Shown here in pieces: positions 1-64,000 of a DNA stretch of 64,000 nt (positions are counted from its first letter, which is position 1; every line of letters begins with the position of its first letter). The position numbers and the translations under genes are program-made. Source of the stretch: SAR86 cluster bacterium SAR86E (GTDB taxonomy: Bacteria > Pseudomonadota > Gammaproteobacteria > Magnimaribacterales > D2472); the NCBI GenBank assembly GCA_000307935.1, contig AMWX01000001.1, positions 244,041-308,040 on the forward strand. Direction: 5' to 3'. The notes below the pieces were generated by a model, which saw nothing but the letters and a program-made list of their open reading frames with translations, had not been told where the DNA came from and did no database searches.

Positions 1-2
1 TA

Positions 3-1409
3 AGTGGCAATCATCTTAATGCTGTGGAATTTATGACTGATACTCATCCAATTAGAAATTATAGGGAAGCTACAGATTACATTAAAAGAGTAAAAAAATT
101 TAATAGGGCCGCAAAAGAAGATCTTATCTGGCTAAATGAGCAGAAACAATTAGATATTTTTGCCCCCAAATTTGTTTTTGATCACGTTATTAGACAGCTG
201 GAAGAATTAATATCTTATCAAGATTCTGAAAATCCGTTAATGCAAGTCTTTAATAGAAAGTTAAATAAATTAGATATTTCAATCAAGCAAAAGGAAAGCT
301 TGATTACTAAATTAAGCAAAACAATTGAACATGATGTTAAGCCAGGATATCAACTCATTCTGGAATATATGAAAGCAAATTATAAAAATGCAAATGAATA
401 CCATGGCGTATGGTCACTTCCAAATGGAGAAGCATTCTACGCATCTCAATTAAAAGCTTATACAACAACTGATTTTACCGCTGAAGAAATTCATCAAATT
501 GGCCTTTCAGAAGTTGAAAGAATCGGCAAAAGAATGGGAGAGATATTTACAGCTCTTGGATATGAAGTTAATAAACCTATTGGCCAAATGATGAATGATT
601 TAAATGAAAATTCAGATTTTTTGTATGCAGATACACCGGATAGAAAAACAATTGTTATTGCAGATTATAATCAAATGGTTAAAGAGGCTGAAGAAGATGT
701 CAAACCATATTTTGAAAGATTTCCAATAAGCCCAGTTGAGGTAAGAGCCGTACCAGAATATTCTGAAAAGACTGCTGCAGGTGGCTATTATCAAGCTCCT
801 AGCTTGGATGGATCTCGTCCAGGTGTTTTTTATGCAAATTTATATGATATTAAGCAGACGCCAACATTTGGCATGAGAACACTTACATTTCATGAAGCTG
901 TTCCGGGGCATCATTTTCAAATAGCTCTTAACCTTGAGAATGATGATCTAACCCTATATAGAAAAATGGGCTACAGAACTTCAGCCTTTACCGAAGGTTG
1001 GGCATTGTATTCAGAACAATTAGCCGTTGAGGCAGGTATGACAAAAAATTTATATGACGAACTGGGTGTTCTTCAGAGTGAGATGTTTAGAGCCAATAGA
1101 TTAGTGGTTGATACTGGTATGCATCATAAAAAATGGACCAGAGAAAAAGCCATGGAGTATATGAAAGAAACTACAGGCATGTCTGATACTGAAGTAAGAG
1201 TTGAAATTGAGAGATATATAGTGTGGCCTGGTCAAGCAACGAGCTATAAAATTGGAATGTTAAAAATATTAGAATTAAGAGAAAAAGCAAAAGATGCTCT
1301 CAATGAAAAGTTCGATATTAAAAAATTTCACACTATAGTCTTAGACCAAGGTATAGTCCCTCTTTTTGTTTTAGAGGATGTGATTAATAATTGGATTGAT
1401 TCACACTAA
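3..1409 (+). CDS. DUF885 family protein (metallopeptidase-like), N-terminus probably cut by the window edge
   Basis: The frame is open from position 3 with no upstream stop; the GTG at 24 is only the first possible start. It carries the HEAVPGHH motif and an overall pattern typical of DUF885, as I remember the family. Confidence 0.7.
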   Translation, partial: SGNHLNAVEFMTDTHPIRNYREATDYIKRVKKFNRAAKEDLIWLNEQKQLDIFAPKFVFDHVIRQLEELISYQDSENPLMQVFNRKLNKLDISIKQKESLITKLSKTIEHDVKPGYQLILEYMKANYKNANEYHGVWSLPNGEAFYASQLKAYTTTDFTAEEIHQIGLSEVERIGKRMGEIFTALGYEVNKPIGQMMNDLNENSDFLYADTPDRKTIVIADYNQMVKEAEEDVKPYFERFPISPVEVRAVPEYSEKTAAGGYYQAPSLDGSRPGVFYANLYDIKQTPTFGMRTLTFHEAVPGHHFQIALNLENDDLTLYRKMGYRTSAFTEGWALYSEQLAVEAGMTKNLYDELGVLQSEMFRANRLVVDTGMHHKKWTREKAMEYMKETTGMSDTEVRVEIERYIVWPGQATSYKIGMLKILELREKAKDALNEKFDIKKFHTIVLDQGIVPLFVLEDVINNWIDSH

Positions 1410-1981
1410 TATTTCTTAACAAGAATTGGCCTTAAAAAAGTTGCCAAACCAATAAATACAATGGCAGTTCCAAGAATATCACCAACAATGAATCTTATGA
1501 CCTGAATAATGCTAGCGTCTATTGCTGAAAAGAAGTTAATATTCATTGTTGATAAATAAAAATTAACAAAAAGGCCATTAAAAACAGCTGACAAGATTGT
1601 AATTAACGCAATGTGCTTATAATTTCTTTTATTTAAAGGACTGGTATTGGTATTACCTAATTTGAGGTCTAGAGTATTTAATAAACCCAAAGCCAACGAA
1701 ACAGAGATAACACTCATCAGGGATGGAAATAAAACATTAAAGTTATACACTTCTGGTGCGATAAACATTGGGCCCCAAATTTCAGCAAGATACAACCCAG
1801 GAATCGCCCTCCATCCAAAGTAAACAATGCAAAGAACTCTTGCAGCATGAGGAAAATAAATTAAGCTTGCAAGCCAATTAGGCAATAAAGATGTTTGTAC
1901 GCTAAAAAATGACCAAATAATCCACAAGGTTGAGGAGAATAGAAATGCTGTACTAGAAACAATGAAAAAATGCTTCATCAA
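1406..1981 (-). CDS. Multi-pass membrane protein, paralog 2 of a tandem pair (unknown family)
   Basis: 191 aa, hydrophobic throughout (about 6 TM segments). It shares long identical strings with the adjacent ORF: PHAARVLCIVYFG, AIPGLYLAE, SPLNKRNYKHIALITI. The ATG at 1978 shares one base with the upstream stop (TGATG). Confidence 0.75.
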   Translation of the reverse strand: MMKHFFIVSSTAFLFSSTLWIIWSFFSVQTSLLPNWLASLIYFPHAARVLCIVYFGWRAIPGLYLAEIWGPMFIAPEVYNFNVLFPSLMSVISVSLALGLLNTLDLKLGNTNTSPLNKRNYKHIALITILSAVFNGLFVNFYLSTMNINFFSAIDASIIQVIRFIVGDILGTAIVFIGLATFLRPILVKKY

Positions 1982-2556
1982 GAAGGGTTAATTTTATTAT
2001 TTCGAACAAACAAAGGTTTAAGTATTACTGCCAAAACAATAAATACAAGTGTGGTTCCAATAATATCTCCCATAAAAAAAGTTAACACATCGTTAAGATT
2101 TTGCGATGTTGTTATGGATGAGCCCTCAACATACAAATTCACTAAGAAGGAATTAAATACAGCAGAGATTATAGTAATGAGAGCTATATGCTTATAGTTT
2201 CTTTTATTAAGCGGGCTCTCGATGTTTCTACCCAATTTAAAGCCTAAAAGAGCCAATGTTTCTAGTGCCAAAGGTACAGATAAAACACTTATTAAAGGAG
2301 TGAGCAATGGCTCAATACCATATGCACCTGGGATAACATATAGGGGACCCCAAAGCTCAGCTAAATAGAGACCTGGAATTGCTTTATAACCAAAGTAAAC
2401 GATGCACAAAACTCTTGCAGCATGAGGCAGATAAAATAAGCTAGGAAATAAATCAGATAAGGAATTAGCATCAAAATTTAAAAAGAAAAACCAAATGATC
2501 CACAGGGTAACGGACAATACAAAGGATGAAAAAGTGACGGTCAGGAAATCTTTCAA
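1978..2556 (-). CDS. Multi-pass membrane protein, paralog 1 of a tandem pair (unknown family)
   Basis: 192 aa, same architecture as 1406-1981 and roughly half identical to it by eye. It lies 11 nt downstream of the small wHTH gene. Confidence 0.75.
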   Translation of the reverse strand: MKDFLTVTFSSFVLSVTLWIIWFFFLNFDANSLSDLFPSLFYLPHAARVLCIVYFGYKAIPGLYLAELWGPLYVIPGAYGIEPLLTPLISVLSVPLALETLALLGFKLGRNIESPLNKRNYKHIALITIISAVFNSFLVNLYVEGSSITTSQNLNDVLTFFMGDIIGTTLVFIVLAVILKPLFVRNNKINPS

Positions 2557-2567
2557 TGTATAGGAAA

Positions 2568-2864
2568 TTAAGAAAGACTATTTAAAATGACTAATGATTC
2601 ACGCTTATCAGTTGGAGATTGCTCAAGGTCAATAATGCCTTCTCCTGAGAGTTTTTTAAGAGTTTTGTATACAGTTGACCTAGACATGCCTGAGTTTTCA
2701 ACAATATCTGTGATATTTACGGAACGATCATGTTCGTGGGACTGAGTAATAATTGTATGGAATACTTTAAGTTCATTCGGTGTGAAATGCTTCAGGTTCA
2801 AGTCTTGCTCTAAGCCATAGAGCATTGATAAGGCATCATAAATATTTCTATAAAACTTACTCAT
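2568..2864 (-). CDS. Small winged-helix DNA-binding protein (MarR/ArsR-like)
   Basis: 98 aa. The segment ITDIVENSGMSRSTVYKTLKKLSGEGIIDLEQSPTDKRE reads as HTH plus wing. It is the first gene of the three-gene minus-strand unit. Confidence 0.6.
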   Translation of the reverse strand: MSKFYRNIYDALSMLYGLEQDLNLKHFTPNELKVFHTIITQSHEHDRSVNITDIVENSGMSRSTVYKTLKKLSGEGIIDLEQSPTDKRESLVILNSLS

Positions 2865-2925
2865 AACTACAAATTGATTTATTTAATTTATTCTGTCATA
2901 AATATTTGTAAATAGCATCCTAAAT

Positions 2926-3015
2926 TGGCGGAGAGACGGGGATTCGAACCCCGGAACCAGTTGCCCAGTTACTACCTTTCCAAGGTAGCGCAATCGACCA
3001 CTCTGCCATCTCTCC
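2926..3015 (-). tRNA. tRNA-Ser (anticodon GGA)
   Basis: Cloverleaf folded by hand on the minus strand. Acceptor GGAGAGA/TCTCTCC plus G plus an encoded CCA. Anticodon stem CTACC/GGTAG with loop TTGGAAA. Long variable arm. T arm GGGGTTCGAATCCCC. Confidence 0.9.
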
Positions 3016-3049
3016 GATTGAATGCTGTAGCATTTTACATTAACTAAAC

Positions 3050-5515
3050 CTAAGAATCTCTCAAAGTGATCATGGGTGAGGCATAAATGCTTTTTCTAAT
3101 TGACATTACGCCTGCGATAAATATGAAACTAACACCAAACAAATAACTCAACCCCAAGATTGATAAATTTGGTGAATAAATTAGATCTAGAAATTGAATA
3201 AAAATTACTGACGACAAAGCTATAGAAAATATAATTGCTGTTGTTGCAGATAATAGTCCCAAAATTAAGAACTCTGATGCTGCTGATTTAAAGATTAGCG
3301 CTCTACTAGCTCCGATGGCATGCATAATTGCTGCCTCTTTTGTTCGCTGATCTCTATTTGAATATATAGAAGCGACCAATGCTAAAATTCCTGCAATAAA
3401 TGTAAGAAAAAAAATATATTGCACAGCCAGTGAAGCGCTTGCTAAGGAGCTTTTACCTTGTTCAATAATTGCCTCTAAATCAACACTGGTAATTGTAGGA
3501 AAACGATTAGTGAAGTTGTTCATAAAGTTTTGAGAGTTTTCTAGCTTTATGCTCGTAATGTATGAATTAGGGAGCTCTCTACCTGCAGCTGGAGAAAGGA
3601 TAAAAAAGAAATTTGGAGAAAAGCTTTGCCATTCAATTTCTCTAAAGCTTGCAACAGAAACACTAAATATTTTTCCTCCAGCTGAAAAAGTTAGCTCATC
3701 ACCAATTTCCAGATTCATTGATTCTGCAATCTCTCGATCAATTGAAACTTCTGCAATCTCGTCACCGTTAATCCACCATTCCCCCTCTACCACTGAATTG
3801 CTCGGGGGTAATTGATTAAGCCAAGTTAGATTTGCCTCCCGCTGCATAAGATTATTGAAATTGAAATCTTCTGATCCAGGTCGAGCTGCTGATAAAAGTC
3901 TACCCCGAATTAAAGGAGTAAAATCCGGAACGATGATTCCTTGGTCTTTGAAATAATTAGAAATGGGCTCTAGGTTGTATTGTTGAATATTAAATAAAAA
4001 ATAATTTGGGGTATCTTCATCTAAGGTTTCGCTCCATGAATCCACTAAATCCGTTCTTGTTTCTGCAAGTGCTACAAGAAATAATAATGAAAGCCCAAAT
4101 ATAATTATCTGTAAAATACTATCATTTCCTCGCTGAACTATATTTTTAAGACCTAATTTCCAACCTTTTTGATTAGAAAATTTCATTTTGGAAAGAGCAT
4201 AAATCAACAGCCTGCCTATTAAATATAAAGAGGAAGTAACTAAGATTAAGGAAATAACAATGTATATAATTAGTTTGATGTCTTGAAATAAAGCTCCTAG
4301 AAATCCAAACATTGTAAAAAAAGCAACAAGATAAATCATAAGGTTGCTTGATAGCTTGATTCTAAAGTCATTCCTTAAAATTCTTATAGGCTCAGTTTCA
4401 CTTAAGATCTTTATGTAGGGAGATGCTGTTGCAAATATTACAAATGAAGCTGTAATAAAGCCAAGAATTACTGGTCGAGATGACGAAGGTGGTAAATCAG
4501 TATTAACAATTCCTTGTAAGGTAGAGAGCAAAAGATGCTGCAGCCCATATCCAAAAATCAATCCCAGTGATGAAGCGAAGACAGCAACCAGTGTTAGTTG
4601 CATAACCTGGTGTCCCAAAATAAACGACTTCGAAGCTCCGAAAACTTTCATTAATGAAGTATGCAGAAGATTTCTGCTTGCATATCGTCTTACTGCCATC
4701 ATGGATGCAATAACAGAAATAATAATAGTGAAAAGGCTCGCTAGATTGAAAAAAGTTGTTGAATTAGCTATATCTTCTCCAAGATTATCTCCCACGTCCA
4801 ATGCATTTTGAACTCTTATACTGGCTGGAATGTCTTCTAATATCGCTTCAAAACGATCCAGGTTTTCTTGAGTGCCTGAAAAAAGTTTTCTATAAATAAC
4901 CCTGCTACCGGTTTGAATTACACCCATTGCATCAACATCATCTATATTCACAATTACGATTGGATAAAACCCAACAAAGCTAGAGTTTCTATCAGGATAA
5001 TCTTCAATAATGCCTTCAACTATAAAATTTTTATTACCAATAGAAACTTCATCAAGCTGTTTTAACCCAAGGGCTTCAGAAACCTTACTCTCTATCCAGA
5101 TATTGCCAGGCTCAGGTGACCCGAGATGCTTTATTATGGCTCCCTTAAAATCAACAATCTTCAATTCACCTCTTAATGGATATGATTCAGTAACAGCTTT
5201 AATGGATGCAAGCAGAGTATCATCCTCTGTTATTATCATGCTCAAAAATGTAGACATCTCGGCAGAATCAAGGTCATTTGCAGCAGCTAAGTCCAAATAT
5301 TTAGAATCTATTTTAGATGCTGATCGTAATACAAGATCTGCTCCTAAAATGCTTGAAGCCTGCATTTGCATCGATGACTGAAGCCTATCTCCTAAAAATC
5401 CAACACTTGAGATCGATGTGACAGCTAAAACAATTGATAAAAATAATATTAACAAATCACCACTAAAAACTTCAGACCAAAATCTCTTTAAGCCATACAA
5501 AAGGCCTCTAATCAC
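3050..5515 (-). CDS. ybbP: FtsX-family ABC transporter permease, YbbP-like (two permease modules)
   Basis: 821 aa with two blocks of TM helices separated by large soluble loops. It overlaps the upstream ABC ATPase by 4 nt. The synteny tesA<>ybbA-ybbP matches E. coli. Confidence 0.8.
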   Translation of the reverse strand: MIRGLLYGLKRFWSEVFSGDLLILFLSIVLAVTSISSVGFLGDRLQSSMQMQASSILGADLVLRSASKIDSKYLDLAAANDLDSAEMSTFLSMIITEDDTLLASIKAVTESYPLRGELKIVDFKGAIIKHLGSPEPGNIWIESKVSEALGLKQLDEVSIGNKNFIVEGIIEDYPDRNSSFVGFYPIVIVNIDDVDAMGVIQTGSRVIYRKLFSGTQENLDRFEAILEDIPASIRVQNALDVGDNLGEDIANSTTFFNLASLFTIIISVIASMMAVRRYASRNLLHTSLMKVFGASKSFILGHQVMQLTLVAVFASSLGLIFGYGLQHLLLSTLQGIVNTDLPPSSSRPVILGFITASFVIFATASPYIKILSETEPIRILRNDFRIKLSSNLMIYLVAFFTMFGFLGALFQDIKLIIYIVISLILVTSSLYLIGRLLIYALSKMKFSNQKGWKLGLKNIVQRGNDSILQIIIFGLSLLFLVALAETRTDLVDSWSETLDEDTPNYFLFNIQQYNLEPISNYFKDQGIIVPDFTPLIRGRLLSAARPGSEDFNFNNLMQREANLTWLNQLPPSNSVVEGEWWINGDEIAEVSIDREIAESMNLEIGDELTFSAGGKIFSVSVASFREIEWQSFSPNFFFILSPAAGRELPNSYITSIKLENSQNFMNNFTNRFPTITSVDLEAIIEQGKSSLASASLAVQYIFFLTFIAGILALVASIYSNRDQRTKEAAIMHAIGASRALIFKSAASEFLILGLLSATTAIIFSIALSSVIFIQFLDLIYSPNLSILGLSYLFGVSFIFIAGVMSIRKSIYASPMITLRDS

Positions 5516-6180
5516 AATAATTGCCCTTCTGAGAGTTCATAAACTTCATCACATTTCTCTGCTAAAGATAAATCATGAGTTACTAGAACTAAGGTTGTTT
5601 GAATAAGTTCATTGAGTGAAAATATAAGATCGGTAATAGAGCCTGAGCTCTTTTTATCTAGGTTCCCTGTTGGTTCATCTGCAAATAATATTTTTGGCTT
5701 ATTAACAATAGATCTTGCTATAGCAACTCTCTGCTTTTCACCGCCACTGAGTTGAGACGCAAAATGCTTAGCTCTTTTTGAGAGTCCAACTTGATTTAGA
5801 GCTTCGTATGCTTTATCGGCTGAATTTGGATCTCCGGATATTTCAAGCGGTAACATAACATTATCAAGAGCTGTCAATCTTGGCATTAAATGAAAAGATT
5901 GAAATACAAAGCCAACATCCTTACCTCTGATTTGAGCTCTCTTGTCCTCATCCAGGCTTGTAATTTGAGATCCAAGCAATCTAACAGTTCCAGCAGTTGG
6001 CAAATCAAGCCCCGCCATTATAGCTAAAAGTGTAGTTTTGCCAGAACCAGATGGCCCAACCAGAGATATTGGTTTGCCTTGTTTAACCGATAAATTTATA
6101 TCCCTAACTATTGTCAAAGTACCCTCAGGACTGTTAACTTCCTTAGTTATGTTCTCAACCTTTAAAATGCAATCTTTCAA
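5512..6180 (-). CDS. ybbA: ABC transporter ATP-binding protein, YbbA/LolD-like
   Basis: Walker A GPSGSGKTT, signature LSGGEKQR, Walker B ILFADEPTG. TTG start at 6180. Confidence 0.85.
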   Translation of the reverse strand: MKDCILKVENITKEVNSPEGTLTIVRDINLSVKQGKPISLVGPSGSGKTTLLAIMAGLDLPTAGTVRLLGSQITSLDEDKRAQIRGKDVGFVFQSFHLMPRLTALDNVMLPLEISGDPNSADKAYEALNQVGLSKRAKHFASQLSGGEKQRVAIARSIVNKPKILFADEPTGNLDKKSSGSITDLIFSLNELIQTTLVLVTHDLSLAEKCDEVYELSEGQLL

Positions 6181-6814
6181 AATATCCTTGTTTATTTTTT
6201 TACTTATTTTACTGGCAGTTCCAACCCCAGTAAATTCATTTGAATTAGGTATTCAAATTGATAATAAGATAGTGATATTGGGTGACAGTCTTAGCGCTGG
6301 ATATGGTGTGAGTATTGATGAATCATGGCCCTCCCTTCTGCAAAAAAGAATGCGTGATGAAAACCATAATATTTCAATAATTAATGCAGGAATAAGCGGA
6401 GACACAACATCAGGTGGATTGTACAGACTTCCTGAATTACTGAATAATCATAATCCAAGCCTGGTTATATTAGAGCTAGGTGGTAATGATGGATTGCGTG
6501 GTATGTCTATTAAAAATGTGATTAAAAAAAATTTAATTTCAATGATTGAGTTAATTCAAAGCAGTAACTCAAACTTAGTTTTAATAGGTGTTGAGCTGCC
6601 CCCTAATTATGGACAAATTTATACAAATCAATTTAAAAAAATGTACTCTGATTTGGCTCAAACATATGATGTGGCTTTGGTAAATGGCTCTCTGGTTAAA
6701 ATGGTTGAGATGAATTTAATGCAGGCAGACGGAATTCATCCCAACCCTGAGGGTCACAAGATGATAGAGCATGAAGTCAGCCAAGTAGTCATTCCAATTA
6801 TTCAATCAAATTAA
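6167..6814 (+). CDS. tesA: SGNH/GDSL arylesterase / acyl-CoA thioesterase I
   Basis: SGNH blocks GDSLSAGYG, GGNDG and DGIHP. A signal-peptide-like segment follows the ATG at 6167. The longer ORF from 6038 would run through ybbA, so the internal ATG (6167, or 6149) is preferred. Confidence 0.85.
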   Translation: MQSFKISLFIFLLILLAVPTPVNSFELGIQIDNKIVILGDSLSAGYGVSIDESWPSLLQKRMRDENHNISIINAGISGDTTSGGLYRLPELLNNHNPSLVILELGGNDGLRGMSIKNVIKKNLISMIELIQSSNSNLVLIGVELPPNYGQIYTNQFKKMYSDLAQTYDVALVNGSLVKMVEMNLMQADGIHPNPEGHKMIEHEVSQVVIPIIQSN

Positions 6815-6816
6815 TA

Positions 6817-7575
6817 ATGATTAAAGCTACAGATTTATTAAAAAAATATCCAGATCCCAGTAACTTAGGTTGCATGTTTAATGCTGTAGATGGAATTAAT
6901 TTAAATATAAGTGAGGGAATTATTTTTGGATTATTAGGACCAAATGGTGCCGGTAAAACAACTACACTCGAAATGTTGGAAGGATTAAATGACATAGATC
7001 ATGGAGAAGTGATTATTGATCAAATGAATATAAAGGATCACCCGTATGAAATAAAAAAAATAATAGGAGTTCAACTGCAATCAAATGAGTATTTTGATCG
7101 ATTAAACCTGAAAGAATTAATTACTTTATTTGGTAGCTTATATTCAAAAACGATTGATGCAGAATTATTGCTTGCAAAAGTTAAATTAGATGACAAAGCG
7201 AATGCATTGCCTGATGACCTTTCTGGGGGGCAAAAACAGAGATTTTCAATTGCATGCGCTTTAGTTAATAACCCAAAAGTATTATTTCTTGATGAACCAA
7301 CAACAGGCTTGGACCCGCAGGCCAAAAGAAATCTTTGGGACCTAGTGATTGATTTAAACAATGAAGGAATGACTATAGTTATAACAACCCATAATATGGA
7401 AGAGGCTCAATATCTTTGTCAGGAAATAGCAATTATGGATAAAGGAAAAATTATTGCTCAAGATTCTCCTGAAAACTTAATTAGTAAATTTGCAAATAAA
7501 TTAACCACCTCTTCCGATTCAGGAACCCTAGAGGATGTCTTTTTAAATTTAACTGGATATGAACTGAGAGATTGA
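6817..7575 (+). CDS. ABC-2 type transporter ATP-binding protein
   Basis: Walker A GPNGAGKTT, signature LSGGQKQR, Walker B LFLDEPTTGLD. Confidence 0.85.
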   Translation: MIKATDLLKKYPDPSNLGCMFNAVDGINLNISEGIIFGLLGPNGAGKTTTLEMLEGLNDIDHGEVIIDQMNIKDHPYEIKKIIGVQLQSNEYFDRLNLKELITLFGSLYSKTIDAELLLAKVKLDDKANALPDDLSGGQKQRFSIACALVNNPKVLFLDEPTTGLDPQAKRNLWDLVIDLNNEGMTIVITTHNMEEAQYLCQEIAIMDKGKIIAQDSPENLISKFANKLTTSSDSGTLEDVFLNLTGYELRD

Positions 7576-7576
7576 T

Positions 7577-8665
7577 ATGTTTTCTAAACCTCAATTACAT
7601 TTAGCTAGTATTTTCCTTAAAATTTTTTTTAGAGACAGACAGTCACTTTTTTTTAGTTTATTGGTACCGTTAATCTTTACAGGCGTTTTTTTATTTTCTG
7701 AAAATGAACCACCAAAAATTAAATTAGGGCTGGTAAATCAGTCATCAAGCGCTCTTGCAAAAGATTTTGTAGAAATGGTAAATAATGAGCCTTTATTCGA
7801 GCTGACAATTGGTACTGAGGACTCATTAAAAATTGAACTTATTGATGGAAATCAAACTGCTATATTGATTGTCCCTCAATCATTTGATTATCTTGCTGAT
7901 GTCGCGAAACTTCGATTAATGTTGGATGCCTCTCAAGTAAGACAGATAGGTGCAATTCAAGATGCTTTAAATACCTCTCTTCTATCAATAGAAAGAGAAA
8001 TAAGAAATATTGAGCCAATGTTCCAACTCTCTCTTGAAGATGTAAAAGCAAGACCTCAAAGATATATTGATTTCTTGCTTCCTGGAATTCTTGCATATAT
8101 GTTAATGAACCTTTGCATTGCTGGAAGCGGTTTTAATATTGTCGAATATAGAAGAAGAGGTATTCTTAAACGCTTATTCGTGACTCCAATTCAACCAAAA
8201 GATTTTATTATTTCTATAGTCTTGGCTAGAATGCTGATAGTTCTAATTCAGATTTCTGTAATACTAGCTCTGGCAATTAACTTGTTAAACATACAAGTTA
8301 TGGGTGGGCTACCATCGCTTTATGGAATGGTGATTCTGGGAACTTTCATTTTTCTTTGTATTGGTTTTTTTCTTGGTAGTTTAGCCAAAACACAAGAATC
8401 TATAAGACCAATAGTTGCGTTGGTTACCTTCCCACAATTGATTCTATCAGGAATATTTTTTCCAATTACATCATTGCCTACGATTATTCAACCTATCGCT
8501 AACACTCTTCCATTGAGTGTTTTGGCATCAGGACTAAGAGATATCGCCAATGATGGAATTTCATTGTTTACGATAAACGGAACATTAATTGGGGTGCTTT
8601 TGTGGATATTTATAAGCTTCTTGCTAGCAACTCAATTTTTTAAATGGAAGAAAGTAGCATCATAA
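7577..8665 (+). CDS. ABC-2 type transporter permease
   Basis: 362 aa: one N-terminal TM, a soluble loop, then about 5 TM helices. It starts 1 nt after the ATPase gene. Confidence 0.75.
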   Translation: MFSKPQLHLASIFLKIFFRDRQSLFFSLLVPLIFTGVFLFSENEPPKIKLGLVNQSSSALAKDFVEMVNNEPLFELTIGTEDSLKIELIDGNQTAILIVPQSFDYLADVAKLRLMLDASQVRQIGAIQDALNTSLLSIEREIRNIEPMFQLSLEDVKARPQRYIDFLLPGILAYMLMNLCIAGSGFNIVEYRRRGILKRLFVTPIQPKDFIISIVLARMLIVLIQISVILALAINLLNIQVMGGLPSLYGMVILGTFIFLCIGFFLGSLAKTQESIRPIVALVTFPQLILSGIFFPITSLPTIIQPIANTLPLSVLASGLRDIANDGISLFTINGTLIGVLLWIFISFLLATQFFKWKKVAS

Positions 8666-8675
8666 ACTTTTAAGT

Positions 8676-9404
8676 TTATTGATTGAAATCTCTAAAATTT
8701 TTAAAAATTAATCTTTTAGCAGTGCTTCGGATAGGGTTTATATCAATTCCTCCTCTTCTTAAAAATCTACCAAACACAGTAAGATTTGTAATAGAGAATT
8801 CACTTAACAAATATACAAAAATTGATTCAATGCATGTTTCATGAAAGTCACCTCTTAATCTAAAAGATTTTAGATAGCTATTAAGTTTACTTGCATCAAT
8901 TGCATCCGTGGTTGAATGGAAATATATACTTGCCCAATCAGGCTGGGAGGTTACTGGGCAAACAGATCTGAAACCCTCAAATTTCATCACTTTGTTTTTA
9001 GAAATCAAATTTTTTGATGTGTTAAGCAAGATTGATTTTGGTGGAATTAAAAATTTGATTTTCTTTTGTACCTTAACCGGTGATTGAATCAAATTTTGTA
9101 TATCTCTTGCAATCAATTTATAGGGTGATTGAGGAGAGTAAAATTTTTTATTAAAAAATGAAGCAAGGTATAACTTCAAAGATTTTGATTCAACTGTGTA
9201 ACAAGAATTAGAGGGTATTTTTAATTCAATGGTTTCAAAAACCGATTGATTTCTTGAATTTAGATATGCAAATTCATATGCATTCCAATAATCTATACCA
9301 TTATAAAGAGAACGATCACCACCCACCCTTTCTACACGATCTAAGTAATTGGGATTATAAAGCGTTAAATCTGGAAAATTATTGTTGCCAAGGTGTTTAA
9401 CCAT
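8676..9404 (-). CDS. queF: NADPH-dependent 7-cyano-7-deazaguanine (preQ0) reductase, two-domain type
   Basis: QueF motif ESKSLKLYLASF. The strings CPVTSQPDWASIYF, HETCIESIF and RRGGIDINP align with my memory of E. coli QueF. Confidence 0.85.
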   Translation of the reverse strand: MVKHLGNNNFPDLTLYNPNYLDRVERVGGDRSLYNGIDYWNAYEFAYLNSRNQSVFETIELKIPSNSCYTVESKSLKLYLASFFNKKFYSPQSPYKLIARDIQNLIQSPVKVQKKIKFLIPPKSILLNTSKNLISKNKVMKFEGFRSVCPVTSQPDWASIYFHSTTDAIDASKLNSYLKSFRLRGDFHETCIESIFVYLLSEFSITNLTVFGRFLRRGGIDINPIRSTAKRLIFKNFRDFNQ

Positions 9405-10183
9405 TATTGCCGAGTTCCTATTCCCTTATTAAGCAAAATTAAGCAGGCGCCACTTAAAGCAGCTATAAAGGCAACAATCATAGCTAAGGCAAAAGGTATT
9501 GAGACATCGCTAACACCAAGCATGCCCTCTCGAAAAGTATTAACAACGTAAAGCATTGGATTAATCATAGAGATATTTTTCCAAAACTCTGGAAGTATAT
9601 TAATAGAGTAAAAAACCCCTCCAAGATAAATTAAAGGAGTCAAAACAAAAGTTGGAATGATGGAAATATCATCAAAGCTGTCTGCAAATATCGCATTAAT
9701 AAAACCCATCAAAGAAAATAAAATGGATGTTAGAAATAAAACACTGATAGTTAGAATAGGATTAGCAATGCTAAAAGATGGGTAAAAGAATAAACTCACA
9801 AAAAAAACAATGATTCCAATTAATACTCCCCTGGAAACTCCACCTAAAACAAAACCAATTAATATTGCCCAATTAGGCATGGGTGAAACTAAAAGCTCCT
9901 CAATTGATTTTTGAAATTTTACTGAATAAAAAGATGAAACAACATTGGCATAAGAATTAGTTATAACTGACATCATAATTAATCCAGGTATCATAAATTG
10001 AATATAATCCAAGCCATCCATTGAACCGATTCTTGGGCCAATCAATGATCCAAAAATAACAAAATATAGTGACATTGTTACTGCAGGAGGTACCAATGTT
10101 TGAACCCAGATTCTTAAATATCGTTTGATCTCTTTTCTAACTAAGGTGATCAATGAGATTACGATTTCATTTTTTCTATTCAT
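9404..10183 (-). CDS. ABC-2 type transporter permease (YadH-like)
   Basis: 259 aa, 6 TM pattern, 2 nt downstream of its ATPase gene. Confidence 0.75.
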   Translation of the reverse strand: MNRKNEIVISLITLVRKEIKRYLRIWVQTLVPPAVTMSLYFVIFGSLIGPRIGSMDGLDYIQFMIPGLIMMSVITNSYANVVSSFYSVKFQKSIEELLVSPMPNWAILIGFVLGGVSRGVLIGIIVFFVSLFFYPSFSIANPILTISVLFLTSILFSLMGFINAIFADSFDDISIIPTFVLTPLIYLGGVFYSINILPEFWKNISMINPMLYVVNTFREGMLGVSDVSIPFALAMIVAFIAALSGACLILLNKGIGTRQ

Positions 10184-10185
10184 GA

Positions 10186-11103
10186 TTAAGATTTTTTAAC
10201 CATCTCTATAAACATTTCTTCAAGTCGGTTTGATTCATTGCGCATTGAGGAAACCTCTATGCCCTGATCAGATAATTTTTTAAATAATGAATTGATTGAT
10301 TGATCTCTTTGAATTGCAACATTCAAAGTAGAAGAGTCTTCAAGATGAATTTCAAATTCATCAATTGATGGGGGTTCATTTAGGCTTTGATTAATATCTA
10401 GAACAAAACCTTGAACATCAAGGCGACTTAAAAGATTTTTCATTGATGTATTTTCAACTAACTCACCATGATCAATGATGGCAATGTTTTTACATAACTG
10501 CTCAGCTTCTTCTAAATAGTGAGTAGTTAATATAATTGTAGTTCCATTATTGTTTATTTCCTTAAGAAACTCCCACATCTCTCTTCTTAGCTCTATATCA
10601 ACTCCAGCAGTTGGCTCATCAAGAATAAGTAGCTTTGGCTCATGAATAAGGGCTTTAGCAATCATCAATCTTCTCTTAAAACCACCAGATAAGGTTCTAG
10701 CTTGGTCATTGCGTTTTTCCCAAAGGCCAAGACGCTTGAGAGTGATTTCAGTTTTAACTTTGGCTTCTTTTAATGGGATGCCATAAAAACCAGCTTGGGT
10801 GGTCACAATATCCATTACTTTTTCAAAGTTATTAAAGTTTATTTCCTGTGAAACAACACCAAGCAATCGTTTTGCCTCTGGAAAATTATCGTCAGTATCA
10901 ATATCAAAAATTTTTACCTTTCCAGCAGTTTTAGTGACAAGTGAGGCAATGATGCCTATGGTTGAAGATTTGCCTGCACCATTTGGCCCAAGTAAAGCAA
11001 AGAAATCGCCTTCTGTGACTGAAAGATTTATTCCTTTAAGTGCAACCACATCTGAGTCATAAGTTTTTTTAAGATCAGTGATCTCTAGAGCAAACTGTGT
11101 CAT
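10186..11103 (-). CDS. ABC-2 type transporter ATP-binding protein (YadG-like)
   Basis: Walker A GPNGAGKSS, signature LSGGFKRR, Walker B LILDEPTAGVD, plus a C-terminal extension. Confidence 0.85.
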   Translation of the reverse strand: MTQFALEITDLKKTYDSDVVALKGINLSVTEGDFFALLGPNGAGKSSTIGIIASLVTKTAGKVKIFDIDTDDNFPEAKRLLGVVSQEINFNNFEKVMDIVTTQAGFYGIPLKEAKVKTEITLKRLGLWEKRNDQARTLSGGFKRRLMIAKALIHEPKLLILDEPTAGVDIELRREMWEFLKEINNNGTTIILTTHYLEEAEQLCKNIAIIDHGELVENTSMKNLLSRLDVQGFVLDINQSLNEPPSIDEFEIHLEDSSTLNVAIQRDQSINSLFKKLSDQGIEVSSMRNESNRLEEMFIEMVKKS

Positions 11104-12485
11104 GCAGCCTCTTCTTCAAATCCATCAACAAATATTGCTAGTAATAAACCAATTAATAGGCCAACCCATGCACTATAAAAAGTAATGAAAAAGGCAATCA
11201 ACAAAGCTGTGGCCATCTCTGAGTTCTTTTTAGGAATTGCCATGGCTACGTAAGCACATGCAAAACCTGTGAGGATCAATGTAAGAGTTAAAGCCATGAC
11301 CATCAAAGGCTGCATCAATGTCACAAATGGGAGTGTGAAATATAGAAATGGGATTCCCATTAAGTAATATGATCCAATGCCATCAAAAATAGATGGCATA
11401 TGCTTATGTCCCTTTTTCCATTGCTCGGCCACAACAACATGAACACCTGTCCATAAAGCGCCTTGAGTTGGGAAGAATGGATTTATTAGAGAAGCTAATA
11501 AGTTTCTAATTCCAACGGATAGATGAGATCTATTTAGATCAATAGGTAATTTTTCATCATCTCGATGCTTTTGAGCATCTTTCAGAACTTCAGTAGCCGT
11601 AACTAAGTCACCAAAAAGTAACATATACCCAATAATTACCAAAGGCAATGCATCTACATACATCTGAAAAGTTGGCAAACCAAGATAAAAAGGAGAGGTT
11701 TTCTCAATCAAACTTACAACTGCAGGAATTTTAAAACCCCATTCGATATTAAAGCTTACTTCACCTAAAAAATATGCAAACAAGCCTGCGATTACAAATC
11801 CTGGCAATAAGCCAAGTGAACCAATGATTTCAAAAAATTTATTTCTCGCAGCAATTTTTTTAAAAGGGTTAGAGAAAGTAGTTATAACGCATAAAACAAT
11901 CGCAACAGTCATAGAGATTGGTTGAGATAGGTAAGCATCAAAATCTTCGTAAAATACTTGGTAGAAAGCAGCAAGAGCAGCCCCAAGAATAATGCCTGCC
12001 TTTAGGCCATTTGGGATTCTTTCGATTAGCAATTTTCCCCAACCAGTTAAACCAAGAATAAGAATTAGGGCAGTAAACTCAAAACACATTGCTGCCATAA
12101 ACTGAAAAGCTTCAGGATTGTAGCGACATACACCATCAACACAAATGTTAGAGCCCTCTGTTGGAACTCCATAGTAACCTGCTGCAGCAAGTGCGCCCAT
12201 TACAATTGGGACTGCTGGGGTAACCCAACCTGGAGCCATAGGCTCTCCAAATAGAAGAGGTCCAGCTGAAATAAATGTTCCAGCTACCATACTCAAAGCA
12301 ACAGCTTCTTCAAAATTGAGTCCAAGCTTCATTGCCAATGGAGCTGCTGCAAAGGCCGTTGCTCCCGATATTACTAAGCCTTGTAAAAATTCAGGAGCCC
12401 TAAATTTAATATGTATAAAGGGAATTCTTAGAGTAAAAGGTCCCCATTTGATTCCGCTGCTTTGTGAAGTATTAATAGTATTCAT
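11100..12485 (-). CDS. Large polytopic membrane protein (about 12 TM, possible transporter), family not recognised
   Basis: 461 aa, Gly/Ala-rich hydrophobic segments throughout. It overlaps both the upstream VWA gene and the downstream ABC ATPase gene by 4 nt. Confidence 0.6.
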   Translation of the reverse strand: MNTINTSQSSGIKWGPFTLRIPFIHIKFRAPEFLQGLVISGATAFAAAPLAMKLGLNFEEAVALSMVAGTFISAGPLLFGEPMAPGWVTPAVPIVMGALAAAGYYGVPTEGSNICVDGVCRYNPEAFQFMAAMCFEFTALILILGLTGWGKLLIERIPNGLKAGIILGAALAAFYQVFYEDFDAYLSQPISMTVAIVLCVITTFSNPFKKIAARNKFFEIIGSLGLLPGFVIAGLFAYFLGEVSFNIEWGFKIPAVVSLIEKTSPFYLGLPTFQMYVDALPLVIIGYMLLFGDLVTATEVLKDAQKHRDDEKLPIDLNRSHLSVGIRNLLASLINPFFPTQGALWTGVHVVVAEQWKKGHKHMPSIFDGIGSYYLMGIPFLYFTLPFVTLMQPLMVMALTLTLILTGFACAYVAMAIPKKNSEMATALLIAFFITFYSAWVGLLIGLLLAIFVDGFEEEAA

Positions 12486-13657
12486 TTTGATAATTCTGAC
12501 ATCCCCTCTTCAAGTCCCTTAAGTGTTAGCGGAAACATTCTATTATCCACTAGTTCTCTAATAATACATAAAGATGAAGTATAGTCCCAGTGATCATCTG
12601 GAACAGGATTGAGCCAGGCAACCCTATCAAAATGTTCACATAATCGCTTGATAGTTGCTCCTCCAGGCTCTTCATTCCAGTGTTCAATGCTACCACCAGC
12701 ATTAGTAATCTCGTATGGAGCCATCGTAGCATCACCAACAAATATTACTTTATAGTCACCGCTATATTTATTTATAATATCTTGAACTAAAAATCTTTCT
12801 TGAGCTCTTCTTCTATTGTCTTCCCATACAGACTCATAAACACAATTATGAAAATAGAAATATTTTAGGTGTTTGAATTCTGTTTTAAGTGCTGAAAAAA
12901 GCTCCTCACATAATTTAATATATGGATCCATTGAACCGCCTACATCAAAAAAGATTAATACTTTTACATGATTAGTTCTTTCAGGAATCATATTAATATC
13001 AAGAATTCCTGCATTTCTTGCAGTAGATTTAATAGTGCCATCCATATCTAATTCCAAGTCTGTGCTTTGTCTGGCAAACTTTCGTAATCGTCTAAGAGCT
13101 ACTTTGATATTTCTTGTTCCTATCTCAACAGAATCATCTAAATTTTGGAATTGTCTTTGCTCCCAAACTTTTACTGCTTTTTTATTTCTCCCTTCACCGC
13201 CGACCCTAACCCCTTCTGGATTATTTCCATTATTTCCAAAAGGCGAGGTTCCATTGGTGCCAATCCATTTATTACCACCCTCATGTCTTTCTTTTTGCTC
13301 TTCAAGTCTTTTTTTGAATTCTTCAAGGAGTTTCTCTAAGCCTCCTAAAGATTGAATCTTTTTTAATTCCTCAGGATCTAATTCTTTTTCAAAAGCTTTG
13401 CGCAACCAATCCTCTGGAATAAGCGCTTCAAAAATATCCTCTAAAGTTTCAATGCCTTTAAAATATATCTCAAAAGCTCTGTCAAATTTATCATAATTTT
13501 TTTCATCTTTTACTAGAACTGTTCGAGCTAGGAAATAAAAATCATCCATATCAGCAAATGCTAGATTTTTTTCAAGCGCACCCAATAAATCAAGTAGCTC
13601 TCTTAAAGTACAAGGCACTCCTGAAGATCGAACTGTATGGAAAAGATTGATTAGCAT
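12482..13657 (-). CDS. VWA domain protein, CoxE-like
   Basis: 391 aa. The C-terminal half has a VWA/MIDAS-like DVGGSM motif (FFDVGGSMDPY). The central linker is Gly/Asn-rich. It directly follows a MoxR-class ATPase, which is the typical pairing. Confidence 0.75.
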   Translation of the reverse strand: MLINLFHTVRSSGVPCTLRELLDLLGALEKNLAFADMDDFYFLARTVLVKDEKNYDKFDRAFEIYFKGIETLEDIFEALIPEDWLRKAFEKELDPEELKKIQSLGGLEKLLEEFKKRLEEQKERHEGGNKWIGTNGTSPFGNNGNNPEGVRVGGEGRNKKAVKVWEQRQFQNLDDSVEIGTRNIKVALRRLRKFARQSTDLELDMDGTIKSTARNAGILDINMIPERTNHVKVLIFFDVGGSMDPYIKLCEELFSALKTEFKHLKYFYFHNCVYESVWEDNRRRAQERFLVQDIINKYSGDYKVIFVGDATMAPYEITNAGGSIEHWNEEPGGATIKRLCEHFDRVAWLNPVPDDHWDYTSSLCIIRELVDNRMFPLTLKGLEEGMSELSK

Positions 13658-14506
13658 TTATTTCGCTTGTTCTCTCCTAGACATGAATGCCAGCCTTTCG
13701 AGCAGCTGGACATCTTGTTCATTTTTAAGCAACGCACCATATAAAGGGGGTATTGCCTTTGAAGTATCGGCATTCTTTAAGATTTCATCTGGTAGCTCGT
13801 CGGACATCAAAAGCTTTAACCAATCTATTAATTCTGAAGTTGATGGTTTTTTCTTCATGCCTGGAATTTTTCTGACATCAAAAAATAAATCTAATGCATC
13901 TTTGACTAAAGCTTTTTTAATTTTAGGATAATGCACCTTTACAATACCCTCCATAGTCGGCCGATCTGGAAACTGAATGTAGTGAAAGAAACATCTCCTT
14001 AAAAAAGCATCTGGTAATTCTTTTTCATTATTTGAGGTAATAATTATCAAGGGTCTTTTTTTAGCTTTTATAGTTTCTCCAGTTTCGTAACAATAAAACT
14101 CCATGCGATCGAGCTCTTGCAATAAGTCATTTGGGAATTCAATATCTGCTTTATCAATTTCATCAATCAGTAATACAACTTGTTTATCTGATTCAAAAGC
14201 CTCCCATAGCTTGCCCTTCTTAATGTAATTTTTAATATCTTTTACTCTTTCATCACCCAGCTGAGAATCTCTAAGCCTTGTTACCGCATCATATTCATAT
14301 AGCCCCTGAGAAGCTTTCGTGGTTGATTTAACATGCCATTCAATTAGCTCCATCCCTAAAGATTCAGCAACTTCGATTGCTAACAATGTTTTACCTGTTC
14401 CGGGCTCGCCTTTAATAATTAAAGGTCTCTCTAGAGCTATAGTTGCATTAACAGCCATACTGAGATCTTCAGTAGACACATAGTTTTTTGTACCAGTAAA
14501 TTTCAT
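13658..14506 (-). CDS. MoxR-class AAA+ ATPase (CoxD/CbbQ/NorQ-like)
   Basis: Walker A GEPGTGKT, Walker B LLIDEIDKA, 282 aa single AAA module. Confidence 0.85.
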   Translation of the reverse strand: MKFTGTKNYVSTEDLSMAVNATIALERPLIIKGEPGTGKTLLAIEVAESLGMELIEWHVKSTTKASQGLYEYDAVTRLRDSQLGDERVKDIKNYIKKGKLWEAFESDKQVVLLIDEIDKADIEFPNDLLQELDRMEFYCYETGETIKAKKRPLIIITSNNEKELPDAFLRRCFFHYIQFPDRPTMEGIVKVHYPKIKKALVKDALDLFFDVRKIPGMKKKPSTSELIDWLKLLMSDELPDEILKNADTSKAIPPLYGALLKNEQDVQLLERLAFMSRREQAK

Positions 14507-14521
14507 TTGGTTTCCTTTTGA

Positions 14522-15364
14522 TTATGAAGAAATTTTTTCTTCAGATTTTAAAATTTTTGCGAGCTGCCTGCTAGTGGCAACTAAATTACCATTCATGTCC
14601 CATATATTACAATCTTGCTCAAAATATCCATTACTAATGTCTTTTGCAAGCCCATCAATAAATAATTGGTTTGTTTGTGGTAGCTGACGAATATTGCATG
14701 TTAGTGTAAGTGTTGGCACCCAACCCAATGGCCCATACTTATTTTGGACAACTGGCGGCAATATATCTGCAAGATATGAAAGCACAAATGTATCCGCCAC
14801 TCCTCCTTGCAACTCAAGGTAAGCAGAGCATCTAGCTTCAGCCATATTATTAGAGATCTCTCTGTCCCACCATGCATGATCTGGATGGACGGACATATCT
14901 AATTGCTGAATAAATGAAGGGGTTGAACCTAATTTAAAATTCTCATAGTTCATTATTTTAAAATCTTCTTTTGGAAAAGAATCCATTATTTGTGGCAATG
15001 GGGTTGAAAGACCAGAATAACCTTTCATGTACTCAAAGTCAGAACATAATGCTGATAGCAAACATGTTAATTTTTTATTCTGAATCAATTTAACTTGACC
15101 CATCGAGGTTCCTCTCGATGTTCGGATTACTTCTACATGCAATTCAGCTTGCTCCGGTTCAGTTCTATCTAAGTAGTATATGTTTGAATTAATTACGCAT
15201 GGATGCGGGAAAACAGATGTTATGGCTTTATTCATTAATGCAAGGAGATATCCACCATGGGGAGTGTTGCCAACAAAATACTTCTGATTAGGCATAAAGG
15301 AGAAAACCATGTCTGAGACTCTTGTTAGCTGTAAAGCAGCATGAAATTGTTCAAATTGGTTCAT
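14522..15364 (-). CDS. Acyl-CoA thioesterase-like protein (double hot-dog, TesB-like)
   Basis: 280 aa. The N-terminal PHGGYLLAL motif and the length fit the thioesterase-like superfamily, from memory only. Confidence 0.55.
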   Translation of the reverse strand: MNQFEQFHAALQLTRVSDMVFSFMPNQKYFVGNTPHGGYLLALMNKAITSVFPHPCVINSNIYYLDRTEPEQAELHVEVIRTSRGTSMGQVKLIQNKKLTCLLSALCSDFEYMKGYSGLSTPLPQIMDSFPKEDFKIMNYENFKLGSTPSFIQQLDMSVHPDHAWWDREISNNMAEARCSAYLELQGGVADTFVLSYLADILPPVVQNKYGPLGWVPTLTLTCNIRQLPQTNQLFIDGLAKDISNGYFEQDCNIWDMNGNLVATSRQLAKILKSEEKISS

Positions 15365-15409
15365 ATTGATAGATAATTACATCATTATTGTAATTGATAG
15401 AAAGTAAAA

Positions 15410-16195
15410 ATGGCTGGATTTATAGATATTGCGTGTAATTTTACTCATGAGTCTTTTAAAGATAATTTAGACGAAATAATCTTTAATGCTGAGCTTGAAG
15501 GTGTTGAAAAATTTGTCTTGCTTTGCGCTAGTTTGGCTGATCTAGAGCCCATCCAAATAATACAAAATAAACATCCTGAAAAATATTTTATTTCTGCGGG
15601 CATACACCCTCATCACGCCAATGAAATCCTTGAAACTAATTATGAAGATCTACTTGCTAAATTAAAATCCACTACACCAAATGCTATTGGAGAAACAGGA
15701 TTAGATTACTTTAGAAATATTTCTCCGCCTGAGATTCAGCGGAAATCCTTCAACATGCATATAGAAATAGCAAAAGTGCTGAACTTACCTCTATATTTGC
15801 ACCAAAGAGATTCTCATAAAGATTTCGTTGACATTATTAAACATAATATCAATAACATTCCTAAATTTGTGGTGCATTGCTTTACAGGCACTCAAGATGA
15901 ATTAGATGATTATCTTGATTTGGGTGCTTACATTGGGCTTACTGGATGGATCTGTGATGCAAAAAGAAACATCGATTTACGCAAATCAATTAAAAATATT
16001 CCCATTGATAGAATGATGATTGAAACTGACTGCCCATATCTTATTCCCAAGAATCTTCCCATTAAACCAAAAAAAAATATTAACGAGCCTAAATATCTTC
16101 CTCATATAGCCAATGAAATAGCTGAGCTTAAAGGAATTGAAATAGAAGAATTGAAAATAGCAACGCGAGAGAATGCTATCAAATTTTTTAGCTAA
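15410..16195 (+). CDS. tatD: TatD-family metal-dependent hydrolase/DNase
   Basis: Motifs GIHPHH, GETGLDY, HCFTG and ETDCPYL. Confidence 0.85.
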   Translation: MAGFIDIACNFTHESFKDNLDEIIFNAELEGVEKFVLLCASLADLEPIQIIQNKHPEKYFISAGIHPHHANEILETNYEDLLAKLKSTTPNAIGETGLDYFRNISPPEIQRKSFNMHIEIAKVLNLPLYLHQRDSHKDFVDIIKHNINNIPKFVVHCFTGTQDELDDYLDLGAYIGLTGWICDAKRNIDLRKSIKNIPIDRMMIETDCPYLIPKNLPIKPKKNINEPKYLPHIANEIAELKGIEIEELKIATRENAIKFFS

Positions 16196-17294
16196 AACAT
16201 GACCTATCAAGATCATACTTGCTGCAAATCTCCTCATTATTTTCTCCAGCTTTAACTGAAGAATGTCTGATCTGTGCAGTTGTATCAGAGAATCTAGGCG
16301 CAGGAGCTGGTTGTATCACTCCGTCAACATCAATGAATGAATTTCTAGCTTTCATATGATGATGCTTTGGTGCCTCGGATAAACTCAATACTGGCGCAAC
16401 ACATGCATCGGATCCATCAAAAATATTTGCCCATTCGTCACGAGATTTTTTCTTAATCTTTTCTGCGATAATCACTTTTAATTCAGGCCATAATTCTTTG
16501 TTATGCTGATCTTGAAATTTTGGATCTATGATTTCTAACTTCTCTAAAAGTACTGAATAAAATTGTGGTTCAATTGAACCAACTGCAAGAAACTTTTTAT
16601 CAGCACATTCATAGGTGTCATAAAAATGCGCAGCTCCATCTAGCAAATTAGACTCTCTTTCCTCTGACCAAAAACCAGAAGCTTTGAATGCATAAAACAT
16701 TGACATTAAAACTGAAGCCCCATCTACCATTGCAGCATCAACAACTTGACCTTTTCCACCTTGTTTAATATTCAGCAAAGCAGCAACTATTCCTAAAGCC
16801 AGAAACATTCCACCCCCACCAAAATCTCCAACTAAATTTAATGGAGGCGGCGGTGTCTGATCCTTCCTTCCCATGGACTCGAGCGCACCAGTTAATGCAA
16901 TATAATTTATGTCGTGTCCGGCAGTTTTAGCTAGCGGGCCCACTTGTCCCCAGCCGGTCATCCTTCCATAAACTAGATTGGGATTCTCATTAAAGCATTC
17001 ATCAGGACCCAGTCCCAAGCGCTCCATAACACCCGGCCTAAAGCCTTCAATCAAACCGTCTACGTTTTTAAGAAGCTTTTTAATTTCTTTAACAGTTTTT
17101 GGATTTTTTAAGTCTGCAGTTAATGATGATTTAGATCTATGTTGAAAATCAATTGTATTGCCATGACCATGCTGAGAAGACCTATCAATTCGAATAACTT
17201 CAGCACCCAAATCAGCCAAAATCATTCCGCAAAATGGACCAGGACCTATGCCAGCAAATTCCACAAGAGTAATTCCGTTTAAAGGTCCTGCCAT
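16188..17294 (-). CDS. Family III CoA-transferase (CaiB/BaiF; alpha-methylacyl-CoA racemase-like)
   Basis: The N-terminus GPLNGITLVEFAGIGPGPFCGMILADLGAEVIRIDR is characteristic of the family. Confidence 0.85.
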   Translation of the reverse strand: MAGPLNGITLVEFAGIGPGPFCGMILADLGAEVIRIDRSSQHGHGNTIDFQHRSKSSLTADLKNPKTVKEIKKLLKNVDGLIEGFRPGVMERLGLGPDECFNENPNLVYGRMTGWGQVGPLAKTAGHDINYIALTGALESMGRKDQTPPPPLNLVGDFGGGGMFLALGIVAALLNIKQGGKGQVVDAAMVDGASVLMSMFYAFKASGFWSEERESNLLDGAAHFYDTYECADKKFLAVGSIEPQFYSVLLEKLEIIDPKFQDQHNKELWPELKVIIAEKIKKKSRDEWANIFDGSDACVAPVLSLSEAPKHHHMKARNSFIDVDGVIQPAPAPRFSDTTAQIRHSSVKAGENNEEICSKYDLDRSCFS

Positions 17295-17297
17295 GTG

Positions 17298-19754
17298 TTA
17301 CTCCTGAGTTGAAAAAGCATTAGAAAATTTTAAAAGAAATGGTAACAAAGTTAACGATGCGAAAAAAGAAATCATCAATGCAAAAGCGGTGAATAAACCA
17401 AAGAGAACAGTTGGAGTAAAGCTTGATAAAGCAAAAATTGAAAATCCTGCAGCTATGGTTGTTGCTGTATAAAAAACAGCTCTTCCAACTGAATCATGAG
17501 AGTTTAAGACTCTCTGATCATTTGTAATATTAATGTTTGCCGCTTCAGTCTTATATCTATATAGATAGTGAATAGTATTATCTACCGCCATGCCAACACT
17601 AATTGCAGCTACAGTAATTGTCATAATATCCAAAGGAATGTTTAAAATGCCTAAGAATCCAAGAACAGAGCCAGCTGTAATTAGATTAGGAGTAAGCGCT
17701 ATTAAGGTTATCTTTATTGATTTAAAAATGATTAACAACATCAGGCCAATAGCCGCAAAAACTAACCCCAAAGATTTAATTTGCGATGAGAACAAAGATT
17801 GAAGCATATTGTTATATAAAACAGCTAATCCAGTTACTTTAAATTGATCAGACTCTAGATTAAATTTATCAACCAGATCGAAGTTAATTTTTTCCAACAA
17901 TTCTTTCCTATTTAATGTTTGAGCAGATTCTAGGACTCTTGCAGAAATTCTTACTTTTGAGTCATCTTGATTAATGTATGAGTAGAGTAAAGTTTCTTTT
18001 ATGTCTTCTGGAAGTACAGATCTTAGTAAAGCCAACTCAAGGTCATTTAGATCATTATCATCATTAATCATTCTTGCTAATTTAATACCACTGGCCACAC
18101 TTAAGACTTTTCCCATTTCTGGAATATCATCTAAGTAGTCATGTATAACTTCAAGCTTAGCTAGAGATGTTGCATTCCACCAATAACCAGAAGCATTACT
18201 GGAATCATCCTCAAATAGATCATCTTCAAATAAATCATCGCCATCAAAACTGAGATCATCATTAGGATCTTCAGAGGGTTGATCAATCAAAATATCCAAT
18301 GTTGCAGTGCCGCCTAGCTCTTGATCAAGTTTTAACATGCCCTGATATATCTCTGTTTCAGGTGAAAAATAATCTATAAATCTGTTTTCGACCTCCAATT
18401 TAGAGATTCCATAAATCATTAAGATAGATAATATTGCAAATAATGATAGGATTTTCATACCTTGATTTATAGTGAACCGACCTAGTGCTGTTGGTATTTC
18501 ATCGATAAACTTTAACGAATAAGTGTTAGTTGATTTAATAACTAACTTCATAGCACTTGGTAAAAATGTAAAGGTGAATATAAATGCAAAGATCATCCCT
18601 ACAGACATCATTTTTCCAAACTCTATAACAGGTTTAATATCTCCCATTATGAGAGATAAAAAAGCAATGGCTGTAGTTAATGCAGCAAATAAACATGGCA
18701 TAACCATCTGATTCAGTGCTTGCTCAATAGCCTCATCTACGGAATCTGTTTTTTTGGAAATTTCCGTAAATCTAACTAAAACATGAACAGTTAATGAAAT
18801 TGTGAGTATTAAAAGCAAAGCAATAAAATTGGATGAGATGACGCTTATTTTCCAATCCATGAGACCAAGAATGCTGGCAGTGAATGCGGTAGTTACAAAA
18901 GCATTGCTAATAGGTAATACAACAAACCAGAAGCTTTGAAAAAATAAATAAAGCATCAAACAAAAAACAATAGCTACGCCCATACCAAAAATAGCCAGAT
19001 CAGATTTAATAAAGCTCATCATGTCAGTAGCTATCATAGATGCCCCGCCTAAAAACAAAGTTCCTGCAGCATCATATTTTCTTAATAACTGCCTTATTTG
19101 AGAAATTAATTCAGCTCTTTCGGCTGCCTCTTCATCATTTATTTGAGAGATTTGTCTGTTAATTTGATTTAACTCTTTTTGTTGGCTATCTAATAAATTT
19201 GGAATTTCAAGGAGGTTATATCTCTGATCTATCAGGTCCCTATATAATTTATTTTCATCAAGTGTTACCTGCATTGCTGTAGTATTCCCAGATGGACTTA
19301 TTATCAGCTCAGAATAGACAGGGTTATTAATAATTTCTGTCTTTGCAGCATTTAAGTCAACTCCCTCAGTTTCAAGCGTCTTAAGACTATCCATTAAGTC
19401 TGCAAGGGGAACCTTTGGTTGAAAAAATATTGGCGCGTCCAATATAGTTAAAACAGATTGAACACCAGCAAAGGTTTCTATGGTTTCACCAATATTTTTA
19501 ATTGTTGAAAGTGATTCTGCAGAGAATAAGTCTGAGAATGGGGTAAAGGTAATAATTAAAAAATCTGAATTACCAAAAATTTTTCCTGTTTCCCTGTAAA
19601 TTTTGAATGCTTCATCTCCCTCAATAACCAATGCGTCTGAAGATGCGTCTAACTTGAAATTCTTCAAACCAAATGAGGTTGCTAAAAAAATTATAACGAT
19701 GCAAAACATCACTTTAGATGGACTATTAAGAATAAATCTAAATATTTTATGCAT
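17298..19754 (-). CDS. RND-superfamily exporter (MMPL/SSD-type, COG1033-like)
   Basis: 818 aa with two repeats, each a soluble loop followed by a 5-6 TM bundle. An acidic insert lies in the second loop. Confidence 0.7.
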   Translation of the reverse strand: MHKIFRFILNSPSKVMFCIVIIFLATSFGLKNFKLDASSDALVIEGDEAFKIYRETGKIFGNSDFLIITFTPFSDLFSAESLSTIKNIGETIETFAGVQSVLTILDAPIFFQPKVPLADLMDSLKTLETEGVDLNAAKTEIINNPVYSELIISPSGNTTAMQVTLDENKLYRDLIDQRYNLLEIPNLLDSQQKELNQINRQISQINDEEAAERAELISQIRQLLRKYDAAGTLFLGGASMIATDMMSFIKSDLAIFGMGVAIVFCLMLYLFFQSFWFVVLPISNAFVTTAFTASILGLMDWKISVISSNFIALLLILTISLTVHVLVRFTEISKKTDSVDEAIEQALNQMVMPCLFAALTTAIAFLSLIMGDIKPVIEFGKMMSVGMIFAFIFTFTFLPSAMKLVIKSTNTYSLKFIDEIPTALGRFTINQGMKILSLFAILSILMIYGISKLEVENRFIDYFSPETEIYQGMLKLDQELGGTATLDILIDQPSEDPNDDLSFDGDDLFEDDLFEDDSSNASGYWWNATSLAKLEVIHDYLDDIPEMGKVLSVASGIKLARMINDDNDLNDLELALLRSVLPEDIKETLLYSYINQDDSKVRISARVLESAQTLNRKELLEKINFDLVDKFNLESDQFKVTGLAVLYNNMLQSLFSSQIKSLGLVFAAIGLMLLIIFKSIKITLIALTPNLITAGSVLGFLGILNIPLDIMTITVAAISVGMAVDNTIHYLYRYKTEAANINITNDQRVLNSHDSVGRAVFYTATTIAAGFSIFALSSFTPTVLFGLFTAFALMISFFASLTLLPFLLKFSNAFSTQE

Positions 19755-19756
19755 AT

Positions 19757-20062
19757 TCAGGGATGCTTCTTTGAGCAGTCAGGTGAATTTAATATGATCG
19801 GATTAGATTTATATTCATCTTTTGTAAAAGCTTGAATAGACAAAGCATGTATTTTTTTCATAATCTCGCTTAGTGTTTTGTATATTACCTTATGTCTGTT
19901 TAATTTCGACATCCCAATAAAATCATCTGCAACAATTACTAGCTTAAAGTGTGTTTCAGAATCAGGCGGAACATTATGCATTGCGCTTTCATTTTCTAAA
20001 AAAATATTTTCTGGATCTATTGACTTATTCAAGCTATCAATAATTTCACTATAAAGGCTCAT
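19757..20062 (-). CDS. BolA family protein
   Basis: 101 aa. HFKLVIVADDFIGMSKLNRHKVIYKTL matches the BolA signature (HF...F.G....RH..VY..L). Confidence 0.75.
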   Translation of the reverse strand: MSLYSEIIDSLNKSIDPENIFLENESAMHNVPPDSETHFKLVIVADDFIGMSKLNRHKVIYKTLSEIMKKIHALSIQAFTKDEYKSNPIILNSPDCSKKHP

Positions 20063-20502
20063 TTATTTTGCTCAATGTTTAGTAAAAATTTTTTGTTCTC
20101 TGCACCTAAAGCAAAGGCTCCATATGATTGATCTTGTTTAATAACTCTATGACATGGAATAAATAATGGAACAGGATTCATTTTACAGGCAGTTCCAACA
20201 GCTCTTGCAGCTTTTGGCGCACCAATTGAAGTTGCAATAGATATATAAGATTCTGTTTGACCCCTTGGAATATCACATAATGCACTCCATACATTTAACT
20301 GAAAGTTAGTTCCCTGCATATCTATTAATGGTAATGTTTTTAATCCTTGTGGTGAAAAAAATTTATCGATCTTTTTTTGCAGAGGCCTGTCATGAGGATG
20401 TCTGGATTCACCTTCCCAAAGAAATGATAGTCTTAGAAGCCCAGAATTACTGTATGTAGATTCAAAAACTCCAATTGGTGAAGAAACAAATTTTATTTCC
20501 AT
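20059..20502 (-). CDS. ogt: Methylated-DNA--protein-cysteine methyltransferase
   Basis: Active-site motif IPCHRVI. The size is typical for a single-domain Ogt. Confidence 0.85.
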   Translation of the reverse strand: MEIKFVSSPIGVFESTYSNSGLLRLSFLWEGESRHPHDRPLQKKIDKFFSPQGLKTLPLIDMQGTNFQLNVWSALCDIPRGQTESYISIATSIGAPKAARAVGTACKMNPVPLFIPCHRVIKQDQSYGAFALGAENKKFLLNIEQNK

Positions 20503-20550
20503 ATGCTAATTTTAACATTACAAGTACTGAAGAGCCCTCTTCTATCATAA

Positions 20551-20574
20551 AAAGAGAGGCTAAAGCCTCTCTTT
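20551..20574 (-). terminator. Rho-independent terminator after the 20596-21342 gene
   Basis: 10-bp stem AAAGAGAGGC/GCCTCTCTTT with a 4-nt loop, followed by a U-rich tract on the minus strand. Confidence 0.7.
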
Positions 20575-20595
20575 GAATTCAAAAATAGTAACTAA

Positions 20596-21342
20596 CTATC
20601 TCAAAGTTTCTGTTATGTAGGTTCGATAGTTATTACATGATTCGATCACTTCACCAAGAGCTATATCAGCCTCACTGCCGTTAATATTTTCCCAATAGTT
20701 ATCAGCTCCTGATCCTAGTTCTGCAACAGTATTAGCATATAGTGAATAAACATAATCATAATCCCCTTCACTTGCCCCTACGCTTGGAAAAATCATTTTT
20801 CTTCCCAAGTTATCTCCAGATTCCTTTGCAGCCTCTGCAAATTGACTATAAGCATCAAAAGCTTCTCTAGAGGTAATGCCTTCTTTTAGCTTGCAATCAG
20901 AAAAACGTACTGCACCGACTTCAGAATTACCTTCTGGAGATGAGATTGGCCACTGCCATGTATCTACGACCTGCATGTTTGAAACTGGAATTTTTTTCAT
21001 CTGATTGACGCCATTTTGAACCCAATATTCAAGACCTTTATATTGTTCGGTTGAATTTGGCCATAAACCTAAAAACACCACATCATGTGTTGACAGATCT
21101 GAATTAAAATAAGGCTGAAAAAGTACAATATCAAAATTTTCATATAACCCAGACTCATCTAACATTTTATTTGTTTGCTTCACCCAATTAACATAATCTT
21201 TATAACCCTTTCCATCATTAAACTTAGAAACATAATATTCAGCTTTGTTTGGAACTGGATCAAATTTATAATCTTGCGCAAATGAAGAAACAGATATGAG
21301 CATAAAAGAAAATATAAAAGTAGTTATCAATAGTCTAGCCAT
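20596..21342 (-). CDS. Secreted protein of unknown function
   Basis: 248 aa with a clear signal peptide (MARLLITTFIFSFMLISVSSFAQD). No motif recognised. Confidence 0.6.
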   Translation of the reverse strand: MARLLITTFIFSFMLISVSSFAQDYKFDPVPNKAEYYVSKFNDGKGYKDYVNWVKQTNKMLDESGLYENFDIVLFQPYFNSDLSTHDVVFLGLWPNSTEQYKGLEYWVQNGVNQMKKIPVSNMQVVDTWQWPISSPEGNSEVGAVRFSDCKLKEGITSREAFDAYSQFAEAAKESGDNLGRKMIFPSVGASEGDYDYVYSLYANTVAELGSGADNYWENINGSEADIALGEVIESCNNYRTYITETLR

Positions 21343-21435
21343 AATTAATCTCCTTAAATTAAGTGTAAAAGATATACCCTATACTAAATATTTAGCTTTC
21401 GATACAAGAAACATTAAATAATGATTGATTAAAAA

Positions 21436-21510
21436 TGGTGCGGCATCCGAGATTCGAACTCGGACCATCTGCTTGGAAGGCAGATATACTAGCCATTATA
21501 CTAATGCCGC
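21436..21510 (-). tRNA. tRNA-Gly (anticodon TCC)
   Basis: Minus strand: acceptor GCGGCAT/ATGCCGC plus A plus an encoded CCA. Anticodon loop CTTCCAA. T arm CCGAGTTCGAATCTCGG. Confidence 0.9.
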
Positions 21511-21617
21511 GCTTTTTAAGAAAACGTATATTACACTATCTTTGTATTAATCTTAAGAGAATTAAATGCTCTTTTAAATTTTATGAGCATTTTAGTTGAA
21601 TTGGTTTAAAATCAATT

Positions 21618-21812
21618 ATGATATTTGATTTTCATCATCTAAAAAAAGTAAATGTTAATTACTTTTCGCATGCACTAAGAGTAATGAAAGTATCAATTAT
21701 TCTTCTTTCTCTTGGGATTGTGGGCATTGTTCATGGCCTATTCCCTTTTATCTTTGTTGAGACCGTGAGCAAAGGAATTAAGAAAATTGCTGATGAGATG
21801 TCGAGCTTTTAA
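21618..21812 (+). CDS. Small membrane protein (one central TM segment), unknown function
   Basis: 64 aa in otherwise non-coding space. Central hydrophobic segment VSIILLSLGIVGIVHGLFPFIFV. It resembles a small conserved family I only vaguely recall. Confidence 0.4.
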   Translation: MIFDFHHLKKVNVNYFSHALRVMKVSIILLSLGIVGIVHGLFPFIFVETVSKGIKKIADEMSSF

Positions 21813-21813
21813 A

Positions 21814-22548
21814 TCACAAAACTTTGTATTGACGATAGACTTTAGCTGACTGGCAAGTTGATTGCTCGATAAGTAATTCTTGAATCTCTTTACTGATATC
21901 TAAAGTTTGCCACAAGTTAACAAAATCTTTTCGAGATTCTAGAGATAGAAATATATTTGTCCATTGAAAGCTGTTATAAGGCCCTTCGCCTTCAGAGTAA
22001 ATTATATCGACAGGTGAATTATTTTTTACTAATGCATCTGAAAATTGCTCAAGAACTAGTTTAATTGTTGCATAATTAAATCCATCCTTATAATTGCATT
22101 GTAATACCTCTGAGACCACTGGAAATTTATTAATTTTATTGCTTGTAAGTCTAAGAGAATTTCTTACAATTTTTGCACTGTTACAAATGGCAATATCGTC
22201 AAAGCTTAATGCTGCAAGAGTTAGGTTAAAACTATCAACGGCATCTACCTCATCATGTTGTAATAAAAGATTAAAAGATTGAATATCAGTTTTATCGTCT
22301 GTAACTGGGAACAAGAAATATAATTCTTCGGTGCCACGACCCATTTTTACATAGCTATCGACAAATTGTGGAATAAACCTCTCAACAGAATTAAGGGTTT
22401 GACCTGAAACTAACTTGCAACTGAACGATGATTCTTTGAATGAGTATTTTGGTTTAATAAAGTTGTCTAATTCTAAGTTAGAATTTTTCGAATTCTCAGC
22501 GCAGCCCGAAAGAATAAGAATACAAATCAATTTAATATAGGATTTCAA
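21814..22548 (-). CDS. Lipoprotein of unknown function
   Basis: 244 aa with signal peptide and lipobox ILSGC. No catalytic motif recognised. Confidence 0.6.
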   Translation of the reverse strand: MKSYIKLICILILSGCAENSKNSNLELDNFIKPKYSFKESSFSCKLVSGQTLNSVERFIPQFVDSYVKMGRGTEELYFLFPVTDDKTDIQSFNLLLQHDEVDAVDSFNLTLAALSFDDIAICNSAKIVRNSLRLTSNKINKFPVVSEVLQCNYKDGFNYATIKLVLEQFSDALVKNNSPVDIIYSEGEGPYNSFQWTNIFLSLESRKDFVNLWQTLDISKEIQELLIEQSTCQSAKVYRQYKVL

Positions 22549-22587
22549 TTTAGATTAAAAATACTCCAATAATGAGATAATAATATT

Positions 22588-23577
22588 ATGAAAAATTATA
22601 TACGCATAAGGATAATCTTTTTTGCTATTTTGATGATTGCTCCAATAAATGTTTATGCATATAAATATGGGCTTGGTTCATGCCTAGATCAAGATCGAGA
22701 ACAAAACATTTGGTCGTCAATTAAGAATGAGGATTTAGATGGCTTTATATTTCTTGGAGATAACGTGTATGGAGATATGCCAAACGGTAAATTATCCAAG
22801 ATGCAAAAGGCTTATCAAACTCAAAAAAAAAGATTGCCTAAATGGCTTTTAGATAAAGAAATAATAGCCATATGGGATGATCATGATTTTGGGCTGAACG
22901 ATGGAGGCGGAGATTACCCTCTTAAAAAAGAAGCTGAGAAAATGTTTCTTAACTTTTGGAATATTCCTAATTCAGATCTCAGAAGAAATAGAGAGGGTAT
23001 ATATTTCAGACAGACCAATGATGTGGAGGGGGTCAAGATTGAGATAATTGGTCTAGATACAAGGTACTTCAGATCTAAACTAATAAAATCAAAAAATGTT
23101 TATACAAAAAACAATAATCCTAAAGCCACTATTCTGGGGCAAGATCAGTGGTTATGGTTAGAGTCTTCTCTATCAAGCTCTAATGCAGATGCAATTATCA
23201 TTCTCTCTTCTATTCAAATTTTAGCTACCAATCATCCATATGAAAAATGGGATAATTTTCCCTTAGAGCGAAAACGGTTGCTGGACTTGATCGCTGATAA
23301 AGCTAAAAATAAAACTGTTATTTTGATATCAGGTGATAGGCATAAATCGGGTATATATCAAAATAAAAATTTTGTTGAAATCACGGCTTCATCTCTTAAC
23401 AGACAAGCATCTCCGGGTGAAGAAACTGACCCTTTACTTATCGGAAAAACCTTTAGAATGAAAAACTATGGAATCCTTGATATTGAGCCTAGTGAAAATA
23501 AAATTACTTTATCAATTCATGATAAGAATGGAATGATGGTAAATTCAAAAATAATTAACATCCATCAAGAAAGGTAG
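22588..23577 (+). CDS. PhoD-like metallophosphatase (alkaline phosphatase D family)
   Basis: Signal peptide, then the metallophosphatase motifs FLGDNVYGD, WDDHDFG and SGDRH. Confidence 0.75.
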   Translation: MKNYIRIRIIFFAILMIAPINVYAYKYGLGSCLDQDREQNIWSSIKNEDLDGFIFLGDNVYGDMPNGKLSKMQKAYQTQKKRLPKWLLDKEIIAIWDDHDFGLNDGGGDYPLKKEAEKMFLNFWNIPNSDLRRNREGIYFRQTNDVEGVKIEIIGLDTRYFRSKLIKSKNVYTKNNNPKATILGQDQWLWLESSLSSSNADAIIILSSIQILATNHPYEKWDNFPLERKRLLDLIADKAKNKTVILISGDRHKSGIYQNKNFVEITASSLNRQASPGEETDPLLIGKTFRMKNYGILDIEPSENKITLSIHDKNGMMVNSKIINIHQER

Positions 23578-23609
23578 TATTGTTTAGAATTAATAATCAT
23601 AAAAAATAT

Positions 23610-24887
23610 ATGAAAAAAATTGCTTTATTATTTACTCTTTCAATTTCAGCACTGATAAATGCTGATACCCTGCTGCATGTTGGAAATTTATTGGATACAA
23701 ATAATGGAGAGATCAGCAAAGCTGTAACAATAAGAATTAAAGGTAATAAAATTCTTGAAGTTACAAAGGGTTACTCAACACCAAAAAAAAATGATGAGAT
23801 TGTTAACTTAAAGCAATCATATGTTTTGCCTGGATTTATGGATATGCATGTTCATTTGGCACAGGAATATGTTCCAAAAGCAGAAAGGCGCTCAAAAATA
23901 GAGCCCGAATACAGAGCGCTATTTGCTGCAAATGCTGCGTCAAAAACACTCATGGCTGGATTCACATCCGTAAGAAACCTGGGTGATGGGGGGATGGAAA
24001 CTATTTCGCTTAGAGATGCAATCAAGGAGGGTTTGGTAATAGGCCCTAGAATTTTTACATCAGGTAAAACCATAGCAACGACTGGGGGCCATGGTGATCC
24101 AACTAATGGCATGCCAAAAGATAACTATTCTCCGCCATCTCCTGAAGAGGGAGTCATTGATAGTCCAGAGGATGCTAAAAAAGCAGTCAGGCAAAGGTAC
24201 AAAGATGGAGCAGATGGAATAAAAATTACTGCTACTGGAGGTGTTTTAAGTGTTGCCAAATCTGGTGAAAATCCACAGTTCACAGATGAGGAATTAAATT
24301 CAATTGTAGCAACTGCCAATGATTATGGACTATGGACAGCAGCGCATGCTCATGGGAAAGAAGGCATGAAAAGAGCTGTGATAGCTGGTATTAATTCAAT
24401 AGAGCATGGTACTTACATGGATCAAGAAGTTATGGATTTGATGAAATCAAGAGGAACTTATTATGTTCCCACCATTATGGCAGGCGATTGGGTTGCGGAA
24501 AAAGCAAAAATCCCTAATTTTTTTCCAGCTCTTGTAAAACCTAAGGCTGAAAAAATTGGCCCCCAAATTCAGTCAACCTTTGCTAAAGCATATAAAGCGG
24601 GTGTAAAAATAGCCTTTGGTACTGACTCAGGTGTTTCTGCTCATGGAGACAATTGGCAAGAGTTTATTCTTATGACAAATGCTGGTATGACTAATCAAGA
24701 TGCATTAAAAAGCGCAACAATTGAAACAGCAAAACTTCTTAGGATTGAAGACAAATTAGGGCAAATAAAACCTGGTATGTTGGCTGATATTATAGCTGTT
24801 CAACAAAATCCTGTTGAAGATATATCAACCGTTGAAAATGTAATCTTTGTTATGAAAGATGGAGTAATCTTCAAAGACAACACTTAA
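23610..24887 (+). CDS. Secreted amidohydrolase-family protein (COG1228-like)
   Basis: The ATG at 23610 begins a signal peptide (MKKIALLFTLSISALINA); the track's TTG at 23580 is less likely. Motifs PGFMDMHVH and AFGTDSG. Confidence 0.8.
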   Translation: MKKIALLFTLSISALINADTLLHVGNLLDTNNGEISKAVTIRIKGNKILEVTKGYSTPKKNDEIVNLKQSYVLPGFMDMHVHLAQEYVPKAERRSKIEPEYRALFAANAASKTLMAGFTSVRNLGDGGMETISLRDAIKEGLVIGPRIFTSGKTIATTGGHGDPTNGMPKDNYSPPSPEEGVIDSPEDAKKAVRQRYKDGADGIKITATGGVLSVAKSGENPQFTDEELNSIVATANDYGLWTAAHAHGKEGMKRAVIAGINSIEHGTYMDQEVMDLMKSRGTYYVPTIMAGDWVAEKAKIPNFFPALVKPKAEKIGPQIQSTFAKAYKAGVKIAFGTDSGVSAHGDNWQEFILMTNAGMTNQDALKSATIETAKLLRIEDKLGQIKPGMLADIIAVQQNPVEDISTVENVIFVMKDGVIFKDNT

Positions 24888-24892
24888 AAAAT

Positions 24893-25825
24893 ATGAAGAA
24901 ACCTAAGATTATCATCTTGGGAGCTGGCATGAGCGGAATATCTTGTGCATTAAGCCTTTATGAGAGTTTTGATGTTCACGTTTATGAAAAATCACGTGGT
25001 GTGGGTGGAAGATTATGCGCTAAGACACTGAATGATAGGTTATTTCATTTTGGAGCTCAATTCTGTAAAGCTCAGTCATCTAGCTTACAAAATTTTCTTT
25101 TAGAAAATGACGCTATAAATTTTATAGGATCTTCCTTTGATTGTGAGGCAAATGACTGTGTTGATACTAAAAATTACTTTGTTGGAAAAAGGGGTATGCA
25201 TGCCCTTCTAAAAAATTATGATCAAATTTTAAATATAAAATTTAATCATCGCGCAGTAAAAGTTGATGAGAAGAACAAACTAGTGCATTTTGAGTCAGGT
25301 AAATCTGAATCCTACGATATTATTATTTCTAGTATGCCTCTGCCACAGGCACAAAAAATCTATGAATCAAAAATAGAACATGATTCAAAGTTTAGTCCCT
25401 GTATTGCTGTAGGAATGACATTAAATGGCACAATTGATAACCAGCATAATGCATATAAAAATATCGACAAAGACGTTGCTTATCTTGGATCAAGTCATTT
25501 CTATAATGATGAAAATAAAACAACTTGGGTATTGCAGTTTTCACCAAATTTCAGTTTAAAAATGCTAAATGAGCCAGACAAATTGCTTCAAACTAAGGCT
25601 GGTAATGCCGTTAAAGGTATAATTAATGGGGATTATAATATTGCGCATGCAGGAATATTTAGATGGAAATATGCTCTATGCAGCAGATCAAATATTAAGA
25701 ATGAATTTACACATGTATCCAAAGATGCTTATGCTATAGGTGATTGGAATATTTCTCCGCGAATTGAATCTGCATACAATTCAGGAAAAGCTTTGGGGAA
25801 ATTTCTAGCTGAGATAAAAGTATGA
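24893..25825 (+). CDS. NAD(P)/FAD-dependent oxidoreductase (COG3380/renalase-like)
   Basis: N-terminal dinucleotide-binding fold IIILGAGMSGISCAL...YEKSRGVGGR. ATGA overlap with the photolyase-family gene. Confidence 0.7.
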   Translation: MKKPKIIILGAGMSGISCALSLYESFDVHVYEKSRGVGGRLCAKTLNDRLFHFGAQFCKAQSSSLQNFLLENDAINFIGSSFDCEANDCVDTKNYFVGKRGMHALLKNYDQILNIKFNHRAVKVDEKNKLVHFESGKSESYDIIISSMPLPQAQKIYESKIEHDSKFSPCIAVGMTLNGTIDNQHNAYKNIDKDVAYLGSSHFYNDENKTTWVLQFSPNFSLKMLNEPDKLLQTKAGNAVKGIINGDYNIAHAGIFRWKYALCSRSNIKNEFTHVSKDAYAIGDWNISPRIESAYNSGKALGKFLAEIKV

Positions 25826-27321
25826 AACAAATTGGATTAATCTTTCCGGATGATTTATCAACAAACAATAAAGTGCTCACAGCAATTGATGCCTCTGATC
25901 CGTTATTGCTTTATGAACCGTGTGATACTTTTTACCAATTAAAGCATCATAAACACAAACTAGTTTTGCTAATTTCGGCTCTAAGGCATTGGAAAGATAG
26001 TTTAGAAAGAGATTTTAACAACATTGTCCATGTAAAAATTACAAAGGACAGAAATATTGATTTAATGCATGAACTTGAGACATTGCATCAAAAAATTGAT
26101 TTTAATATCCTTCATGTAACTCAACCAAGTGATCATGGGATATTAACTCAACTCATGTTTTTTGGATCTAAACACAATGTTGAGCTCAAAATTCATCCAG
26201 ACACCAAATTTATTGATTCCATAGAAGGCTTTTCTGAATGGTCTAAAGATAAGAAATCTCTTGTACAAGAATACTATTACCGATGGCTAAGGAAAAAATA
26301 TAGCCTTCTGATGGATGGTAATAAACCACTTGGTGGTAAATGGAATTTCGATAAGGAGAATCAAAAAAGCATTTCAAAACTAATAGAGCCCCCAAAATCT
26401 AGAAGAAAACTTAAATCAAATGAACTTACAGTTTCTACAATGGTTGATGTTGAAAACTGCTTTCCAGATTCAGTTGGAGACTTGGAAAACTTTAATTGGG
26501 CTGTTACTCATTCTAAGGCCAGAGAACAATTGAATATTTTTTTAAAATCATATTTCAAATCCTTTGGGGACTTTCAAGATGCCATAGACAAAGAAAACTC
26601 AACCCTATTCCATTCACTTCTTTCTCCATATATAAATTCGGGCTTGTTAGATCCTATGGAATGTATTGTGGATGCAATAAGTTACTTCAATAAAGCAGAG
26701 AATGAGATCCCAATCAATGCATTGGAGGGATTTGTTAGGCAGATATTAGGATGGAGAGAATTTATAAGAGGAGTTTACTGGGAAAACATGCCTCAATATA
26801 AAGAGTTGAATTTTTGGTCTCACAGCAATAGCCTCAATAAGAATTGGTATTCCGGAGAAACAGGCATCCCAGTTCTTGATGATGCAATTAAAGAGTCCGC
26901 AAGCACAGGATACACTCATCATATTAATAGGTTGATGATTATTTCAAACTTGATGAATCTATCAAATATTAAACCAATTGAGATCTATAACTGGTTTATG
27001 GAAATGTATGTTGACTCTGCTGATTGGGTGATGGTGCCAAATGTATTTGGAATGGGGACTTATGCAGATGGTGGCATATTCTCAACTAAACCCTATATCT
27101 GTGGATCAAGTTACATGCTAAGGATGTCAAATTACAAAAAAGGAGAATGGTGCGATGCAGTGGATGGTCTGTATTGGAGGTTTATAGAAAATAATAGAGA
27201 TTTTTTTACTAAAAACCCTAGATTGGGGTTGATGTTGAAGTCCCTTGATAGAATGAAAGAAGATAGAAAGATCAAAATTTATAATGCTGCTGACGACTTC
27301 ATTGCAAGAAATACTTCTTAA
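25822..27321 (+). CDS. Cryptochrome/photolyase-family protein of the prokaryotic (6-4)/CryPro (COG3046) type
   Basis: 499 aa. The strings KHHKHKLVLLISALRHW, GGKWNFDKEN, EGFVRQILGWREF and HHINRLMI align with my memory of Agrobacterium PhrB. Confidence 0.8.
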   Translation: MKQIGLIFPDDLSTNNKVLTAIDASDPLLLYEPCDTFYQLKHHKHKLVLLISALRHWKDSLERDFNNIVHVKITKDRNIDLMHELETLHQKIDFNILHVTQPSDHGILTQLMFFGSKHNVELKIHPDTKFIDSIEGFSEWSKDKKSLVQEYYYRWLRKKYSLLMDGNKPLGGKWNFDKENQKSISKLIEPPKSRRKLKSNELTVSTMVDVENCFPDSVGDLENFNWAVTHSKAREQLNIFLKSYFKSFGDFQDAIDKENSTLFHSLLSPYINSGLLDPMECIVDAISYFNKAENEIPINALEGFVRQILGWREFIRGVYWENMPQYKELNFWSHSNSLNKNWYSGETGIPVLDDAIKESASTGYTHHINRLMIISNLMNLSNIKPIEIYNWFMEMYVDSADWVMVPNVFGMGTYADGGIFSTKPYICGSSYMLRMSNYKKGEWCDAVDGLYWRFIENNRDFFTKNPRLGLMLKSLDRMKEDRKIKIYNAADDFIARNTS

Positions 27322-28160
27322 AGATCTTCAAGCAAAAACTCTGATGCTGCCAAACTCATGCCCGCATTATCATGCGCAATATTTGGAACCGTTTGATATC
27401 TCCAACGAAAAGGAAGGTTTTTCTCTGCGCCAAGTTTTATCAAATCATTAAAAAAATTTGTTCCTCTTTCGAATCGATGTTTACCCTGTTTTTTTGCTTT
27501 TCGCATGGAGGGCAAGGAATGATGATTGGGATCATTATCAGCATCACCCAAAAATACTCCACCCTTCAGCCTAAGAAACCATTCAAGCCTTTCATTGGAA
27601 ACATCCATATTTTTAATACCAAATGGATAAGCAATTTGAGCATCCGCAAAAGTGTAAAAACCAGCATTAGCCATAGCTGCTTTTTCAACCCTACTTTCAT
27701 CACTCAATAATAGATATCTATGAACAAATTGAGAGCCTCCGGAATGACCATAGAGTCTAAAAGTATTAGTTGAGAGTTTAAATTTAGCTTTGAAATAATC
27801 AAAAAGAAGCCCAAGAGAATCAGTGAGGTAAAGCGATGAGTCTTTAAGTAATTTTCCTCTTTCTGTGCTCATCATCAAATAAACGTACTCGGGATAAGAC
27901 TCTTTTGTAAATTCTGGCGCTATTAGAACAACGTTCCTCTCTTTAGCTAGAGGCAACCAATCATTTAAATATTTTTTCGCTCCCCTTGAGGCGCCATGCA
28001 TGATAAATATAATTTTTGTATCTGCATCTATAGTGTTTGGAGTTGAGTAGTATATTTGTGAATCTGGCTTATCCCAATAAGAAAAAGTTGTTTCCTCTAT
28101 TTCACGAGCAAGAATATTGAGATTTAAAATAATAAAGGAAATCAGAATAAGATGTTTCAT
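27318..28160 (-). CDS. Secreted alpha/beta-hydrolase (esterase)
   Basis: Signal peptide. Nucleophile elbow GHSGGS. The start shares one base with the sulfatase stop (TAATG). Confidence 0.7.
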   Translation of the reverse strand: MKHLILISFIILNLNILAREIEETTFSYWDKPDSQIYYSTPNTIDADTKIIFIMHGASRGAKKYLNDWLPLAKERNVVLIAPEFTKESYPEYVYLMMSTERGKLLKDSSLYLTDSLGLLFDYFKAKFKLSTNTFRLYGHSGGSQFVHRYLLLSDESRVEKAAMANAGFYTFADAQIAYPFGIKNMDVSNERLEWFLRLKGGVFLGDADNDPNHHSLPSMRKAKKQGKHRFERGTNFFNDLIKLGAEKNLPFRWRYQTVPNIAHDNAGMSLAASEFLLEDL

Positions 28161-29788
28161 TAATGTTGATGGTTTTTTAGTGATTCCGGTGCCTTACATT
28201 TTCCACGTTCCCAATCCCCAGGCTCGCAATCATAAATAATTCTTCCATGGTCCTTAATTAAATAATCTAATATCTGATGAGCATGGGCACCGAAACCCAG
28301 AGAGGCATCTTCTTGAAGGTCTTCAATAGGGATGGTGTAACTTGTCCAGTCCTTCGGGGCTCTCCATCCGGGAGGTGGAACTAATTGAGCTCTTATGCCT
28401 GATATTGGATGAAGTGCTCGCCACTCCCTTATCTTATTAGCCATAATTTCAACTAATTTTGGATACTCATCTGCAAGATTATTATATTCATTCGGATCAG
28501 CATTGATATCAAATAATTTATTCTCTACGTTAATCTCCAACAGTGAGCTTGTTATAACCTGAACTAATTTCCACTTATCATTAAAAACTGTTGTATGAAA
28601 TTCTCCATAATTGGGAGTCTCAGATGCAAAATAAATCTCTTTATCAAGCTTAATATTTTTTCCATTTTGGATGGCCGACCACAAGTCTCTTCCCCAAATT
28701 TCTTTTGTATTAAGCATTGAGACACCGGCAGCACTTGCAAGAGTTGGAAAAACATCCATGACTGTCATGATTGATTCAAAGCTTTTTCCTGCATCCAGCG
28801 TGCCTTTCCACCTCATCGCAGCTACAACCCTGATTCCTCCCTCATATGTATCTCCTTTACCTCCTCTTAGTGGAAAGTTATCAGCCCCGCCACCTGCATA
28901 AGCAGCCCCACCATTGTCACTGCTAAATAATATAATGGTTTCCTCTTCAATCCCCTCTTTTGTTAAAGTATCTAAAACTTGTCCAATAGCTTGATCCAAG
29001 CCATCAACCACAGCTGCATACATTGGTCGAGCGCTTGGAGAGAAACCATTTAATGTTCTAGTACGATCAATTGCTGCGCTCCTTGTAAGCTCCCTCGTAT
29101 CTTCTAAGTTCTCGTATTTTTTTACAAGATCATCTGGTGCCTCTAGCGGGCTATGAGGTGCAATGAATGGCATATATAGAAAAAACGGCTTATCTTTATC
29201 TCTAGCTTTGATCCATCTCGAAGCCTCATCTGCCAAAAGAAATGTTTCATAGCCCTCATCCGCTATAGTCACTCCATTACGTTGAAAATCAACGCCACCT
29301 TGATTTGCAAATGGTAGGAAATAACCAACTTCGGTATGAAGATGGCCATAAAAATCATCAAAGCCTCTGGCATTTGGATGAAATATTTCCTGAGAATGTC
29401 CTAGGTGCCATTTTCCAACCATAGCAGTTTGATAGCCAGCCGCTTTAAATGATTCTGGCATGAAATGTTCATCTGGGTGAACTCCGTTATTCATCCATGG
29501 CATTACTACTGAATATGAGATTCCTAACCTTAATGGGTCCCTGCCTGTCATCAAGGCAGCTCTGGTTGGACTACATATTGGCGTTGTATAAAATCTATCT
29601 AATGTAAGGCCCTCGGAGAACAAGGAATCAATTGCTGGAGTGTCAATGGGAGCGCCCCTCAATGAAATATCAGCCCATCCTAAGTCATCAACTAAAAATA
29701 TAATAATGTTAGGCCTTTTCTCTTCTGCATTAGCTAAGGCGCAAAAAGTAACTAAGCTAACAATAAATAATTTAAAAGTCATACTCAT
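28160..29788 (-). CDS. Arylsulfatase (formylglycine-dependent sulfatase family)
   Basis: Signal peptide. N-terminal VDDLGWAD and the sulfatase signature CSPTRAALMTGR. Confidence 0.9.
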   Translation of the reverse strand: MSMTFKLFIVSLVTFCALANAEEKRPNIIIFLVDDLGWADISLRGAPIDTPAIDSLFSEGLTLDRFYTTPICSPTRAALMTGRDPLRLGISYSVVMPWMNNGVHPDEHFMPESFKAAGYQTAMVGKWHLGHSQEIFHPNARGFDDFYGHLHTEVGYFLPFANQGGVDFQRNGVTIADEGYETFLLADEASRWIKARDKDKPFFLYMPFIAPHSPLEAPDDLVKKYENLEDTRELTRSAAIDRTRTLNGFSPSARPMYAAVVDGLDQAIGQVLDTLTKEGIEEETIILFSSDNGGAAYAGGGADNFPLRGGKGDTYEGGIRVVAAMRWKGTLDAGKSFESIMTVMDVFPTLASAAGVSMLNTKEIWGRDLWSAIQNGKNIKLDKEIYFASETPNYGEFHTTVFNDKWKLVQVITSSLLEINVENKLFDINADPNEYNNLADEYPKLVEIMANKIREWRALHPISGIRAQLVPPPGWRAPKDWTSYTIPIEDLQEDASLGFGAHAHQILDYLIKDHGRIIYDCEPGDWERGKCKAPESLKNHQH

Positions 29789-31646
29789 GTGAATTAAAGT
29801 TATTTGTCCAATTCCAATATTCTACCAATCTCCATGGGGATGTGGTGACAACTTTTCCTTGCGAGTTCTGATACCAGCTAGAGACATTTGCATGTTGCCA
29901 AACCATTCTTTTATGCCTCTCGTCGAATCTATCTTGATATCGCTTTTCAACTTCAGGTTTTACCTTGATAACTTTGTGATCGTTAGTAAGCATGTAATCT
30001 ATTGCTGAGCAAATATAATTGATTTGGCACTCTGAGTTGAAGATGATGCTTCCGGCATGAGCTAAATTAGTTCCTGGACCATACATAGCAAAAAAATTAG
30101 GCATTGTAGAAAAAGTTATTCCTAGATAGGATTGGGGTGTATCTTTGTAGATACTTCTAAAACTGCCTGAACCTCCATCAATATTGATAGGATCAAAAAA
30201 ATCTTGCGATTTAAAACCTGTAGCAAATATCAAAGTATCAAAATCATGTTCCCTTTCCGAGCTAACAATTCCTTTAGAGTTTATGAAATCAACTCCCTCT
30301 GCAAGCAAAGATACATTTGGAAGGTGAAGAGCTTTCAACCATGCACCATTGTCTTGGAGCATTCGCTTTCCAAATGGAGGATATTTTGGGATCACCTTTT
30401 CAACAAGAGATTGATCAGAGATTTGAGATATCATAGCAGCCGTAAAAAGCTCCCTCATTTCATCATTTTGTTGATTGATAGAATCAATTCTAACTTTCCA
30501 TGAGGGATCAACAAACAAAGAAGCAAGTAGCTGATCTGATCCGGGATAAAAGAGTAAAAACCTATACCACCGTGAATAGAAAGGTAAGTTTTCTAGTAAC
30601 CATTTTTTTTCTTCATCTACTTCATCATGATATTTTGGGTTAGGAAACATCCATGGAGGAGATCGTTGAAAAATTGTTAACTCTTTGCAAGATTTAGCAA
30701 TGCTGGGAACTATCTGAAACGCGCTTGCACCAGTGCCAACTACTGCAACTTTTTTTCCTGTAATCACATCAGCTTCTGGCCATTGCGAGGAATGAAACAA
30801 GTTGCCTTCAAACTTATCTATGCCCTCAATATCAGGAATTTTTGGTTGATTTAGCTGCCCAACACAAGAAATAACAATATTGATTGTTTCAAGATTATTT
30901 TTCCCATTTCTAATGGAAGCTACTTCCCAGGTTTGAGCTGAATCATCAAACTTCATGTCAGTAACCTGAGTTTCAAAGTATGTATTCTTTTGAATATCAA
31001 ATTTTTTAAAACACCTTTTAAAATAATCTAATAATTCCGGCTGTTGGGAAAAATGCTCTGACCACTCGTGGTTTTCTTCAAATGAATATGAATAAAAATG
31101 GTTTGCGATATCAACTCTAGCTCCAGGATATTTGTTTTCATACCAAGTTCCACCCAGATCAACATTCTTTTCATAAATTTTAAACTTGATTCCTCTCTCC
31201 GCTAATTTAATTGCAGCGAGGATTCCAGACATGCCAGCACCAATAATCAAAACTTCTAGACTTGATTTTGCAGTTACAAAATCTGATTTTGAATTACCAG
31301 ATGTAAGATGCAAGTCACTTAGCATCATAGGAATATATTCGGAAGACACGCTCTCTCCTACTATAAAATTCATCATTCTATGAAGCTCTTCATTTGAGGG
31401 AACATAGAGATCTTTAGCTTCATGAGTAGAAAAAAATTTATGTATTTCTTTTAGGGCTATTTTCTTAATTACTTGCTTGTCATCGTTAGAGAGAAATCCC
31501 TGAGTTTCTCCTAACACTGCTTGATTGGGCCTAGGTAATTTGTCTAATATTGAAATATCTCCTGTAAAATGAACTAACAATGCTGCAACAACCGGAAAAC
31601 TGGCTGAATCTAATGCTCTTTCTAGAGTTTGCTTGCTAATATTCAC
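29772..31646 (-). CDS. Type I Baeyer-Villiger (flavin-containing) monooxygenase with an N-terminal extension of about 130 aa (HAPMO-like)
   Basis: Rossmann motifs GAGMSG and GTGASA. BVMO fingerprint FEGNLFHSSQWP (FxGxxxHxxxWP). Confidence 0.85.
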   Translation of the reverse strand: MNISKQTLERALDSASFPVVAALLVHFTGDISILDKLPRPNQAVLGETQGFLSNDDKQVIKKIALKEIHKFFSTHEAKDLYVPSNEELHRMMNFIVGESVSSEYIPMMLSDLHLTSGNSKSDFVTAKSSLEVLIIGAGMSGILAAIKLAERGIKFKIYEKNVDLGGTWYENKYPGARVDIANHFYSYSFEENHEWSEHFSQQPELLDYFKRCFKKFDIQKNTYFETQVTDMKFDDSAQTWEVASIRNGKNNLETINIVISCVGQLNQPKIPDIEGIDKFEGNLFHSSQWPEADVITGKKVAVVGTGASAFQIVPSIAKSCKELTIFQRSPPWMFPNPKYHDEVDEEKKWLLENLPFYSRWYRFLLFYPGSDQLLASLFVDPSWKVRIDSINQQNDEMRELFTAAMISQISDQSLVEKVIPKYPPFGKRMLQDNGAWLKALHLPNVSLLAEGVDFINSKGIVSSEREHDFDTLIFATGFKSQDFFDPINIDGGSGSFRSIYKDTPQSYLGITFSTMPNFFAMYGPGTNLAHAGSIIFNSECQINYICSAIDYMLTNDHKVIKVKPEVEKRYQDRFDERHKRMVWQHANVSSWYQNSQGKVVTTSPWRLVEYWNWTNNFNSHEYDF

Positions 31647-31698
31647 ATTAAATTAATTATGCACTCAAAAATATTAAGAATTATAGCTAAAGTTTAAA

Positions 31699-32808
31699 AT
31701 GTCCCAATATTTAGAAATTATTAAGCAGATCCATTCCTCCCCATATAGATTTGTTTTAGTATCAAGTGGTGGTGGAACTAATGCGATATCTGAGTTTTTA
31801 AAAGTACCTGGCGCAAGTAAATCAGTATTAGAGTCTTATGTGCCCTATGCAAAAGAATCTTTAGACTATTATCTACTCAAGCAGCCAGATCATTACTGCT
31901 CTTTGCGAACTACCCTAAGCATGGCAGCAAAAGCCTATAGTGCAGCAAAAAAAATTGATCAAAATACTAATCCAAAAAATCTCTTAGGTGTAGCAGTTAC
32001 TGCCTCGCTAGCAACAAATTATTCAAAAAAGGGGGAGCATAAATTTTTTATCGCTATACAGACATACAAATATTCGTCTAGCTTTTCTTTTACATTCCCT
32101 AAAAAAGGTGAGCTGACTCGAGAAGAAGAAGAGCTTATTGTTACTGATCACATAATCAATGCGATTGCCCAGTCATGTAAGGCTCAAAATCAAAAGTTGG
32201 TTGAAAACTCCTCTCTTAAGATCAAGACTGTTAAAGCCGAAAAAAATTGGGTCAAGTTGGTTGCTAATAAAATTGATTTTGTTTCATCATCCAATCGAAT
32301 TCCAGAGCTAATTTTTCCAGGATCATTTAATCCCCTCCATTCAGGGCATAACTCTATGAGTGAGCTCGCTGAGAAAAAAACTGGATTAGGTCTTGCATAT
32401 GAAATATGCATTCAAAATGCTGATAAGCCTCCTCTTTCATATCATGAAATTGAAACAACGCTTGACCAGTTTAGTCATGGACAAGAATGGGTGTTAACCA
32501 AAGCTGGGAAATTTTCAGATAAAGCCGCACTCTTCCCCAACTCTGTATTCATTATTGGTGCTGATACCTTAACAAGAATTTTAGATGAAAAGTTTTATTT
32601 AAATCGCGAAGATATGCTTAATCAATTGGATTTATTTAATAGTCACAATATTAACTTTCTAGTATTTGGACGAAAAATAAAAAGCAATTTTATTGATCTT
32701 GATTCTGTAAGCATACCTCAGCACATAGCTCAAAGATTTTCTGGGTTTGGAGAAGAGATCTTCAGAGATGATATTTCATCAACCCTAATCAGAAAAGAGC
32801 AAGGCTAA
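31699..32808 (+). CDS. Fusion protein: CinA/PncC-like N-terminal domain plus NadD/NMNAT-like nucleotidyltransferase C-terminal domain
   Basis: The N-terminal half follows the CinA-C pattern (VSSGGGT..., PGASKSVLESYVPYAKES, GVAVTASLAT). The C-terminal half has GSFNPLHSGH ((H/T)xGH) and a terminal ISSTLIR motif. Confidence 0.6.
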   Translation: MSQYLEIIKQIHSSPYRFVLVSSGGGTNAISEFLKVPGASKSVLESYVPYAKESLDYYLLKQPDHYCSLRTTLSMAAKAYSAAKKIDQNTNPKNLLGVAVTASLATNYSKKGEHKFFIAIQTYKYSSSFSFTFPKKGELTREEEELIVTDHIINAIAQSCKAQNQKLVENSSLKIKTVKAEKNWVKLVANKIDFVSSSNRIPELIFPGSFNPLHSGHNSMSELAEKKTGLGLAYEICIQNADKPPLSYHEIETTLDQFSHGQEWVLTKAGKFSDKAALFPNSVFIIGADTLTRILDEKFYLNREDMLNQLDLFNSHNINFLVFGRKIKSNFIDLDSVSIPQHIAQRFSGFGEEIFRDDISSTLIRKEQG

Positions 32809-32868
32809 GTTATACAAAAATCGTTATACTACTTTAGACTTTTTTATAAAAATCTGGGGGGAATTTAT

Positions 32869-34011
32869 ATGAAAGGTTTCTTACCAAAAAATGCGCCTGC
32901 ACAATCCTATTCAATAGACTCTCAATCATGTTCGAGAATTGAAGAAATATGTAATAATCTCCCAAAATTATTATTGACAGGAAAAGTCCAAACAACCATT
33001 GATAAGCTTTCAAAGAAAGACTTATCTATTAAAGAGCTATTAGTAAATCAGATGGGGCAGGATCTAAAACTTGCTATGTCCCAATTAAGCTTTATGGCTC
33101 ATGCTTATATTTGGGGTGCTGAAAAACCTCATGGAGAATTACCTCATTGCCTTGCAGAGCCCTGGGTTGAGGCTGCAAATCATCAAGGGAGACCTCCAAT
33201 TCTAAGCTATGCAAGTTATTGCTTAGATAATTGGTTTTTAATCAATCAAGATGAAGAGGTATCATTAGAAAATGTTGGTTTAATAAATAATTTTTTAGGT
33301 GGCGTGGATGAGGATTGGTTTGTCACAATTCATGTATGCATCGAAAATGCTGCATCAGATGCTATAGAGGCATGCAAAAAAATATCACAATGTGACAAAA
33401 ATTCATCTGAACAAGAAGTGTATAAATTTTTAGAACAGATAGTAGAGTCAATGCAAAAAGTAAATTCAATTTTTGCAAGAATGCCTGAGAAATGTGATCC
33501 ATATATTTATTATCATCGTGTGCGCCCATTTATTTTTGGAACAAAAGATAACCCTGATCTAGAAAAAGGGCTTGTTTACGAGGGACAATTTGATAACAAA
33601 CCTCAATTTTTTAGAGGAGAGACCGGTGCACAAAGTAGCATAATTCCATCATTGGATGGAGCCTTGCAAATTTCACACACAAAAGATCATCTAAGACATT
33701 ATTTAAACGAAATGAGAGATTACATGCCGCCAAAGCATAGAAATTTTATTTCTGAACTTGAAAATACTTCTCAAATTAAAAAACTTTTAGAGGATTCAAG
33801 AAAACTTGTTAACAAATACAATGATTGTCTAGAGGAAATAAGGGCGTTCAGAGCAATGCATCTTGAATATGCAGGAACCTACATACACAAACAATCGCAA
33901 ATTAAAAATCCATTTGGTCGAGGCGGATCAACCATTACAGGGACTGGCGGGACGCCTTTTATGTCTTATCTAAAGAAGCACCGGGATGAAACAGAAGAGC
34001 AAAAAAAGTAA
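32869..34011 (+). CDS. Indoleamine 2,3-dioxygenase (IDO) family heme dioxygenase
   Basis: GETGAQSS, RDYMPPKHRNF and FRAMHLEY...TGTGGT match my memory of human IDO1 (GGSAGQSS, RRYMPPAHRNF, proximal His in SYHL, GTGGT). Confidence 0.85.
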   Translation: MKGFLPKNAPAQSYSIDSQSCSRIEEICNNLPKLLLTGKVQTTIDKLSKKDLSIKELLVNQMGQDLKLAMSQLSFMAHAYIWGAEKPHGELPHCLAEPWVEAANHQGRPPILSYASYCLDNWFLINQDEEVSLENVGLINNFLGGVDEDWFVTIHVCIENAASDAIEACKKISQCDKNSSEQEVYKFLEQIVESMQKVNSIFARMPEKCDPYIYYHRVRPFIFGTKDNPDLEKGLVYEGQFDNKPQFFRGETGAQSSIIPSLDGALQISHTKDHLRHYLNEMRDYMPPKHRNFISELENTSQIKKLLEDSRKLVNKYNDCLEEIRAFRAMHLEYAGTYIHKQSQIKNPFGRGGSTITGTGGTPFMSYLKKHRDETEEQKK

Positions 34012-34016
34012 AAAGA

Positions 34017-34220
34017 TTATTTACTATGTGGTGGCAATTTAGCTTCTACAAACCATTCATGGATTTGCTTGGCTGGATTAAACTTTTTTAATCTTAATTT
34101 TTGGTTTTCAATAACTAGCTTCTTCGTCTTTACTGCCAAGTAATGATAGGTGTGACTATCTCTTGATTCACTTTCTGGAATTAAATAAACCTTAGTTTGT
34201 TTCTTTTTGCTATCTGCCAT
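34017..34220 (-). CDS. Small basic protein, divergent ribosomal protein L33-like
   Basis: 67 aa. KVYL..(x)..HTYHY..KTKK....KLRLKKFNPAKQIHEWFVEAKL parallels E. coli L33 (KIKL..[33 protein letters not shown]). It has no Cys pairs and is not next to rpmB. Confidence 0.45.
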   Translation of the reverse strand: MADSKKKQTKVYLIPESESRDSHTYHYLAVKTKKLVIENQKLRLKKFNPAKQIHEWFVEAKLPPHSK

Positions 34221-34335
34221 AATGTTGGGGATTATACCGAAATTAGATCAATTTCCCACGAATTATTTTAAATATATTATTAAAATTTTTTAGCTATCAA
34301 CCATCTATTTACACTAAAATGATTCGTCCTTAATA

Positions 34336-36522
34336 ATGAATTTTAAAACTACATACTTTAATAAATTAATTGTCATCATTTTGTTTGGCGTTTCGCTGAA
34401 TACTTTGAGTGAGAACATTTCTCTTGACGGGGTTATCTCAGATGATGAATGGAAAGAGGCATCTATATTTGACTTAGAGTATGAGGTCATGCCCTCTCGA
34501 AATACACCCGCAGGTTTAAAAACTACAGCTTATGTAAAGTTTGATGAAAAATATCTATATATAGCTATAAAAGCATATGGTGACCCTAAGAAAATAAGAG
34601 CGACTTTAAAAAATAGAGATCAAACATGGAATGAAGACTATGTTGCTTTGATGGCTGATCCATTTAGGGATGGTAGATACGGTGTTCTTATTGGGGTTAA
34701 CGCATTAGGGGTACAGCTGGATGAAAAACATATAAGTAGTGCTGGCCCGGATGACTCCTGGGATATTCTTTTTCAATCTGCGACTGCTTTTCAAGATGAT
34801 GGGTACTCAGCTGAATTAATTATCCCCTTCGCCGAACTTCAACTACCAGATACTGAAGTGCAAAAATGGAAAATGGGCTTCATAAGAAAATCATATGAAG
34901 CTGGAATTCAAACTGTTTTTGCTTCATTCAAAAATCTTCCGGCTGAACAATGTTATGCATGTCAGGCCGACGAAGAAATTCTGTTAGGCTCACCAGAAAA
35001 AATTTATAGAAATTATTTATATCCATACATATTTTTAAATCAAAATGGTGACAGGCCTGTCAAAGATTTTAAATTACAGAATCCTGACTACGAAATTGGT
35101 ATTACTGGGCTATATGATCTATCAAAGTCTTCGTCTATTGAATACACCATTAATCCAGACTTCTCTCAGGTTGAGTCTGATGTTCCAATGATCATGGCTA
35201 ATCAAACTTTTGCCATGTCCTACCCCGAAAAAAGAACTTTTTTTCTTGAAGGATCTGAGCTGCTTAAATCAGATACACAAACTGTTTATACTCGATCCAT
35301 TACCAATCCTCTAGGAGCAATTAAATACATCAATCAGGGTGAAAATAATACGGTCTATTTGTTACAAGCTACAGATACCGATTCACCCTACTTAGCAGCT
35401 GGGCAATATAGATCTTATAAAGGTAATGCTGGTAAAAGCAAGGTAACAATAGGAAGGTTAAAAAGAAATTTAGGTAATAAATCATATGTTGGGTTAATCG
35501 CAACAAATAGAGATTATCAAGTTGGTGGATCTGGTTCTGTGGTTGAATTTGATAGTCTAATTAACCTCATGGATGATTATATTTTAGACCTAAACTACGC
35601 AAGAAGTGATACCCAAGAAGGTGATAATAATTTCATAGATACCGATGATACTTTTGCAGGTCGAACCTATGCGATGGACGGTGAGTCTTTTTCAGGGACA
35701 GCTAAAAACTTTCGATTAAGATGGGCTGTTGATCAAGCCAATGCAGGAATCAGATTTTCAGATGTATCACCGACTTACAGAGCTCATGTTGGCTTTGTAA
35801 GCAGGAATGATTATAAGTATCGTAACTATTGGTACGGAAGGACTTTCAGGTCTCAAGGAACCATTAGACAAATAAATTTTAGGCTTAATAATCGAAATAG
35901 ATTAAATTCAAAAAACGAAAAAACTCTTGAATTTTATGAGTTCCAAATTGATCTTGAAACGAATTTTAATTTTACTGGAACAATTGAATGGCAGCATAAA
36001 CCTGGCGAAAAATTTAATGGCATTCAGTATGGCGAACAAAGAGATATTGAAGTAAGGGGTCAATACCATCCTTCAGAAAGTTTTTTTACTAGTTTTGAGA
36101 TAGAAAAAGGTGAATCAATCGCTTACAGAATTGATAACCCGGAAATTGGCGATTCAACTGAGTACAACCTCTTCAACGTATTTAGATTCTCAGATCAGTT
36201 TAAGGTTTCACTAGGCCATAGATACTCGGAATTAAAAAATAAATTAACTGGAGAAGAATTCTATGCAGGTGAGATAAATAGATTTGAGATAGATTATCAA
36301 ATTGATGGGGCTTTATCGACCAGGACTATCATTGAAAAAAATGACTTTAGTGACGACTACTTTCTTGAGGCTCTAATTCAATGGAAACCAAACCCATACA
36401 CAATATTTTATGCAGGTGGGACTCAATTTTATAAAGAGCCAAATCCTTTTAGCGATAATATCAGACTTGAAACTTCACAAATATATTTAAAATTTCAATA
36501 TTTCTATAACCCCAACCAATAA
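34336..36522 (+). CDS. Secreted/outer-membrane protein with an N-terminal CBM9/DOMON-like domain (DUF5916-type)
   Basis: 728 aa, signal peptide. The N-terminal domain pattern is LDGVISDDEWKEA...YVKFDEKYLYIAIKA. The long C-terminal region has alternating beta-strand-like sequence and ends in aromatic residues. Family recall only. Confidence 0.55.
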   Translation: MNFKTTYFNKLIVIILFGVSLNTLSENISLDGVISDDEWKEASIFDLEYEVMPSRNTPAGLKTTAYVKFDEKYLYIAIKAYGDPKKIRATLKNRDQTWNEDYVALMADPFRDGRYGVLIGVNALGVQLDEKHISSAGPDDSWDILFQSATAFQDDGYSAELIIPFAELQLPDTEVQKWKMGFIRKSYEAGIQTVFASFKNLPAEQCYACQADEEILLGSPEKIYRNYLYPYIFLNQNGDRPVKDFKLQNPDYEIGITGLYDLSKSSSIEYTINPDFSQVESDVPMIMANQTFAMSYPEKRTFFLEGSELLKSDTQTVYTRSITNPLGAIKYINQGENNTVYLLQATDTDSPYLAAGQYRSYKGNAGKSKVTIGRLKRNLGNKSYVGLIATNRDYQVGGSGSVVEFDSLINLMDDYILDLNYARSDTQEGDNNFIDTDDTFAGRTYAMDGESFSGTAKNFRLRWAVDQANAGIRFSDVSPTYRAHVGFVSRNDYKYRNYWYGRTFRSQGTIRQINFRLNNRNRLNSKNEKTLEFYEFQIDLETNFNFTGTIEWQHKPGEKFNGIQYGEQRDIEVRGQYHPSESFFTSFEIEKGESIAYRIDNPEIGDSTEYNLFNVFRFSDQFKVSLGHRYSELKNKLTGEEFYAGEINRFEIDYQIDGALSTRTIIEKNDFSDDYFLEALIQWKPNPYTIFYAGGTQFYKEPNPFSDNIRLETSQIYLKFQYFYNPNQ

Positions 36523-36530
36523 AGAATTAA

Positions 36531-38963
36531 TTAACAGCTAACTTTTGTTCCAGTTATAGCTCCATCTTTAATAATTATCGAGTTTACATCAAAATTGATT
36601 TGTTCCTCACTTGAGAACAAGCCTCGGATTTGAACCTTGGATTCATTTAATCCATCCTTTTTTAAACAGGATAGTGGGACATTGATTGCCTCCCATTCAG
36701 CCATTTTTGATACTGGCAACTCTATGGAGCCCATACAATTATTACCACATCCAACACTAAAATAAAGTTTTGCATCACTTAAGCTATTAACTCGCATGAC
36801 TATCTCATAGTAAGGCGAATCCATACTACTCAAATCCGTAGGAAGTTCAGCAGATATTCCATAGGCCTGCATTCCCTTATTTTTTATAAAAATAATATTT
36901 TTTGCATCATCCTGTCTTTGATAGTCAAATCGAGTAATTTTAATTTTCTTGTTCGCACTTAAGAAATTATCCTGCATAACAAACTCAGGACCAGAGTCTG
37001 TAACAACAAATTCTTTTCCTGGTATAGAAGCAGCCCCAAGGAATATATTGACCAAGTCTAATTTTTTACTTTTTACAATTTTAATATTATTTATTTGATC
37101 TTCAGATGCGTATGTTAATCCGTAGCCATATGGAAATAATGGATCGTAAATACTGTCGGTAAAATTCAATACAGATTGATCTTTTGAGCGAGGCCATGAA
37201 TAAGATAATTTTCCTTGAAAATCAAAATTTATCTTATTATTTTTCATAAAAATTACATCGCTGATTCCTTCAACTGCAGTCCCTGGTAGCCAAGCCGCAA
37301 CAAATGCATTGGATGCATTCAAATACTCATTAACAACCAAAGGTCTTCCAGACAGAAAAATACTTATGGTTGGAATATTGGTTGCTGATATAGATTCAAG
37401 CAGAGGCAAATATCGAGGATCAGTTGCAGTAAAAGCAACATCCTTTAAATCACCTAGCATTTCAGCATAGGGTTCTTCACCAAAAACTCCTATTACAACA
37501 TCAGGCTTATTTTGAAATTTTCCATTACTGGAAAACTCTACAGAGCCTCCATTAACTTCAACATAATTTTTTATAGACTCATATATCGTCCTTGTATTTA
37601 CAAAATCAGAATTTGAATTTTCTCTTCCCTGCCAGGTAATTGTCCAACCACCTGTTTGTGTACTAATTTTATTAGATGCATCTCCTATAACCCCAATATG
37701 CTGGTTTGGCATTAATGGCAATACACCATCATTATTTTTTAGCAAAACCAAAGATTCTCTTACGGCTTGTCTTGCCAATGAAATATGATCTGGGTGTCCA
37801 AGAAAATTCCCTTCAAACTCATGGGGCTTTCTTCCATTGAGAAGTCCCAATCTAGACTTCACTACAAGAATATTTTTTACTGCTTCATCAAGTCTTAGCT
37901 CTGAAATTTCACCAGAGTTTACTTGCCTAATAGTGTTACGCAAGAGGTCTTTCCAATTCTCAGGGACCATAAACATATCAACGCCAGCATTAAATGATTG
38001 AGCGCATTTTGAATTAGAACAATCCTCTACTTGACCATGGCCGTTCCAGTCTCCCACGACAAAGCCATCAAATTGCATATCATTTTTTAAAACGCCTGTT
38101 AGTAAAGATTTGCTTCCATGAAGTTTTTCTCCATTCCAAGAATTAAAACTTGCCATTACGGTTTGGGCGCAAGCATCAAGCGCATCAAAATATGGGTATC
38201 CATGAAGCTCTCTCAAACCTAATTCAGATATTTTTGTGTTGCCTTGATCGACACCATTTGTTGTGCCTCCATCACCCATAAAGTGTTTTGCAGTAGCCAA
38301 AACATGTTTCTCATTGAGTAAAGTAGACCCCTCTCCCTGAAGGCCAAGAATGAGTGCTTTACCCAATTTTGAAACTAAAATTGGGTCCTCTGAAAAACCT
38401 TCGTAAGTTCTACCCCATCTATCATCCTGAGGAACAGCAATTGTTGGAGCAAACGTCCATGCAACTCCGGTAGATAGAACTTCCAAGGCAATGGCTTCTC
38501 CAATCTTTTGAACCAATTCAATATTTCTTGTTGCACCAAGACCAATATTGTGAGGAAAAAGGGTTGCACCAATAACATTATTATGACCGTGAACAGCATC
38601 AGTGCCCCATAGAACAGGAATCTTTATTCCTTTATAAGTTGGAGATGCATCATAAAATTCTTGGCTTAGTTTCTTCCAATCACTCAATGAGCTGTATTTA
38701 TCACCATTAGGAGCTGTGTTCCCTCCATTCAATACAGAGCCGATTTTAAATTTTTTGACGTCTGCTGGGGTAATAAAATCTAAATCGCCTTGAATTACCT
38801 GACCAACTTTCTCCTCAATGCTCATGTCAGAAATTAATTGATCGATAAGATCAGCATTACTAAAATTATTATACTTACATGAATTTTCTCGTGACCAATC
38901 AACTTCAGCCAAAAGACTTGTTGCTTGGATTAAAAACATAGTTAGTAATATAAACTTTTTCAT
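36531..38963 (-). CDS. Glycoside hydrolase family 3 beta-glucosidase / exo-beta-glucanase with an extra C-terminal domain
   Basis: Signal peptide. GH3 motifs WGTDAVHGHNN, KHFMGDGGT and the nucleophile region GFVVGDWNG. Confidence 0.9.
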   Translation of the reverse strand: MKKFILLTMFLIQATSLLAEVDWSRENSCKYNNFSNADLIDQLISDMSIEEKVGQVIQGDLDFITPADVKKFKIGSVLNGGNTAPNGDKYSSLSDWKKLSQEFYDASPTYKGIKIPVLWGTDAVHGHNNVIGATLFPHNIGLGATRNIELVQKIGEAIALEVLSTGVAWTFAPTIAVPQDDRWGRTYEGFSEDPILVSKLGKALILGLQGEGSTLLNEKHVLATAKHFMGDGGTTNGVDQGNTKISELGLRELHGYPYFDALDACAQTVMASFNSWNGEKLHGSKSLLTGVLKNDMQFDGFVVGDWNGHGQVEDCSNSKCAQSFNAGVDMFMVPENWKDLLRNTIRQVNSGEISELRLDEAVKNILVVKSRLGLLNGRKPHEFEGNFLGHPDHISLARQAVRESLVLLKNNDGVLPLMPNQHIGVIGDASNKISTQTGGWTITWQGRENSNSDFVNTRTIYESIKNYVEVNGGSVEFSSNGKFQNKPDVVIGVFGEEPYAEMLGDLKDVAFTATDPRYLPLLESISATNIPTISIFLSGRPLVVNEYLNASNAFVAAWLPGTAVEGISDVIFMKNNKINFDFQGKLSYSWPRSKDQSVLNFTDSIYDPLFPYGYGLTYASEDQINNIKIVKSKKLDLVNIFLGAASIPGKEFVVTDSGPEFVMQDNFLSANKKIKITRFDYQRQDDAKNIIFIKNKGMQAYGISAELPTDLSSMDSPYYEIVMRVNSLSDAKLYFSVGCGNNCMGSIELPVSKMAEWEAINVPLSCLKKDGLNESKVQIRGLFSSEEQINFDVNSIIIKDGAITGTKVSC

Positions 38964-38971
38964 AGTAGTCC

Positions 38972-39613
38972 TCAGGTAAAATCTAAATCAGAAAATTCAA
39001 CTGTAGTTTTGTTTTGGTTTAATAAAAAAAATAAAGGGAATCTCTTATCGCCATAAGCTTTTTCAATAACGGCTCTTTTGTCCGCACTTGGAACGATCAA
39101 GATGCAACGTTTCGTATCTATCAGCAGCGATAAATTCATTGATATTCTTTGATAGCACGGTGATCCTAATGGCTGTTCTGATTTTACCAAAGCTGGTAGC
39201 GCATTAACATCTAACATCCTTAAATTTGTTAATTGATCCGGAAAGAGTGATGCAAAGTGACCATCCATTCCAAGCCCAAGCAATACAATGTCAAAAGGTA
39301 GCTTTATCTCATTAACTCTTAATTCTGGATACAACAATGAATTAAAAGAAGCTTTGCTAGCATTATTAATCATCAATTGAGTTTTTATAAGGTGCTCATT
39401 TGAATCTTTGTGATTTGATTCTACTACTCTGTCATCACCCAAATATATAAAAACTTTGCTCCAATCTATATCGGTCATACTTAACATGTTATACAGCGGC
39501 AAAGGACTACTTCCTCCGGAAACAACAAGGGATGCAAAGCCTTTTGCATCAATAGCATCCGATAAAGAATGACTTATTGATGCTGACAAAGTATTTAACC
39601 TACTTTCTTCCAA
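38972..39613 (-). CDS. pgl: 6-phosphogluconolactonase
   Basis: Motifs SGGSSP, LGDDRVV and GLGMDGHFASLFP. Confidence 0.85.
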   Translation of the reverse strand: MEESRLNTLSASISHSLSDAIDAKGFASLVVSGGSSPLPLYNMLSMTDIDWSKVFIYLGDDRVVESNHKDSNEHLIKTQLMINNASKASFNSLLYPELRVNEIKLPFDIVLLGLGMDGHFASLFPDQLTNLRMLDVNALPALVKSEQPLGSPCYQRISMNLSLLIDTKRCILIVPSADKRAVIEKAYGDKRFPLFFLLNQNKTTVEFSDLDFT

Positions 39614-39615
39614 TT

Positions 39616-40599
39616 TTAATAAGTGTTTTGACTAAATTTATTTATAAAATTTAAACTTCCATGAAGACAAGTCATCTCTTTTTGAATAAGTGAAATAGGC
39701 ATTTGAGCCAAGACATCTTTATGCATTGATTTTTTGTTAACTAGAAAATCTTTCATGAAAGTTTCAGGATTAAGGAACTCATCTAATGAGCGAACTAATC
39801 CTCCTGCGAGATAGATACCTTGCCCAGGCATATAGGCTAGCGCAAGCTCTGATAATATTTGTGAAAGTGCTTTTAAAAATAATTCAATGCTTTTCTTAGC
39901 AAATTCATCGGAATGATATGTTTTAACAATTTCTTCTGGTGACTTTTTATGAGTTGCAAAATATGAATAAATTTTTGCTAATCCTCCGCCTGAAATAATA
40001 TCCTCTATTACCAAGAAATCCTTGTGTTGAGTTGCACCCAATTCATCTAATAAACCAGGAATAGCAAGCAAACTATTTCCAATTTCAGTTGGAAGAACAA
40101 TATCATTATTGATAACCTGAGCGGCGCCTAAGCCTGTTCCCGGTCCAAGAATTAAAGCTGAATTATTAAATGGATTACCCGCATTAATGGAATGCATTTC
40201 ATTTTTTTTAAATAAGGATAAGCCGTGTCCAATAGACTCCCAGTCATTTAAGATATGACAAGAATCAATTTCAAAATTTTTAAGTATTTCAGCCTCATCA
40301 ATTTTAAACTCTCGATTAGTCATAGAGATTGAGTTATTAAGTTTTGGTCCTGCTATAGAAAAAACAACATGCTTTAATGATGCATCTTGATCCAGAAAGC
40401 CCTGCAACATTTCTTCAAATGAATCTAAACAGTTAAGATTTCTTTTATTTGCATTTAAGAGTTCGCTTGAACCAACTTCAGCAGACGCTGTTCTTATATT
40501 GGTGCCACCAATATCAATTAACAAAACCTTGCTATTTAAAAATGCTACCTGAGGATTGGTTACCATAATAGAAAATATGTAATCGTTAAAATTATGCAA
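39616..40599 (-). CDS. glk: Glucokinase
   Basis: ATP-binding motif LLIDIGGTNIRTA, plus GPGTGLG. The start is more likely the ATG at 40566, in an ATGGTAA overlap with the symporter stop. Confidence 0.85.
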   Translation of the reverse strand: MHNFNDYIFSIMVTNPQVAFLNSKVLLIDIGGTNIRTASAEVGSSELLNANKRNLNCLDSFEEMLQGFLDQDASLKHVVFSIAGPKLNNSISMTNREFKIDEAEILKNFEIDSCHILNDWESIGHGLSLFKKNEMHSINAGNPFNNSALILGPGTGLGAAQVINNDIVLPTEIGNSLLAIPGLLDELGATQHKDFLVIEDIISGGGLAKIYSYFATHKKSPEEIVKTYHSDEFAKKSIELFLKALSQILSELALAYMPGQGIYLAGGLVRSLDEFLNPETFMKDFLVNKKSMHKDVLAQMPISLIQKEMTCLHGSLNFINKFSQNTY

Positions 40600-42125
40600 A
40601 TAATTGCAGTGCTGTAGTTAAATGATGTTTCAGTTTTAAAGCTGATTCCTGATAAATCAATTGCTTTTTCCTGATCAGAATATCCCTGCAAAAGAGAAGT
40701 TAGATAGCAACCAAACCCTGAAACAAGAAATACTAAGCCCATTCTATGAATAAAAGGATATTCTGGAAAAATTATAAAAATGGAAAAGGACAGAACTAAA
40801 GACATGATCGCTGCAACCAACACACTTAGCGTTGTCGCCTTTTTCCAAAATAAAGCAACCAAGAAAATTACTAAAATTCCAGGAGTGAAAAATCCTGTAA
40901 AGTTTTGAATGTATTGAAATGCAGATTCCATACTGCCAAGAAGAGGTTGCGCACAAAGAACAGCAATAAATAAGGCAATCCAAGCGACATTTCTTCCCAC
41001 ATTAACTAACTTCTGCTCAGATGGCTCAGAATTAGAAAAGCTCCTGTAAATGTCCATAGTAAATATAGTGCTAACACTGTTAGTCATAGATGCTAAGGAG
41101 GATACTATTGCAGCCACCAAAGCAGCGAATGTAAGGCCTAATAAGCCATTAGGTAATAATGACATCATCATTGGGTATGCTTGATCAGATTTTTCTAGCG
41201 CTGGGTAAATAACAGCTGCACATATTCCAGGAAGAACAACTACAAATGGCATAAGCAATTTTAAATATGCTGCGAACATAACACCTTTCTGAGCTTCAGG
41301 AAGAGATTTTGCTCCGAGAGCTCTTTGAGTAATGTACTGATTGAATCCCCAATAAGCAAAGTGAGCAATCCACAATCCCCCAATTAAAACCCATACTCCA
41401 GGAAGATCTTTATATGCAGGGTTATCTTGAGATAAAATCATATCAAATTTCTCTGGCAGCAATTGATACACTTGGTTTAAACCACTAACAACACCTGCCC
41501 CATCAGATATTTGATTAAGGGCAATATAAGAAACGGATAACCCTCCGAAAATAAGAAGCACAACCTGAATAATGTCTGTCATTGCAACTGCCTTAAGCCC
41601 ACCCCAAAGAGAATATGCAAGTGAAAGCAATGCCAAAAGCACTAAACCAGTAAATAAATCTAAGCCAGTAAGTGAGTTAATTGCTAGCGATCCCAACCAA
41701 AGTACGCTGGTTAAATTAATAAAAATATAAACAGCTAACCAAAAAAATGATAAAACAAGACTTACCCTCTTATCAAAGCGCTGCTCCAAAAACTGAGGCA
41801 TGGTATAAATTTGTTTTTCAAGAAATAGTGGTAAAAAATACTTAGCCATAACAATTAAAGCAATGGCTGCAGTTAATTCATATGTAGCAATAGCCATTCC
41901 TACAACAAAACCTTGACCAGACATTCCAATGATTTGTTCAGCAGAAATATTTGCGGCTATTAGGGATGCGCCTATAGCCCACCAAGGAAGAGATCTTCCG
42001 GCTAAAAAATAATCCTCTGCTGTCTTTTCAACACCTTGCTGAGATCTTGAAACATATTGGGCAAGAAAGATTATCCCGACACAGTAAGAAGCAACAATAA
42101 AAATATCTAAATTGCTAAACAACAT
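40560..42125 (-). CDS. Sodium:solute symporter family protein (SGLT-like, probable Na+/glucose transporter)
   Basis: 521 aa, about 13-14 TM. The N-terminal ...DYFLAGRSLPWWAIGASLIAANISAEQIIGMSG is typical of SSF transporters. It is the first gene of the glk-pgl-GH3 operon. Confidence 0.85.
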   Translation of the reverse strand: MLFSNLDIFIVASYCVGIIFLAQYVSRSQQGVEKTAEDYFLAGRSLPWWAIGASLIAANISAEQIIGMSGQGFVVGMAIATYELTAAIALIVMAKYFLPLFLEKQIYTMPQFLEQRFDKRVSLVLSFFWLAVYIFINLTSVLWLGSLAINSLTGLDLFTGLVLLALLSLAYSLWGGLKAVAMTDIIQVVLLIFGGLSVSYIALNQISDGAGVVSGLNQVYQLLPEKFDMILSQDNPAYKDLPGVWVLIGGLWIAHFAYWGFNQYITQRALGAKSLPEAQKGVMFAAYLKLLMPFVVVLPGICAAVIYPALEKSDQAYPMMMSLLPNGLLGLTFAALVAAIVSSLASMTNSVSTIFTMDIYRSFSNSEPSEQKLVNVGRNVAWIALFIAVLCAQPLLGSMESAFQYIQNFTGFFTPGILVIFLVALFWKKATTLSVLVAAIMSLVLSFSIFIIFPEYPFIHRMGLVFLVSGFGCYLTSLLQGYSDQEKAIDLSGISFKTETSFNYSTAIICIILTITYFLLW

Positions 42126-42141
42126 AATTTCACCACCCCAT

Positions 42142-42155
42142 TGATATCGTTGTCA
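42142..42155. promoter_or_regulatory. LacI-family-type operator candidate TGATATCGTTGTCA
   Basis: An imperfect dyad around a central CG, 17 nt upstream of the symporter start and 57 nt upstream of the LacI-family gene. It is 13/14 identical to the site at 45295-45308. Confidence 0.55.
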
Positions 42156-42211
42156 AAGAACATACATTATCGTTAAAATAGTAAGATAAGGCAATAACAT
42201 TTAATAAAAGC

Positions 42212-43219
42212 ATGTCAGTTACAATAAAAGATGTTTCAAAGGACGCTTCAGTTTCAATAAAAACTGTTTCAAGAGTAATAAATAACGAGGCTAACGTAGC
42301 GGAATCAACTAAGAAAAAGGTACTTTTGTCTGTTAAAAAACTTGGTTTTAAACCAAACAAAAGTGCGCAAAGTTTAAGATCTAAAAAATCTTATATGTTG
42401 GCCCTTCTATATGACAACCCAAATAAATCATACTTGGCAGATGTTCAAAGCGGGATATTCAATGCATGCAAATCAACTGGCTATAACTTAGTGATTCAAG
42501 AGTGTGACTACAAATCAAGTGAGCTCAAAAATGATATTGTTCAATTTGTAGATGATTTTCGGATTGATGGGCTAATCATAACGCCCCCGCTTAGCGATAT
42601 GAGTGATTTTCTTAACCACCTAGATTTGTCTGAAATACAGTATTCTGTAATTGCGCCAAGCACAATGAATACAGAGTCACTATATGTATCATCTAATGAC
42701 TATGAAGCTGCATATACGCTTACCTCAGAAATTATAAAACATGGTCACACTGACATTGGGTTTATCAAGGGACACCCAAAACATTCAGCATCTAATCTAC
42801 GATTTAATGGTTATCTTGATGCCATAAAAAATCACAATATTGAAGTTAATGAAAATTGGATTAAACAAGGAAATTTTAGCTTTAAATCTGGTTTTGATGC
42901 CGGGGTTGAGATTTTTCATTCAGCTGCAATTCCAACAGCAATTTTTGCAAGCAATGACTCAATGGCAGCTGGAATTATGAAATCAGCGCAAATGAAAGGG
43001 TTAAAAATTCCAGAAGATATCTCTTTAGCTGGCTTTGATGATTCACCTATAGCCCATCAATTATGGCCTGCGCTTACAACAGTAAAACAACCAGTAGAAA
43101 AAATGTCTAGTCATGCAGCAAAAATTTTAATGGCTAAATTTGATGGACTGGCAGAAAAAAATAAATCTAAGGAATTTAAGTCAGAGCTAATTTTTAGAGA
43201 ATCTCTAAAGAATTTATAA
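42212..43219 (+). CDS. LacI/GalR-family transcriptional regulator
   Basis: N-terminal HTH VTIKDVSKDASVSIKTVSRVINNEANV followed by a periplasmic-binding-protein-like sugar-binding core. Confidence 0.9.
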   Translation: MSVTIKDVSKDASVSIKTVSRVINNEANVAESTKKKVLLSVKKLGFKPNKSAQSLRSKKSYMLALLYDNPNKSYLADVQSGIFNACKSTGYNLVIQECDYKSSELKNDIVQFVDDFRIDGLIITPPLSDMSDFLNHLDLSEIQYSVIAPSTMNTESLYVSSNDYEAAYTLTSEIIKHGHTDIGFIKGHPKHSASNLRFNGYLDAIKNHNIEVNENWIKQGNFSFKSGFDAGVEIFHSAAIPTAIFASNDSMAAGIMKSAQMKGLKIPEDISLAGFDDSPIAHQLWPALTTVKQPVEKMSSHAAKILMAKFDGLAEKNKSKEFKSELIFRESLKNL

Positions 43220-43840
43220 TCTAAATGATTCCATTATTCCAGCAACAACGAATTCAATAGCCAAAGCTCCTAATAAAATTCCAAAGATTTTTTGGACAAC
43301 AATAATTATTGTTGGGCCAACCCATTTTGAAAGACTAGCAGAAAGCCACATCGCAAATGCAACTAAAATAATAATAACTAAAATTGGTGTAAAGTTTATT
43401 AACATTTCAGTAGGATTGCTTTCATTGGTCTCGGCAATTAGCAATGCTGTTGTCATGGCTCCTGGCCCAGCTATTAAAGGTATTGCTAATGGAAATATAG
43501 CAAGGGACTGGATTGACTCATCATCTAATGCGACTTCAGCAGTATTTTGTCTTCTGGACTGGCGTTGCTCTAAAACCATCTGAAAAGCAATTGCTATAAG
43601 AAACAATCCTCCAATAATTTTAAATGAGCTCATGGATATTCCCATCGCATCTAATATTGCCGTTCCAAATAAATAAAATAGTGAAAGAATAACGAAAGAG
43701 ACCAAAGTTGCCTGAATGTATACCTTTCTTATATCACTTTTATTTAGTCCCTGCGTTAAGCTTGCAAAGATTGGAACAAGCGCAATCGGGTCAACGGCAA
43801 CAAATAGTAAAATAGTATTTTCCAGTAATTGATCAAACAT
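43214..43840 (-). CDS. MarC-family (UPF0056) integral membrane protein
   Basis: 208 aa, 6 TM, with the family-typical N-terminus LFVAVDPIALVPIF. Confidence 0.75.
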   Translation of the reverse strand: MFDQLLENTILLFVAVDPIALVPIFASLTQGLNKSDIRKVYIQATLVSFVILSLFYLFGTAILDAMGISMSSFKIIGGLFLIAIAFQMVLEQRQSRRQNTAEVALDDESIQSLAIFPLAIPLIAGPGAMTTALLIAETNESNPTEMLINFTPILVIIILVAFAMWLSASLSKWVGPTIIIVVQKIFGILLGALAIEFVVAGIMESFRL

Positions 43841-43842
43841 AT

Positions 43843-45273
43843 TTAGGTTGAAATTATTTGAATTGAATCTGTATGAGAAGCTGAATATACCCCAGCTATT
43901 AAAACAAACTTCAATGACTTTTTAGAGTTATTTGAAGATAATAAAATTGATTTAATATTTGAGATTGTTTTTGATTTATTGGTAATTGATTTGATGAAGT
44001 ATGGTTGTATTCCACCAATAATACTTAAGTGACTGTATGTATCTTGATTATTAGTAAAAGCATAAATTGGCATTCTAAAAGGCTTGGTATTGGAGACAAC
44101 ACTTGCTGTTTGGCCTGATCTGGTAATAATCACTATCGCATCAGCAGAAATTCCTTCAGCTAAATCACGGGCACTAATTGCTATGTTTTGCCAGTCAGAA
44201 TTATCTTGTAAAAATTTTTCATAACCTAAGGTTCTAAAATATTCAGTTTTAGCTGAAATCTTTTTTAACATTTTTACACATTGGACAGGGTACTTTCCAA
44301 CACTGGTTTCCCCTGATAGCATCACTGCATCAGCGCCCTCATAGATTGCATTCGCTACATCAGTTACCTCAGCCCTAGTTGGTGTTGGATTTTTAATCAT
44401 TGATTCAAGCAAATGAGTTGCAACTATTGACCTTCTCCCCCATTTTGCACTTGCGTACATAATTCTACGCTGAATATTTGGCAAGTCTGCGAGATCAGTT
44501 TCTATCCCCAAATCACCTCTTGCAACCATAACAATATCAGCTGCTTGAGTAATCTCATGGATATTATCAAGACCTTCTTGATTTTCAATTTTAGCAATAA
44601 TCTCTATAGAAGATTTTTTTCTTTTAAGGATTGTTCTCAAAGTATGGATATCATTTGCAGACCTAACAAACGATAATGCAATAAAGCTTAAATTATTTTT
44701 TATAGCAAAATTAATATCCTTTCGATCTTTCTTAGTGATAGATGGTAGATCTACCCTAACACCAGGAAGATTAACATGGCGTTTACTACCTAACTTGCCT
44801 CCATCTAAAACCTTGCATTTAAGATTTTCTTTATCCTTGGTTAATACTTTAAAATTTAACAAGCCATTATCAATGCTAATTTTTGATCCTTTTTCAACAT
44901 TCTTAATCAAGCCTTTATAATTAATCTTTATTGATGATGTTTCTACATCAACTTCATCCCTAATTGTTAGATTTACAATGTCGCCAGTTTTTAAATCAAT
45001 ATCAGATTGACTAACGCCAGTTCTTATCTCTGGGCCTTGAGTATCTAACAGAATGCCTATGGGGCCATAAATAGATGATTGATGCTTATTAAGCTTTTTA
45101 ATTGATGAAATAACATTTTCAGCATCCATATGAGATGCATGTGACATATTAATTCTGGCAACATTCATTCCGCATGCATGTAATTTTTTTAAAGTTTGAT
45201 AGTCACTCGTGCTAGGCCCAATTGTTGCAATAATTTTTGTTTTGGTGATTGTCATTTCGGCATCATACTCCAT
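43843..45273 (-). CDS. pyk: Pyruvate kinase
   Basis: TKIIATIGPS, MNVARINMSH, MVARGDLGIE and the overall length. Confidence 0.9.
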   Translation of the reverse strand: MEYDAEMTITKTKIIATIGPSTSDYQTLKKLHACGMNVARINMSHASHMDAENVISSIKKLNKHQSSIYGPIGILLDTQGPEIRTGVSQSDIDLKTGDIVNLTIRDEVDVETSSIKINYKGLIKNVEKGSKISIDNGLLNFKVLTKDKENLKCKVLDGGKLGSKRHVNLPGVRVDLPSITKKDRKDINFAIKNNLSFIALSFVRSANDIHTLRTILKRKKSSIEIIAKIENQEGLDNIHEITQAADIVMVARGDLGIETDLADLPNIQRRIMYASAKWGRRSIVATHLLESMIKNPTPTRAEVTDVANAIYEGADAVMLSGETSVGKYPVQCVKMLKKISAKTEYFRTLGYEKFLQDNSDWQNIAISARDLAEGISADAIVIITRSGQTASVVSNTKPFRMPIYAFTNNQDTYSHLSIIGGIQPYFIKSITNKSKTISNIKSILLSSNNSKKSLKFVLIAGVYSASHTDSIQIIST

Positions 45274-45294
45274 TAGAGATTAAAGTGAATATAT

Positions 45295-45308
45295 TGACAT
45301 CGTTGTCA
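45295..45308. promoter_or_regulatory. LacI-family-type operator candidate TGACATCGTTGTCA
   Basis: 6 of 7 dyad positions pair around the central CG. It lies in the 69-bp divergent region between pyk and gap-zwf-edd-eda. Confidence 0.55.
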
Positions 45309-45342
45309 TTTATTAGTATATTAATATTTAATCGCAAATCAA

Positions 45343-46434
45343 TTGGGGATTAGGATATTGATAAGTATTGCTATTAATGGGTTCGGCAGGATTGGAAAAA
45401 ATATTGCAAGATTGCTTTTACAAGACCCATCTCTCTCTTCACAAATAAATCTTGTAGCTATCAATGATTTAGGTTCAATAGAATCAAGCGCTCATTTGCT
45501 TATGTATGATTCAGTGCATGGTAAAACATTCAACAGAATTCAACACACCGAAGATACATTGATCGTAGATGAGCATGAAATTTTCTACTCCTCCTTAAAA
45601 GATCCATCTGCTCTCCCCTGGGGTAAATATAATATTGATATCGTTCTAGAATGCTCCGGTGCTTTTACATCCAAAGATGCAGCAATTGAACACATTAATG
45701 CTGGTGCAAAAAAAGTGATTGTATCTGCTCCAGTAGTAAATGCAGATAAAACAGTTGTCTTTGGTGTAAATCAACATGAATTATTGCAGGATGATTTAGT
45801 TATATCTAACGGCTCATGTACAACTAATTGTCTAGCCCCAATCGCAAAAGTCTTAAATGATTCCTTTGGAATCAATAGCGGGATCATCAATACAATTCAT
45901 GCCTACACAAATGATCAAAACCTACTGGATATGAGTCATGATGACTTATACAGAGCACGTGCAACAAACTCATCTATCATTCCTACTAAAACAGGTGCAG
46001 CCAAAGCTATTGGGCTTGTTCTACCTGAGCTATCTGGAAAACTTACTGGTATTGCAACAAGAGTTCCAGTTCAAAATGTTTCCATGCTTGATTTTACATT
46101 TACATTAGATCGGAGTGCAGAGCTAGAGGAAATTAAATCTTTGTTTGAGGCAGCTGCAAGCAGCAATCTTAAAAATATATTAACTATAAATACCAAGCCT
46201 CTAGTAAGCATTGATTTTAATCAAAATTCTGCTTCTGCAATTTTAGATTTTAATTTCATAAATAAAATTGGAAATCAATTTAAGTTGATTGCTTGGTACG
46301 ACAATGAATGGGCATTTTCAGCAAGAATGCTAGATTTAACTTTATACTTATATCAACTTTCTTTAGTTGAAATAAGCCAAATTAATACTGCTTCATTGTT
46401 TGATGGCAAGCCAAAAATAAGCCTTTCGCAATAA
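45343..46434 (+). CDS. gap: Glyceraldehyde-3-phosphate dehydrogenase
   Basis: INGFGRIGK and the active site SNGSCTTNCLAP. The start may instead be the in-frame TTG at 45358, which lies behind a GGGGAT/AGGA Shine-Dalgarno-like stretch. Confidence 0.9.
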   Translation: MGIRILISIAINGFGRIGKNIARLLLQDPSLSSQINLVAINDLGSIESSAHLLMYDSVHGKTFNRIQHTEDTLIVDEHEIFYSSLKDPSALPWGKYNIDIVLECSGAFTSKDAAIEHINAGAKKVIVSAPVVNADKTVVFGVNQHELLQDDLVISNGSCTTNCLAPIAKVLNDSFGINSGIINTIHAYTNDQNLLDMSHDDLYRARATNSSIIPTKTGAAKAIGLVLPELSGKLTGIATRVPVQNVSMLDFTFTLDRSAELEEIKSLFEAAASSNLKNILTINTKPLVSIDFNQNSASAILDFNFINKIGNQFKLIAWYDNEWAFSARMLDLTLYLYQLSLVEISQINTASLFDGKPKISLSQ

Positions 46435-46437
46435 AAT

Positions 46438-47880
46438 ATGAATATCTTTATCTTTGGCGGGACCGGTGATTTAGCAAGCAGGAAACTTCTTCCTGCATTA
46501 TACAGGCACTTTAAAGCACACAGACTTAGCGCTCATGCAAAAATAGTGAGCATTGGATCAAGAGCAATTAACTCATCTGAGTATCAAATATTGGTAAGAG
46601 AGAATTTAGAGCACCATTTAAATGAAAGTGAGTTTGATGAAAGTGTATGTTCAGAATTTTTAAAACTAATTTCATTTTTAAAAATTGATTTTAATAAGGC
46701 TGATACGTTCAAACTATTAGCCGACAATGCATTAGATGGAAGTAGAAATATCTACTATTTAGCTGTTTCACCTATTTTTTATAAAATCATTGTAGATAAT
46801 CTAAATTTACAGAAACTTATTTTTTCATCTTCATCAATTATTGTTGAAAAGCCTATTGGCAGAGATCACTCTTCATCAGTTGAGATTAATCATGCATTAG
46901 CTCAGCATTTCAATGAGCATCAAATCTTTAGGATTGATCATTATCTTGGTAAAGAGGCTGTTCAAAACTTATTGGCTTTAAGATTTGGCAACATAATTTT
47001 TGAAAAAATATGGTCAAATATAGCAATTGATCATATCCAGATCACTGTCTCTGAAACACTTGGGCTTGAAAATAGAGGGTCCTATTATGATGAAACAGGT
47101 GCCATTAAAGATATGTTGCAAAATCATTTGCTACAAATTTTATGCTTAGTTGCCATGGAACCGCCAACTAATATTAATTCAGAATCAATTAGAGATGAGA
47201 AGCTAAAAGTTCTGCGCTCTCTGAGGCCTTTAGAGGGCAATAAAAATGATCAGCAAGTAGTTGTTGGTCAATATAAAGATGGAGCTATTAACGCACAACC
47301 TAAAAAGGCATATGTTGAGGAAGATGGGGTCAACCCGAATAGCATGACGGAAACATTTGTTGCATTAAAATTATGGATCGATAACTGGAGATGGTCGGGA
47401 GTTCCTTTCTTCTTAAGAACGGGGAAAAGGATGTCTGAAAAAAAATCTGAAATCGTCGTTCAATTTAAATCTGTACCTCACAATATTTTTGATTCAAAAA
47501 TTATGCAAAAAGATAATCAATTAATTATTAGGTTGCAGCCTGAGGAGAGTATCAAACTAAAAATTATGATAAAAAAACCTTCTGCGTCAGGATTTTATCT
47601 TCAAGAACTTCCGTTAGATCTTTTGTTTGAGGATTACTATAAAGAAGATCATCTTGATGCATATGAAAGGCTATTAATGGATATTATTGAAAATAAACCA
47701 TCTCTTTTCATGAGAAGAGATGAGGTAGAAGAGGCATGGGTATATATTGATCAATTAATAACCTCCATTCATTCATCAGATATAAATATCTCAAAATATA
47801 ATGCTGGTAGCTGGGGGCCATCCAGTGCAGATCTACTAATAGCAGGACATGAAGCTAAATGGAATAATGAGGAAGACTAA
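46438..47880 (+). CDS. zwf: Glucose-6-phosphate 1-dehydrogenase
   Basis: FGGTGDLA, EKPIGRD and the signature RIDHYLGKE. Confidence 0.92.
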   Translation: MNIFIFGGTGDLASRKLLPALYRHFKAHRLSAHAKIVSIGSRAINSSEYQILVRENLEHHLNESEFDESVCSEFLKLISFLKIDFNKADTFKLLADNALDGSRNIYYLAVSPIFYKIIVDNLNLQKLIFSSSSIIVEKPIGRDHSSSVEINHALAQHFNEHQIFRIDHYLGKEAVQNLLALRFGNIIFEKIWSNIAIDHIQITVSETLGLENRGSYYDETGAIKDMLQNHLLQILCLVAMEPPTNINSESIRDEKLKVLRSLRPLEGNKNDQQVVVGQYKDGAINAQPKKAYVEEDGVNPNSMTETFVALKLWIDNWRWSGVPFFLRTGKRMSEKKSEIVVQFKSVPHNIFDSKIMQKDNQLIIRLQPEESIKLKIMIKKPSASGFYLQELPLDLLFEDYYKEDHLDAYERLLMDIIENKPSLFMRRDEVEEAWVYIDQLITSIHSSDINISKYNAGSWGPSSADLLIAGHEAKWNNEED

Positions 47881-49664
47881 TGTTAACTCAGATTAATGAA
47901 GTAAAAAAAAGGATTGATGCTCGAAGTCAAAAAACAAGAACAGAGTATCTAAAAAAAATTGAAATATGGAAAACAAAGTCTCCAAACAGAAACAATCTTG
48001 GCTGCTCAAATCTTGCACATACTTTTGCTGCTTGTGGACAAAAAGGTAAATCTGAGAATTTAAATATAAAAAAATTTATAGGGATAATTACTGCATACAA
48101 TGACATGCTTTCAGCTCATGCTCCTTTTGAAGCATATCCCAAAAAATTAAAAAAAGAAGCTGAAAAACTTAATCTTCATGTCCAAGTTGCGGGTGGGGTT
48201 CCTGCCATGTGTGATGGAATTACGCAGGGAGAACCTGGTATGGAGTTATCACTTTTTAGTAGAGACACCATTGCCCTGTCAACAGCAGTTGGTTTATCAC
48301 ACAATGTTTTTGATTCGGCAATATGCATGGGAACATGCGATAAGATAGTTCCGGGATTGCTAATGGGTGCTCTTCAATTTGGTCATTTGCCAGTAATTTT
48401 TATTCCTGGTGGCCCTATGTCTACTGGAATTTCTAATGAAGCGAAATCTGAATCAAGAAAATCATTTGCTGCTGGAGAAATTTCAAAGATTGATCTGCTA
48501 GAAATTGAGCAACAAGCCTATCATTCGCCAGGAACTTGTACTTTCTATGGAACAGCTAATACAAATCAATTAATTGCTGAAGCCATGGGTTTTCAGTTAC
48601 CCGGAAGCGCATTCACACCCTCAGATTCACCCTTAAGGGAATTATTGAATGCTGAAAGTCTGAAATCTTTAATGAGACTAATGGACTCTGAAATTGGTAT
48701 AGGTGAGATGCTAGACATTAATAATTGGCTCAATGCAATGATTGTTTTGCTTGCAAGCGGAGGCTCAACCAACCTAGTGATTCACTTGATCGCCATGGCT
48801 AGATGTGCCGGCTATATAATTTCCCCAGAAGATTTTAATAATCTTTCTTCGGTTATTCCGTTGCTCTGCCAAGTTTATCCAAATGGAAAAGCAGATGTAA
48901 ATGAATTCCATGCTGAGGGTGGTATTGCAAGACTATTAACAAATCTTTTAGATGCGGACTTAATTTACGAGAATATTCAAACCGTTGCAGGTTTAGGTTT
49001 GCAGAAGTATACAAAAATACCAGCAATCAATGATTCTAATGAAAATAATCTTGATTGGAGAGAGGTAGATTTTGAATTGATAACTGCCACAAGTATAAGA
49101 ACAGCTAAAAATCCTTTTAAAAATAATGGAGGAATTAAATTTATCGGTGGAGATATAGCCGAGGGAGTGATAAAGGTATCTGCTCTGGAGAAAGAAAATG
49201 AAATTATTACTGGTCCAGCCAGAGTTTTTACAAGCCAAGAAGATGTGCTAAATGCATTTGAATTAAATGAATTGAATGCTGATCTCATAATCGTATTATT
49301 AGGTCAAAGCCCAACTTCAAATGGAATGCCTGAACTCCATAAACTGACATCCCCCATCAATGTTTTGCAGAGCAAGGGTTATAAAATAGCCTTGGTGACC
49401 GATGGAAGAATGTCAGGTGCATCTGGATCATTCCCCGCTCTTATTCATGCTGTTAGTATTAATAATAATTTATATAAGATTCAGGATAATGATCAACTCA
49501 CGTTGGATTTAAAAAAGGCAATATTTTCAATAGAAAACTTCGACTCTGAGCGAGAACCAATTCACATTGAATCCAATGGCTTTGGCCTTGGAAGAGAGTT
49601 ATTTAGTATTTTCAGATCTAATGTCGGGTCTGTAAGTAATGGGGCTTCTATATTTTATGAATAA
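47880..49664 (+). CDS. edd: Phosphogluconate dehydratase (IlvD/Edd family)
   Basis: 594 aa with IlvD/Edd-family motifs (CDGITQG, CDKIVPG). It sits between zwf and eda. Confidence 0.9.
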   Translation: MLTQINEVKKRIDARSQKTRTEYLKKIEIWKTKSPNRNNLGCSNLAHTFAACGQKGKSENLNIKKFIGIITAYNDMLSAHAPFEAYPKKLKKEAEKLNLHVQVAGGVPAMCDGITQGEPGMELSLFSRDTIALSTAVGLSHNVFDSAICMGTCDKIVPGLLMGALQFGHLPVIFIPGGPMSTGISNEAKSESRKSFAAGEISKIDLLEIEQQAYHSPGTCTFYGTANTNQLIAEAMGFQLPGSAFTPSDSPLRELLNAESLKSLMRLMDSEIGIGEMLDINNWLNAMIVLLASGGSTNLVIHLIAMARCAGYIISPEDFNNLSSVIPLLCQVYPNGKADVNEFHAEGGIARLLTNLLDADLIYENIQTVAGLGLQKYTKIPAINDSNENNLDWREVDFELITATSIRTAKNPFKNNGGIKFIGGDIAEGVIKVSALEKENEIITGPARVFTSQEDVLNAFELNELNADLIIVLLGQSPTSNGMPELHKLTSPINVLQSKGYKIALVTDGRMSGASGSFPALIHAVSINNNLYKIQDNDQLTLDLKKAIFSIENFDSEREPIHIESNGFGLGRELFSIFRSNVGSVSNGASIFYE

Positions 49665-50250
49665 CTTTATACCAAAATTCCTACCCACCCTTACAGTCTC
49701 ATCTGTAACAGAAGCAAATATAATTTGCAAAATCCTCAATGCAACGGATATAAATTTTATTGAAATTACACTGAGATCCTCAGTTTCTTATGAAGCAATA
49801 GAAATAATTGCACAAAACAAAGATATAAATTTAGGCTTGGGAACCGTTCTTAATATTAACCAATTAAAAAAAATAGATCATATAAAACCCAAATTTATTG
49901 TTTCGCCTGGATTTAGCGAGAAGATTGCTAGTTATGCAGTTAAACGTGGTATTGATTACATACCTGGTGTTGAATCAGCAACTGAAATCATGAAAGCCTA
50001 TGATCATGGTTATAAACTATTAAAATTTTTCCCATCTGAGCTTTCAGGTGGAATCAAAAAATTACAGTCGTTGTATGAAATTTTTCCTGAGATTAAATTC
50101 TTATGTACAGGTGGAATTAACCTATCTAACTATGTTGATTACACCAAAATTAAAAATGTAGGCTCATTAGGAGGGTCATTTGTACTGCCAAAAAATTTAG
50201 TCGATGAACAAAAAATAGAACAGGCCATTAACCACCTTAATAAATTATAG
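49657..50250 (+). CDS. eda: KDPG / KHG aldolase
   Basis: FIEITLRS and the Schiff-base lysine context LKFFPSE. The ATG at 49657 is preferred over 49639 (8-nt overlap with edd). Confidence 0.85.
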   Translation: MNNFIPKFLPTLTVSSVTEANIICKILNATDINFIEITLRSSVSYEAIEIIAQNKDINLGLGTVLNINQLKKIDHIKPKFIVSPGFSEKIASYAVKRGIDYIPGVESATEIMKAYDHGYKLLKFFPSELSGGIKKLQSLYEIFPEIKFLCTGGINLSNYVDYTKIKNVGSLGGSFVLPKNLVDEQKIEQAINHLNKL

Positions 50251-50266
50251 GCAAAAAAAAATAGGC

Positions 50267-50486
50267 AAAAAAAAACAGAGCTAGGCTCTGTCTTTTCAGT
50301 TCGAGATTGGAAGGGGTCTAAAGTGAGAATCTCTTTAGCTCCTTGAAGGCTTTCTCTTTCCTTCTTGGTGGGTTACTAAGCTCTTTTTTATCGTCGACTC
50401 TTAGTATCGCTTTCGCCCTTCGTCTCTACCTTCTCTTTCTCTCTTACTCCCGTCTGCAGTTGTTTGTAAGTCGGTCCGAGTTGGTC
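50267..50486 (-). ncRNA. Candidate orphan small RNA (about 220 nt, purine-rich), family not recognised
   Basis: It is bounded by a near-consensus sigma70 promoter and a strong terminator on the minus strand. It has no ATG and no ORF. Its composition is clearly less AT-rich than the flanks and is strongly A/G-biased. Local hairpins and repeated AAGAG motifs are present. Confidence 0.5.
50275..50291. terminator. Bidirectional hairpin terminator, much stronger on the minus strand
   Basis: ACAGAGC-tag-GCTCTGT. On the minus strand it is followed by nine T; on the plus strand by CTTTT. Confidence 0.75.
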
Positions 50487-50491
50487 TATTA

Positions 50492-50519
50492 AATATACGC
50501 CTTTAGGAAATAGAGTCAA
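50492..50519 (-). promoter_or_regulatory. Sigma70-type promoter for the orphan transcript
   Basis: On the minus strand: TTGACT (50519-50514), a 16-nt spacer, TATATT (50497-50492). An A/T-rich tract lies just upstream. Confidence 0.55.
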
Positions 50520-50542
50520 CAGCTTTTATTAAAAAAGTTTAA

Positions 50543-52588
50543 TTAATTTTCTATATTCCAATTCTTTTGATAAAAATCTGCTAAAACATAAAAAGCTTCT
50601 TTTTTATTACCATTTTCATCCATCAAACCCTTTCTATTGTAAAAGTCTTGAATACCTGAAAGCGGTCTCAACATTGCTCTAAAATCTTTAAGAATCCATG
50701 GACTAATTCCTCTAATTTGCGGGTTATTTGCAAGCATCTCTAGTTGATATTTATACAATTTTGCTTGGTAATTCTCAGACCAAATTTTTTCAGTAGTATT
50801 TCCATATTGAGCTCCAGCACCAAATTCGGAAATATGTATGGGTTTTTCATAAGCAGAGCTTAATTTTATATTTGGCATTATTTCAAACATCAGCTTCCTC
50901 AGAGTTGCCTCTGAAATTTTTATTTGTTCAGAAAAAAATGTAACGTAGTACCAACCAAAATATTCATTGTATGAAATTAGATCTATGTTCTCGCCTAATG
51001 GATCATCAATCGAAATTGAAAAGTTCATTTTTGTATCAAAGGGGATCTTTGCTTGATTTAAAATTGACTCAAAAATAATTCTTTCTTGATCAGTTACCCA
51101 CATAGATCTTGCTCCCTGAAGTGCTAAGGTGATAATGAGCGATTGAAATTGCTCTTCACTGCCGGAAAGTAGTGCTGCTGTAGTCAAACGCGAGTTATCA
51201 TTAGTATGAATTTCAGCTAACAAGGATTTTAGAAAATCCATCCGATCAGATGAGAATGGAGTTTCATTCGCAACAGACCAGACGACTACGGATGCCCTAT
51301 TCTGATCTCGTTGAACCAGTCTAGTAATTTGATTTTTTGCAATCTGAAGTGTCTCAGGATTCTTCCAATCTATATTCCAGTAAACTGGGACCTCTTCCCA
51401 AAGCATTAACCCCATCTTATCTGCAAGCTTTGCTAATTGCCGAGTATATGGATAATGCGCAGCTCGAATAAAATTACTATTTAAATCTTTTGCTGCGGTA
51501 AGCAGTTTTTTGAAATGTTCCTCAGAAAAAGCAGGGCCAGGTATTCCAATAGGTTCAGAATGCATGGAGATACCACTAAATTTAATCTCCGCATCGTTAA
51601 GAAATATCTTTTTACCCTCAGTTTTTATAGAACGAAATCCTATGTCATCACTAATTTTTTCCGTATCAGAGATGATCTCAACCTTGTAAAGCTTGGGATT
51701 AGCGGGGGACCATAGTTCAGGAGAAATATTAAGATATTCCTCAATTTCACCTTCAGCATTCGTTTGATATTCTTTTTGAAATTTAAGCTCTGGAATCTTA
51801 ATAGTAACCTTGCGGTCACTTAATTTTTTACTCATTTGCAACTTAAAGGAAGCTTGAGAATGATTATCTTTATCAAGTTGTATGTATGCATTTCTGATGA
51901 AATCGCTTGGTGTCTCTAATATGTATACATCACCAACTATGCCTCCCCATGGCCACCAATCTGTTTTTTGAGTTGGAACTGACGATTGGTCTAACGAATT
52001 GTCAGTTTGGATTATTAGTGTATTTTCACCATCTGTAAGATAACTTGAAATATCAAAATTAAATGGTACGTATCCCCCCTTAAATTCGCCAACTATAGAA
52101 CCATTAAGAAATATTTTGGTAGTGAAGTTACTGCCCTCTATATAAAGATGGGTTAATGTATCTGTTTTAGGTGTGTGTATGAACTTTTTGTAAAGCCATA
52201 CAGGGCCCCTATAGAAAAGCAATCTTTCGTCTTGCGCATTCCAGGCTCCCGGAATTTTAATTTTCTCTGCAGCTTCAAAATTATATTCTATTAACTCCAT
52301 ACCAGTTTTTTGAATCTTATTTTTTGGAAAGCCACCAAAAAAAGAAGATTCAGGTAGCCCATTGTTCATTGGGTCAATAATGTAAGTCCATTCACCATTC
52401 AGTGATATTATTTGCCTTGAATCTATCCAACCAATTAAGTTTTCTGGAGAGGGGTAGTTAGGAGGCTTACGATCAAAAAAACTATTTGCATCTGATGTTT
52501 CTTCAGAAAATATAGTAAATGAAGCAAATAAAGCGAGGGTTAAAAGAGCTTTCGTGGCATTCGTTTTTTTAAGCTTAATCAAGAACAA
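50543..52588 (-). CDS. Glycoside hydrolase family 2 protein (beta-glucuronidase/beta-galactosidase-like), secreted
   Basis: Signal peptide. GH2 TIM-barrel region NFIRAAHYPY and the acid/base motif WSVANE. Confidence 0.8.
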   Translation of the reverse strand: MFLIKLKKTNATKALLTLALFASFTIFSEETSDANSFFDRKPPNYPSPENLIGWIDSRQIISLNGEWTYIIDPMNNGLPESSFFGGFPKNKIQKTGMELIEYNFEAAEKIKIPGAWNAQDERLLFYRGPVWLYKKFIHTPKTDTLTHLYIEGSNFTTKIFLNGSIVGEFKGGYVPFNFDISSYLTDGENTLIIQTDNSLDQSSVPTQKTDWWPWGGIVGDVYILETPSDFIRNAYIQLDKDNHSQASFKLQMSKKLSDRKVTIKIPELKFQKEYQTNAEGEIEEYLNISPELWSPANPKLYKVEIISDTEKISDDIGFRSIKTEGKKIFLNDAEIKFSGISMHSEPIGIPGPAFSEEHFKKLLTAAKDLNSNFIRAAHYPYTRQLAKLADKMGLMLWEEVPVYWNIDWKNPETLQIAKNQITRLVQRDQNRASVVVWSVANETPFSSDRMDFLKSLLAEIHTNDNSRLTTAALLSGSEEQFQSLIITLALQGARSMWVTDQERIIFESILNQAKIPFDTKMNFSISIDDPLGENIDLISYNEYFGWYYVTFFSEQIKISEATLRKLMFEIMPNIKLSSAYEKPIHISEFGAGAQYGNTTEKIWSENYQAKLYKYQLEMLANNPQIRGISPWILKDFRAMLRPLSGIQDFYNRKGLMDENGNKKEAFYVLADFYQKNWNIEN

Positions 52589-53936
52589 ATTTACTAACTA
52601 TTTGATAAAGGTCTTCTGTGCCTTGGATATAACTAGAGACTTTGACTCTTTCATTATTTCCATGAACACCAGAAAAATCTTCTGGATTAAATATAATTGG
52701 GTTGAATCCATAACTATCTATACCGAGCTCTCTAGTAAAATGACTGTCTGTAAAGCCGGTGCTGACTGCAGGAGCAACTCTTGAGCCAGGATGCATTCTT
52801 GAAGTGATAGATTTAATATGTTGAAAGAAATCTGATTTAGTCGATGATACGGCTGGTGCAAATGCTAATACCAGATCAACCGTGACGCCTGCTGGTTCAA
52901 TTAAATTTTTAAAATCTTCTATAAATTCCTCCGCTGATCTGTCTGGAAGCATTCTGCAATCAACTTCTGCTATAGCAACTGGTGGCACAACATTAATTTT
53001 TTGAGAGCCTTGAAGCATTGTCAACGAACATGTATCTCTTGTTAAAGCATGATAAGTAGGTGAGAAAGCTTGAAGCTGCTCTAAAAAACCATCTTCATTA
53101 ATGGCATTTTTTATATCTGAAAAAGATTGTGCATTTTTGCCGGTCATATTCAAAGCCAAGCTTTTAAAATAAGCATCTACTGCAGGAATAATTCTTGCTG
53201 GAAATGGATTCTCCCGAACTAAATTCAAGGCATGGATAATTCTTGTGACTGAGCTTGTAGCCCTCGGAGATGAGCCATGTCCTGGTTCATCTGTTGCAGT
53301 TAATCTTAACCACACAGGTACTTTTTGCGTAACCTCAATAGAAAATACTGTTTCGTCACCGATCCTGACACCGCTTCCGCCCTCATTGATAACAAAACCA
53401 GCACCTTCGAAAACTTCTGGATGATTTTTAATCATCCAACCAGCACCATACAGACCACCTGCCTCTTCATCTGCAGTTGCCAAAAAAACCAAGTCTCTGT
53501 TTAGTTTTTTATTTTCTCTATGTAATTTTAAAAATGAAATGAGGTGAGAAATACCAGCGCCCTTCATATCGATTACGCCCCTTCCATAAAGATAGCCATC
53601 TTTTATTTCGGCTACCATTGGATCGGTATCCCAATAATCTTTTGATGCTGGAACAACATCCGTGTGCTGAAGTAGTATCAAGGCTGGTTCATTTCCACCC
53701 TCAATTCTAGCCCAAATATTTCCCCGACCAGGTGCACTTTCTGCAGTAGAAAATTCTACTCCCTCTTGTTCAAATATTTTGGCATAGAAATCTACTGCTC
53801 TTGACTCATTGCCTGGAGGATTAATTGTATTCACTGCAACAAAGTCTGAAAGCAAGTCAACCGGATCAAGTGAGTCAGCTAAAATTGATGTACTAGAAAG
53901 AATTAATAAAGTTGCAAGTAATTTTCTTTTTTTCAT
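52575..53936 (-). CDS. M20-family metallopeptidase (ArgE/DapE/CPG2-like), secreted
   Basis: Signal peptide. Motifs LLQHTDVVP, GRGVIDMKG and ADEEAGG. Confidence 0.8.
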   Translation of the reverse strand: MKKRKLLATLLILSSTSILADSLDPVDLLSDFVAVNTINPPGNESRAVDFYAKIFEQEGVEFSTAESAPGRGNIWARIEGGNEPALILLQHTDVVPASKDYWDTDPMVAEIKDGYLYGRGVIDMKGAGISHLISFLKLHRENKKLNRDLVFLATADEEAGGLYGAGWMIKNHPEVFEGAGFVINEGGSGVRIGDETVFSIEVTQKVPVWLRLTATDEPGHGSSPRATSSVTRIIHALNLVRENPFPARIIPAVDAYFKSLALNMTGKNAQSFSDIKNAINEDGFLEQLQAFSPTYHALTRDTCSLTMLQGSQKINVVPPVAIAEVDCRMLPDRSAEEFIEDFKNLIEPAGVTVDLVLAFAPAVSSTKSDFFQHIKSITSRMHPGSRVAPAVSTGFTDSHFTRELGIDSYGFNPIIFNPEDFSGVHGNNERVKVSSYIQGTEDLYQIVSKFVLD

Positions 53937-54226
53937 TGGTTGATGCCTTCAACTAACACAACATGGCGATTAGAAGAATTCGACGAGTACTGAAGTGCTC
54001 GCTGATACTCATCTGAGTCATAACAAATTTTTGCTTCATTCATTGAATTAAATTCTACTAAAACTGTTCTTTCATAGGGCCCACCTTCTAGTTCAATTTG
54101 ATCTCCACCACGAACCAAAAAGGTACCACCATGTTTTTGAATTGCTGGACCGGCTAACTTAATATATTCCTCATACTCAACAGTATTGTGCACATGACAT
54201 CTTGTAATCCAGTATGCCTTCATCAA
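53933..54226 (-). CDS. DUF1330 domain protein
   Basis: 97 aa. [13 protein letters not shown]...[24 protein letters not shown]...VLVEF fits my memory of DUF1330. Confidence 0.7.
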
Positions 54227-56391
54227 GCTTTAAACCTTAATCTCATTTCGTGCAAGATTGGCTCGGTGTAACCGCTAGGCTGAACCCGTCCTTTAATAGC
54301 TAGGTCACATGCCGCCTTAAATGCTAAACCGTCATAAGAAGGGCCCATTGGCAAATATCCAGGATCACCAGAATTTTGTTGATCTACAATCAGGGCCATT
54401 CGCTTCATAGTTTCAACCACCTGCTCTTCAGAGCAAACAGAGTGATGTAACCAATTTGCAATATGCTGACTTGAAATTCTACATGTAGCCCTATCTTCCA
54501 TAAGACCTACATTATTGATGTCAGGGACTTTTGAGCAACCAACCCCTTGATCAACCCATCTGACTACATATCCAAGAATACCTTGAGCATTATTATCAAG
54601 CTCTCTTTGAATATCCGCAGCAGATAAGTGGTCAATATTATCCATGACAGGAATTGTTAAAATATCATCAAGGCTTGCTTTAGGTCTCTCAATTAATTTT
54701 TTTTGCTCATCAGATACCAAAATTTGGTGATAATGCATTACATGAAGTGTCGCTCCAGTGGGAGATGGAACCCAAGCGCAATTTGCTCCTGCTTTAGGGT
54801 GCATAGTTTTAGTTTTGTACATATTCAGCATCTCATCTGGCATGGGCCACATACCTTTGCCTATTTGCGCATTCCCTCTAAATCCAGACTCTAGCCCAGA
54901 ATCCACATTCCAGTCTTCGTATGCAAGAATCCAAGGTTGCTGCTTCATGTCTGCCTTTGGAATCATAGGGCCAGCTTCCATGCTAGTGTGGATTTCATCT
55001 CCAGTCCTATCAAGAAAACCTGTATTAATAAAAATTACTCTCTCTTTGGCAACTCGTATACATTCTTTAAGATTGACGGTTGTTCTCCTTTCTTCATCCA
55101 TAATACCTACCTTTACAGTAAGTTGATCTAGGTTTAACGAGCGTTCAACCGCTGAAAATAAATCACATGTAAACTGAACTTCATCAGGTCCATGCATTTT
55201 TGGTTTCACAATATAGATACTTCCTGAGCGGGAATTTTTTACATTACTATTTCCGTTGAGATCATGGATGGCAATACAAATGGTGAACATAGCATCAAGG
55301 ATCCCCTCTGGTACTTCGTTACCAGATCGATCAAGGATAGCTGGATTAGTCATTAAATGGCCAACATTCCTTACAAGCATAAGACTTCTGCCTGATAGCT
55401 CAAAACTTGAGCCATCTGGAGAGGTGTATTCTCTGTCAGGATTAAGGGTTCTAGTCATTTCTTTACCACCTTTCAAAAAGGTTTCTTGCAAGTCCCCTTT
55501 CATCAGCCCTAACCAATTTCTGTATACAGTCACTTTATCTTCACCATCAACCGCTGCAACCGAATCTTCACAATCTTGAATAGTTGTGATTGCTGACTCC
55601 AGCAAAACATCCTTAATGCCTGCTGGATCAGTTGCACCAACTGAGTGAGCATGATCAATTTGGATCTCAGCATGAAGATTATTATTTTTTAGCAAAATAC
55701 CTGATGGCATATCAGCATCGCCATAAAAACCTTTAAATTGATGAATATTTTTTAAGCTATCAATATCACCATTCTTAAGCTTTATTACCAATTTACTACC
55801 TTCTATGATGAATGAAGTAACATCCGAAAAACTTGAATTGGTGAGGCTAAAATTTTCATCAAGGAATTCTTTTGCAAAGGCTATTACCTTATCACCACGC
55901 AAAGGATTATATGCGCCTGCTCTTGATGCACCGCCATCTTCAGGAATCATATCAGTTCCATATAGAGCATCATAAAGACTTCCCCATCTTGCATTGGCTG
56001 CATTGAGTGCAAACCGAGCATTCATTACCGGCACAACCAGCTGAGGACCTGCGATTGATGAGATTTCAGGATCAACATTTTTTGTCGTAATTTTAAAATC
56101 ATCACCCTCTTCTAACAAATAGCCAATTTCATTCAAGAATTTTTTATAAGTACTGAGATTTTTTTCTTTGCCTGAATTAGTTAAATGCCATTCATCAATT
56201 TGCTGTTGCATTAACTCTCTGGTTTCAAGCAATGCTTTGTTTTTGGGACCAAATTCATCAATGATATTTTCAAGGCTGCTCCAAAAATGCTCCTCTGTAA
56301 TATCCAAGCCTGGTAAAACTTCTAATCTAAGAAATGATTCAAGGTCAGTTGAAACTGACAATGAACCTTTTGTAATGTATTTGTCTTTCAC
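54223..56391 (-). CDS. glcB: Malate synthase G
   Basis: 722 aa, the typical length and sequence character of GlcB (for example [29 protein letters not shown]). Confidence 0.9.
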
Positions 56392-56519
56392 GTGATACTC
56401 GCTTTTGAAATAAAAATAAAGTTATAGTCTAACAAATAAAAAAGGTAGCTAATAAGAAAGTTTATTCAATCAAATTATAAGTTTTGACACTTCTGTTTAA
56501 GGGGCTAAAATTCATTAAA

Positions 56520-57497
56520 ATGTCTTTTAAAAAAATATCTTTTATTTTTACTTTACCTCTTCTATTAGTTTCATGTGGTGGTGGCGGTTCGTCTGGCGAT
56601 ACTGCTACAGTAAATACAATTAATCCAGCACCAAGCCCATCAGCGATAACAAGCAATCTTACTAATCAAGCCAAAGGAACTATTAATGGAGAAATTATTT
56701 ACAACGAAATTAAACGTGAGTTCATTCTATACATTCCCTCAAGCTACAATAGCAATCAAAAACAGCCGCTCGTTTTCAACTTTCATGGCTATGGTAGCAA
56801 TGCAAATGAGCAAATGAACTATGGAGATTTAAGAGCTCAAGCGGATGCTAATGGATTTGTTTTGGTTCATCCAGAGGCTCTTGATGACATAGCTGGAAAA
56901 AGTTATTGGAATATTGGAGGTTGGTCAGTAAGTCTTCATGATGACATTGAATTTATTGAAAATTTGATAAATCTGATAATGGATAAATATTCAATAAACT
57001 CTGAGCGCATTTATTCAACTGGCATGTCGAATGGCGGATTTTTTAGCTTTCATTTAGCGTGTAACTTACCTGCAAGCTTTGCAGCTGTTGCCTCGGTAAC
57101 TGGCTCAATGTCCTATGAGACTTTTGATTCATGCAATCCCAGAAAGCCTACTCCTGTAATGCAAATTCATGGGTCTCTTGATGTAACCGTTCCATTTGAG
57201 GGGAATGATATTTTAAACATGAAATCAATTATGGATGTTATGGGATATTGGCAAACAAACAATCAATGTGATGAATATCTTCTTTCATTGCCTGGAATTC
57301 TTCCAGGAACAACATCTTGGACCGAAACTTATCTGTATGATAACTGTGCCAGCGGTACTCAAAATATCTTGCACTATGTAATTGGAGCTGGTCATATTTG
57401 GCCAGGGTCAAAATTTGCATCAATACAAGATCCCAATGCAAGCCAGAATATTTGGAATTTTTTTGAACAGTATGACATAAATGGTGTCATACAATAA
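56520..57497 (+). CDS. Lipoprotein esterase (PHB depolymerase/feruloyl esterase-like, COG3509-type)
   Basis: The ATG at 56520 gives a signal peptide with lipobox LLVSC followed by a GGGGSS linker. Nucleophile elbow GMSNGG. Confidence 0.7.
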   Translation: MSFKKISFIFTLPLLLVSCGGGGSSGDTATVNTINPAPSPSAITSNLTNQAKGTINGEIIYNEIKREFILYIPSSYNSNQKQPLVFNFHGYGSNANEQMNYGDLRAQADANGFVLVHPEALDDIAGKSYWNIGGWSVSLHDDIEFIENLINLIMDKYSINSERIYSTGMSNGGFFSFHLACNLPASFAAVASVTGSMSYETFDSCNPRKPTPVMQIHGSLDVTVPFEGNDILNMKSIMDVMGYWQTNNQCDEYLLSLPGILPGTTSWTETYLYDNCASGTQNILHYVIGAGHIWPGSKFASIQDPNASQNIWNFFEQYDINGVIQ

Positions 57498-57522
57498 AAA
57501 AGAGGGCTGAAGCCCTCTTTTT
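57498..57522. terminator. Bidirectional rho-independent terminator between convergent genes
   Basis: AAAAGAGGGC-tgaa-GCCCTCTTTT, flanked by A and T runs. Confidence 0.8.
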
Positions 57523-57547
57523 AAAAATTCTAGAGATTACCTAGAGA

Positions 57548-57985
57548 TTACTTAAATACAACCCTATGTATTACGGCATGGTCAACCATCTTACGGATTT
57601 CTTCGTATCCTTTAGATATCTCTTCTAGCTCTACATCATTATCTCCGTATAGCTTCTTGAGCTCCTTTTCAACACGCTCACTCTTTTCTTGAGTTTGTGC
57701 CATTGAAGCCATATCAGGATACTCAACGGTTAACCAAACATTTGGAGTATCTGCTGAGCTCATTGCTGTCCAAACATTAAAATCCGTAATGTAACCTAAT
57801 TGTTTTTGAACATTCATTGCTCTCACCCAAGTTCTATTGAGGTTTGTTAAATAAGTATCAAGATAATTGGATTGAACTGCAATAACAGTCAGTTCTACTG
57901 GCTCACTAGCAGGAGCATAATCCTTGTAAAGTTCTGCGCTTGCTAAAGTGCTAATTATTAATGGGATAAGTAATAGTTTTTTCAT
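57548..57985 (-). CDS. Small secreted protein of unknown function
   Basis: 145 aa with a signal peptide (MKKLLLIPLIISTLASA). It starts 8 nt downstream of the preceding secreted protein gene. Confidence 0.6.
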   Translation of the reverse strand: MKKLLLIPLIISTLASAELYKDYAPASEPVELTVIAVQSNYLDTYLTNLNRTWVRAMNVQKQLGYITDFNVWTAMSSADTPNVWLTVEYPDMASMAQTQEKSERVEKELKKLYGDNDVELEEISKGYEEIRKMVDHAVIHRVVFK

Positions 57986-57993
57986 AATTTTTC

Positions 57994-58701
57994 CTATGAG
58001 GTTGGGTAGTTGTAAACAGCCATTACAACCATCATGGTTGTTTTTTTAACTTCGCGTTTAACACTTTTAGAGAAAGTAGCAAAAGAGTTACTGTTCATTA
58101 GATTTTTTTGCTCTTCGATAGCTGCTTCTATGTTTGTAGAGCCAGTGTATGCATAATGAGAATAGTAATTATTATTTCCATGTGTATGTGCTCGTAGACC
58201 ATATGATCCAGAAATATTCTCATTTGCTACTTGTGCATCAATAAGCTTTTTCCAAGCAGCTGCATATTTTTTAGGACTTTTAACTGACATATAGTAAGTC
58301 GTATAAACACTGTTATCAGCTTGGTTATTATTACCACCACTAATAAGCTTTCTATTTAATGACTGCTCTACAGGCTCAGATATATCCTGAACATCATTTA
58401 AGAAAGCGCCAAAAGTTGGTGTGTAAAACATTTGAGTTCCTTTGGCCATATCAGCCTCTGAGTCATAACTAATAACAACAGCATGAGTTGCATCATCATA
58501 TCCATTGAATGCAAAGTGACCCAAAGTAACTGTTCCAGGAAAGTTTGTTCCAAAATCTGAGCTCATCAAATTGTTAAATGACTCTGCAAAAGCTGGAACA
58601 TCTGATACTTTAATAGAATAAGAAGCAATATATCCATCTGCTTGCACTGATTGAAATGCCATCATAAAGAGGGCCATTGGAATTAAAAAAAGTTTTTTCA
58701 T
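57994..58701 (-). CDS. Secreted protein of unknown function (two internal repeats of about 100 aa)
   Basis: The ATG at 58701 follows a GGAGAA Shine-Dalgarno sequence and begins a signal peptide (MKKLFLIPMALFMMAFQSVQA). The track's longer start at 58770 is unlikely. Confidence 0.6.
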   Translation of the reverse strand: MKKLFLIPMALFMMAFQSVQADGYIASYSIKVSDVPAFAESFNNLMSSDFGTNFPGTVTLGHFAFNGYDDATHAVVISYDSEADMAKGTQMFYTPTFGAFLNDVQDISEPVEQSLNRKLISGGNNNQADNSVYTTYYMSVKSPKKYAAAWKKLIDAQVANENISGSYGLRAHTHGNNNYYSHYAYTGSTNIEAAIEEQKNLMNSNSFATFSKSVKREVKKTTMMVVMAVYNYPTS

Positions 58702-58793
58702 TTTGTTCTCCAGATTAAAATTTAAAAAATACTTAAATGCTATTGAGAATGATTGTGATTTTTTTGTCAAGGCAAAATGTTTAGCAAATAATA

Positions 58794-58817
58794 AGAAGGC
58801 CCTTAAAAGGGCCTTCT
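58794..58817 (-). terminator. Hairpin (terminator/attenuator) just downstream of the TonB-dependent receptor gene
   Basis: AGAAGGCCC-ttaaaa-GGGCCTTCT. On the minus strand it is followed by UAUUAUUUG. Confidence 0.6.
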
Positions 58818-58832
58818 ATTTAACTTTAATAA

Positions 58833-61730
58833 TTAAAAGTTATAAGTCCATCTAACACCGTAAGTTGATCTCTCTCGAGCCCATATACTTTTGTTAAAAC
58901 CAAGCGGTGCGGTTGCCTCGCCAATATGCATGATATTCTGCTCATCAGTAATATTTTGTCCGTAAATATCAACCCTCCAATTAGCATCAGCTGAAGAAGG
59001 TTTTATTGAAATCATGGCATTGTATTCAGTCCATGCTGGAACTTTGTCCCAGGCCAAATTAAATAAACCCGTATATCTTTCATCTTGATGGTAAGCATCA
59101 AGCCTAAATGTAATCAGATGATCAGGAGTATTTAGATTGTATTGAATGCCTAGGTTTGCAGAAAACTCAGGATGCGTTAATGAGTTTCCACTCACATCAG
59201 ATAAGCGACCATCCAAAATTACCTCTGAAGGGTTGCAACCCATCAAGTCGCATGCCGTTCCAATCATCACGCTATTATAAAGATCTCTTGAAGCTGTTAT
59301 TGATGGTAAATGACCTGGAGTAACATTTGGAAGAAAGCTAACGGGAGTTGGTTGTCCAGTTACCCTGTCGCCATGAAACTCTGCTGGAACAATAATAGCT
59401 TGAGCTGGACCCCAGAGTCCTCCCTGCCACATATTCCATATCATGGTTGCAACATCTTTTCTAACAACAAAAACTTCTCCATCAGCGGCATTCTTCATTA
59501 AATGCCAGTTTCCGCAACCGGTTGTAAGACATAAATCAGCATTGGCTGGGTTCATGATCATTTCTCCACTAGCTATCTCTGAATCCGTCCAGCTCATACC
59601 AACATTAAATTGCCAATTAGGTGCTTGTAATGGAATCCAAATAAATTCACTTTCGGCACCCATGATATCTACATCTATACCTTCATTGAGTCTGGTTTTA
59701 TTTTTTATTTTTGTTACTTGATAGTCTGCTGCATCATAAAAATATGCTGATGCATTCCATCTCATGCCCATGCTTGGAAAATCTGCTTTAAAGCCTACCT
59801 CAAAGGCATCAAGCTCTGTTGCAGGAAACACTTGTTGCGTATCTGGATACTTTTCGGGATCTAGTGCAGGATTAAATCCTCCACCTTTGTAGCCTTTTGA
59901 AATTGATCCATATAATAAAGTATTATCATTGAGCATGAAGTCAACAACAAATCTTCCAGTTGTATTGGCATAATCTGTTTCAGGATCACCTGGCGTACCA
60001 GATGCATACCATGATTGACCGAATTCAGGTATAGACTCACCAGGCAAAGCCGTGAATCCACCGCCAGCAGATCCAAAACCTACCACACTCAAGAATGGAG
60101 ACCTACCATATTGCTCCTTGTAATCCTCAGTTCTTCTGATACCTAATGTGTATTTCAGTTGGTCATTTGCCTGATAATAAACCTCACCAAAAATAGCAGA
60201 ACTTCTTGTAGCTGCTTTATTAGATGTTCTGTAAAGGGGGGCGTATAACTGAACAAAACCTTGAGGCAGGCCACCTGTTAAAACTGGTGGAGGCGCAAGA
60301 GCCAAAGCGTCCAATCCATTTGCTGCAATATCATATGTTGATATGCCTGATGTTGAGGTGTGAATTGCTCCAATTAAGTAGTTAAAGCTACCATCAAGAC
60401 TCGAACGTACCCTAATTTCAGTGGTATCGTGATTTGTATCTGGGTTGAACTGCCTATCAAAACCATCTGGGTAATTCATTGTGTCTGTAATACATCCGCC
60501 ATAGACGCCGAAAGTACCATCTTCAAGAGTGCAATTTGCGCCATAACCTGACATGGGAACATAACCACCCGGAAACAGAGGATTATCTTTAAATCTTAAA
60601 CGATCATATTCCTCTGACTCATAAACGCCAGTTCTATCATAAAGCCTATCTTTCGTTGAATGAGCAAGCGTTAAGTTCCAATCATCATTAATAGAGTGAT
60701 TGATAATTAGTTGGGTAATTTCTTGCTCGACAATGTAACGCGGATTACCTCTATTGTTTGACTGCCAAAAACCTTTGGGAGCACCTGACATATCTGTTAC
60801 AGGAGTGTAATCAAGAATACCAGTAAGAATAGCTAAATTCTCTACATAAGTTGCCATGGGGTGAGTAAGTTCATGGACTAACTCCGCTCCAGGAGTACAG
60901 CCCACTGCTACAGATGGATCGCGTTTACAATACCTATTGTTTACATAGTGACGAGTTGAATCCTCATCATATGTCTCGTGCACCAATAAGACATCTGTTG
61001 AGTCATTGATTTGCCATGCAAATGAAAATCTGTAGGCATCAGAATTCCTTCCATTGATATGTTTAGTTGGCCTTTTAGAATAAATATTTTCAATATCGCC
61101 ATCTCTATTTACAGTCATGCCCGCAATACGAATAGCCATTGAGTCACTCAATGGATAGTTCAAGGTATATCTAATTTTCTCAAGATCATAATCTCCTAAA
61201 TCCACAGAAACCATTTGAGAGATCTCATCAAATTGTGGTCTTCCGGTGATTAAGTTTATTGCTCCGCCAACTGAGTTTTTTCCATACAAAGTTCCTTGAG
61301 GGCCTCTAAGAACCTCTATCCTCTCCATATCAAGAAACTCACCATCTTGCATAGTTGTAGAACCTACTGGCATATCATTCACATGTATTTCCACTCCAGA
61401 TTCAGCCGTTGGAGAAACTGCCAAATTCGTAATTCCTCTAATGTTAAATGAGCCGCCACCTGCATCATTGCCTTGGAAGTTTAAACTTGGAGTAAGTAAT
61501 TGCAGATCTGAACCTGATTGAATCTGCTGATCTTCTAACATATCTGCAGTAAGCGCTGTTACAGCTATGGGCACGTCCTGTAAACTTTCTTCAACTCTTT
61601 GCGATGTAACAATAACCTCTTCAATGGAGGTCACCTCCGTATCTTGCGCTGGAACTGGAGTAACAAAAAAGAATAATGCTGCTGCAAAAAATGGCGCAAT
61701 GAAGTTTTGGTTTAATGGTAATTTTTTCAT
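58833..61730 (-). CDS. TonB-dependent outer-membrane receptor
   Basis: 965 aa. Signal peptide, plug region EEVIVTSQRVEESLQDVPIAVTAL...IEVLRGPQGTLYGKNSVGGAINLI, and a C-terminal ...RWTYNF ending in Phe. Confidence 0.92.
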   Translation of the reverse strand: MKKLPLNQNFIAPFFAAALFFFVTPVPAQDTEVTSIEEVIVTSQRVEESLQDVPIAVTALTADMLEDQQIQSGSDLQLLTPSLNFQGNDAGGGSFNIRGITNLAVSPTAESGVEIHVNDMPVGSTTMQDGEFLDMERIEVLRGPQGTLYGKNSVGGAINLITGRPQFDEISQMVSVDLGDYDLEKIRYTLNYPLSDSMAIRIAGMTVNRDGDIENIYSKRPTKHINGRNSDAYRFSFAWQINDSTDVLLVHETYDEDSTRHYVNNRYCKRDPSVAVGCTPGAELVHELTHPMATYVENLAILTGILDYTPVTDMSGAPKGFWQSNNRGNPRYIVEQEITQLIINHSINDDWNLTLAHSTKDRLYDRTGVYESEEYDRLRFKDNPLFPGGYVPMSGYGANCTLEDGTFGVYGGCITDTMNYPDGFDRQFNPDTNHDTTEIRVRSSLDGSFNYLIGAIHTSTSGISTYDIAANGLDALALAPPPVLTGGLPQGFVQLYAPLYRTSNKAATRSSAIFGEVYYQANDQLKYTLGIRRTEDYKEQYGRSPFLSVVGFGSAGGGFTALPGESIPEFGQSWYASGTPGDPETDYANTTGRFVVDFMLNDNTLLYGSISKGYKGGGFNPALDPEKYPDTQQVFPATELDAFEVGFKADFPSMGMRWNASAYFYDAADYQVTKIKNKTRLNEGIDVDIMGAESEFIWIPLQAPNWQFNVGMSWTDSEIASGEMIMNPANADLCLTTGCGNWHLMKNAADGEVFVVRKDVATMIWNMWQGGLWGPAQAIIVPAEFHGDRVTGQPTPVSFLPNVTPGHLPSITASRDLYNSVMIGTACDLMGCNPSEVILDGRLSDVSGNSLTHPEFSANLGIQYNLNTPDHLITFRLDAYHQDERYTGLFNLAWDKVPAWTEYNAMISIKPSSADANWRVDIYGQNITDEQNIMHIGEATAPLGFNKSIWARERSTYGVRWTYNF

Positions 61731-61917
61731 ACTTGACTCCCCCTAAAAGTAAGTAATGGTTGATTTTTTTATATATAAAAAATCTGTATATAACATACTT
61801 AATCAAATAAGTTTCATGAATGCAACAAATTAACGAATTTAATTAACTTATGAGTAAAAAATATAGGTGTAACAAATAACTGTTTTAGTAATACAATTTA
61901 AAAAAATATACTTAAGC

Positions 61918-63597
61918 ATGAAAAATATAATTTCAATTTTAACCCTTCTTAACTTATTTTTTTCATCAGCAATATTTGCCATTGAAAAAGCTGACTTAAT
62001 TTTGAGTTCTGAGAACGTTCTTTTAATGACTGGGCAAGAAAAGGCGATCCCTCTTTCAATAGCTATTAAAGATAAAAAAATTGCTTGGATAGGTAGTCAT
62101 AAAGAAGGCAAGCTTATTAAAGGAAAGCACATCAATTACAATGATCAAGCAATTTTACCTGGCTTTATTGACGCCCATGGGCATGCATCTTATGTTGCAT
62201 TTGCAACTCAGGTAGCAAACCTTGCATCACCTCCAGTGGGACAGGTGACAAACATTAAGGGTTTGCAAATAGAGTTAAAGAAATACATTAAAGATTTAAA
62301 GATACAACCTGGAAATTGGGTTATTGGGTTGGGGTATGATGACTCTCTGCTTGAAGAGCAAAGACATCCAACAAGAGAAGATTTAGATGAGGTTAGCAAG
62401 GAGCATCCCATATTTCTAATTCACGTCTCTAGTCATTTAGGGGCTGCAAACTCAAAGGGACTGGAGCTTGCCGAGATAAATGCTGATACCAAAGATCCAG
62501 CTGGTGGTAAAATTCGACGATACTCAGATTCAAATATTCCAAACGGAGTTGTAGAAGAGACAGCAGCATACCCTCTGCAAATGTCTGCGATGCAGGCATA
62601 CAAAGATCCAATCTCCAGTGTAAAAGAAGCAATGCAAGTATACGCAAGTCATGGCATTACGACGGCTCAAGATGGTGCGGCAAGCATTGAATCAATTGGT
62701 CTAATGAAAGCGGCGAATGCTCAAGGAAACGTTAATATAGATGTAATCAGTTATCCAATTGGGCAAATTGAAAATTTTGACGCACTGCCGCTTCAAAATG
62801 TTGGTAATTATGAGGGTCGAATTAAAATTGGTGGGATTAAGTTAATTCTTGATGGATCTCCACAAGGAAAAACTGCATATTTAACAGAGCCTTATCTGAA
62901 GCCACCCCATGGAGAAAGCCCTGATTATGCCGGCTACCCACTCATCGAAAAACAAACAACTCTTGATTTAGTGAAGAGATATGCTGCTAAAAAAATACCT
63001 ATCATGGCCCATGCTAATGGAGATGCAGCAGCAGATATGCTGATAGATGCTATTGAAAAAGCAAATCTTGAATACGATCATCGAACTATTATGATCCACG
63101 CTCAAACTGTTCGAGAGGATCAGCTAGATAAAATGAAAGCACTGCAAATTATTCCATCATATTTTTCAGCTCATACATTCTATTGGGGTGATTGGCATCG
63201 TGATTCAGTTTTTGGTGAGGAGAGAGCCTCTAGAATTAGTCCAACAAAATCATCTTTAAATAGAGATATTCCGTTCACAATTCACAACGATGCGCCCGTT
63301 GTTCCCCCTGACATGATTCGTCTCCTCTGGGCCACAACCAATCGAATGACTAGATCTGGAAAAATTCTTGGAGAAGAGCAAAGAATTTCGACCTATGATG
63401 CTTTAAAAGCAATTACAATCAATGCTGCACATCAACACTTTGAAGAGAATAGCAAAGGTTCAATTGAGATTGGAAAACTGGCTGACTTAGTTATTCTTTC
63501 TGCAGATCCACTCAGCATTCCTGTTAAAGACTTGCAAAGCCTTGATGTGGTTGCAACCTACTCTCATGGTAAAAAAGTTTTCAGTAAAAATAAATAA
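61918..63597 (+). CDS. Secreted amidohydrolase (amidohydrolase-3 / YtcJ-like, COG1574)
   Basis: Signal peptide. Motifs LPGFIDAHGH, HANGDAA and IHNDAPV. Confidence 0.8.
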   Translation: MKNIISILTLLNLFFSSAIFAIEKADLILSSENVLLMTGQEKAIPLSIAIKDKKIAWIGSHKEGKLIKGKHINYNDQAILPGFIDAHGHASYVAFATQVANLASPPVGQVTNIKGLQIELKKYIKDLKIQPGNWVIGLGYDDSLLEEQRHPTREDLDEVSKEHPIFLIHVSSHLGAANSKGLELAEINADTKDPAGGKIRRYSDSNIPNGVVEETAAYPLQMSAMQAYKDPISSVKEAMQVYASHGITTAQDGAASIESIGLMKAANAQGNVNIDVISYPIGQIENFDALPLQNVGNYEGRIKIGGIKLILDGSPQGKTAYLTEPYLKPPHGESPDYAGYPLIEKQTTLDLVKRYAAKKIPIMAHANGDAAADMLIDAIEKANLEYDHRTIMIHAQTVREDQLDKMKALQIIPSYFSAHTFYWGDWHRDSVFGEERASRISPTKSSLNRDIPFTIHNDAPVVPPDMIRLLWATTNRMTRSGKILGEEQRISTYDALKAITINAAHQHFEENSKGSIEIGKLADLVILSADPLSIPVKDLQSLDVVATYSHGKKVFSKNK

Positions 63598-63616
63598 GGA
63601 GGCTTACGCCTCCTTA
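63595..63616. terminator. Bidirectional hairpin terminator between convergent genes
   Basis: TAAGGAGGC-ttac-GCCTCCTTA, overlapping the stop codon at 63595-63597. Confidence 0.7.
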
Positions 63617-63634
63617 TATAAAAGTAAGTTGAAA

Positions 63635-64000
63635 TTATCTAGATACTTTAAAGCCTAGTTGACTTTGAACAAGAGCCTCTTCTGACATATCGCCTCTAGC
63701 TATAACTTGGCCATCATCATTAAACTGAAATCTAGTCACCTGATTTTCTTCAAATTGAAGACCAGTAATATCATCCGTAAACTTATGCCAAGTCCATGCA
63801 TAGACAACATTTTCTTTTCTATTAGCTGCAACTTCAACAATCTTATATTCATCTGCTCCCCAATCTTCAGCATCAGCAGATTCAATATTGTCCATGACTT
63901 GAGCTTTTGTATATCTTGGATTTACTAAGCCTCTTTTGAATGAAACATCTACTTCCTTACCATCTCTTTTCACTACAGCTTTAACGGGTTGACCTGGTAG
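63635..64000 (-). CDS. Hypothetical protein, N-terminus cut by the window edge
   Basis: The frame stays open from the GTG at 63973 up to position 64000 (LPGQPVKAV...). No family recognised. Confidence 0.5.
   Translation of the reverse strand, partial: LPGQPVKAVVKRDGKEVDVSFKRGLVNPRYTKAQVMDNIESADAEDWGADEYKIVEVAANRKENVVYAWTWHKFTDDITGLQFEENQVTRFQFNDDGQVIARGDMSEEALVQSQLGFKVSR

Follow-up and report, generated by a model that had tools for sequence, protein, structure and literature searches.

In other bacteria, histidine kinases and c-di-GMP enzymes use MASE1 as their membrane input module, among them UhpB, DgcE, PdeF/YfgF and PdeA. Regulators of the MarR family, such as SlyA, MexR, PefR and ScoC/Hpr, are normally ~140-150 amino acids long; their N- and C-terminal helices form the dimer interface, and the dimer binds a palindromic operator, usually in its own promoter. 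MASE1 domains comprise 8-10 transmembrane segments over ~300 amino acids (PMC6510439), and the manner in which they perceive and transmit a signal is still unclear (PMC6510439, PMC3718329). The MASE1 domain of DgcE binds the GTPase RdcA, a precedent for MASE1 working through partners (PMC6510439), and the function of YfgF MASE1 requires the cytoplasmic loop that follows TM5 (PMC3718329). Stand-alone MASE1 domains occur in about 20 genera (PMC3718329), and a 178-aa "MASE1 domain-containing protein" is recorded for Mycobacterium intracellulare (bioRxiv 10.1101/2025.04.09.647911). The searchable literature yielded neither a characterisation of stand-alone MASE1 proteins nor a dedicated winged-helix (wHTH) partner for them.

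The closest described analogue of the arrangement considered here is provided by the LytTR regulatory systems HdrRM and BrsRM of Streptococcus mutans, two-gene operons that encode a small DNA-binding regulator and an inhibitory transmembrane protein and are autoregulated via promoter repeats (PMC6193735). The same logic is proposed for a locus in a 64-kb window (the whole stretch of DNA analysed) from a SAR86 genome. The parts differ, as the streptococcal regulator is of the LytTR type and its membrane inhibitor is not a MASE1 protein, whereas the SAR86 regulator is a MarR-type wHTH protein; inhibition is experimentally established in Streptococcus, whereas for SAR86 we infer it. This two-gene module of a mini-MarR and a half-MASE1 protein is uncharacterised and is made of known protein kinds.

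Locus layout and the winged-helix protein

Three genes, all reading in the same direction on the minus strand, make up one unit next to tRNA-Ser(GGA) (Table 1). The small wHTH gene, the 11-nt gap between its stop codon and memA, and the pair of ~190-aa membrane genes joined by TGATG are each present as the earlier note had described them. The memB reading frame was listed as 1406-1981 (191 aa), and its true start is likely the ATG given in Table 1, which yields the N-terminus MKHFF. At the memA/memB junction, CCTTCTTGATGAAGCAT, a single A is common to the stop codon TGA and the start codon ATG, an overlap implying that the two genes would be translationally coupled.

Table 1. Features of the locus, in window coordinates.
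Feature	Coordinates	Strand	Details
wHTH gene	2568-2864	-	98 aa; minimal MarR-type winged-helix protein
memA	1978-2556	-	192 aa, TTG start; promoter-proximal, more divergent copy of a ~190-aa, apparently truncated MASE1-like membrane protein
memB	1406-1978	-	190 aa from likely ATG 1978-1976; distal copy; AF2 pLDDT 92.8
tRNA-Ser(GGA)	2926-3015	-	ARAGORN; Rfam tRNA 57.5 bits
TGATG stop/start overlap memA/memB	1976-1980	-	TGA + ATG
sigma-70-like promoter candidate	2885-2912	-	TTTACA, 16 nt, TAAATT; consensus scan
inverted repeat TACAAAT/ATTTGTA	2868-2910	.	perfect 7-nt arms, 29 nt apart, flanking the promoter candidate

The winged-helix identity of the small protein is confirmed by Pfam matches above cut-off to TrmB (PF01978, 33.5 bits against a cut-off of 25.6), MarR (PF01047, 32.6 against 24.6) and MarR_2 (PF12802, 30.2 against 27), and its homologues carry the name "MarR family transcriptional regulator" at both NCBI and JGI. 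An AF2 model built from an alignment of database sequences only (pLDDT 88.3) places helices at residues 3-21, 29-44, 51-58 and 62-74 and strands at 48-50, 78-82 and 90-94. In Foldseek, the top 50 PDB matches of this model are all MarR-family or MarR-like (SarA) structures, with E = 3e-5 to 6e-4, probability 1.0, TMq 0.54-0.63 and TMt 0.33-0.52. The protein aligns with about the first 95-105 residues of these solved targets, most of which are 131-180 aa long. It comprises one N-terminal helix followed by the wHTH and its wing; the C-terminal helices, which in MarR proteins complete both the dimer interface and the ligand pocket, are missing. Only four residues follow the second wing strand. Going by the model, 98 residues would leave no space for the region in which MarR proteins usually bind a ligand and dimerise, and because the alignment covers only the first ~95-100 residues of MarR proteins, the usual effector/dimerisation part is taken to be missing.

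The spacer between tRNA-Ser and the wHTH gene measures 61 nt (2865-2925), and Rfam finds the tRNA alone in the upstream region, with no riboswitch or other RNA. Judging by consensus and position, the sigma-70-like candidate in this spacer may serve as the operon promoter; it sits where several other SAR86 loci share a GTGACA...TAAAGT element. The inverted repeat that flanks it might conceivably be an operator. Other clades have different conserved inverted repeats in the same place (AACTATG-N12-CATAGTT; TTAAATT-N10-AATTTAA), so the candidate operators vary among clades despite similar wHTH recognition helices. Compared with shuffled controls, the enrichment of inverted repeats is small (best arm on average 4.8 nt, against 4.2 nt).

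The membrane family and its relationship to MASE1

The earlier note had assigned memA and memB to no recognised family. From profile comparisons they can be placed in what appears to be a divergent, truncated and stand-alone branch of MASE1, a transitive placement reached by way of the family consensus and of distant members. The family is small: 70 representatives were collected among 1.84 billion proteins, and 43 members were scanned against Pfam. Pfam MASE1 (PF05231) was matched by 16 of the 43, with a best E of 2e-8. The family consensus (33.7 bits) and the member P0229 (32.9 bits) exceed the PF05231 gathering cut-off of 29.8 bits, and other members score 22-28 bits. Neither memA nor memB matches any Pfam model at threshold, nor MASE1 even at E <= 10, and NCBIfam likewise has no significant match for either protein. 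The confident match to a characterised family that the earlier note had named as counting against its reading therefore holds for the consensus and distant members, but not for the two proteins themselves. A direct link is provided by memB and P0229, which share 28% identity (E = 2e-10). In addition, memB faintly matches the NCBIfam UhpB model (E = 0.74); the match is in register and falls in the N-terminal portion, where the MASE1 domain of UhpB lies.

All of this similarity falls in the first part of MASE1. The consensus and P0229 cover model positions 3-175 of 299, and every match lies within ~3-178. Alignment of the family with four E. coli MASE1 domains by hhalign covers template columns 44-177 of 345, the first half (E = 1.2e-4), and finds no similarity to their C-terminal half. 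Read by eye, the family motifs LPHGxR(V/I)L, FGW(R/K)xxPG and GDxxG are placed like similar motifs of the E. coli domains. Both groups are polytopic inner-membrane proteins, and in the family a basic cytoplasmic loop (residues ~104-122) and the C-terminal tail come after the helix that corresponds to YfgF TM5 (PMC3718329).

The AF2 model of memB contains five long helices, the second of 31 residues. The earlier description of six-transmembrane proteins is thus approximate. Unlike MASE1 proteins in general, the family carries no fused output domain (kinase, GGDEF/EAL or PAS) and has an obligate separate wHTH gene instead. Its members, about 190 aa (185-200 aa) long, are exclusively stand-alone, with all 70 representatives at or below 227 aa and free of any extra domain. 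They resemble the stand-alone MASE1 proteins of databases in the absence of an output domain. No wHTH-MASE1 fusion was present among the homologue matches, the family-profile search of PDB sequences gave no match at E < 1, and no solved MASE1 structure appeared in the PDB sequence-profile or Foldseek searches.

Linkage, synteny and recurrent duplication

The gene-neighbourhood check proposed in the earlier note produced a clear result. A wHTH homologue adjoins the membrane gene in each of the 85 loci whose flanking sequence is long enough for the comparison; in 83 it is the immediate upstream neighbour on the same strand and in two a convergent one, with gaps that range from an overlap to 106 nt. 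This linkage holds where the membrane proteins share only 25-30% identity, and even next to the most distant membrane homologues the small proteins are homologous to one another. No third gene was conserved with the pair outside SAR86 in the loci examined.

Within SAR86, the order tRNA-Ser(GGA), wHTH gene, membrane gene was found in 10 of the 10 other genomes recovered, each with one membrane gene, and a convergent DUF885 gene comes next in seven of them. Most metagenomic relatives, recovered by a profile scan whose query was an alignment of 10 family sequences, have the same order, and at 50 of 63 testable related loci the tRNA is no more than 300 nt upstream of the wHTH gene. Genes for an FtsX-type permease and its ATPase, read as YbbP/YbbA-like, are conserved housekeeping neighbours of the module. 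The G+C content of the module (0.32-0.36) is like that of its flanks, and the window lacks an integrase gene, a further copy of the tRNA-Ser 3' end and any att repeat. The suggestion that this is a classic variable-locus position is not supported by these observations. The locus belongs to the conserved core synteny and is neither a mobile nor a variable cassette, and the tRNA is its genomic context, not an integration site; only the extra membrane copy is lineage-specific.

That memA and memB are paralogues, as previously suggested, is confirmed by 52% identity over 190 aa (BLASTP, E = 3e-64) and by the presence in both of all four quoted blocks (PHAARVLCIVYFG, AIPGLYLAE, WGP and SPLNKRNYKHIALITI). 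Direct repeats of 112 nt and 56 nt, 76-77% identical and spaced 575-587 nt apart, are a trace of the duplication at the DNA level. A second membrane gene is not universal, and most relatives have a single copy. memB is the orthologue of that single-copy gene in other SAR86 genomes, to which it is 54-62% identical (memA, 49-56%). A neighbour-joining tree is compatible both with a duplication in place as the origin of memA and with its acquisition from a different SAR86 subclade. memA keeps the family motifs LPHAARVL, SxxxN and GDxxG. Compared with a close strain, memA has a dN/dS of 0.13, and all three genes have values below 1 against a near-identical strain of the same layout; both membrane copies are under purifying selection.

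Paralogue pairs have at least three origins, two of them in tandem with overlapping stop and start codons. Identity within pairs is 52% in the window and in locus L017, 42% in the L090 clade and 38% in L011. The independent tandem pairs have 4-nt overlaps, TTGA in L017 and ATGA in L090, L093 and L105. In L011-L014 the entire wHTH and membrane gene pair has been duplicated, so that every membrane paralogue has its own wHTH paralogue. This repeated pairing hints at a dimeric working unit. As the two copies appear to be coupled in translation, are both under purifying selection and belong to a kind of pair that arose repeatedly, the heteromeric membrane complex suggested earlier is plausible. Two specific forms of partnership were rejected. 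An antiparallel, dual-topology pair like the EmrE-type paralogues is contradicted by the K+R bias, 1 vs 8 in memA and 1 vs 7 in memB, which gives both the same orientation; and the idea that the two are halves of one full MASE1 fails, because both match the N-terminal half only.

Signalling and other readings of the module

We tentatively favour an autoregulated signalling module divided over two kinds of protein, with the mini-MarR under the control of a dimeric, truncated MASE1 membrane protein, a reading whose prospects we put close to even but a little short of it. The membrane protein, equivalent to about the first five MASE1 helices, would work as an oligomer, probably a dimer, and would sense a membrane or periplasmic cue. 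Its basic cytoplasmic loop and C-terminal tail might then capture or release the mini-MarR, which may repress or activate its own operon promoter beside tRNA-Ser and possibly further targets, the whole following the logic of a split "one-component" system. In the window genome and a few relatives, where the membrane gene is tandemly duplicated and apparently coupled, the homo-oligomer would most likely have become a memA/memB hetero-oligomer. A bolder version, which is possible yet doubtful, would make this an undescribed class of split signal transduction, fixed in SAR86, in which a half-MASE1 homo- or heterodimer directly gates a minimal MarR by reversible membrane capture; in structure, the half-domain might further be a small-molecule binding module of the S-component-like kind.

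The main rival, somewhat unlikely in our estimate, is a local repressor with a small transporter, in which the membrane protein moves a metabolite, as a lone S-component-like protein or as another small permease or exporter, and the mini-MarR is its dedicated, possibly ligand-responsive repressor. MarR-type regulators commonly adjoin transport genes that they control, and many MarR/efflux pairs are known. The best structural neighbours of the memB model are the S-components of ECF transporters, not sensors: all near-full-length PDB matches with TM of about 0.5 in Foldseek are of this kind (ThiT 4tkr and 3rlb, 5edl, 4huq_S; TM 0.41-0.56 over 184-206 columns). S-components such as ThiT and FolT are also alike in size (~180-190 aa) and helical-bundle arrangement. 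Within the helices, the polar residues R48, N135 and D168 vary little or not at all and would also suit a transporter; position 67 there is likewise conserved as E or H. The structural matches are not significant, however (E 0.12-0.84, none below 0.001), and memB has five helices against six in S-components. No S-component or other transporter was found in the PDB sequence-profile search, and no BioY- or ThiT-like match in Pfam; the sequence kinship is instead with MASE1, a signalling input domain. Neither EcfT nor EcfA occurs in the module neighbourhood, where the ABC genes are of the FtsX-permease type, and no EcfT-like gene adjoins the module in distant loci. A wHTH protein that stops after the wing also lacks the region with which a MarR repressor would bind a ligand.

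A looser association, in which the two proteins are co-regulated and functionally independent, is improbable. The membrane protein would then be structural or homeostatic, a scaffold or partner comparable to UhpB-UhpC, and the wHTH protein would only autoregulate the operon. UhpB acts together with the membrane protein UhpC, and the uhpB and uhpC genes are adjacent. The membrane protein also evolves fast, at 49-62% identity across SAR86 vs 80-93% for most intact flanking genes, which is compatible with a loosely constrained scaffold. The unbroken linkage at 25-30% identity and the duplication of whole pairs, on the other hand, argue for a specific partnership, and the lack of a third conserved gene in the loci examined outside SAR86 also speaks against this reading. 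A tRNA hotspot occupied by a mobile or variable cassette, with a defence, toxin-antitoxin or holin-like role, draws on the neighbouring tRNA, a membrane gene that is present or absent among lineages and a faint PHROG holin match of memB (E = 0.0075), and is very improbable and largely refuted by the shared gene order, typical G+C, missing integrase and att repeat, dN/dS values below 1 and the absence of any PADLOC match for the membrane proteins.

The preferred reading, a signalling module that couples a truncated MASE1 protein to a mini-MarR, concerns the first half of MASE1 as an independent ~190-aa protein whose sole constant partner is a 98-aa DNA-binding protein, the smallest conceivable setting in which to study MASE1 function. 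If membrane capture of the mini-MarR proves true, the module would offer a minimal and genetically separable model for sensing and transmission by MASE1; it would be of lesser importance if the pair is an ordinary repressor and permease couple. Few heterotrophic lineages of the surface ocean are as abundant as SAR86, whose genomes are streamlined and poor in regulators. Because the module has been kept at one chromosomal position across SAR86, any cue that it senses is probably relevant to the ecology of this lineage.

Conserved linkage and gene order

The strongest result of the analysis is the linkage between the small winged-helix (wHTH) gene and the membrane gene. Related loci came from SAR86 genomes (L001-L010), from contigs with distant homologues (L011-L018 and L023-L027) and from a metagenome scan (L028-L107, with membrane proteins 31-58% identical to memB, the distal membrane gene of the window), and linkage was counted in the 85 loci where 300 nt or more of sequence precede the membrane gene. 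A same-strand wHTH homologue lies directly upstream in 83 of these, overlapping or at a gap of up to 106 nt, and immediately downstream and convergent in the remaining two (L015 and L016); the seeming exceptions (L009, L093, L099 and L027) were settled with tblastn. With a wHTH gene adjacent in all 85 testable loci, the absence of conserved linkage that the earlier note had named as evidence against its module was not found. Even near the most distant membrane homologues (25-30% identical to memB), the wHTH proteins are homologous to that of the window and to one another. At L093 (1155-1427), the tandem membrane pair is preceded by a wHTH homologue with an in-frame TGA, which reflects either an error in the sequence or decay of the regulator gene.

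The arrangement reported in the earlier note was confirmed in the window, including the 11-nt gap between wHTH and memA (the promoter-proximal membrane gene), and the memA/memB junction reads ...CCT TCT TGA TG AAG CAT..., the TGA stop and ATG start overlapping by one base. We take the neighbouring permease/ATPase pair to be YbbP/YbbA-like and the flanks to be the E. coli ybbA-ybbP / tesA arrangement. Elsewhere in the window, there is a full-length IMES-1 RNA motif (Rfam RF02034; 197.9 bits, gathering score 81). This non-coding RNA, originally described in marine metatranscriptomes, here stands in a SAR86 genomic context.

Features of the module, its flanks and other elements in the window
Feature	Position	Strand	Remarks
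DUF885 protein	24-1409	plus	5' end cut by window edge
memB	1406-1978/1981	minus	190/191 aa
memA	1978-2556	minus	192 aa, TTG start
wHTH	2568-2864	minus	98 aa, first of three consecutive ORFs
12-nt direct repeat	within 2836-2861 and 2896-2921	minus	AAATATTTATGA, holding palindrome AAATATTT
Candidate promoter, sigma-70-like	2912-2885		TTTACA, 16 nt, TAAATT
tRNA-Ser(GGA)	2926-3015	minus	same strand as module
FtsX-type ABC permease and its ATPase	3050-6180	minus	permease 821 aa
GDSL lipase	6038-6814	plus
IMES-1 RNA motif	50291-50480	minus	RF02034

When one genome was searched for each species, the membrane protein turned up in 10; eight of these are labelled SAR86, and the other two Gammaproteobacteria (contig name SAR86-LRMED-352) and Pseudomonadota. 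The order tRNA-Ser(GGA), wHTH, one membrane gene is kept in all 10, which places the module within the conserved synteny of SAR86; a convergent DUF885 gene comes next in seven of the 10, and the ABC permease/ATPase pair lies on the opposite side of the module in seven. Of the 63 loci in the wider set where this could be checked, 50 have the tRNA no more than 300 nt upstream. A second copy of the tRNA-Ser 3' end was sought across the window and none was found, the G+C content of the module (0.32-0.36) equals that of its flanks, and no integrase, PADLOC or phage-family signal was obtained for the membrane proteins beyond a faint PHROG holin match of memB. The proposal of a variable locus at a tRNA thus gives way to a conserved one, in agreement with the earlier remark that integrase and att repeat are missing, and the only variable feature of the locus is the copy number of the membrane gene.

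Both memA and memB are functional genes. Compared with the near-identical strain L108, dN/dS was 0.10 for wHTH, 0.13 for memA, 0.43 for memB and 0.035 for DUF885, rough values from few substitutions. Identity to the other SAR86 genomes (L001-L010) is 49-62% for the membrane protein and 63-73% for wHTH, against 80-93% for most intact flanking proteins (DUF885, ABC), with the ABC permease down to 68-77% in three genomes, and the module evolves far more quickly than the housekeeping genes on either side.

The membrane protein family and its duplications

Neither memA nor memB had a significant match in Pfam or NCBIfam; memB residues 2-140 faintly resemble positions 2-128 of the NCBIfam UhpB model (E = 0.74), the N-terminal region in which we take the MASE1 domain of UhpB to lie. 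Searched exhaustively with phmmer, 1.84 billion representatives yielded only 70 proteins at E <= 1e-3, all of at most 227 aa and most full-length ones of 183-203 aa. In an alignment of 43 full-length members, P44, G167 and G171 are invariant and R48 and D168 nearly so, and the motifs (Y/F)LPH(G/A)xRVL, FGW(R/K)xxPG, SxxxN and GDxxG were recognized by eye. The one recurrent Pfam family was MASE1 (PF05231), a membrane sensor domain matched by 16 of the 43 members (best E = 2e-8), always collinearly on model positions ~3-178 of 299. The earlier description of an unrecognized family no longer holds at the family level, although memA and memB themselves fall below thresholds: the family HMM consensus (33.7 bits) and the homologue P0229 (32.9 bits), to which memB is directly related (28% identity, E = 2e-10), exceed the MASE1 gathering score of 29.8 bits, and P0229 and a second homologue, P0169, carry precomputed PF05231 annotation. 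In addition, hhalign placed the family alignment on the first half (columns 44-177 of 345; P = 1.2e-4, probability 55%) of a template aligning the N-termini of E. coli UhpB, DgcE, PdeF and PdeA; the second half went unmatched. From these profile comparisons we conclude that the family is probably a divergent, truncated, always stand-alone MASE1 branch comprising roughly the first five helices; because its members have neither full MASE1 length nor a fused output domain, it is not fileable as canonical MASE1.

The AlphaFold2 model of memB, built from the 43-sequence alignment (pLDDT 92.8, pTM 0.89), contains five long helices (2-30, 44-74, 81-103, 121-145 and 158-190), so that the six transmembrane helices first proposed are an approximate count. 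The K+R counts (1 vs 8 in memA, 1 vs 7 in memB) predict that the loop at 104-122 and the C-terminal tail face the cytoplasm, and this holds throughout the family. As this bias is alike in both paralogues, they share one orientation, and an antiparallel, dual-topology pair is ruled out. The lysine-rich N-termini of some distant members would fit an even number of passes, and helix 2 (31 residues, with conserved G56/P61/G62 and K/R at 58) may therefore be kinked or re-entrant. Aligned to PdeF (YfgF), the GDxxG helix of the family falls on a PdeF helix that ends near residue 198, directly before the cytoplasmic loop between TM5 and TM6; the KKE motif of that loop (213-215) is required for YfgF MASE1 function (PMC3718329). 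Neither sequence nor fold searches of the PDB returned a MASE1 structure for comparison.

A single membrane gene is usual among the loci; three distinct lineages have paralogue pairs. The window, L108 and the related locus L017 carry tandem copies, 52% identical across 190 residues in the window (E = 3e-64), where both contain the four blocks quoted in the earlier note and the duplication is visible in the DNA as direct repeats 76-77% identical at a spacing of 575-587 nt; the metagenomic L089/L090/L093/L098/L105 clade carries tandem copies 42% identical; and L011-L014 and L027 carry two complete, convergent wHTH-plus-membrane pairs, with 38% identity between membrane copies and a separate divergent wHTH for each. 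At L011 (3810-5726), this tail-to-tail double pair, seen also in L012-L014 and L027, comes from a G+C-richer marine bacterium. Within each lineage the paralogues are closer to one another than to other lineages' proteins. Stop and start overlap in both tandem lineages (TGATG in the window, TTGA in L017, ATGA in L090, L093 and L105), and in each the copy nearer the promoter has diverged further. In a neighbour-joining tree, memB groups with the orthologues that the closest genomes carry in single copy, and memA has a branch of its own; the tree fits in-place duplication and acquisition within SAR86 equally. Recurrent retention of co-translated paralogues would be expected of an oligomeric protein, and the earlier idea of a heteromer survives.

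The winged-helix protein and the promoter region

The wHTH protein passes the Pfam cut-offs of TrmB, MarR and MarR_2, and its homologues carry the database name 'MarR family transcriptional regulator'. As modelled by AlphaFold2 (pLDDT 88.3), the chain opens with an N-terminal helix (3-21) and continues into a wHTH of three helices and then a wing of two strands that stops at residue 94 of 98. The top 50 PDB fold matches, among them ScoC/Hpr, PefR, AbfR, MftR, SlyA and MexR, are all MarR-family or MarR-like (SarA), with E from 3e-5, and the alignments reach no further than roughly residue 95-105 of targets that are mostly 131-180 aa. In MarR proteins, the dimer interface and the ligand pocket are usually completed by C-terminal helices; the modelled protein is a MarR core without them, a mini-MarR, which argues for activity set by a partner, not a small ligand.

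The 61-nt spacer between tRNA and wHTH holds no terminator-like site, and Rfam finds the tRNA only. Its single sigma-70-like site matches in position a GTGACA...TAAAGT element of several other SAR86 loci and is flanked on both sides by a perfect 7-nt inverted repeat, TACAAAT/ATTTGTA. In clades other than that of the window, conserved inverted repeats lie ~15-60 nt upstream of the wHTH start, in the promoter region: AACTATG-N12-CATAGTT in six loci (L066, L069, L071, L073, L104 and L107) and TTAAATT-N10-AATTTAA in four (L062, L092, L095 and L100). These clade-specific repeats are candidate operators, inverted repeats showed a small overall enrichment against shuffles, and autoregulation of the operon is plausible. 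The window also contains an exact 12-nt direct repeat, its copies 60 nt apart, one overlapping the promoter-like site and the other lying in codons 6-11 of wHTH; it is not conserved in L017.

A tentative sensory reading and its alternatives

The locus is very probably a conserved pair of mini-MarR and truncated MASE1. It is possible, though tentatively held, that the pair forms a split, autoregulated sensory module in which the membrane protein gates the mini-MarR: a membrane dimer, in the window lineage a memA/memB heterodimer, would sense a cue from the membrane or the periplasm and, with its basic loop and tail on the cytoplasmic side, capture or release the mini-MarR, and the mini-MarR would control the operon promoter. 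This reading is the best supported: linkage is strict, pairs have been duplicated whole, the wHTH protein has no effector region, and MASE1 is known as an input domain acting via protein partners, as in UhpC-UhpB. A second such case is RdcA-DgcE (PMC6510439).

An ordinary repressor adjoining a small transporter is the main, though less likely, alternative. In its favour are the buried R48/N135/D168 and the fold of the memB model: Foldseek gave no significant PDB match, and six of the top eight hits were full-length matches, all to ECF S-components (ThiT, 5edl, 4huq_S; TM 0.41-0.56, E = 0.12-0.84), a resemblance we treat as a lead, not a result. Co-regulation of wHTH and membrane protein without partnership, set beside the duplicated whole pairs, is improbable, and a mobile cassette, set beside the conserved synteny, is scarcely credible.

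The closest described system in working logic is the LytTR regulatory system (HdrRM/BrsRM), in which a small DNA-binding protein is co-transcribed with a transmembrane inhibitor and autoregulated via promoter repeats (PMC6193735); its protein families, however, are unrelated to those of the SAR86 module, whose parts appear to be of MASE1 and MarR ancestry. Stand-alone MASE1 proteins have been mentioned (PMC3718329), including a 178-aa example (bioRxiv 10.1101/2025.04.09.647911); neither a dedicated wHTH partner nor this ~190-aa half-domain family was described in the literature searched, and no wHTH-MASE1 fusion occurred among the database matches. The module is real, conserved and functional; its mechanism is what we infer. 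SAR86 is a very abundant marine lineage, and the module offers a minimal system for studying the poorly understood MASE1 domain.

Follow-up and report, generated by a model that had tools for sequence, protein, structure and literature searches.

The unit transcribed from the minus strand at positions 50485-50267 of the window (the whole 64,000-nucleotide stretch of SAR86 DNA that was analysed) is a free-standing gene for IMES-1, an RNA of a known family. Two of its hairpin loops carry self-complementary hexamers whose covariation among relatives is possibly new, and this comparative pattern suggests that IMES-1 sticks to its own copies via these two loops. Our preferred reading, to which we assign a probability of roughly 60%, is that the RNA made from this free-standing gene kisses itself and serves as a scaffold or sponge.

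An IMES-1 gene between eda and GH2

The features of the locus are as follows.

49639-50250, plus strand: eda (KDPG aldolase; PF01081, E = 6.4e-48), convergent neighbour, outside the RNA
50543-52588, minus strand: GH2 glycoside hydrolase (PF02836/02837/00703), on the same strand as the RNA and upstream of it
50520-50540, minus strand: A/T-rich tract AAACUUUUUUAAUAAAAGCUG upstream of the -35 box, resembling an UP element
50514-50519, minus strand: -35 box TTGACT (TTGACN at the same place in 129 of 162 distinct upstream regions)
50492-50497, minus strand: -10 box TATATT, 16 nt past the -35 box and ending 5-7 nt ahead of the A at 50485
50267-50485, minus strand: predicted IMES-1 transcript of ~219 nt, with the 5' end taken from promoter geometry and the 3' end from the terminator
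50291-50480, minus strand: Rfam match to IMES-1, model positions 1-191 of 191, not truncated
50267-50291, minus strand: intrinsic terminator, hairpin ACAGAGC-CUA-GCUCUGU (50291-50275) plus U-run

An Infernal cmscan against Rfam, suggested as a check by an earlier sequence-only reading of this DNA, returned IMES-1 (RF02034) at 50480-50291 on the minus strand with 197.9 bits (gathering score 81, E = 6.5e-45). The alignment of the window copy to the model contains just four non-canonical pairs, and the consensus architecture of the family is present, in which P1 encloses a hairpin whose large loop is conserved and a three-hairpin multistem domain comes next. That reading had described an orphan RNA fitting no known family and had itself named a confident Rfam hit as the end of any novelty; the full-length match is such a hit, and the SAR86 host and carbon-metabolism neighbourhood of IMES-1, in print since 2012 (PMC3358033), undo the novelty further. 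Dupont et al. 2012 (PMC3358033) placed an abundant metatranscriptome ncRNA in the SAR86 carbon-assimilation region, whose gene content is variable, and inferred "rapidly responsive RNA-based regulation". Rfam models of 6S (RF00013 or relatives) and CsrB/Rsm gave no match at E <= 1 within 50100-50700. A match to AgrB (RF02891) was rejected because its 30.3 bits are below the gathering score of 40, and it reflects the shared terminator shape only. The IMES-1 motif and its exceptional transcript abundance reportedly go back to work by Weinberg et al. and Shi et al. in 2009. The very high abundance of IMES-1 in metatranscriptomes is taken here from Dupont et al. 2012 (PMC3358033) and from what these 2009 studies reportedly found.

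The stop codons of the convergent eda and GH2 genes are 292 bp apart, with the unit of ~219 nt inside the gap. As the sequence-only reading observed, such a gap is unusual, since the eight other convergent pairs in the window (ORFs of at least 100 aa) are separated by -8 to +50 bp. The direction of the composition shift that it described also holds, the IMES-1 match at 50291-50480 having 44.7% G+C compared to 35.3% in the window (top 2.2% of 190-nt windows), while "overwhelmingly" C/T was too strong a term for a plus strand with 65.8% C+T, itself in the top 0.25% of 190-nt windows. The flanks in the window are 76-78% identical to SAR86 SAG loci, and the flanking eda protein is found on marine/seawater metagenome contigs only.

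The promoter and the A/T tract lie exactly where they had been read, and they are conserved in more than 100 copies from other genomes. TTGACT-16-TATATT matches 10 of the 12 sigma-70 consensus positions, and every one of the 129 copies fitting the pattern TTGACN-16-TANNNT, among the 162 distinct upstream regions, has a spacer of exactly 16 nt. Upstream of the promoter, a T-run and an A-run are conserved across IMES-1 copies; the consensus of the 129 aligned upstream regions is ATTAAATTTTTTTTAAAAAAAGTG followed by TTGACA, with the T-run ~90% conserved. We take this A/T tract to resemble the E. coli UP-element consensus. At the other end of the unit, the terminator stem and U-run are invariant across copies. 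Nine consecutive U are indeed present (50275-50267), although the stem already ends on the first of them, leaving eight rather than nine to follow the hairpin. Read on the plus strand, the hairpin at 50291-50275 probably terminates eda as well.

An nhmmer profile match spans 50483-50267, and the conserved promoter and terminator support what had been proposed, an independent minus-strand unit with predicted ends near 50485 (5') and 50267 (3'). Where IMES-1 copies lie in tandem elsewhere, the spacing just leaves room for a separate promoter and terminator per copy. In the window, the GH2 stop codon lies 3 nt ahead of the UP-like tract and no terminator occurs between GH2 and the RNA promoter region, so some read-through transcription from GH2 into the unit is possible. 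The RNA of the window copy contains no ATG, as had been noted, and no ORF is conserved across copies. A hidden small ORF was considered and rejected: the longest ORF has a median length of 20 aa, an ATG occurs in 51 of 144 copies, and no start follows the AAGGAG element.

Fold and self-complementary loop hexamers

The structural elements of the RNA, with the two hexamers, are listed here from the 5' end.

50443-50470, minus strand: hairpin 1, stem CUUAC/GUAAG, apical loop closed by C50462-G50451
50454-50459, minus strand: loop-1 hexamer CUGCAG, self-complementary, predicted symmetric kissing site
50422-50444, minus strand: purine-rich region AGAGAGAAAGAGAAGGUAGAGAC, comprising the last two bases of the hairpin-1 3' strand, the P1 3' strand (50433-50436) and the junction to P2
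50309-50421, minus strand: multistem domain with hairpins A, B and C, closed by P2 (GAAGG 50421-50417 with CCUUC 50314-50310)
50372-50408, minus strand: hairpin A, 9-bp stem GAUACUAAG/CUUAGUAAC and 19-nt loop AGUCGACGAUAAAAAAGAG
50393-50398, minus strand: loop-2 hexamer GUCGAC in hairpin A, self-complementary, predicted symmetric kissing site
50345-50364, minus strand: hairpin B, stem GAAGG/CCUUC, invariant loop AAGAGA
50339-50344, minus strand: near-invariant junction AAGGAG, resembling a Shine-Dalgarno sequence (invariant columns C141, A143, G144, G145 and G147)
50318-50338, minus strand: hairpin C, stem CUAAAG/CUUUAG, loop with conserved UCUC

The helices covary strongly across 144 distinct IMES-1 copies, which form the comparison set and provide the alignment of relatives that had been proposed for this locus. 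In this set, 91.8% of helix cells are paired, compared to 74.8% in shuffles, and the helix covariation score is 0.443, compared to 0.155 when shuffled, a value reached by 0 of 500 shuffles, with slid registers giving at most 0.10; kinship among the copies inflates these shuffle-based statistics. Double changes occur in 32 of 46 pairs. The same helices are recovered by an unbiased MI scan and by RNAalifold, and the MFE fold of the window copy gives the Rfam helices with a z-score of -2.5. All three stems drawn in the sequence-only reading are Rfam consensus helices, namely C (50338-50318), A (50408-50400/50380-50372) and B (50364-50345), although it overlooked hairpin 1, P1 and the helix closing the multistem domain.

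The stem of hairpin 1 (helix 2) is 98.8% paired with double changes in all three pairs, and its loop is closed by CG in 140 sequences and by UA in the other 4. P2 (helix 5) switches between GC (112) and AU (32) at pair 76-186, and between AU (67), UA (29) and GU (12) at pair 74-188. The hairpin A stem (helix 6) shows double changes in eight of nine pairs, has 95.6% of its cells paired and is among the top MI pairs. Hairpin B (helix 8) is 99.4% paired, with double changes in four of five pairs, and hairpin C (helices 9 and 10) is 94-98% paired, with double changes in four pairs. Looking for extra helices or pseudoknots, the MI scan shows known helices and clade markers only. Two additional RNAalifold pairings, one between AGAG and the terminator CUCU and the other between the AGG of AAGGAG and CCU, were rejected because they lack compensatory changes, the latter also competing with a covarying Rfam pair. 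A GGUG/CACC junction pairing was dropped as well, being broken by a U-to-C change in the window without compensation.

The single-stranded regions are rich in purine motifs. Four single-stranded sites hold conserved AGAG/AAGAGA elements, and the AGAG at columns 48/50 and 66 of the alignment is kept in 78-99% of copies. The window sequence has no start codon at a usable distance downstream of AAGGAG. AAGAG occurs six times in the unit, in line with the earlier count of at least six, compared to 2.46 +/- 1.31 in dinucleotide-preserving shuffles (P = 0.016), a weak enrichment; AGAGA, GAGA and AGAG are no commoner than composition predicts. The sequence-only reading had speculated that the purine repeats would suit an Hfq-type or other protein-titrating RNA, an idea neither strengthened nor refuted here. 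That AAGAG is barely above composition and that only about two GGA motifs are conserved are points against a scaffold or sponge role.

All 144 distinct copies have a self-complementary hexamer in both loops. Loop 1 reads CUGCAG in 110 copies, CUCGAG in 30 and UUGCAA in 4, so that its pairing is 100%, with double changes from GC to CG or back and between C-G and U-A that amount to two evolutionary switches only. Loop 2 is far more diverse, with eight variants (GUCGAC 55, GUCGAU 35, GCUAGC 25, GUUGAC 8, GUCGGC 6, GUGCAU 5, GUUAAC 5 and GGUACC 5), all self-complementary, and at least 15 parsimony changes, or approximately 15 independent switches. These switch counts come from a neighbor-joining tree of the 220-nt RNA and are noisy, and the loop-2 palindromes GCUAGC and GGUACC are revealed by a 3-column register shift, chosen by eye, in 30 sequences of a divergent subfamily.

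Among the 864 hexamer pair cells, 810 are Watson-Crick, 54 are G.U, and none are A.C or anything else; the presence of 54 G.U and 0 A.C places the constraint on the RNA strand, not on DNA. The hexamer covariation score is 0.315, compared to 0.154 when shuffled, with 0 of 500 shuffles reaching it and slid registers giving at most 0.08. Only 3 of the 18 possible single-step variants of GUCGAC are seen, those that keep pairing through G.U, and all 21 within-genome paralog pairs share identical hexamers. The computed self-duplex energies range from -5.6 to -11.2 kcal/mol. By sequence comparison, the loop-1 hexamer has no complementarity to the loop-2 hexamer. Adjacent loop nucleotides cannot pair within one molecule, which argues for intermolecular pairing; Kretsch et al. 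2025 (PMC12286853) reasoned likewise about the kissing loops that cryo-EM has verified in OLE and GOLLD.

We propose that hairpin 1 and hairpin A would each present their 6-nt self-complementary sequence in the apical loop, and that each of these loops would pair with its counterpart on another IMES-1 molecule in a symmetric kissing loop. Such pairing would give a homodimer or, since there are two independent kissing sites, possibly a ring or chain. We give about even odds that IMES-1 would prove to be a small (~200 nt), hyper-abundant, self-assembling RNA forming a defined homodimer, ring or filament. The weakest steps of the proposal concern what follows assembly: the assembled RNA might display its invariant purine-rich single strands (AGAGAGAA, AAGAGA, CCACCAA and AAGGAG), it might serve as an abundant sponge or scaffold that takes up some protein or ribosomal partner, and this role might be linked somehow to the surrounding sugar and pyruvate metabolism genes.

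Genomic distribution and competing explanations

IMES-1 is found in ~100 genome contigs of SAR86 (Magnimaribacterales), a group of marine Gammaproteobacteria. Among 99 matches in the genome collection, 98 are real, almost all on SAR86 contigs, and the SAR86 carriers include SAG, MAG and isolate contigs. Thirteen further copies score 121-206 bits against RF02034. One of them, at 145.5 bits, lies at about 437.70-437.88 kb in the closed genome (CP151794.1) of HIMB1674, which was the first SAR86 isolate to be cultured. A match in Mailhella (L031), which has no profile match, was dropped as a chance pattern match. A phage origin was also rejected, the viral collection having given only four matches, all at the ends of short contigs.

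Many genomes have at least two copies, which lie in at least six recurrent, different neighbourhoods (IDO-like, pyruvate kinase, ETF-QO/DUF1285, GH2, OAD-beta and PDH-E1). Upstream of the RNA lies GH2 in 13 other copies and an IDO-like gene in 26, the upstream gene varying and often being divergent, while pyruvate kinase lies 40-90 nt downstream on the same strand in 21 other copies. More broadly, IMES-1 occurs among zwf-edd-eda, GH2, pyruvate kinase, glucokinase/LacI, PDH-E1 and OAD-beta genes, and near its copies no single neighbour gene and no partner protein is conserved, the latter being a further point against a scaffold or sponge role. Copies less than 10 kb apart are always direct repeats, sometimes identical, and such repeats bracket pyruvate kinase and glucokinase genes; assemblies break at the IMES-1 copies. 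Given these varied chromosomal sites and the presence of two or more copies per genome, IMES-1 is free-standing and acts in trans, not on a neighbouring gene. As had been recognized, no downstream gene is available here for a riboswitch, eda being convergent; across copies, the downstream genes are of mixed function and orientation and lie beyond the terminator of the RNA, unlike the targets of a cis-acting leader.

If the unit instead belonged to the GH2 transcript, as a 3' UTR or read-through tail, or were a leader acting in cis on a downstream gene, the GH2 stop codon 3 nt before the UP-like tract, the absence of a terminator between them and the 21 copies with pyruvate kinase closely downstream would be readily explained. 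This is very improbable in our view, as the convergent eda leaves nothing to lead in the window, the gene upstream differs between copies (often divergent, as with the 26 IDO-like genes), and the promoter and terminator, 9-U run included, are kept in every one of these contexts. The arrangement of the copies themselves raises another explanation, in which the palindromes act at the DNA level, as operators for dimeric proteins or as recombination sites, in a repeated 220-bp element that shuffles carbon-metabolism cassettes. Direct repetition of near and sometimes identical copies, the bracketed pyruvate kinase and glucokinase genes, the assembly breaks at the copies, and the varying gene content of the region (Dupont et al. 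2012, PMC3358033) are consistent with this. We nevertheless find it scarcely credible, because a constraint on DNA would be strand-symmetric, contrary to the 54 G.U and 0 A.C, operators conserve sequence and do not covary, every helix covaries as RNA does, G.U included, and the promoter and terminator are conserved. Recombination between IMES-1 copies may well happen, as a side effect.

Two further explanations accept an RNA that acts in trans. In one of them, IMES-1 is a conventional base-pairing sRNA, perhaps Hfq-dependent, that rapidly tunes mRNAs of sugar and pyruvate metabolism, and the palindromes are incidental. The location of the copies among genes of this metabolism points in that direction, as do the terminator, whose 9-U run makes a long U-tail, and the (A-R-N)n-like purine tract AAGAGAGAAAGAGAAGG, an (ARN)5-like stretch. 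A U-tail terminator and an (A-R-N)n tract are Hfq-binding features in E. coli. RNA-based regulation was also what Dupont et al. 2012 (PMC3358033) proposed. We nevertheless judge this explanation unlikely. No single neighbour is conserved, the best conserved single strands are purine-rich and would pair with pyrimidine tracts instead of ribosome-binding sites, and a 190-nt covarying fold, multiple copies and a near-consensus promoter with an UP-like tract are more what one expects of a structural or stoichiometric RNA than of a catalytic regulator; the covariation of the palindromes is left without explanation.

A protein sponge that works as a monomer, like 6S or CsrB/RsmZ, titrating RNA polymerase, CsrA or another RNA-binding protein via recurring purine motifs and without self-association, would agree with the high abundance (Dupont et al. 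2012, PMC3358033), the strong and apparently constitutive promoter, the AGAG/AAGAGA elements in four single-stranded places and the two conserved GGA motifs. Nevertheless, the RNA shows no 6S-like rod with a central bubble, and the 6S and CsrB/Rsm models remain unmatched at E <= 1. Its roughly two conserved GGA motifs lie outside hairpin loops, AAGAG is weakly and other purine k-mers are not enriched, and two hexamers that stay self-complementary through ~17 switches are left unexplained, which makes this explanation quite improbable. The self-associating scaffold or sponge remains our preferred reading.

Significance and comparison with known systems

Another copy of IMES-1 is in itself ordinary. 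The question of what this RNA does dates from 2009, and two results ease the attack on it, a cultured host and a testable kissing-loop hypothesis; with IMES-1 above the Rfam threshold in HIMB1674, experiments in a real host are now possible. The window copy shares with RF02034 its helices, marine relatives, SAR86 host and carbon-metabolism context, with no difference at the family level. What is added to the knowledge of IMES-1 is the conservation of promoter and terminator, the statistics on copy number and neighbourhoods, the presence in HIMB1674 and the covarying loop hexamers. Self-assembly of IMES-1 appears to be without earlier description: neither covarying palindromic loops nor IMES-1 oligomers are described in the literature searched.

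IMES-1 resembles 6S and CsrB/RsmZ in being a highly abundant, stand-alone, trans-acting ncRNA with repeated short motifs. Nevertheless, its fold is a hairpin plus a multistem domain, whereas 6S has a rod and bubble, and compared to CsrB/RsmY/RsmZ, which have more than four GGA in or between hairpins, it has about two conserved GGA, in AAGGNAGAG and CAAGGAGC, both junctional; the GGA of the hairpin B stem is not conserved across copies. In the phi29 pRNA ring, two loops per monomer pair intermolecularly into a closed oligomer. Those loops are complementary to each other (heterotypic), whereas those of IMES-1 are self-complementary, and pRNA, unlike IMES-1, comes from a phage and works within a packaging motor.

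A closer likeness at the level of the loop is found in the HIV-1 DIS, which also has a 6-nt self-complementary sequence flanked by unpaired purines; loop 1 of IMES-1 is C-AA-CUGCAG-AC-G. The DIS loop is AA-N6-A, and its natural variants exchange palindromes, as in IMES-1. The DIS serves the packaging of a viral genome and offers one site, in a 9-nt loop, whereas the cellular ncRNA IMES-1 has one in a 10-nt loop and another in a 19-nt loop.

OLE, ROOL and GOLLD are natural RNA-only homo-oligomers with symmetric kissing loops, in which a loop pairs with its counterpart on another chain (Kretsch et al. 2025, PMC12286853). For OLE and GOLLD, part of the support comes from neighbouring positions in a loop that covary, passing from one palindrome to another (GGCC/GAUC/AGCU and GC/CG; Kretsch et al. 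2025, PMC12286853). IMES-1 shows this palindrome-switching pattern at two loops, its oligomers being a prediction. If the prediction is true, RNA-only assemblies would not be confined to rare giant "ornate" RNAs and would include a small, mass-produced marine RNA; the RNA-only quaternary class of OLE, ROOL and GOLLD would gain a member that ranks among the most abundant transcripts in the surface ocean. IMES-1 has no sequence or fold homology to these three RNAs and differs from them in host (SAR86) and ecology. It is also smaller, with ~190-220 nt compared to roughly 600-800 nt or more, its palindromes are 6 nt long, and its loop 2 is far more variable than the loops of OLE, ROOL and GOLLD.

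An IMES-1 gene between eda and GH2

The predicted minus-strand transcript at 50485-50267 is a member of IMES-1 (RF02034), a family reportedly first described by Weinberg et al. and by Shi et al., both in 2009. In the Rfam 15 scan, IMES-1 matched 50480-50291 (minus strand) with 197.9 bits (gathering score 81, E = 6.5e-45) over the entire model (positions 1-191 of 191), and was the sole non-tRNA match in the whole window. A weak, sub-threshold match to AgrB is explained by the terminator. The sequence-only reading had taken the unit for a new RNA, a claim it would itself have given up on a confident Rfam hit and which is withdrawn here: the finding is a rediscovery of a known family in an already published host.

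Features of the locus
49639-50250, plus strand: eda (KDPG aldolase), final gene of the zwf-edd-eda cluster
50291-50267, minus strand: terminator
50308-50292, minus strand: 3' tail
50398-50393, minus strand: loop 2 hexamer
50459-50454, minus strand: loop 1 hexamer
50519-50492, minus strand: promoter (TTGACT, 16-nt spacer, TATATT)
50543-52588, minus strand: GH2 (family-2 glycoside hydrolase), convergent with eda

The other observations made from the raw sequence proved largely correct. The convergent gap is indeed 292 bp, which is unusual in the window, where the remaining eight convergent gene pairs lie -8 to +50 bp apart. The increase in G+C was also recovered (44.7% vs 35.3% for the window), but the description of the plus strand as overwhelmingly C/T was too strong, since it is 65.8% pyrimidine, placing it in the top 0.25% of the window's 190-nt windows. 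Promoter and terminator, about 220 nt apart, are both present as proposed, except that the nine U after the ACAGAGC-CUA-GCUCUGU hairpin include the last stem base.

Of 162 distinct upstream regions, 129 keep the promoter (TTGACN, exactly 16 nt, TANNNT), whose end lies 5-7 nt ahead of the A at 50485. The -35 box is preceded by a T-run and then an A-run, both conserved (consensus ATTAAATTTTTTTTAAAAAAAGTG and then TTGACA), an arrangement that resembles the UP element found at very strong promoters of E. coli. In our alignment of 144 distinct full-length sequences, pooled from genomes and metagenomes, the terminator stem and U-run are invariant; read on the plus strand, this terminator probably also ends eda. 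The hairpin (50275-50291) is nearly symmetric: the minus strand has a 9-U run, the plus strand CTTTTC. Its stem can be extended to 13 bp through the A-tract and U-tract.

The three stems drawn from sequence correspond to hairpins C, A and B of the family, and the helices covary strongly across the copies, with a score of 0.443 vs 0.155 for the Rfam structure (reached by 0 of 500 column shuffles), standard pairs in 91.8% of cells vs 74.8% in shuffles, both-sided changes in 32 of 46 pairs, and scores of 0.10 or less in shifted registers. An unbiased mutual-information scan and RNAalifold recovered the same helices independently and gave no convincing helix beyond the Rfam structure in the 144 copies. 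A conserved ORF is absent. IMES-1 is a gene in its own right, its promoter looks strong, and its product is structured and non-coding.

Linking the multistem domain to the terminator is a single-stranded 3' tail (AAUCUCGAACUGAAAAG) in which UCGA is near-invariant; some lineages have AAUCGAUU here, a palindrome of 8 nt. This UCGA could be a third self-complementary site, a 4-nt palindrome being weak evidence. Elsewhere in the window, tRNA genes at 2929-3015 and 21439-21510 (both minus strand) explain two other long intergenic gaps, a 97-aa ORF with a TTG start (53933-54226, minus strand) occupies the gap 53937-54222, and further long gaps occur at 5516-6037 (522 bp, divergent) and 34012-34335.

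Hosts, neighbours and copy number

One genome per GTDB species was scanned with a 20-base pattern from invariant positions outside the loops. A profile search confirmed 98 of the 99 stretches returned as IMES-1, the exception being a chance match in a Mailhella contig. Almost all confirmed stretches come from SAR86 single-cell, metagenome-assembled or complete genomes, and to that extent IMES-1 is specific to SAR86. Marine metagenome contigs are 99% identical to the window, and its flanking genes are 76-78% identical to SAR86 single-cell loci. We infer that IMES-1 is the RNA whose link to SAR86 was already published by Dupont et al. 2012 (PMC3358033), who assigned an abundant metatranscriptome ncRNA to the variable carbon-assimilation region; on their SAR86A scaffold it adjoins pyruvate kinase (locus L025).

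HIMB1674 (Magnimaribacter mokuoloeensis), the first member of SAR86 brought into culture (PMC11582366), also carries a copy in its closed genome (145.5 bits with Rfam's model), so that IMES-1 is no longer limited to uncultivated organisms. The isolate paper makes no mention of ncRNAs (PMC11582366).

IMES-1 copy of HIMB1674
5697-5880 of L055 (the stretch from this genome), minus strand; CP151794.1 about 437,697-437,880: divergent subfamily (30 of the 144 aligned copies), loop hexamers CUCGAG and GCUAGC

Four loci with full-scoring copies, at 187-195 bits (L012, L036, L086, L105), lie on contigs labelled Pseudohongiella, Neomarinimicrobiota, Woeseiaceae and 'Proteobacteria UBA3413', with GC of 43% in L012 and 40% in L105, above typical SAR86 loci (mean 34%); either the records are mislabelled or the bins contaminated, or the RNA has hosts slightly beyond SAR86. 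IMES-1 occurred on just four 'viral' contigs (L108-L111; IMG/VR samples 3300016733, 3300016735, 3300016740, 3300016766), all of them short (2-9 kb) and with the RNA at their extreme end; a misclassified assembly of cellular or transcript origin is a likelier source than phage.

Genes recurring next to IMES-1
IDO-like gene: upstream, divergent; 26 copies
DUF1285: downstream, convergent; 22 copies
Pyruvate kinase: downstream, same strand; 21 copies
ETF-ubiquinone oxidoreductase: upstream, same strand; 20 copies
GH2: upstream, same strand; 13 copies, window included
Oxaloacetate decarboxylase beta: downstream, convergent; 11 copies
PDH E1: downstream; 6 copies
Sodium:solute symporter: downstream; 6 copies

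Neighbours vary from copy to copy, and many genomes hold two or more copies, in tandem, 1-10 kb apart or hundreds of kb apart, the tandem copies being separated by about 85-100 nt, space for one promoter each. Variable neighbours and multiple copies exclude a cis-regulatory role and point to a free-standing gene acting in trans. Among the neighbours, central carbon metabolism genes seem to recur, fitting Dupont's description. The window copy itself lies in a sugar-utilisation region (34336-52588: CBM9-domain protein, GH3, LacI-family regulator, MarC-family protein, zwf-edd-eda, IMES-1, GH2), followed by an M20 peptidase and malate synthase G.

Copies at most 10 kb apart are direct repeats in 12 of 12 pairs, several identical in sequence, and lie on either side of pyruvate kinase, ROK-glucokinase and LacI-type genes. 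The 279-kb SAG contig ARRL01000002 has IMES-1 at both start and end, and metagenome contigs break off within the RNA gene. Being repeats of 220 bp, the copies could promote cassette gain and loss in SAR86's variable carbon-assimilation region (loci concerned in these observations: L027, L040, L090, L094, L061, L069, L075; locus pairs L030/L043, L032/L047, L073/L103, L048/L104, L042/L089; L016/L054; L003-L008).

Self-complementary loop hexamers

Each of the two largest hairpin loops contains a hexamer that varies by lineage and is always self-complementary.

Loop hexamers in 144 copies
Loop 1 (apical loop of hairpin 1): CUGCAG 110, CUCGAG 30, UUGCAA 4
Loop 2 (19-nt loop of hairpin A), Watson-Crick self-pairing: GUCGAC 55, GCUAGC 25, GUUAAC 5, GGUACC 5
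Loop 2, self-pairing needs G•U: GUCGAU 35, GUUGAC 8, GUCGGC 6, GUGCAU 5

Loop 1, a 10-nt loop (C-AA-hexamer-AC-G) closed by C-G, or by U-A in four sequences, self-pairs in 100% of copies and has switched only twice in evolution, through an exchange of the two adjacent nucleotides at the centre (GC to CG) and a change of the outer pair from C-G to U-A. Loop 2, with eight variants, has undergone at least about 15 state changes on a noisy tree built without the hexamer columns, where GUCGGC, GUGCAU, GUUGAC and GUCGAU each occur in more than one clade. Three of the 18 possible single substitutions of GUCGAC retain self-pairing via G•U wobble, and the single-step variants observed are exactly these three. 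By chance, 64 of 4096 hexamers would be Watson-Crick palindromes, or 216 with G•U allowed, and as neither loop overlaps the search pattern, the sample was not selected for self-complementarity.

In the two loops together, 810 of the 864 pair cells are Watson-Crick and the other 54 are G•U, with no A·C or any further combination. A constraint on double-stranded DNA would treat the strands alike and produce A·C and G•U at equal frequency; the constraint therefore acts at the RNA level. The six hexamer pairs alone score 0.315 vs 0.154 (0 of 500 shuffles; 0.08 or less in shifted registers), shuffle statistics that are inflated by relatedness among copies; aligning GCUAGC or GGUACC in the 30 divergent-subfamily sequences required a 3-column shift, set by eye.

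Proposed self-association and alternatives

No hexamer can pair with itself inside a single chain, and neither of the two is complementary to the other; the simplest reading is therefore that each pairs with the same loop of a second IMES-1 molecule. On this comparative evidence, we give a probability of roughly 0.65 to self-association via two symmetric kissing loops. Two such independent homotypic sites could yield a closed dimer, ring or chain. All 21 within-genome paralog pairs share the same hexamers, so paralogous transcripts could co-assemble. A more tentative, rather doubtful extension is that the assembly presents invariant purine-rich single strands (AGAGAGAA, AAGAGA, CCACCAA, AAGGAG) to some partner, either a protein or the ribosome, and so serves as a scaffold or sponge of high abundance.

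An Hfq-type base-pairing regulator of carbon metabolism, as Dupont suggested, is possible, but it leaves the fold, the gene dosage and the palindromes unexplained. A monomeric sponge resembling 6S or CsrB would be expected to show the defining features of those RNAs, which are absent from IMES-1. Palindromes serving as a DNA-level element are contradicted by the strand asymmetry (54 to 0, G•U vs A·C). Reading the unit as a 3' UTR or leader is likewise contradicted, both by the conserved promoter and terminator and by neighbours that vary across copies and are convergent in the window.

We found no report of the covarying self-complementary loops or of the cultured-isolate copy in the accessible literature, 2009 supplement excluded, and as far as could be checked both are apparently undescribed. 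Together, they turn a question open since 2009 into simple experiments. Symmetric kissing loops have been seen by cryo-EM in OLE and GOLLD, where adjacent loop nucleotides switching between palindromes were taken as evolutionary support (Kretsch et al. 2025, PMC12286853). The covariation argument is the same for the IMES-1 loops, whereas the oligomers observed for OLE and GOLLD are predicted for IMES-1.
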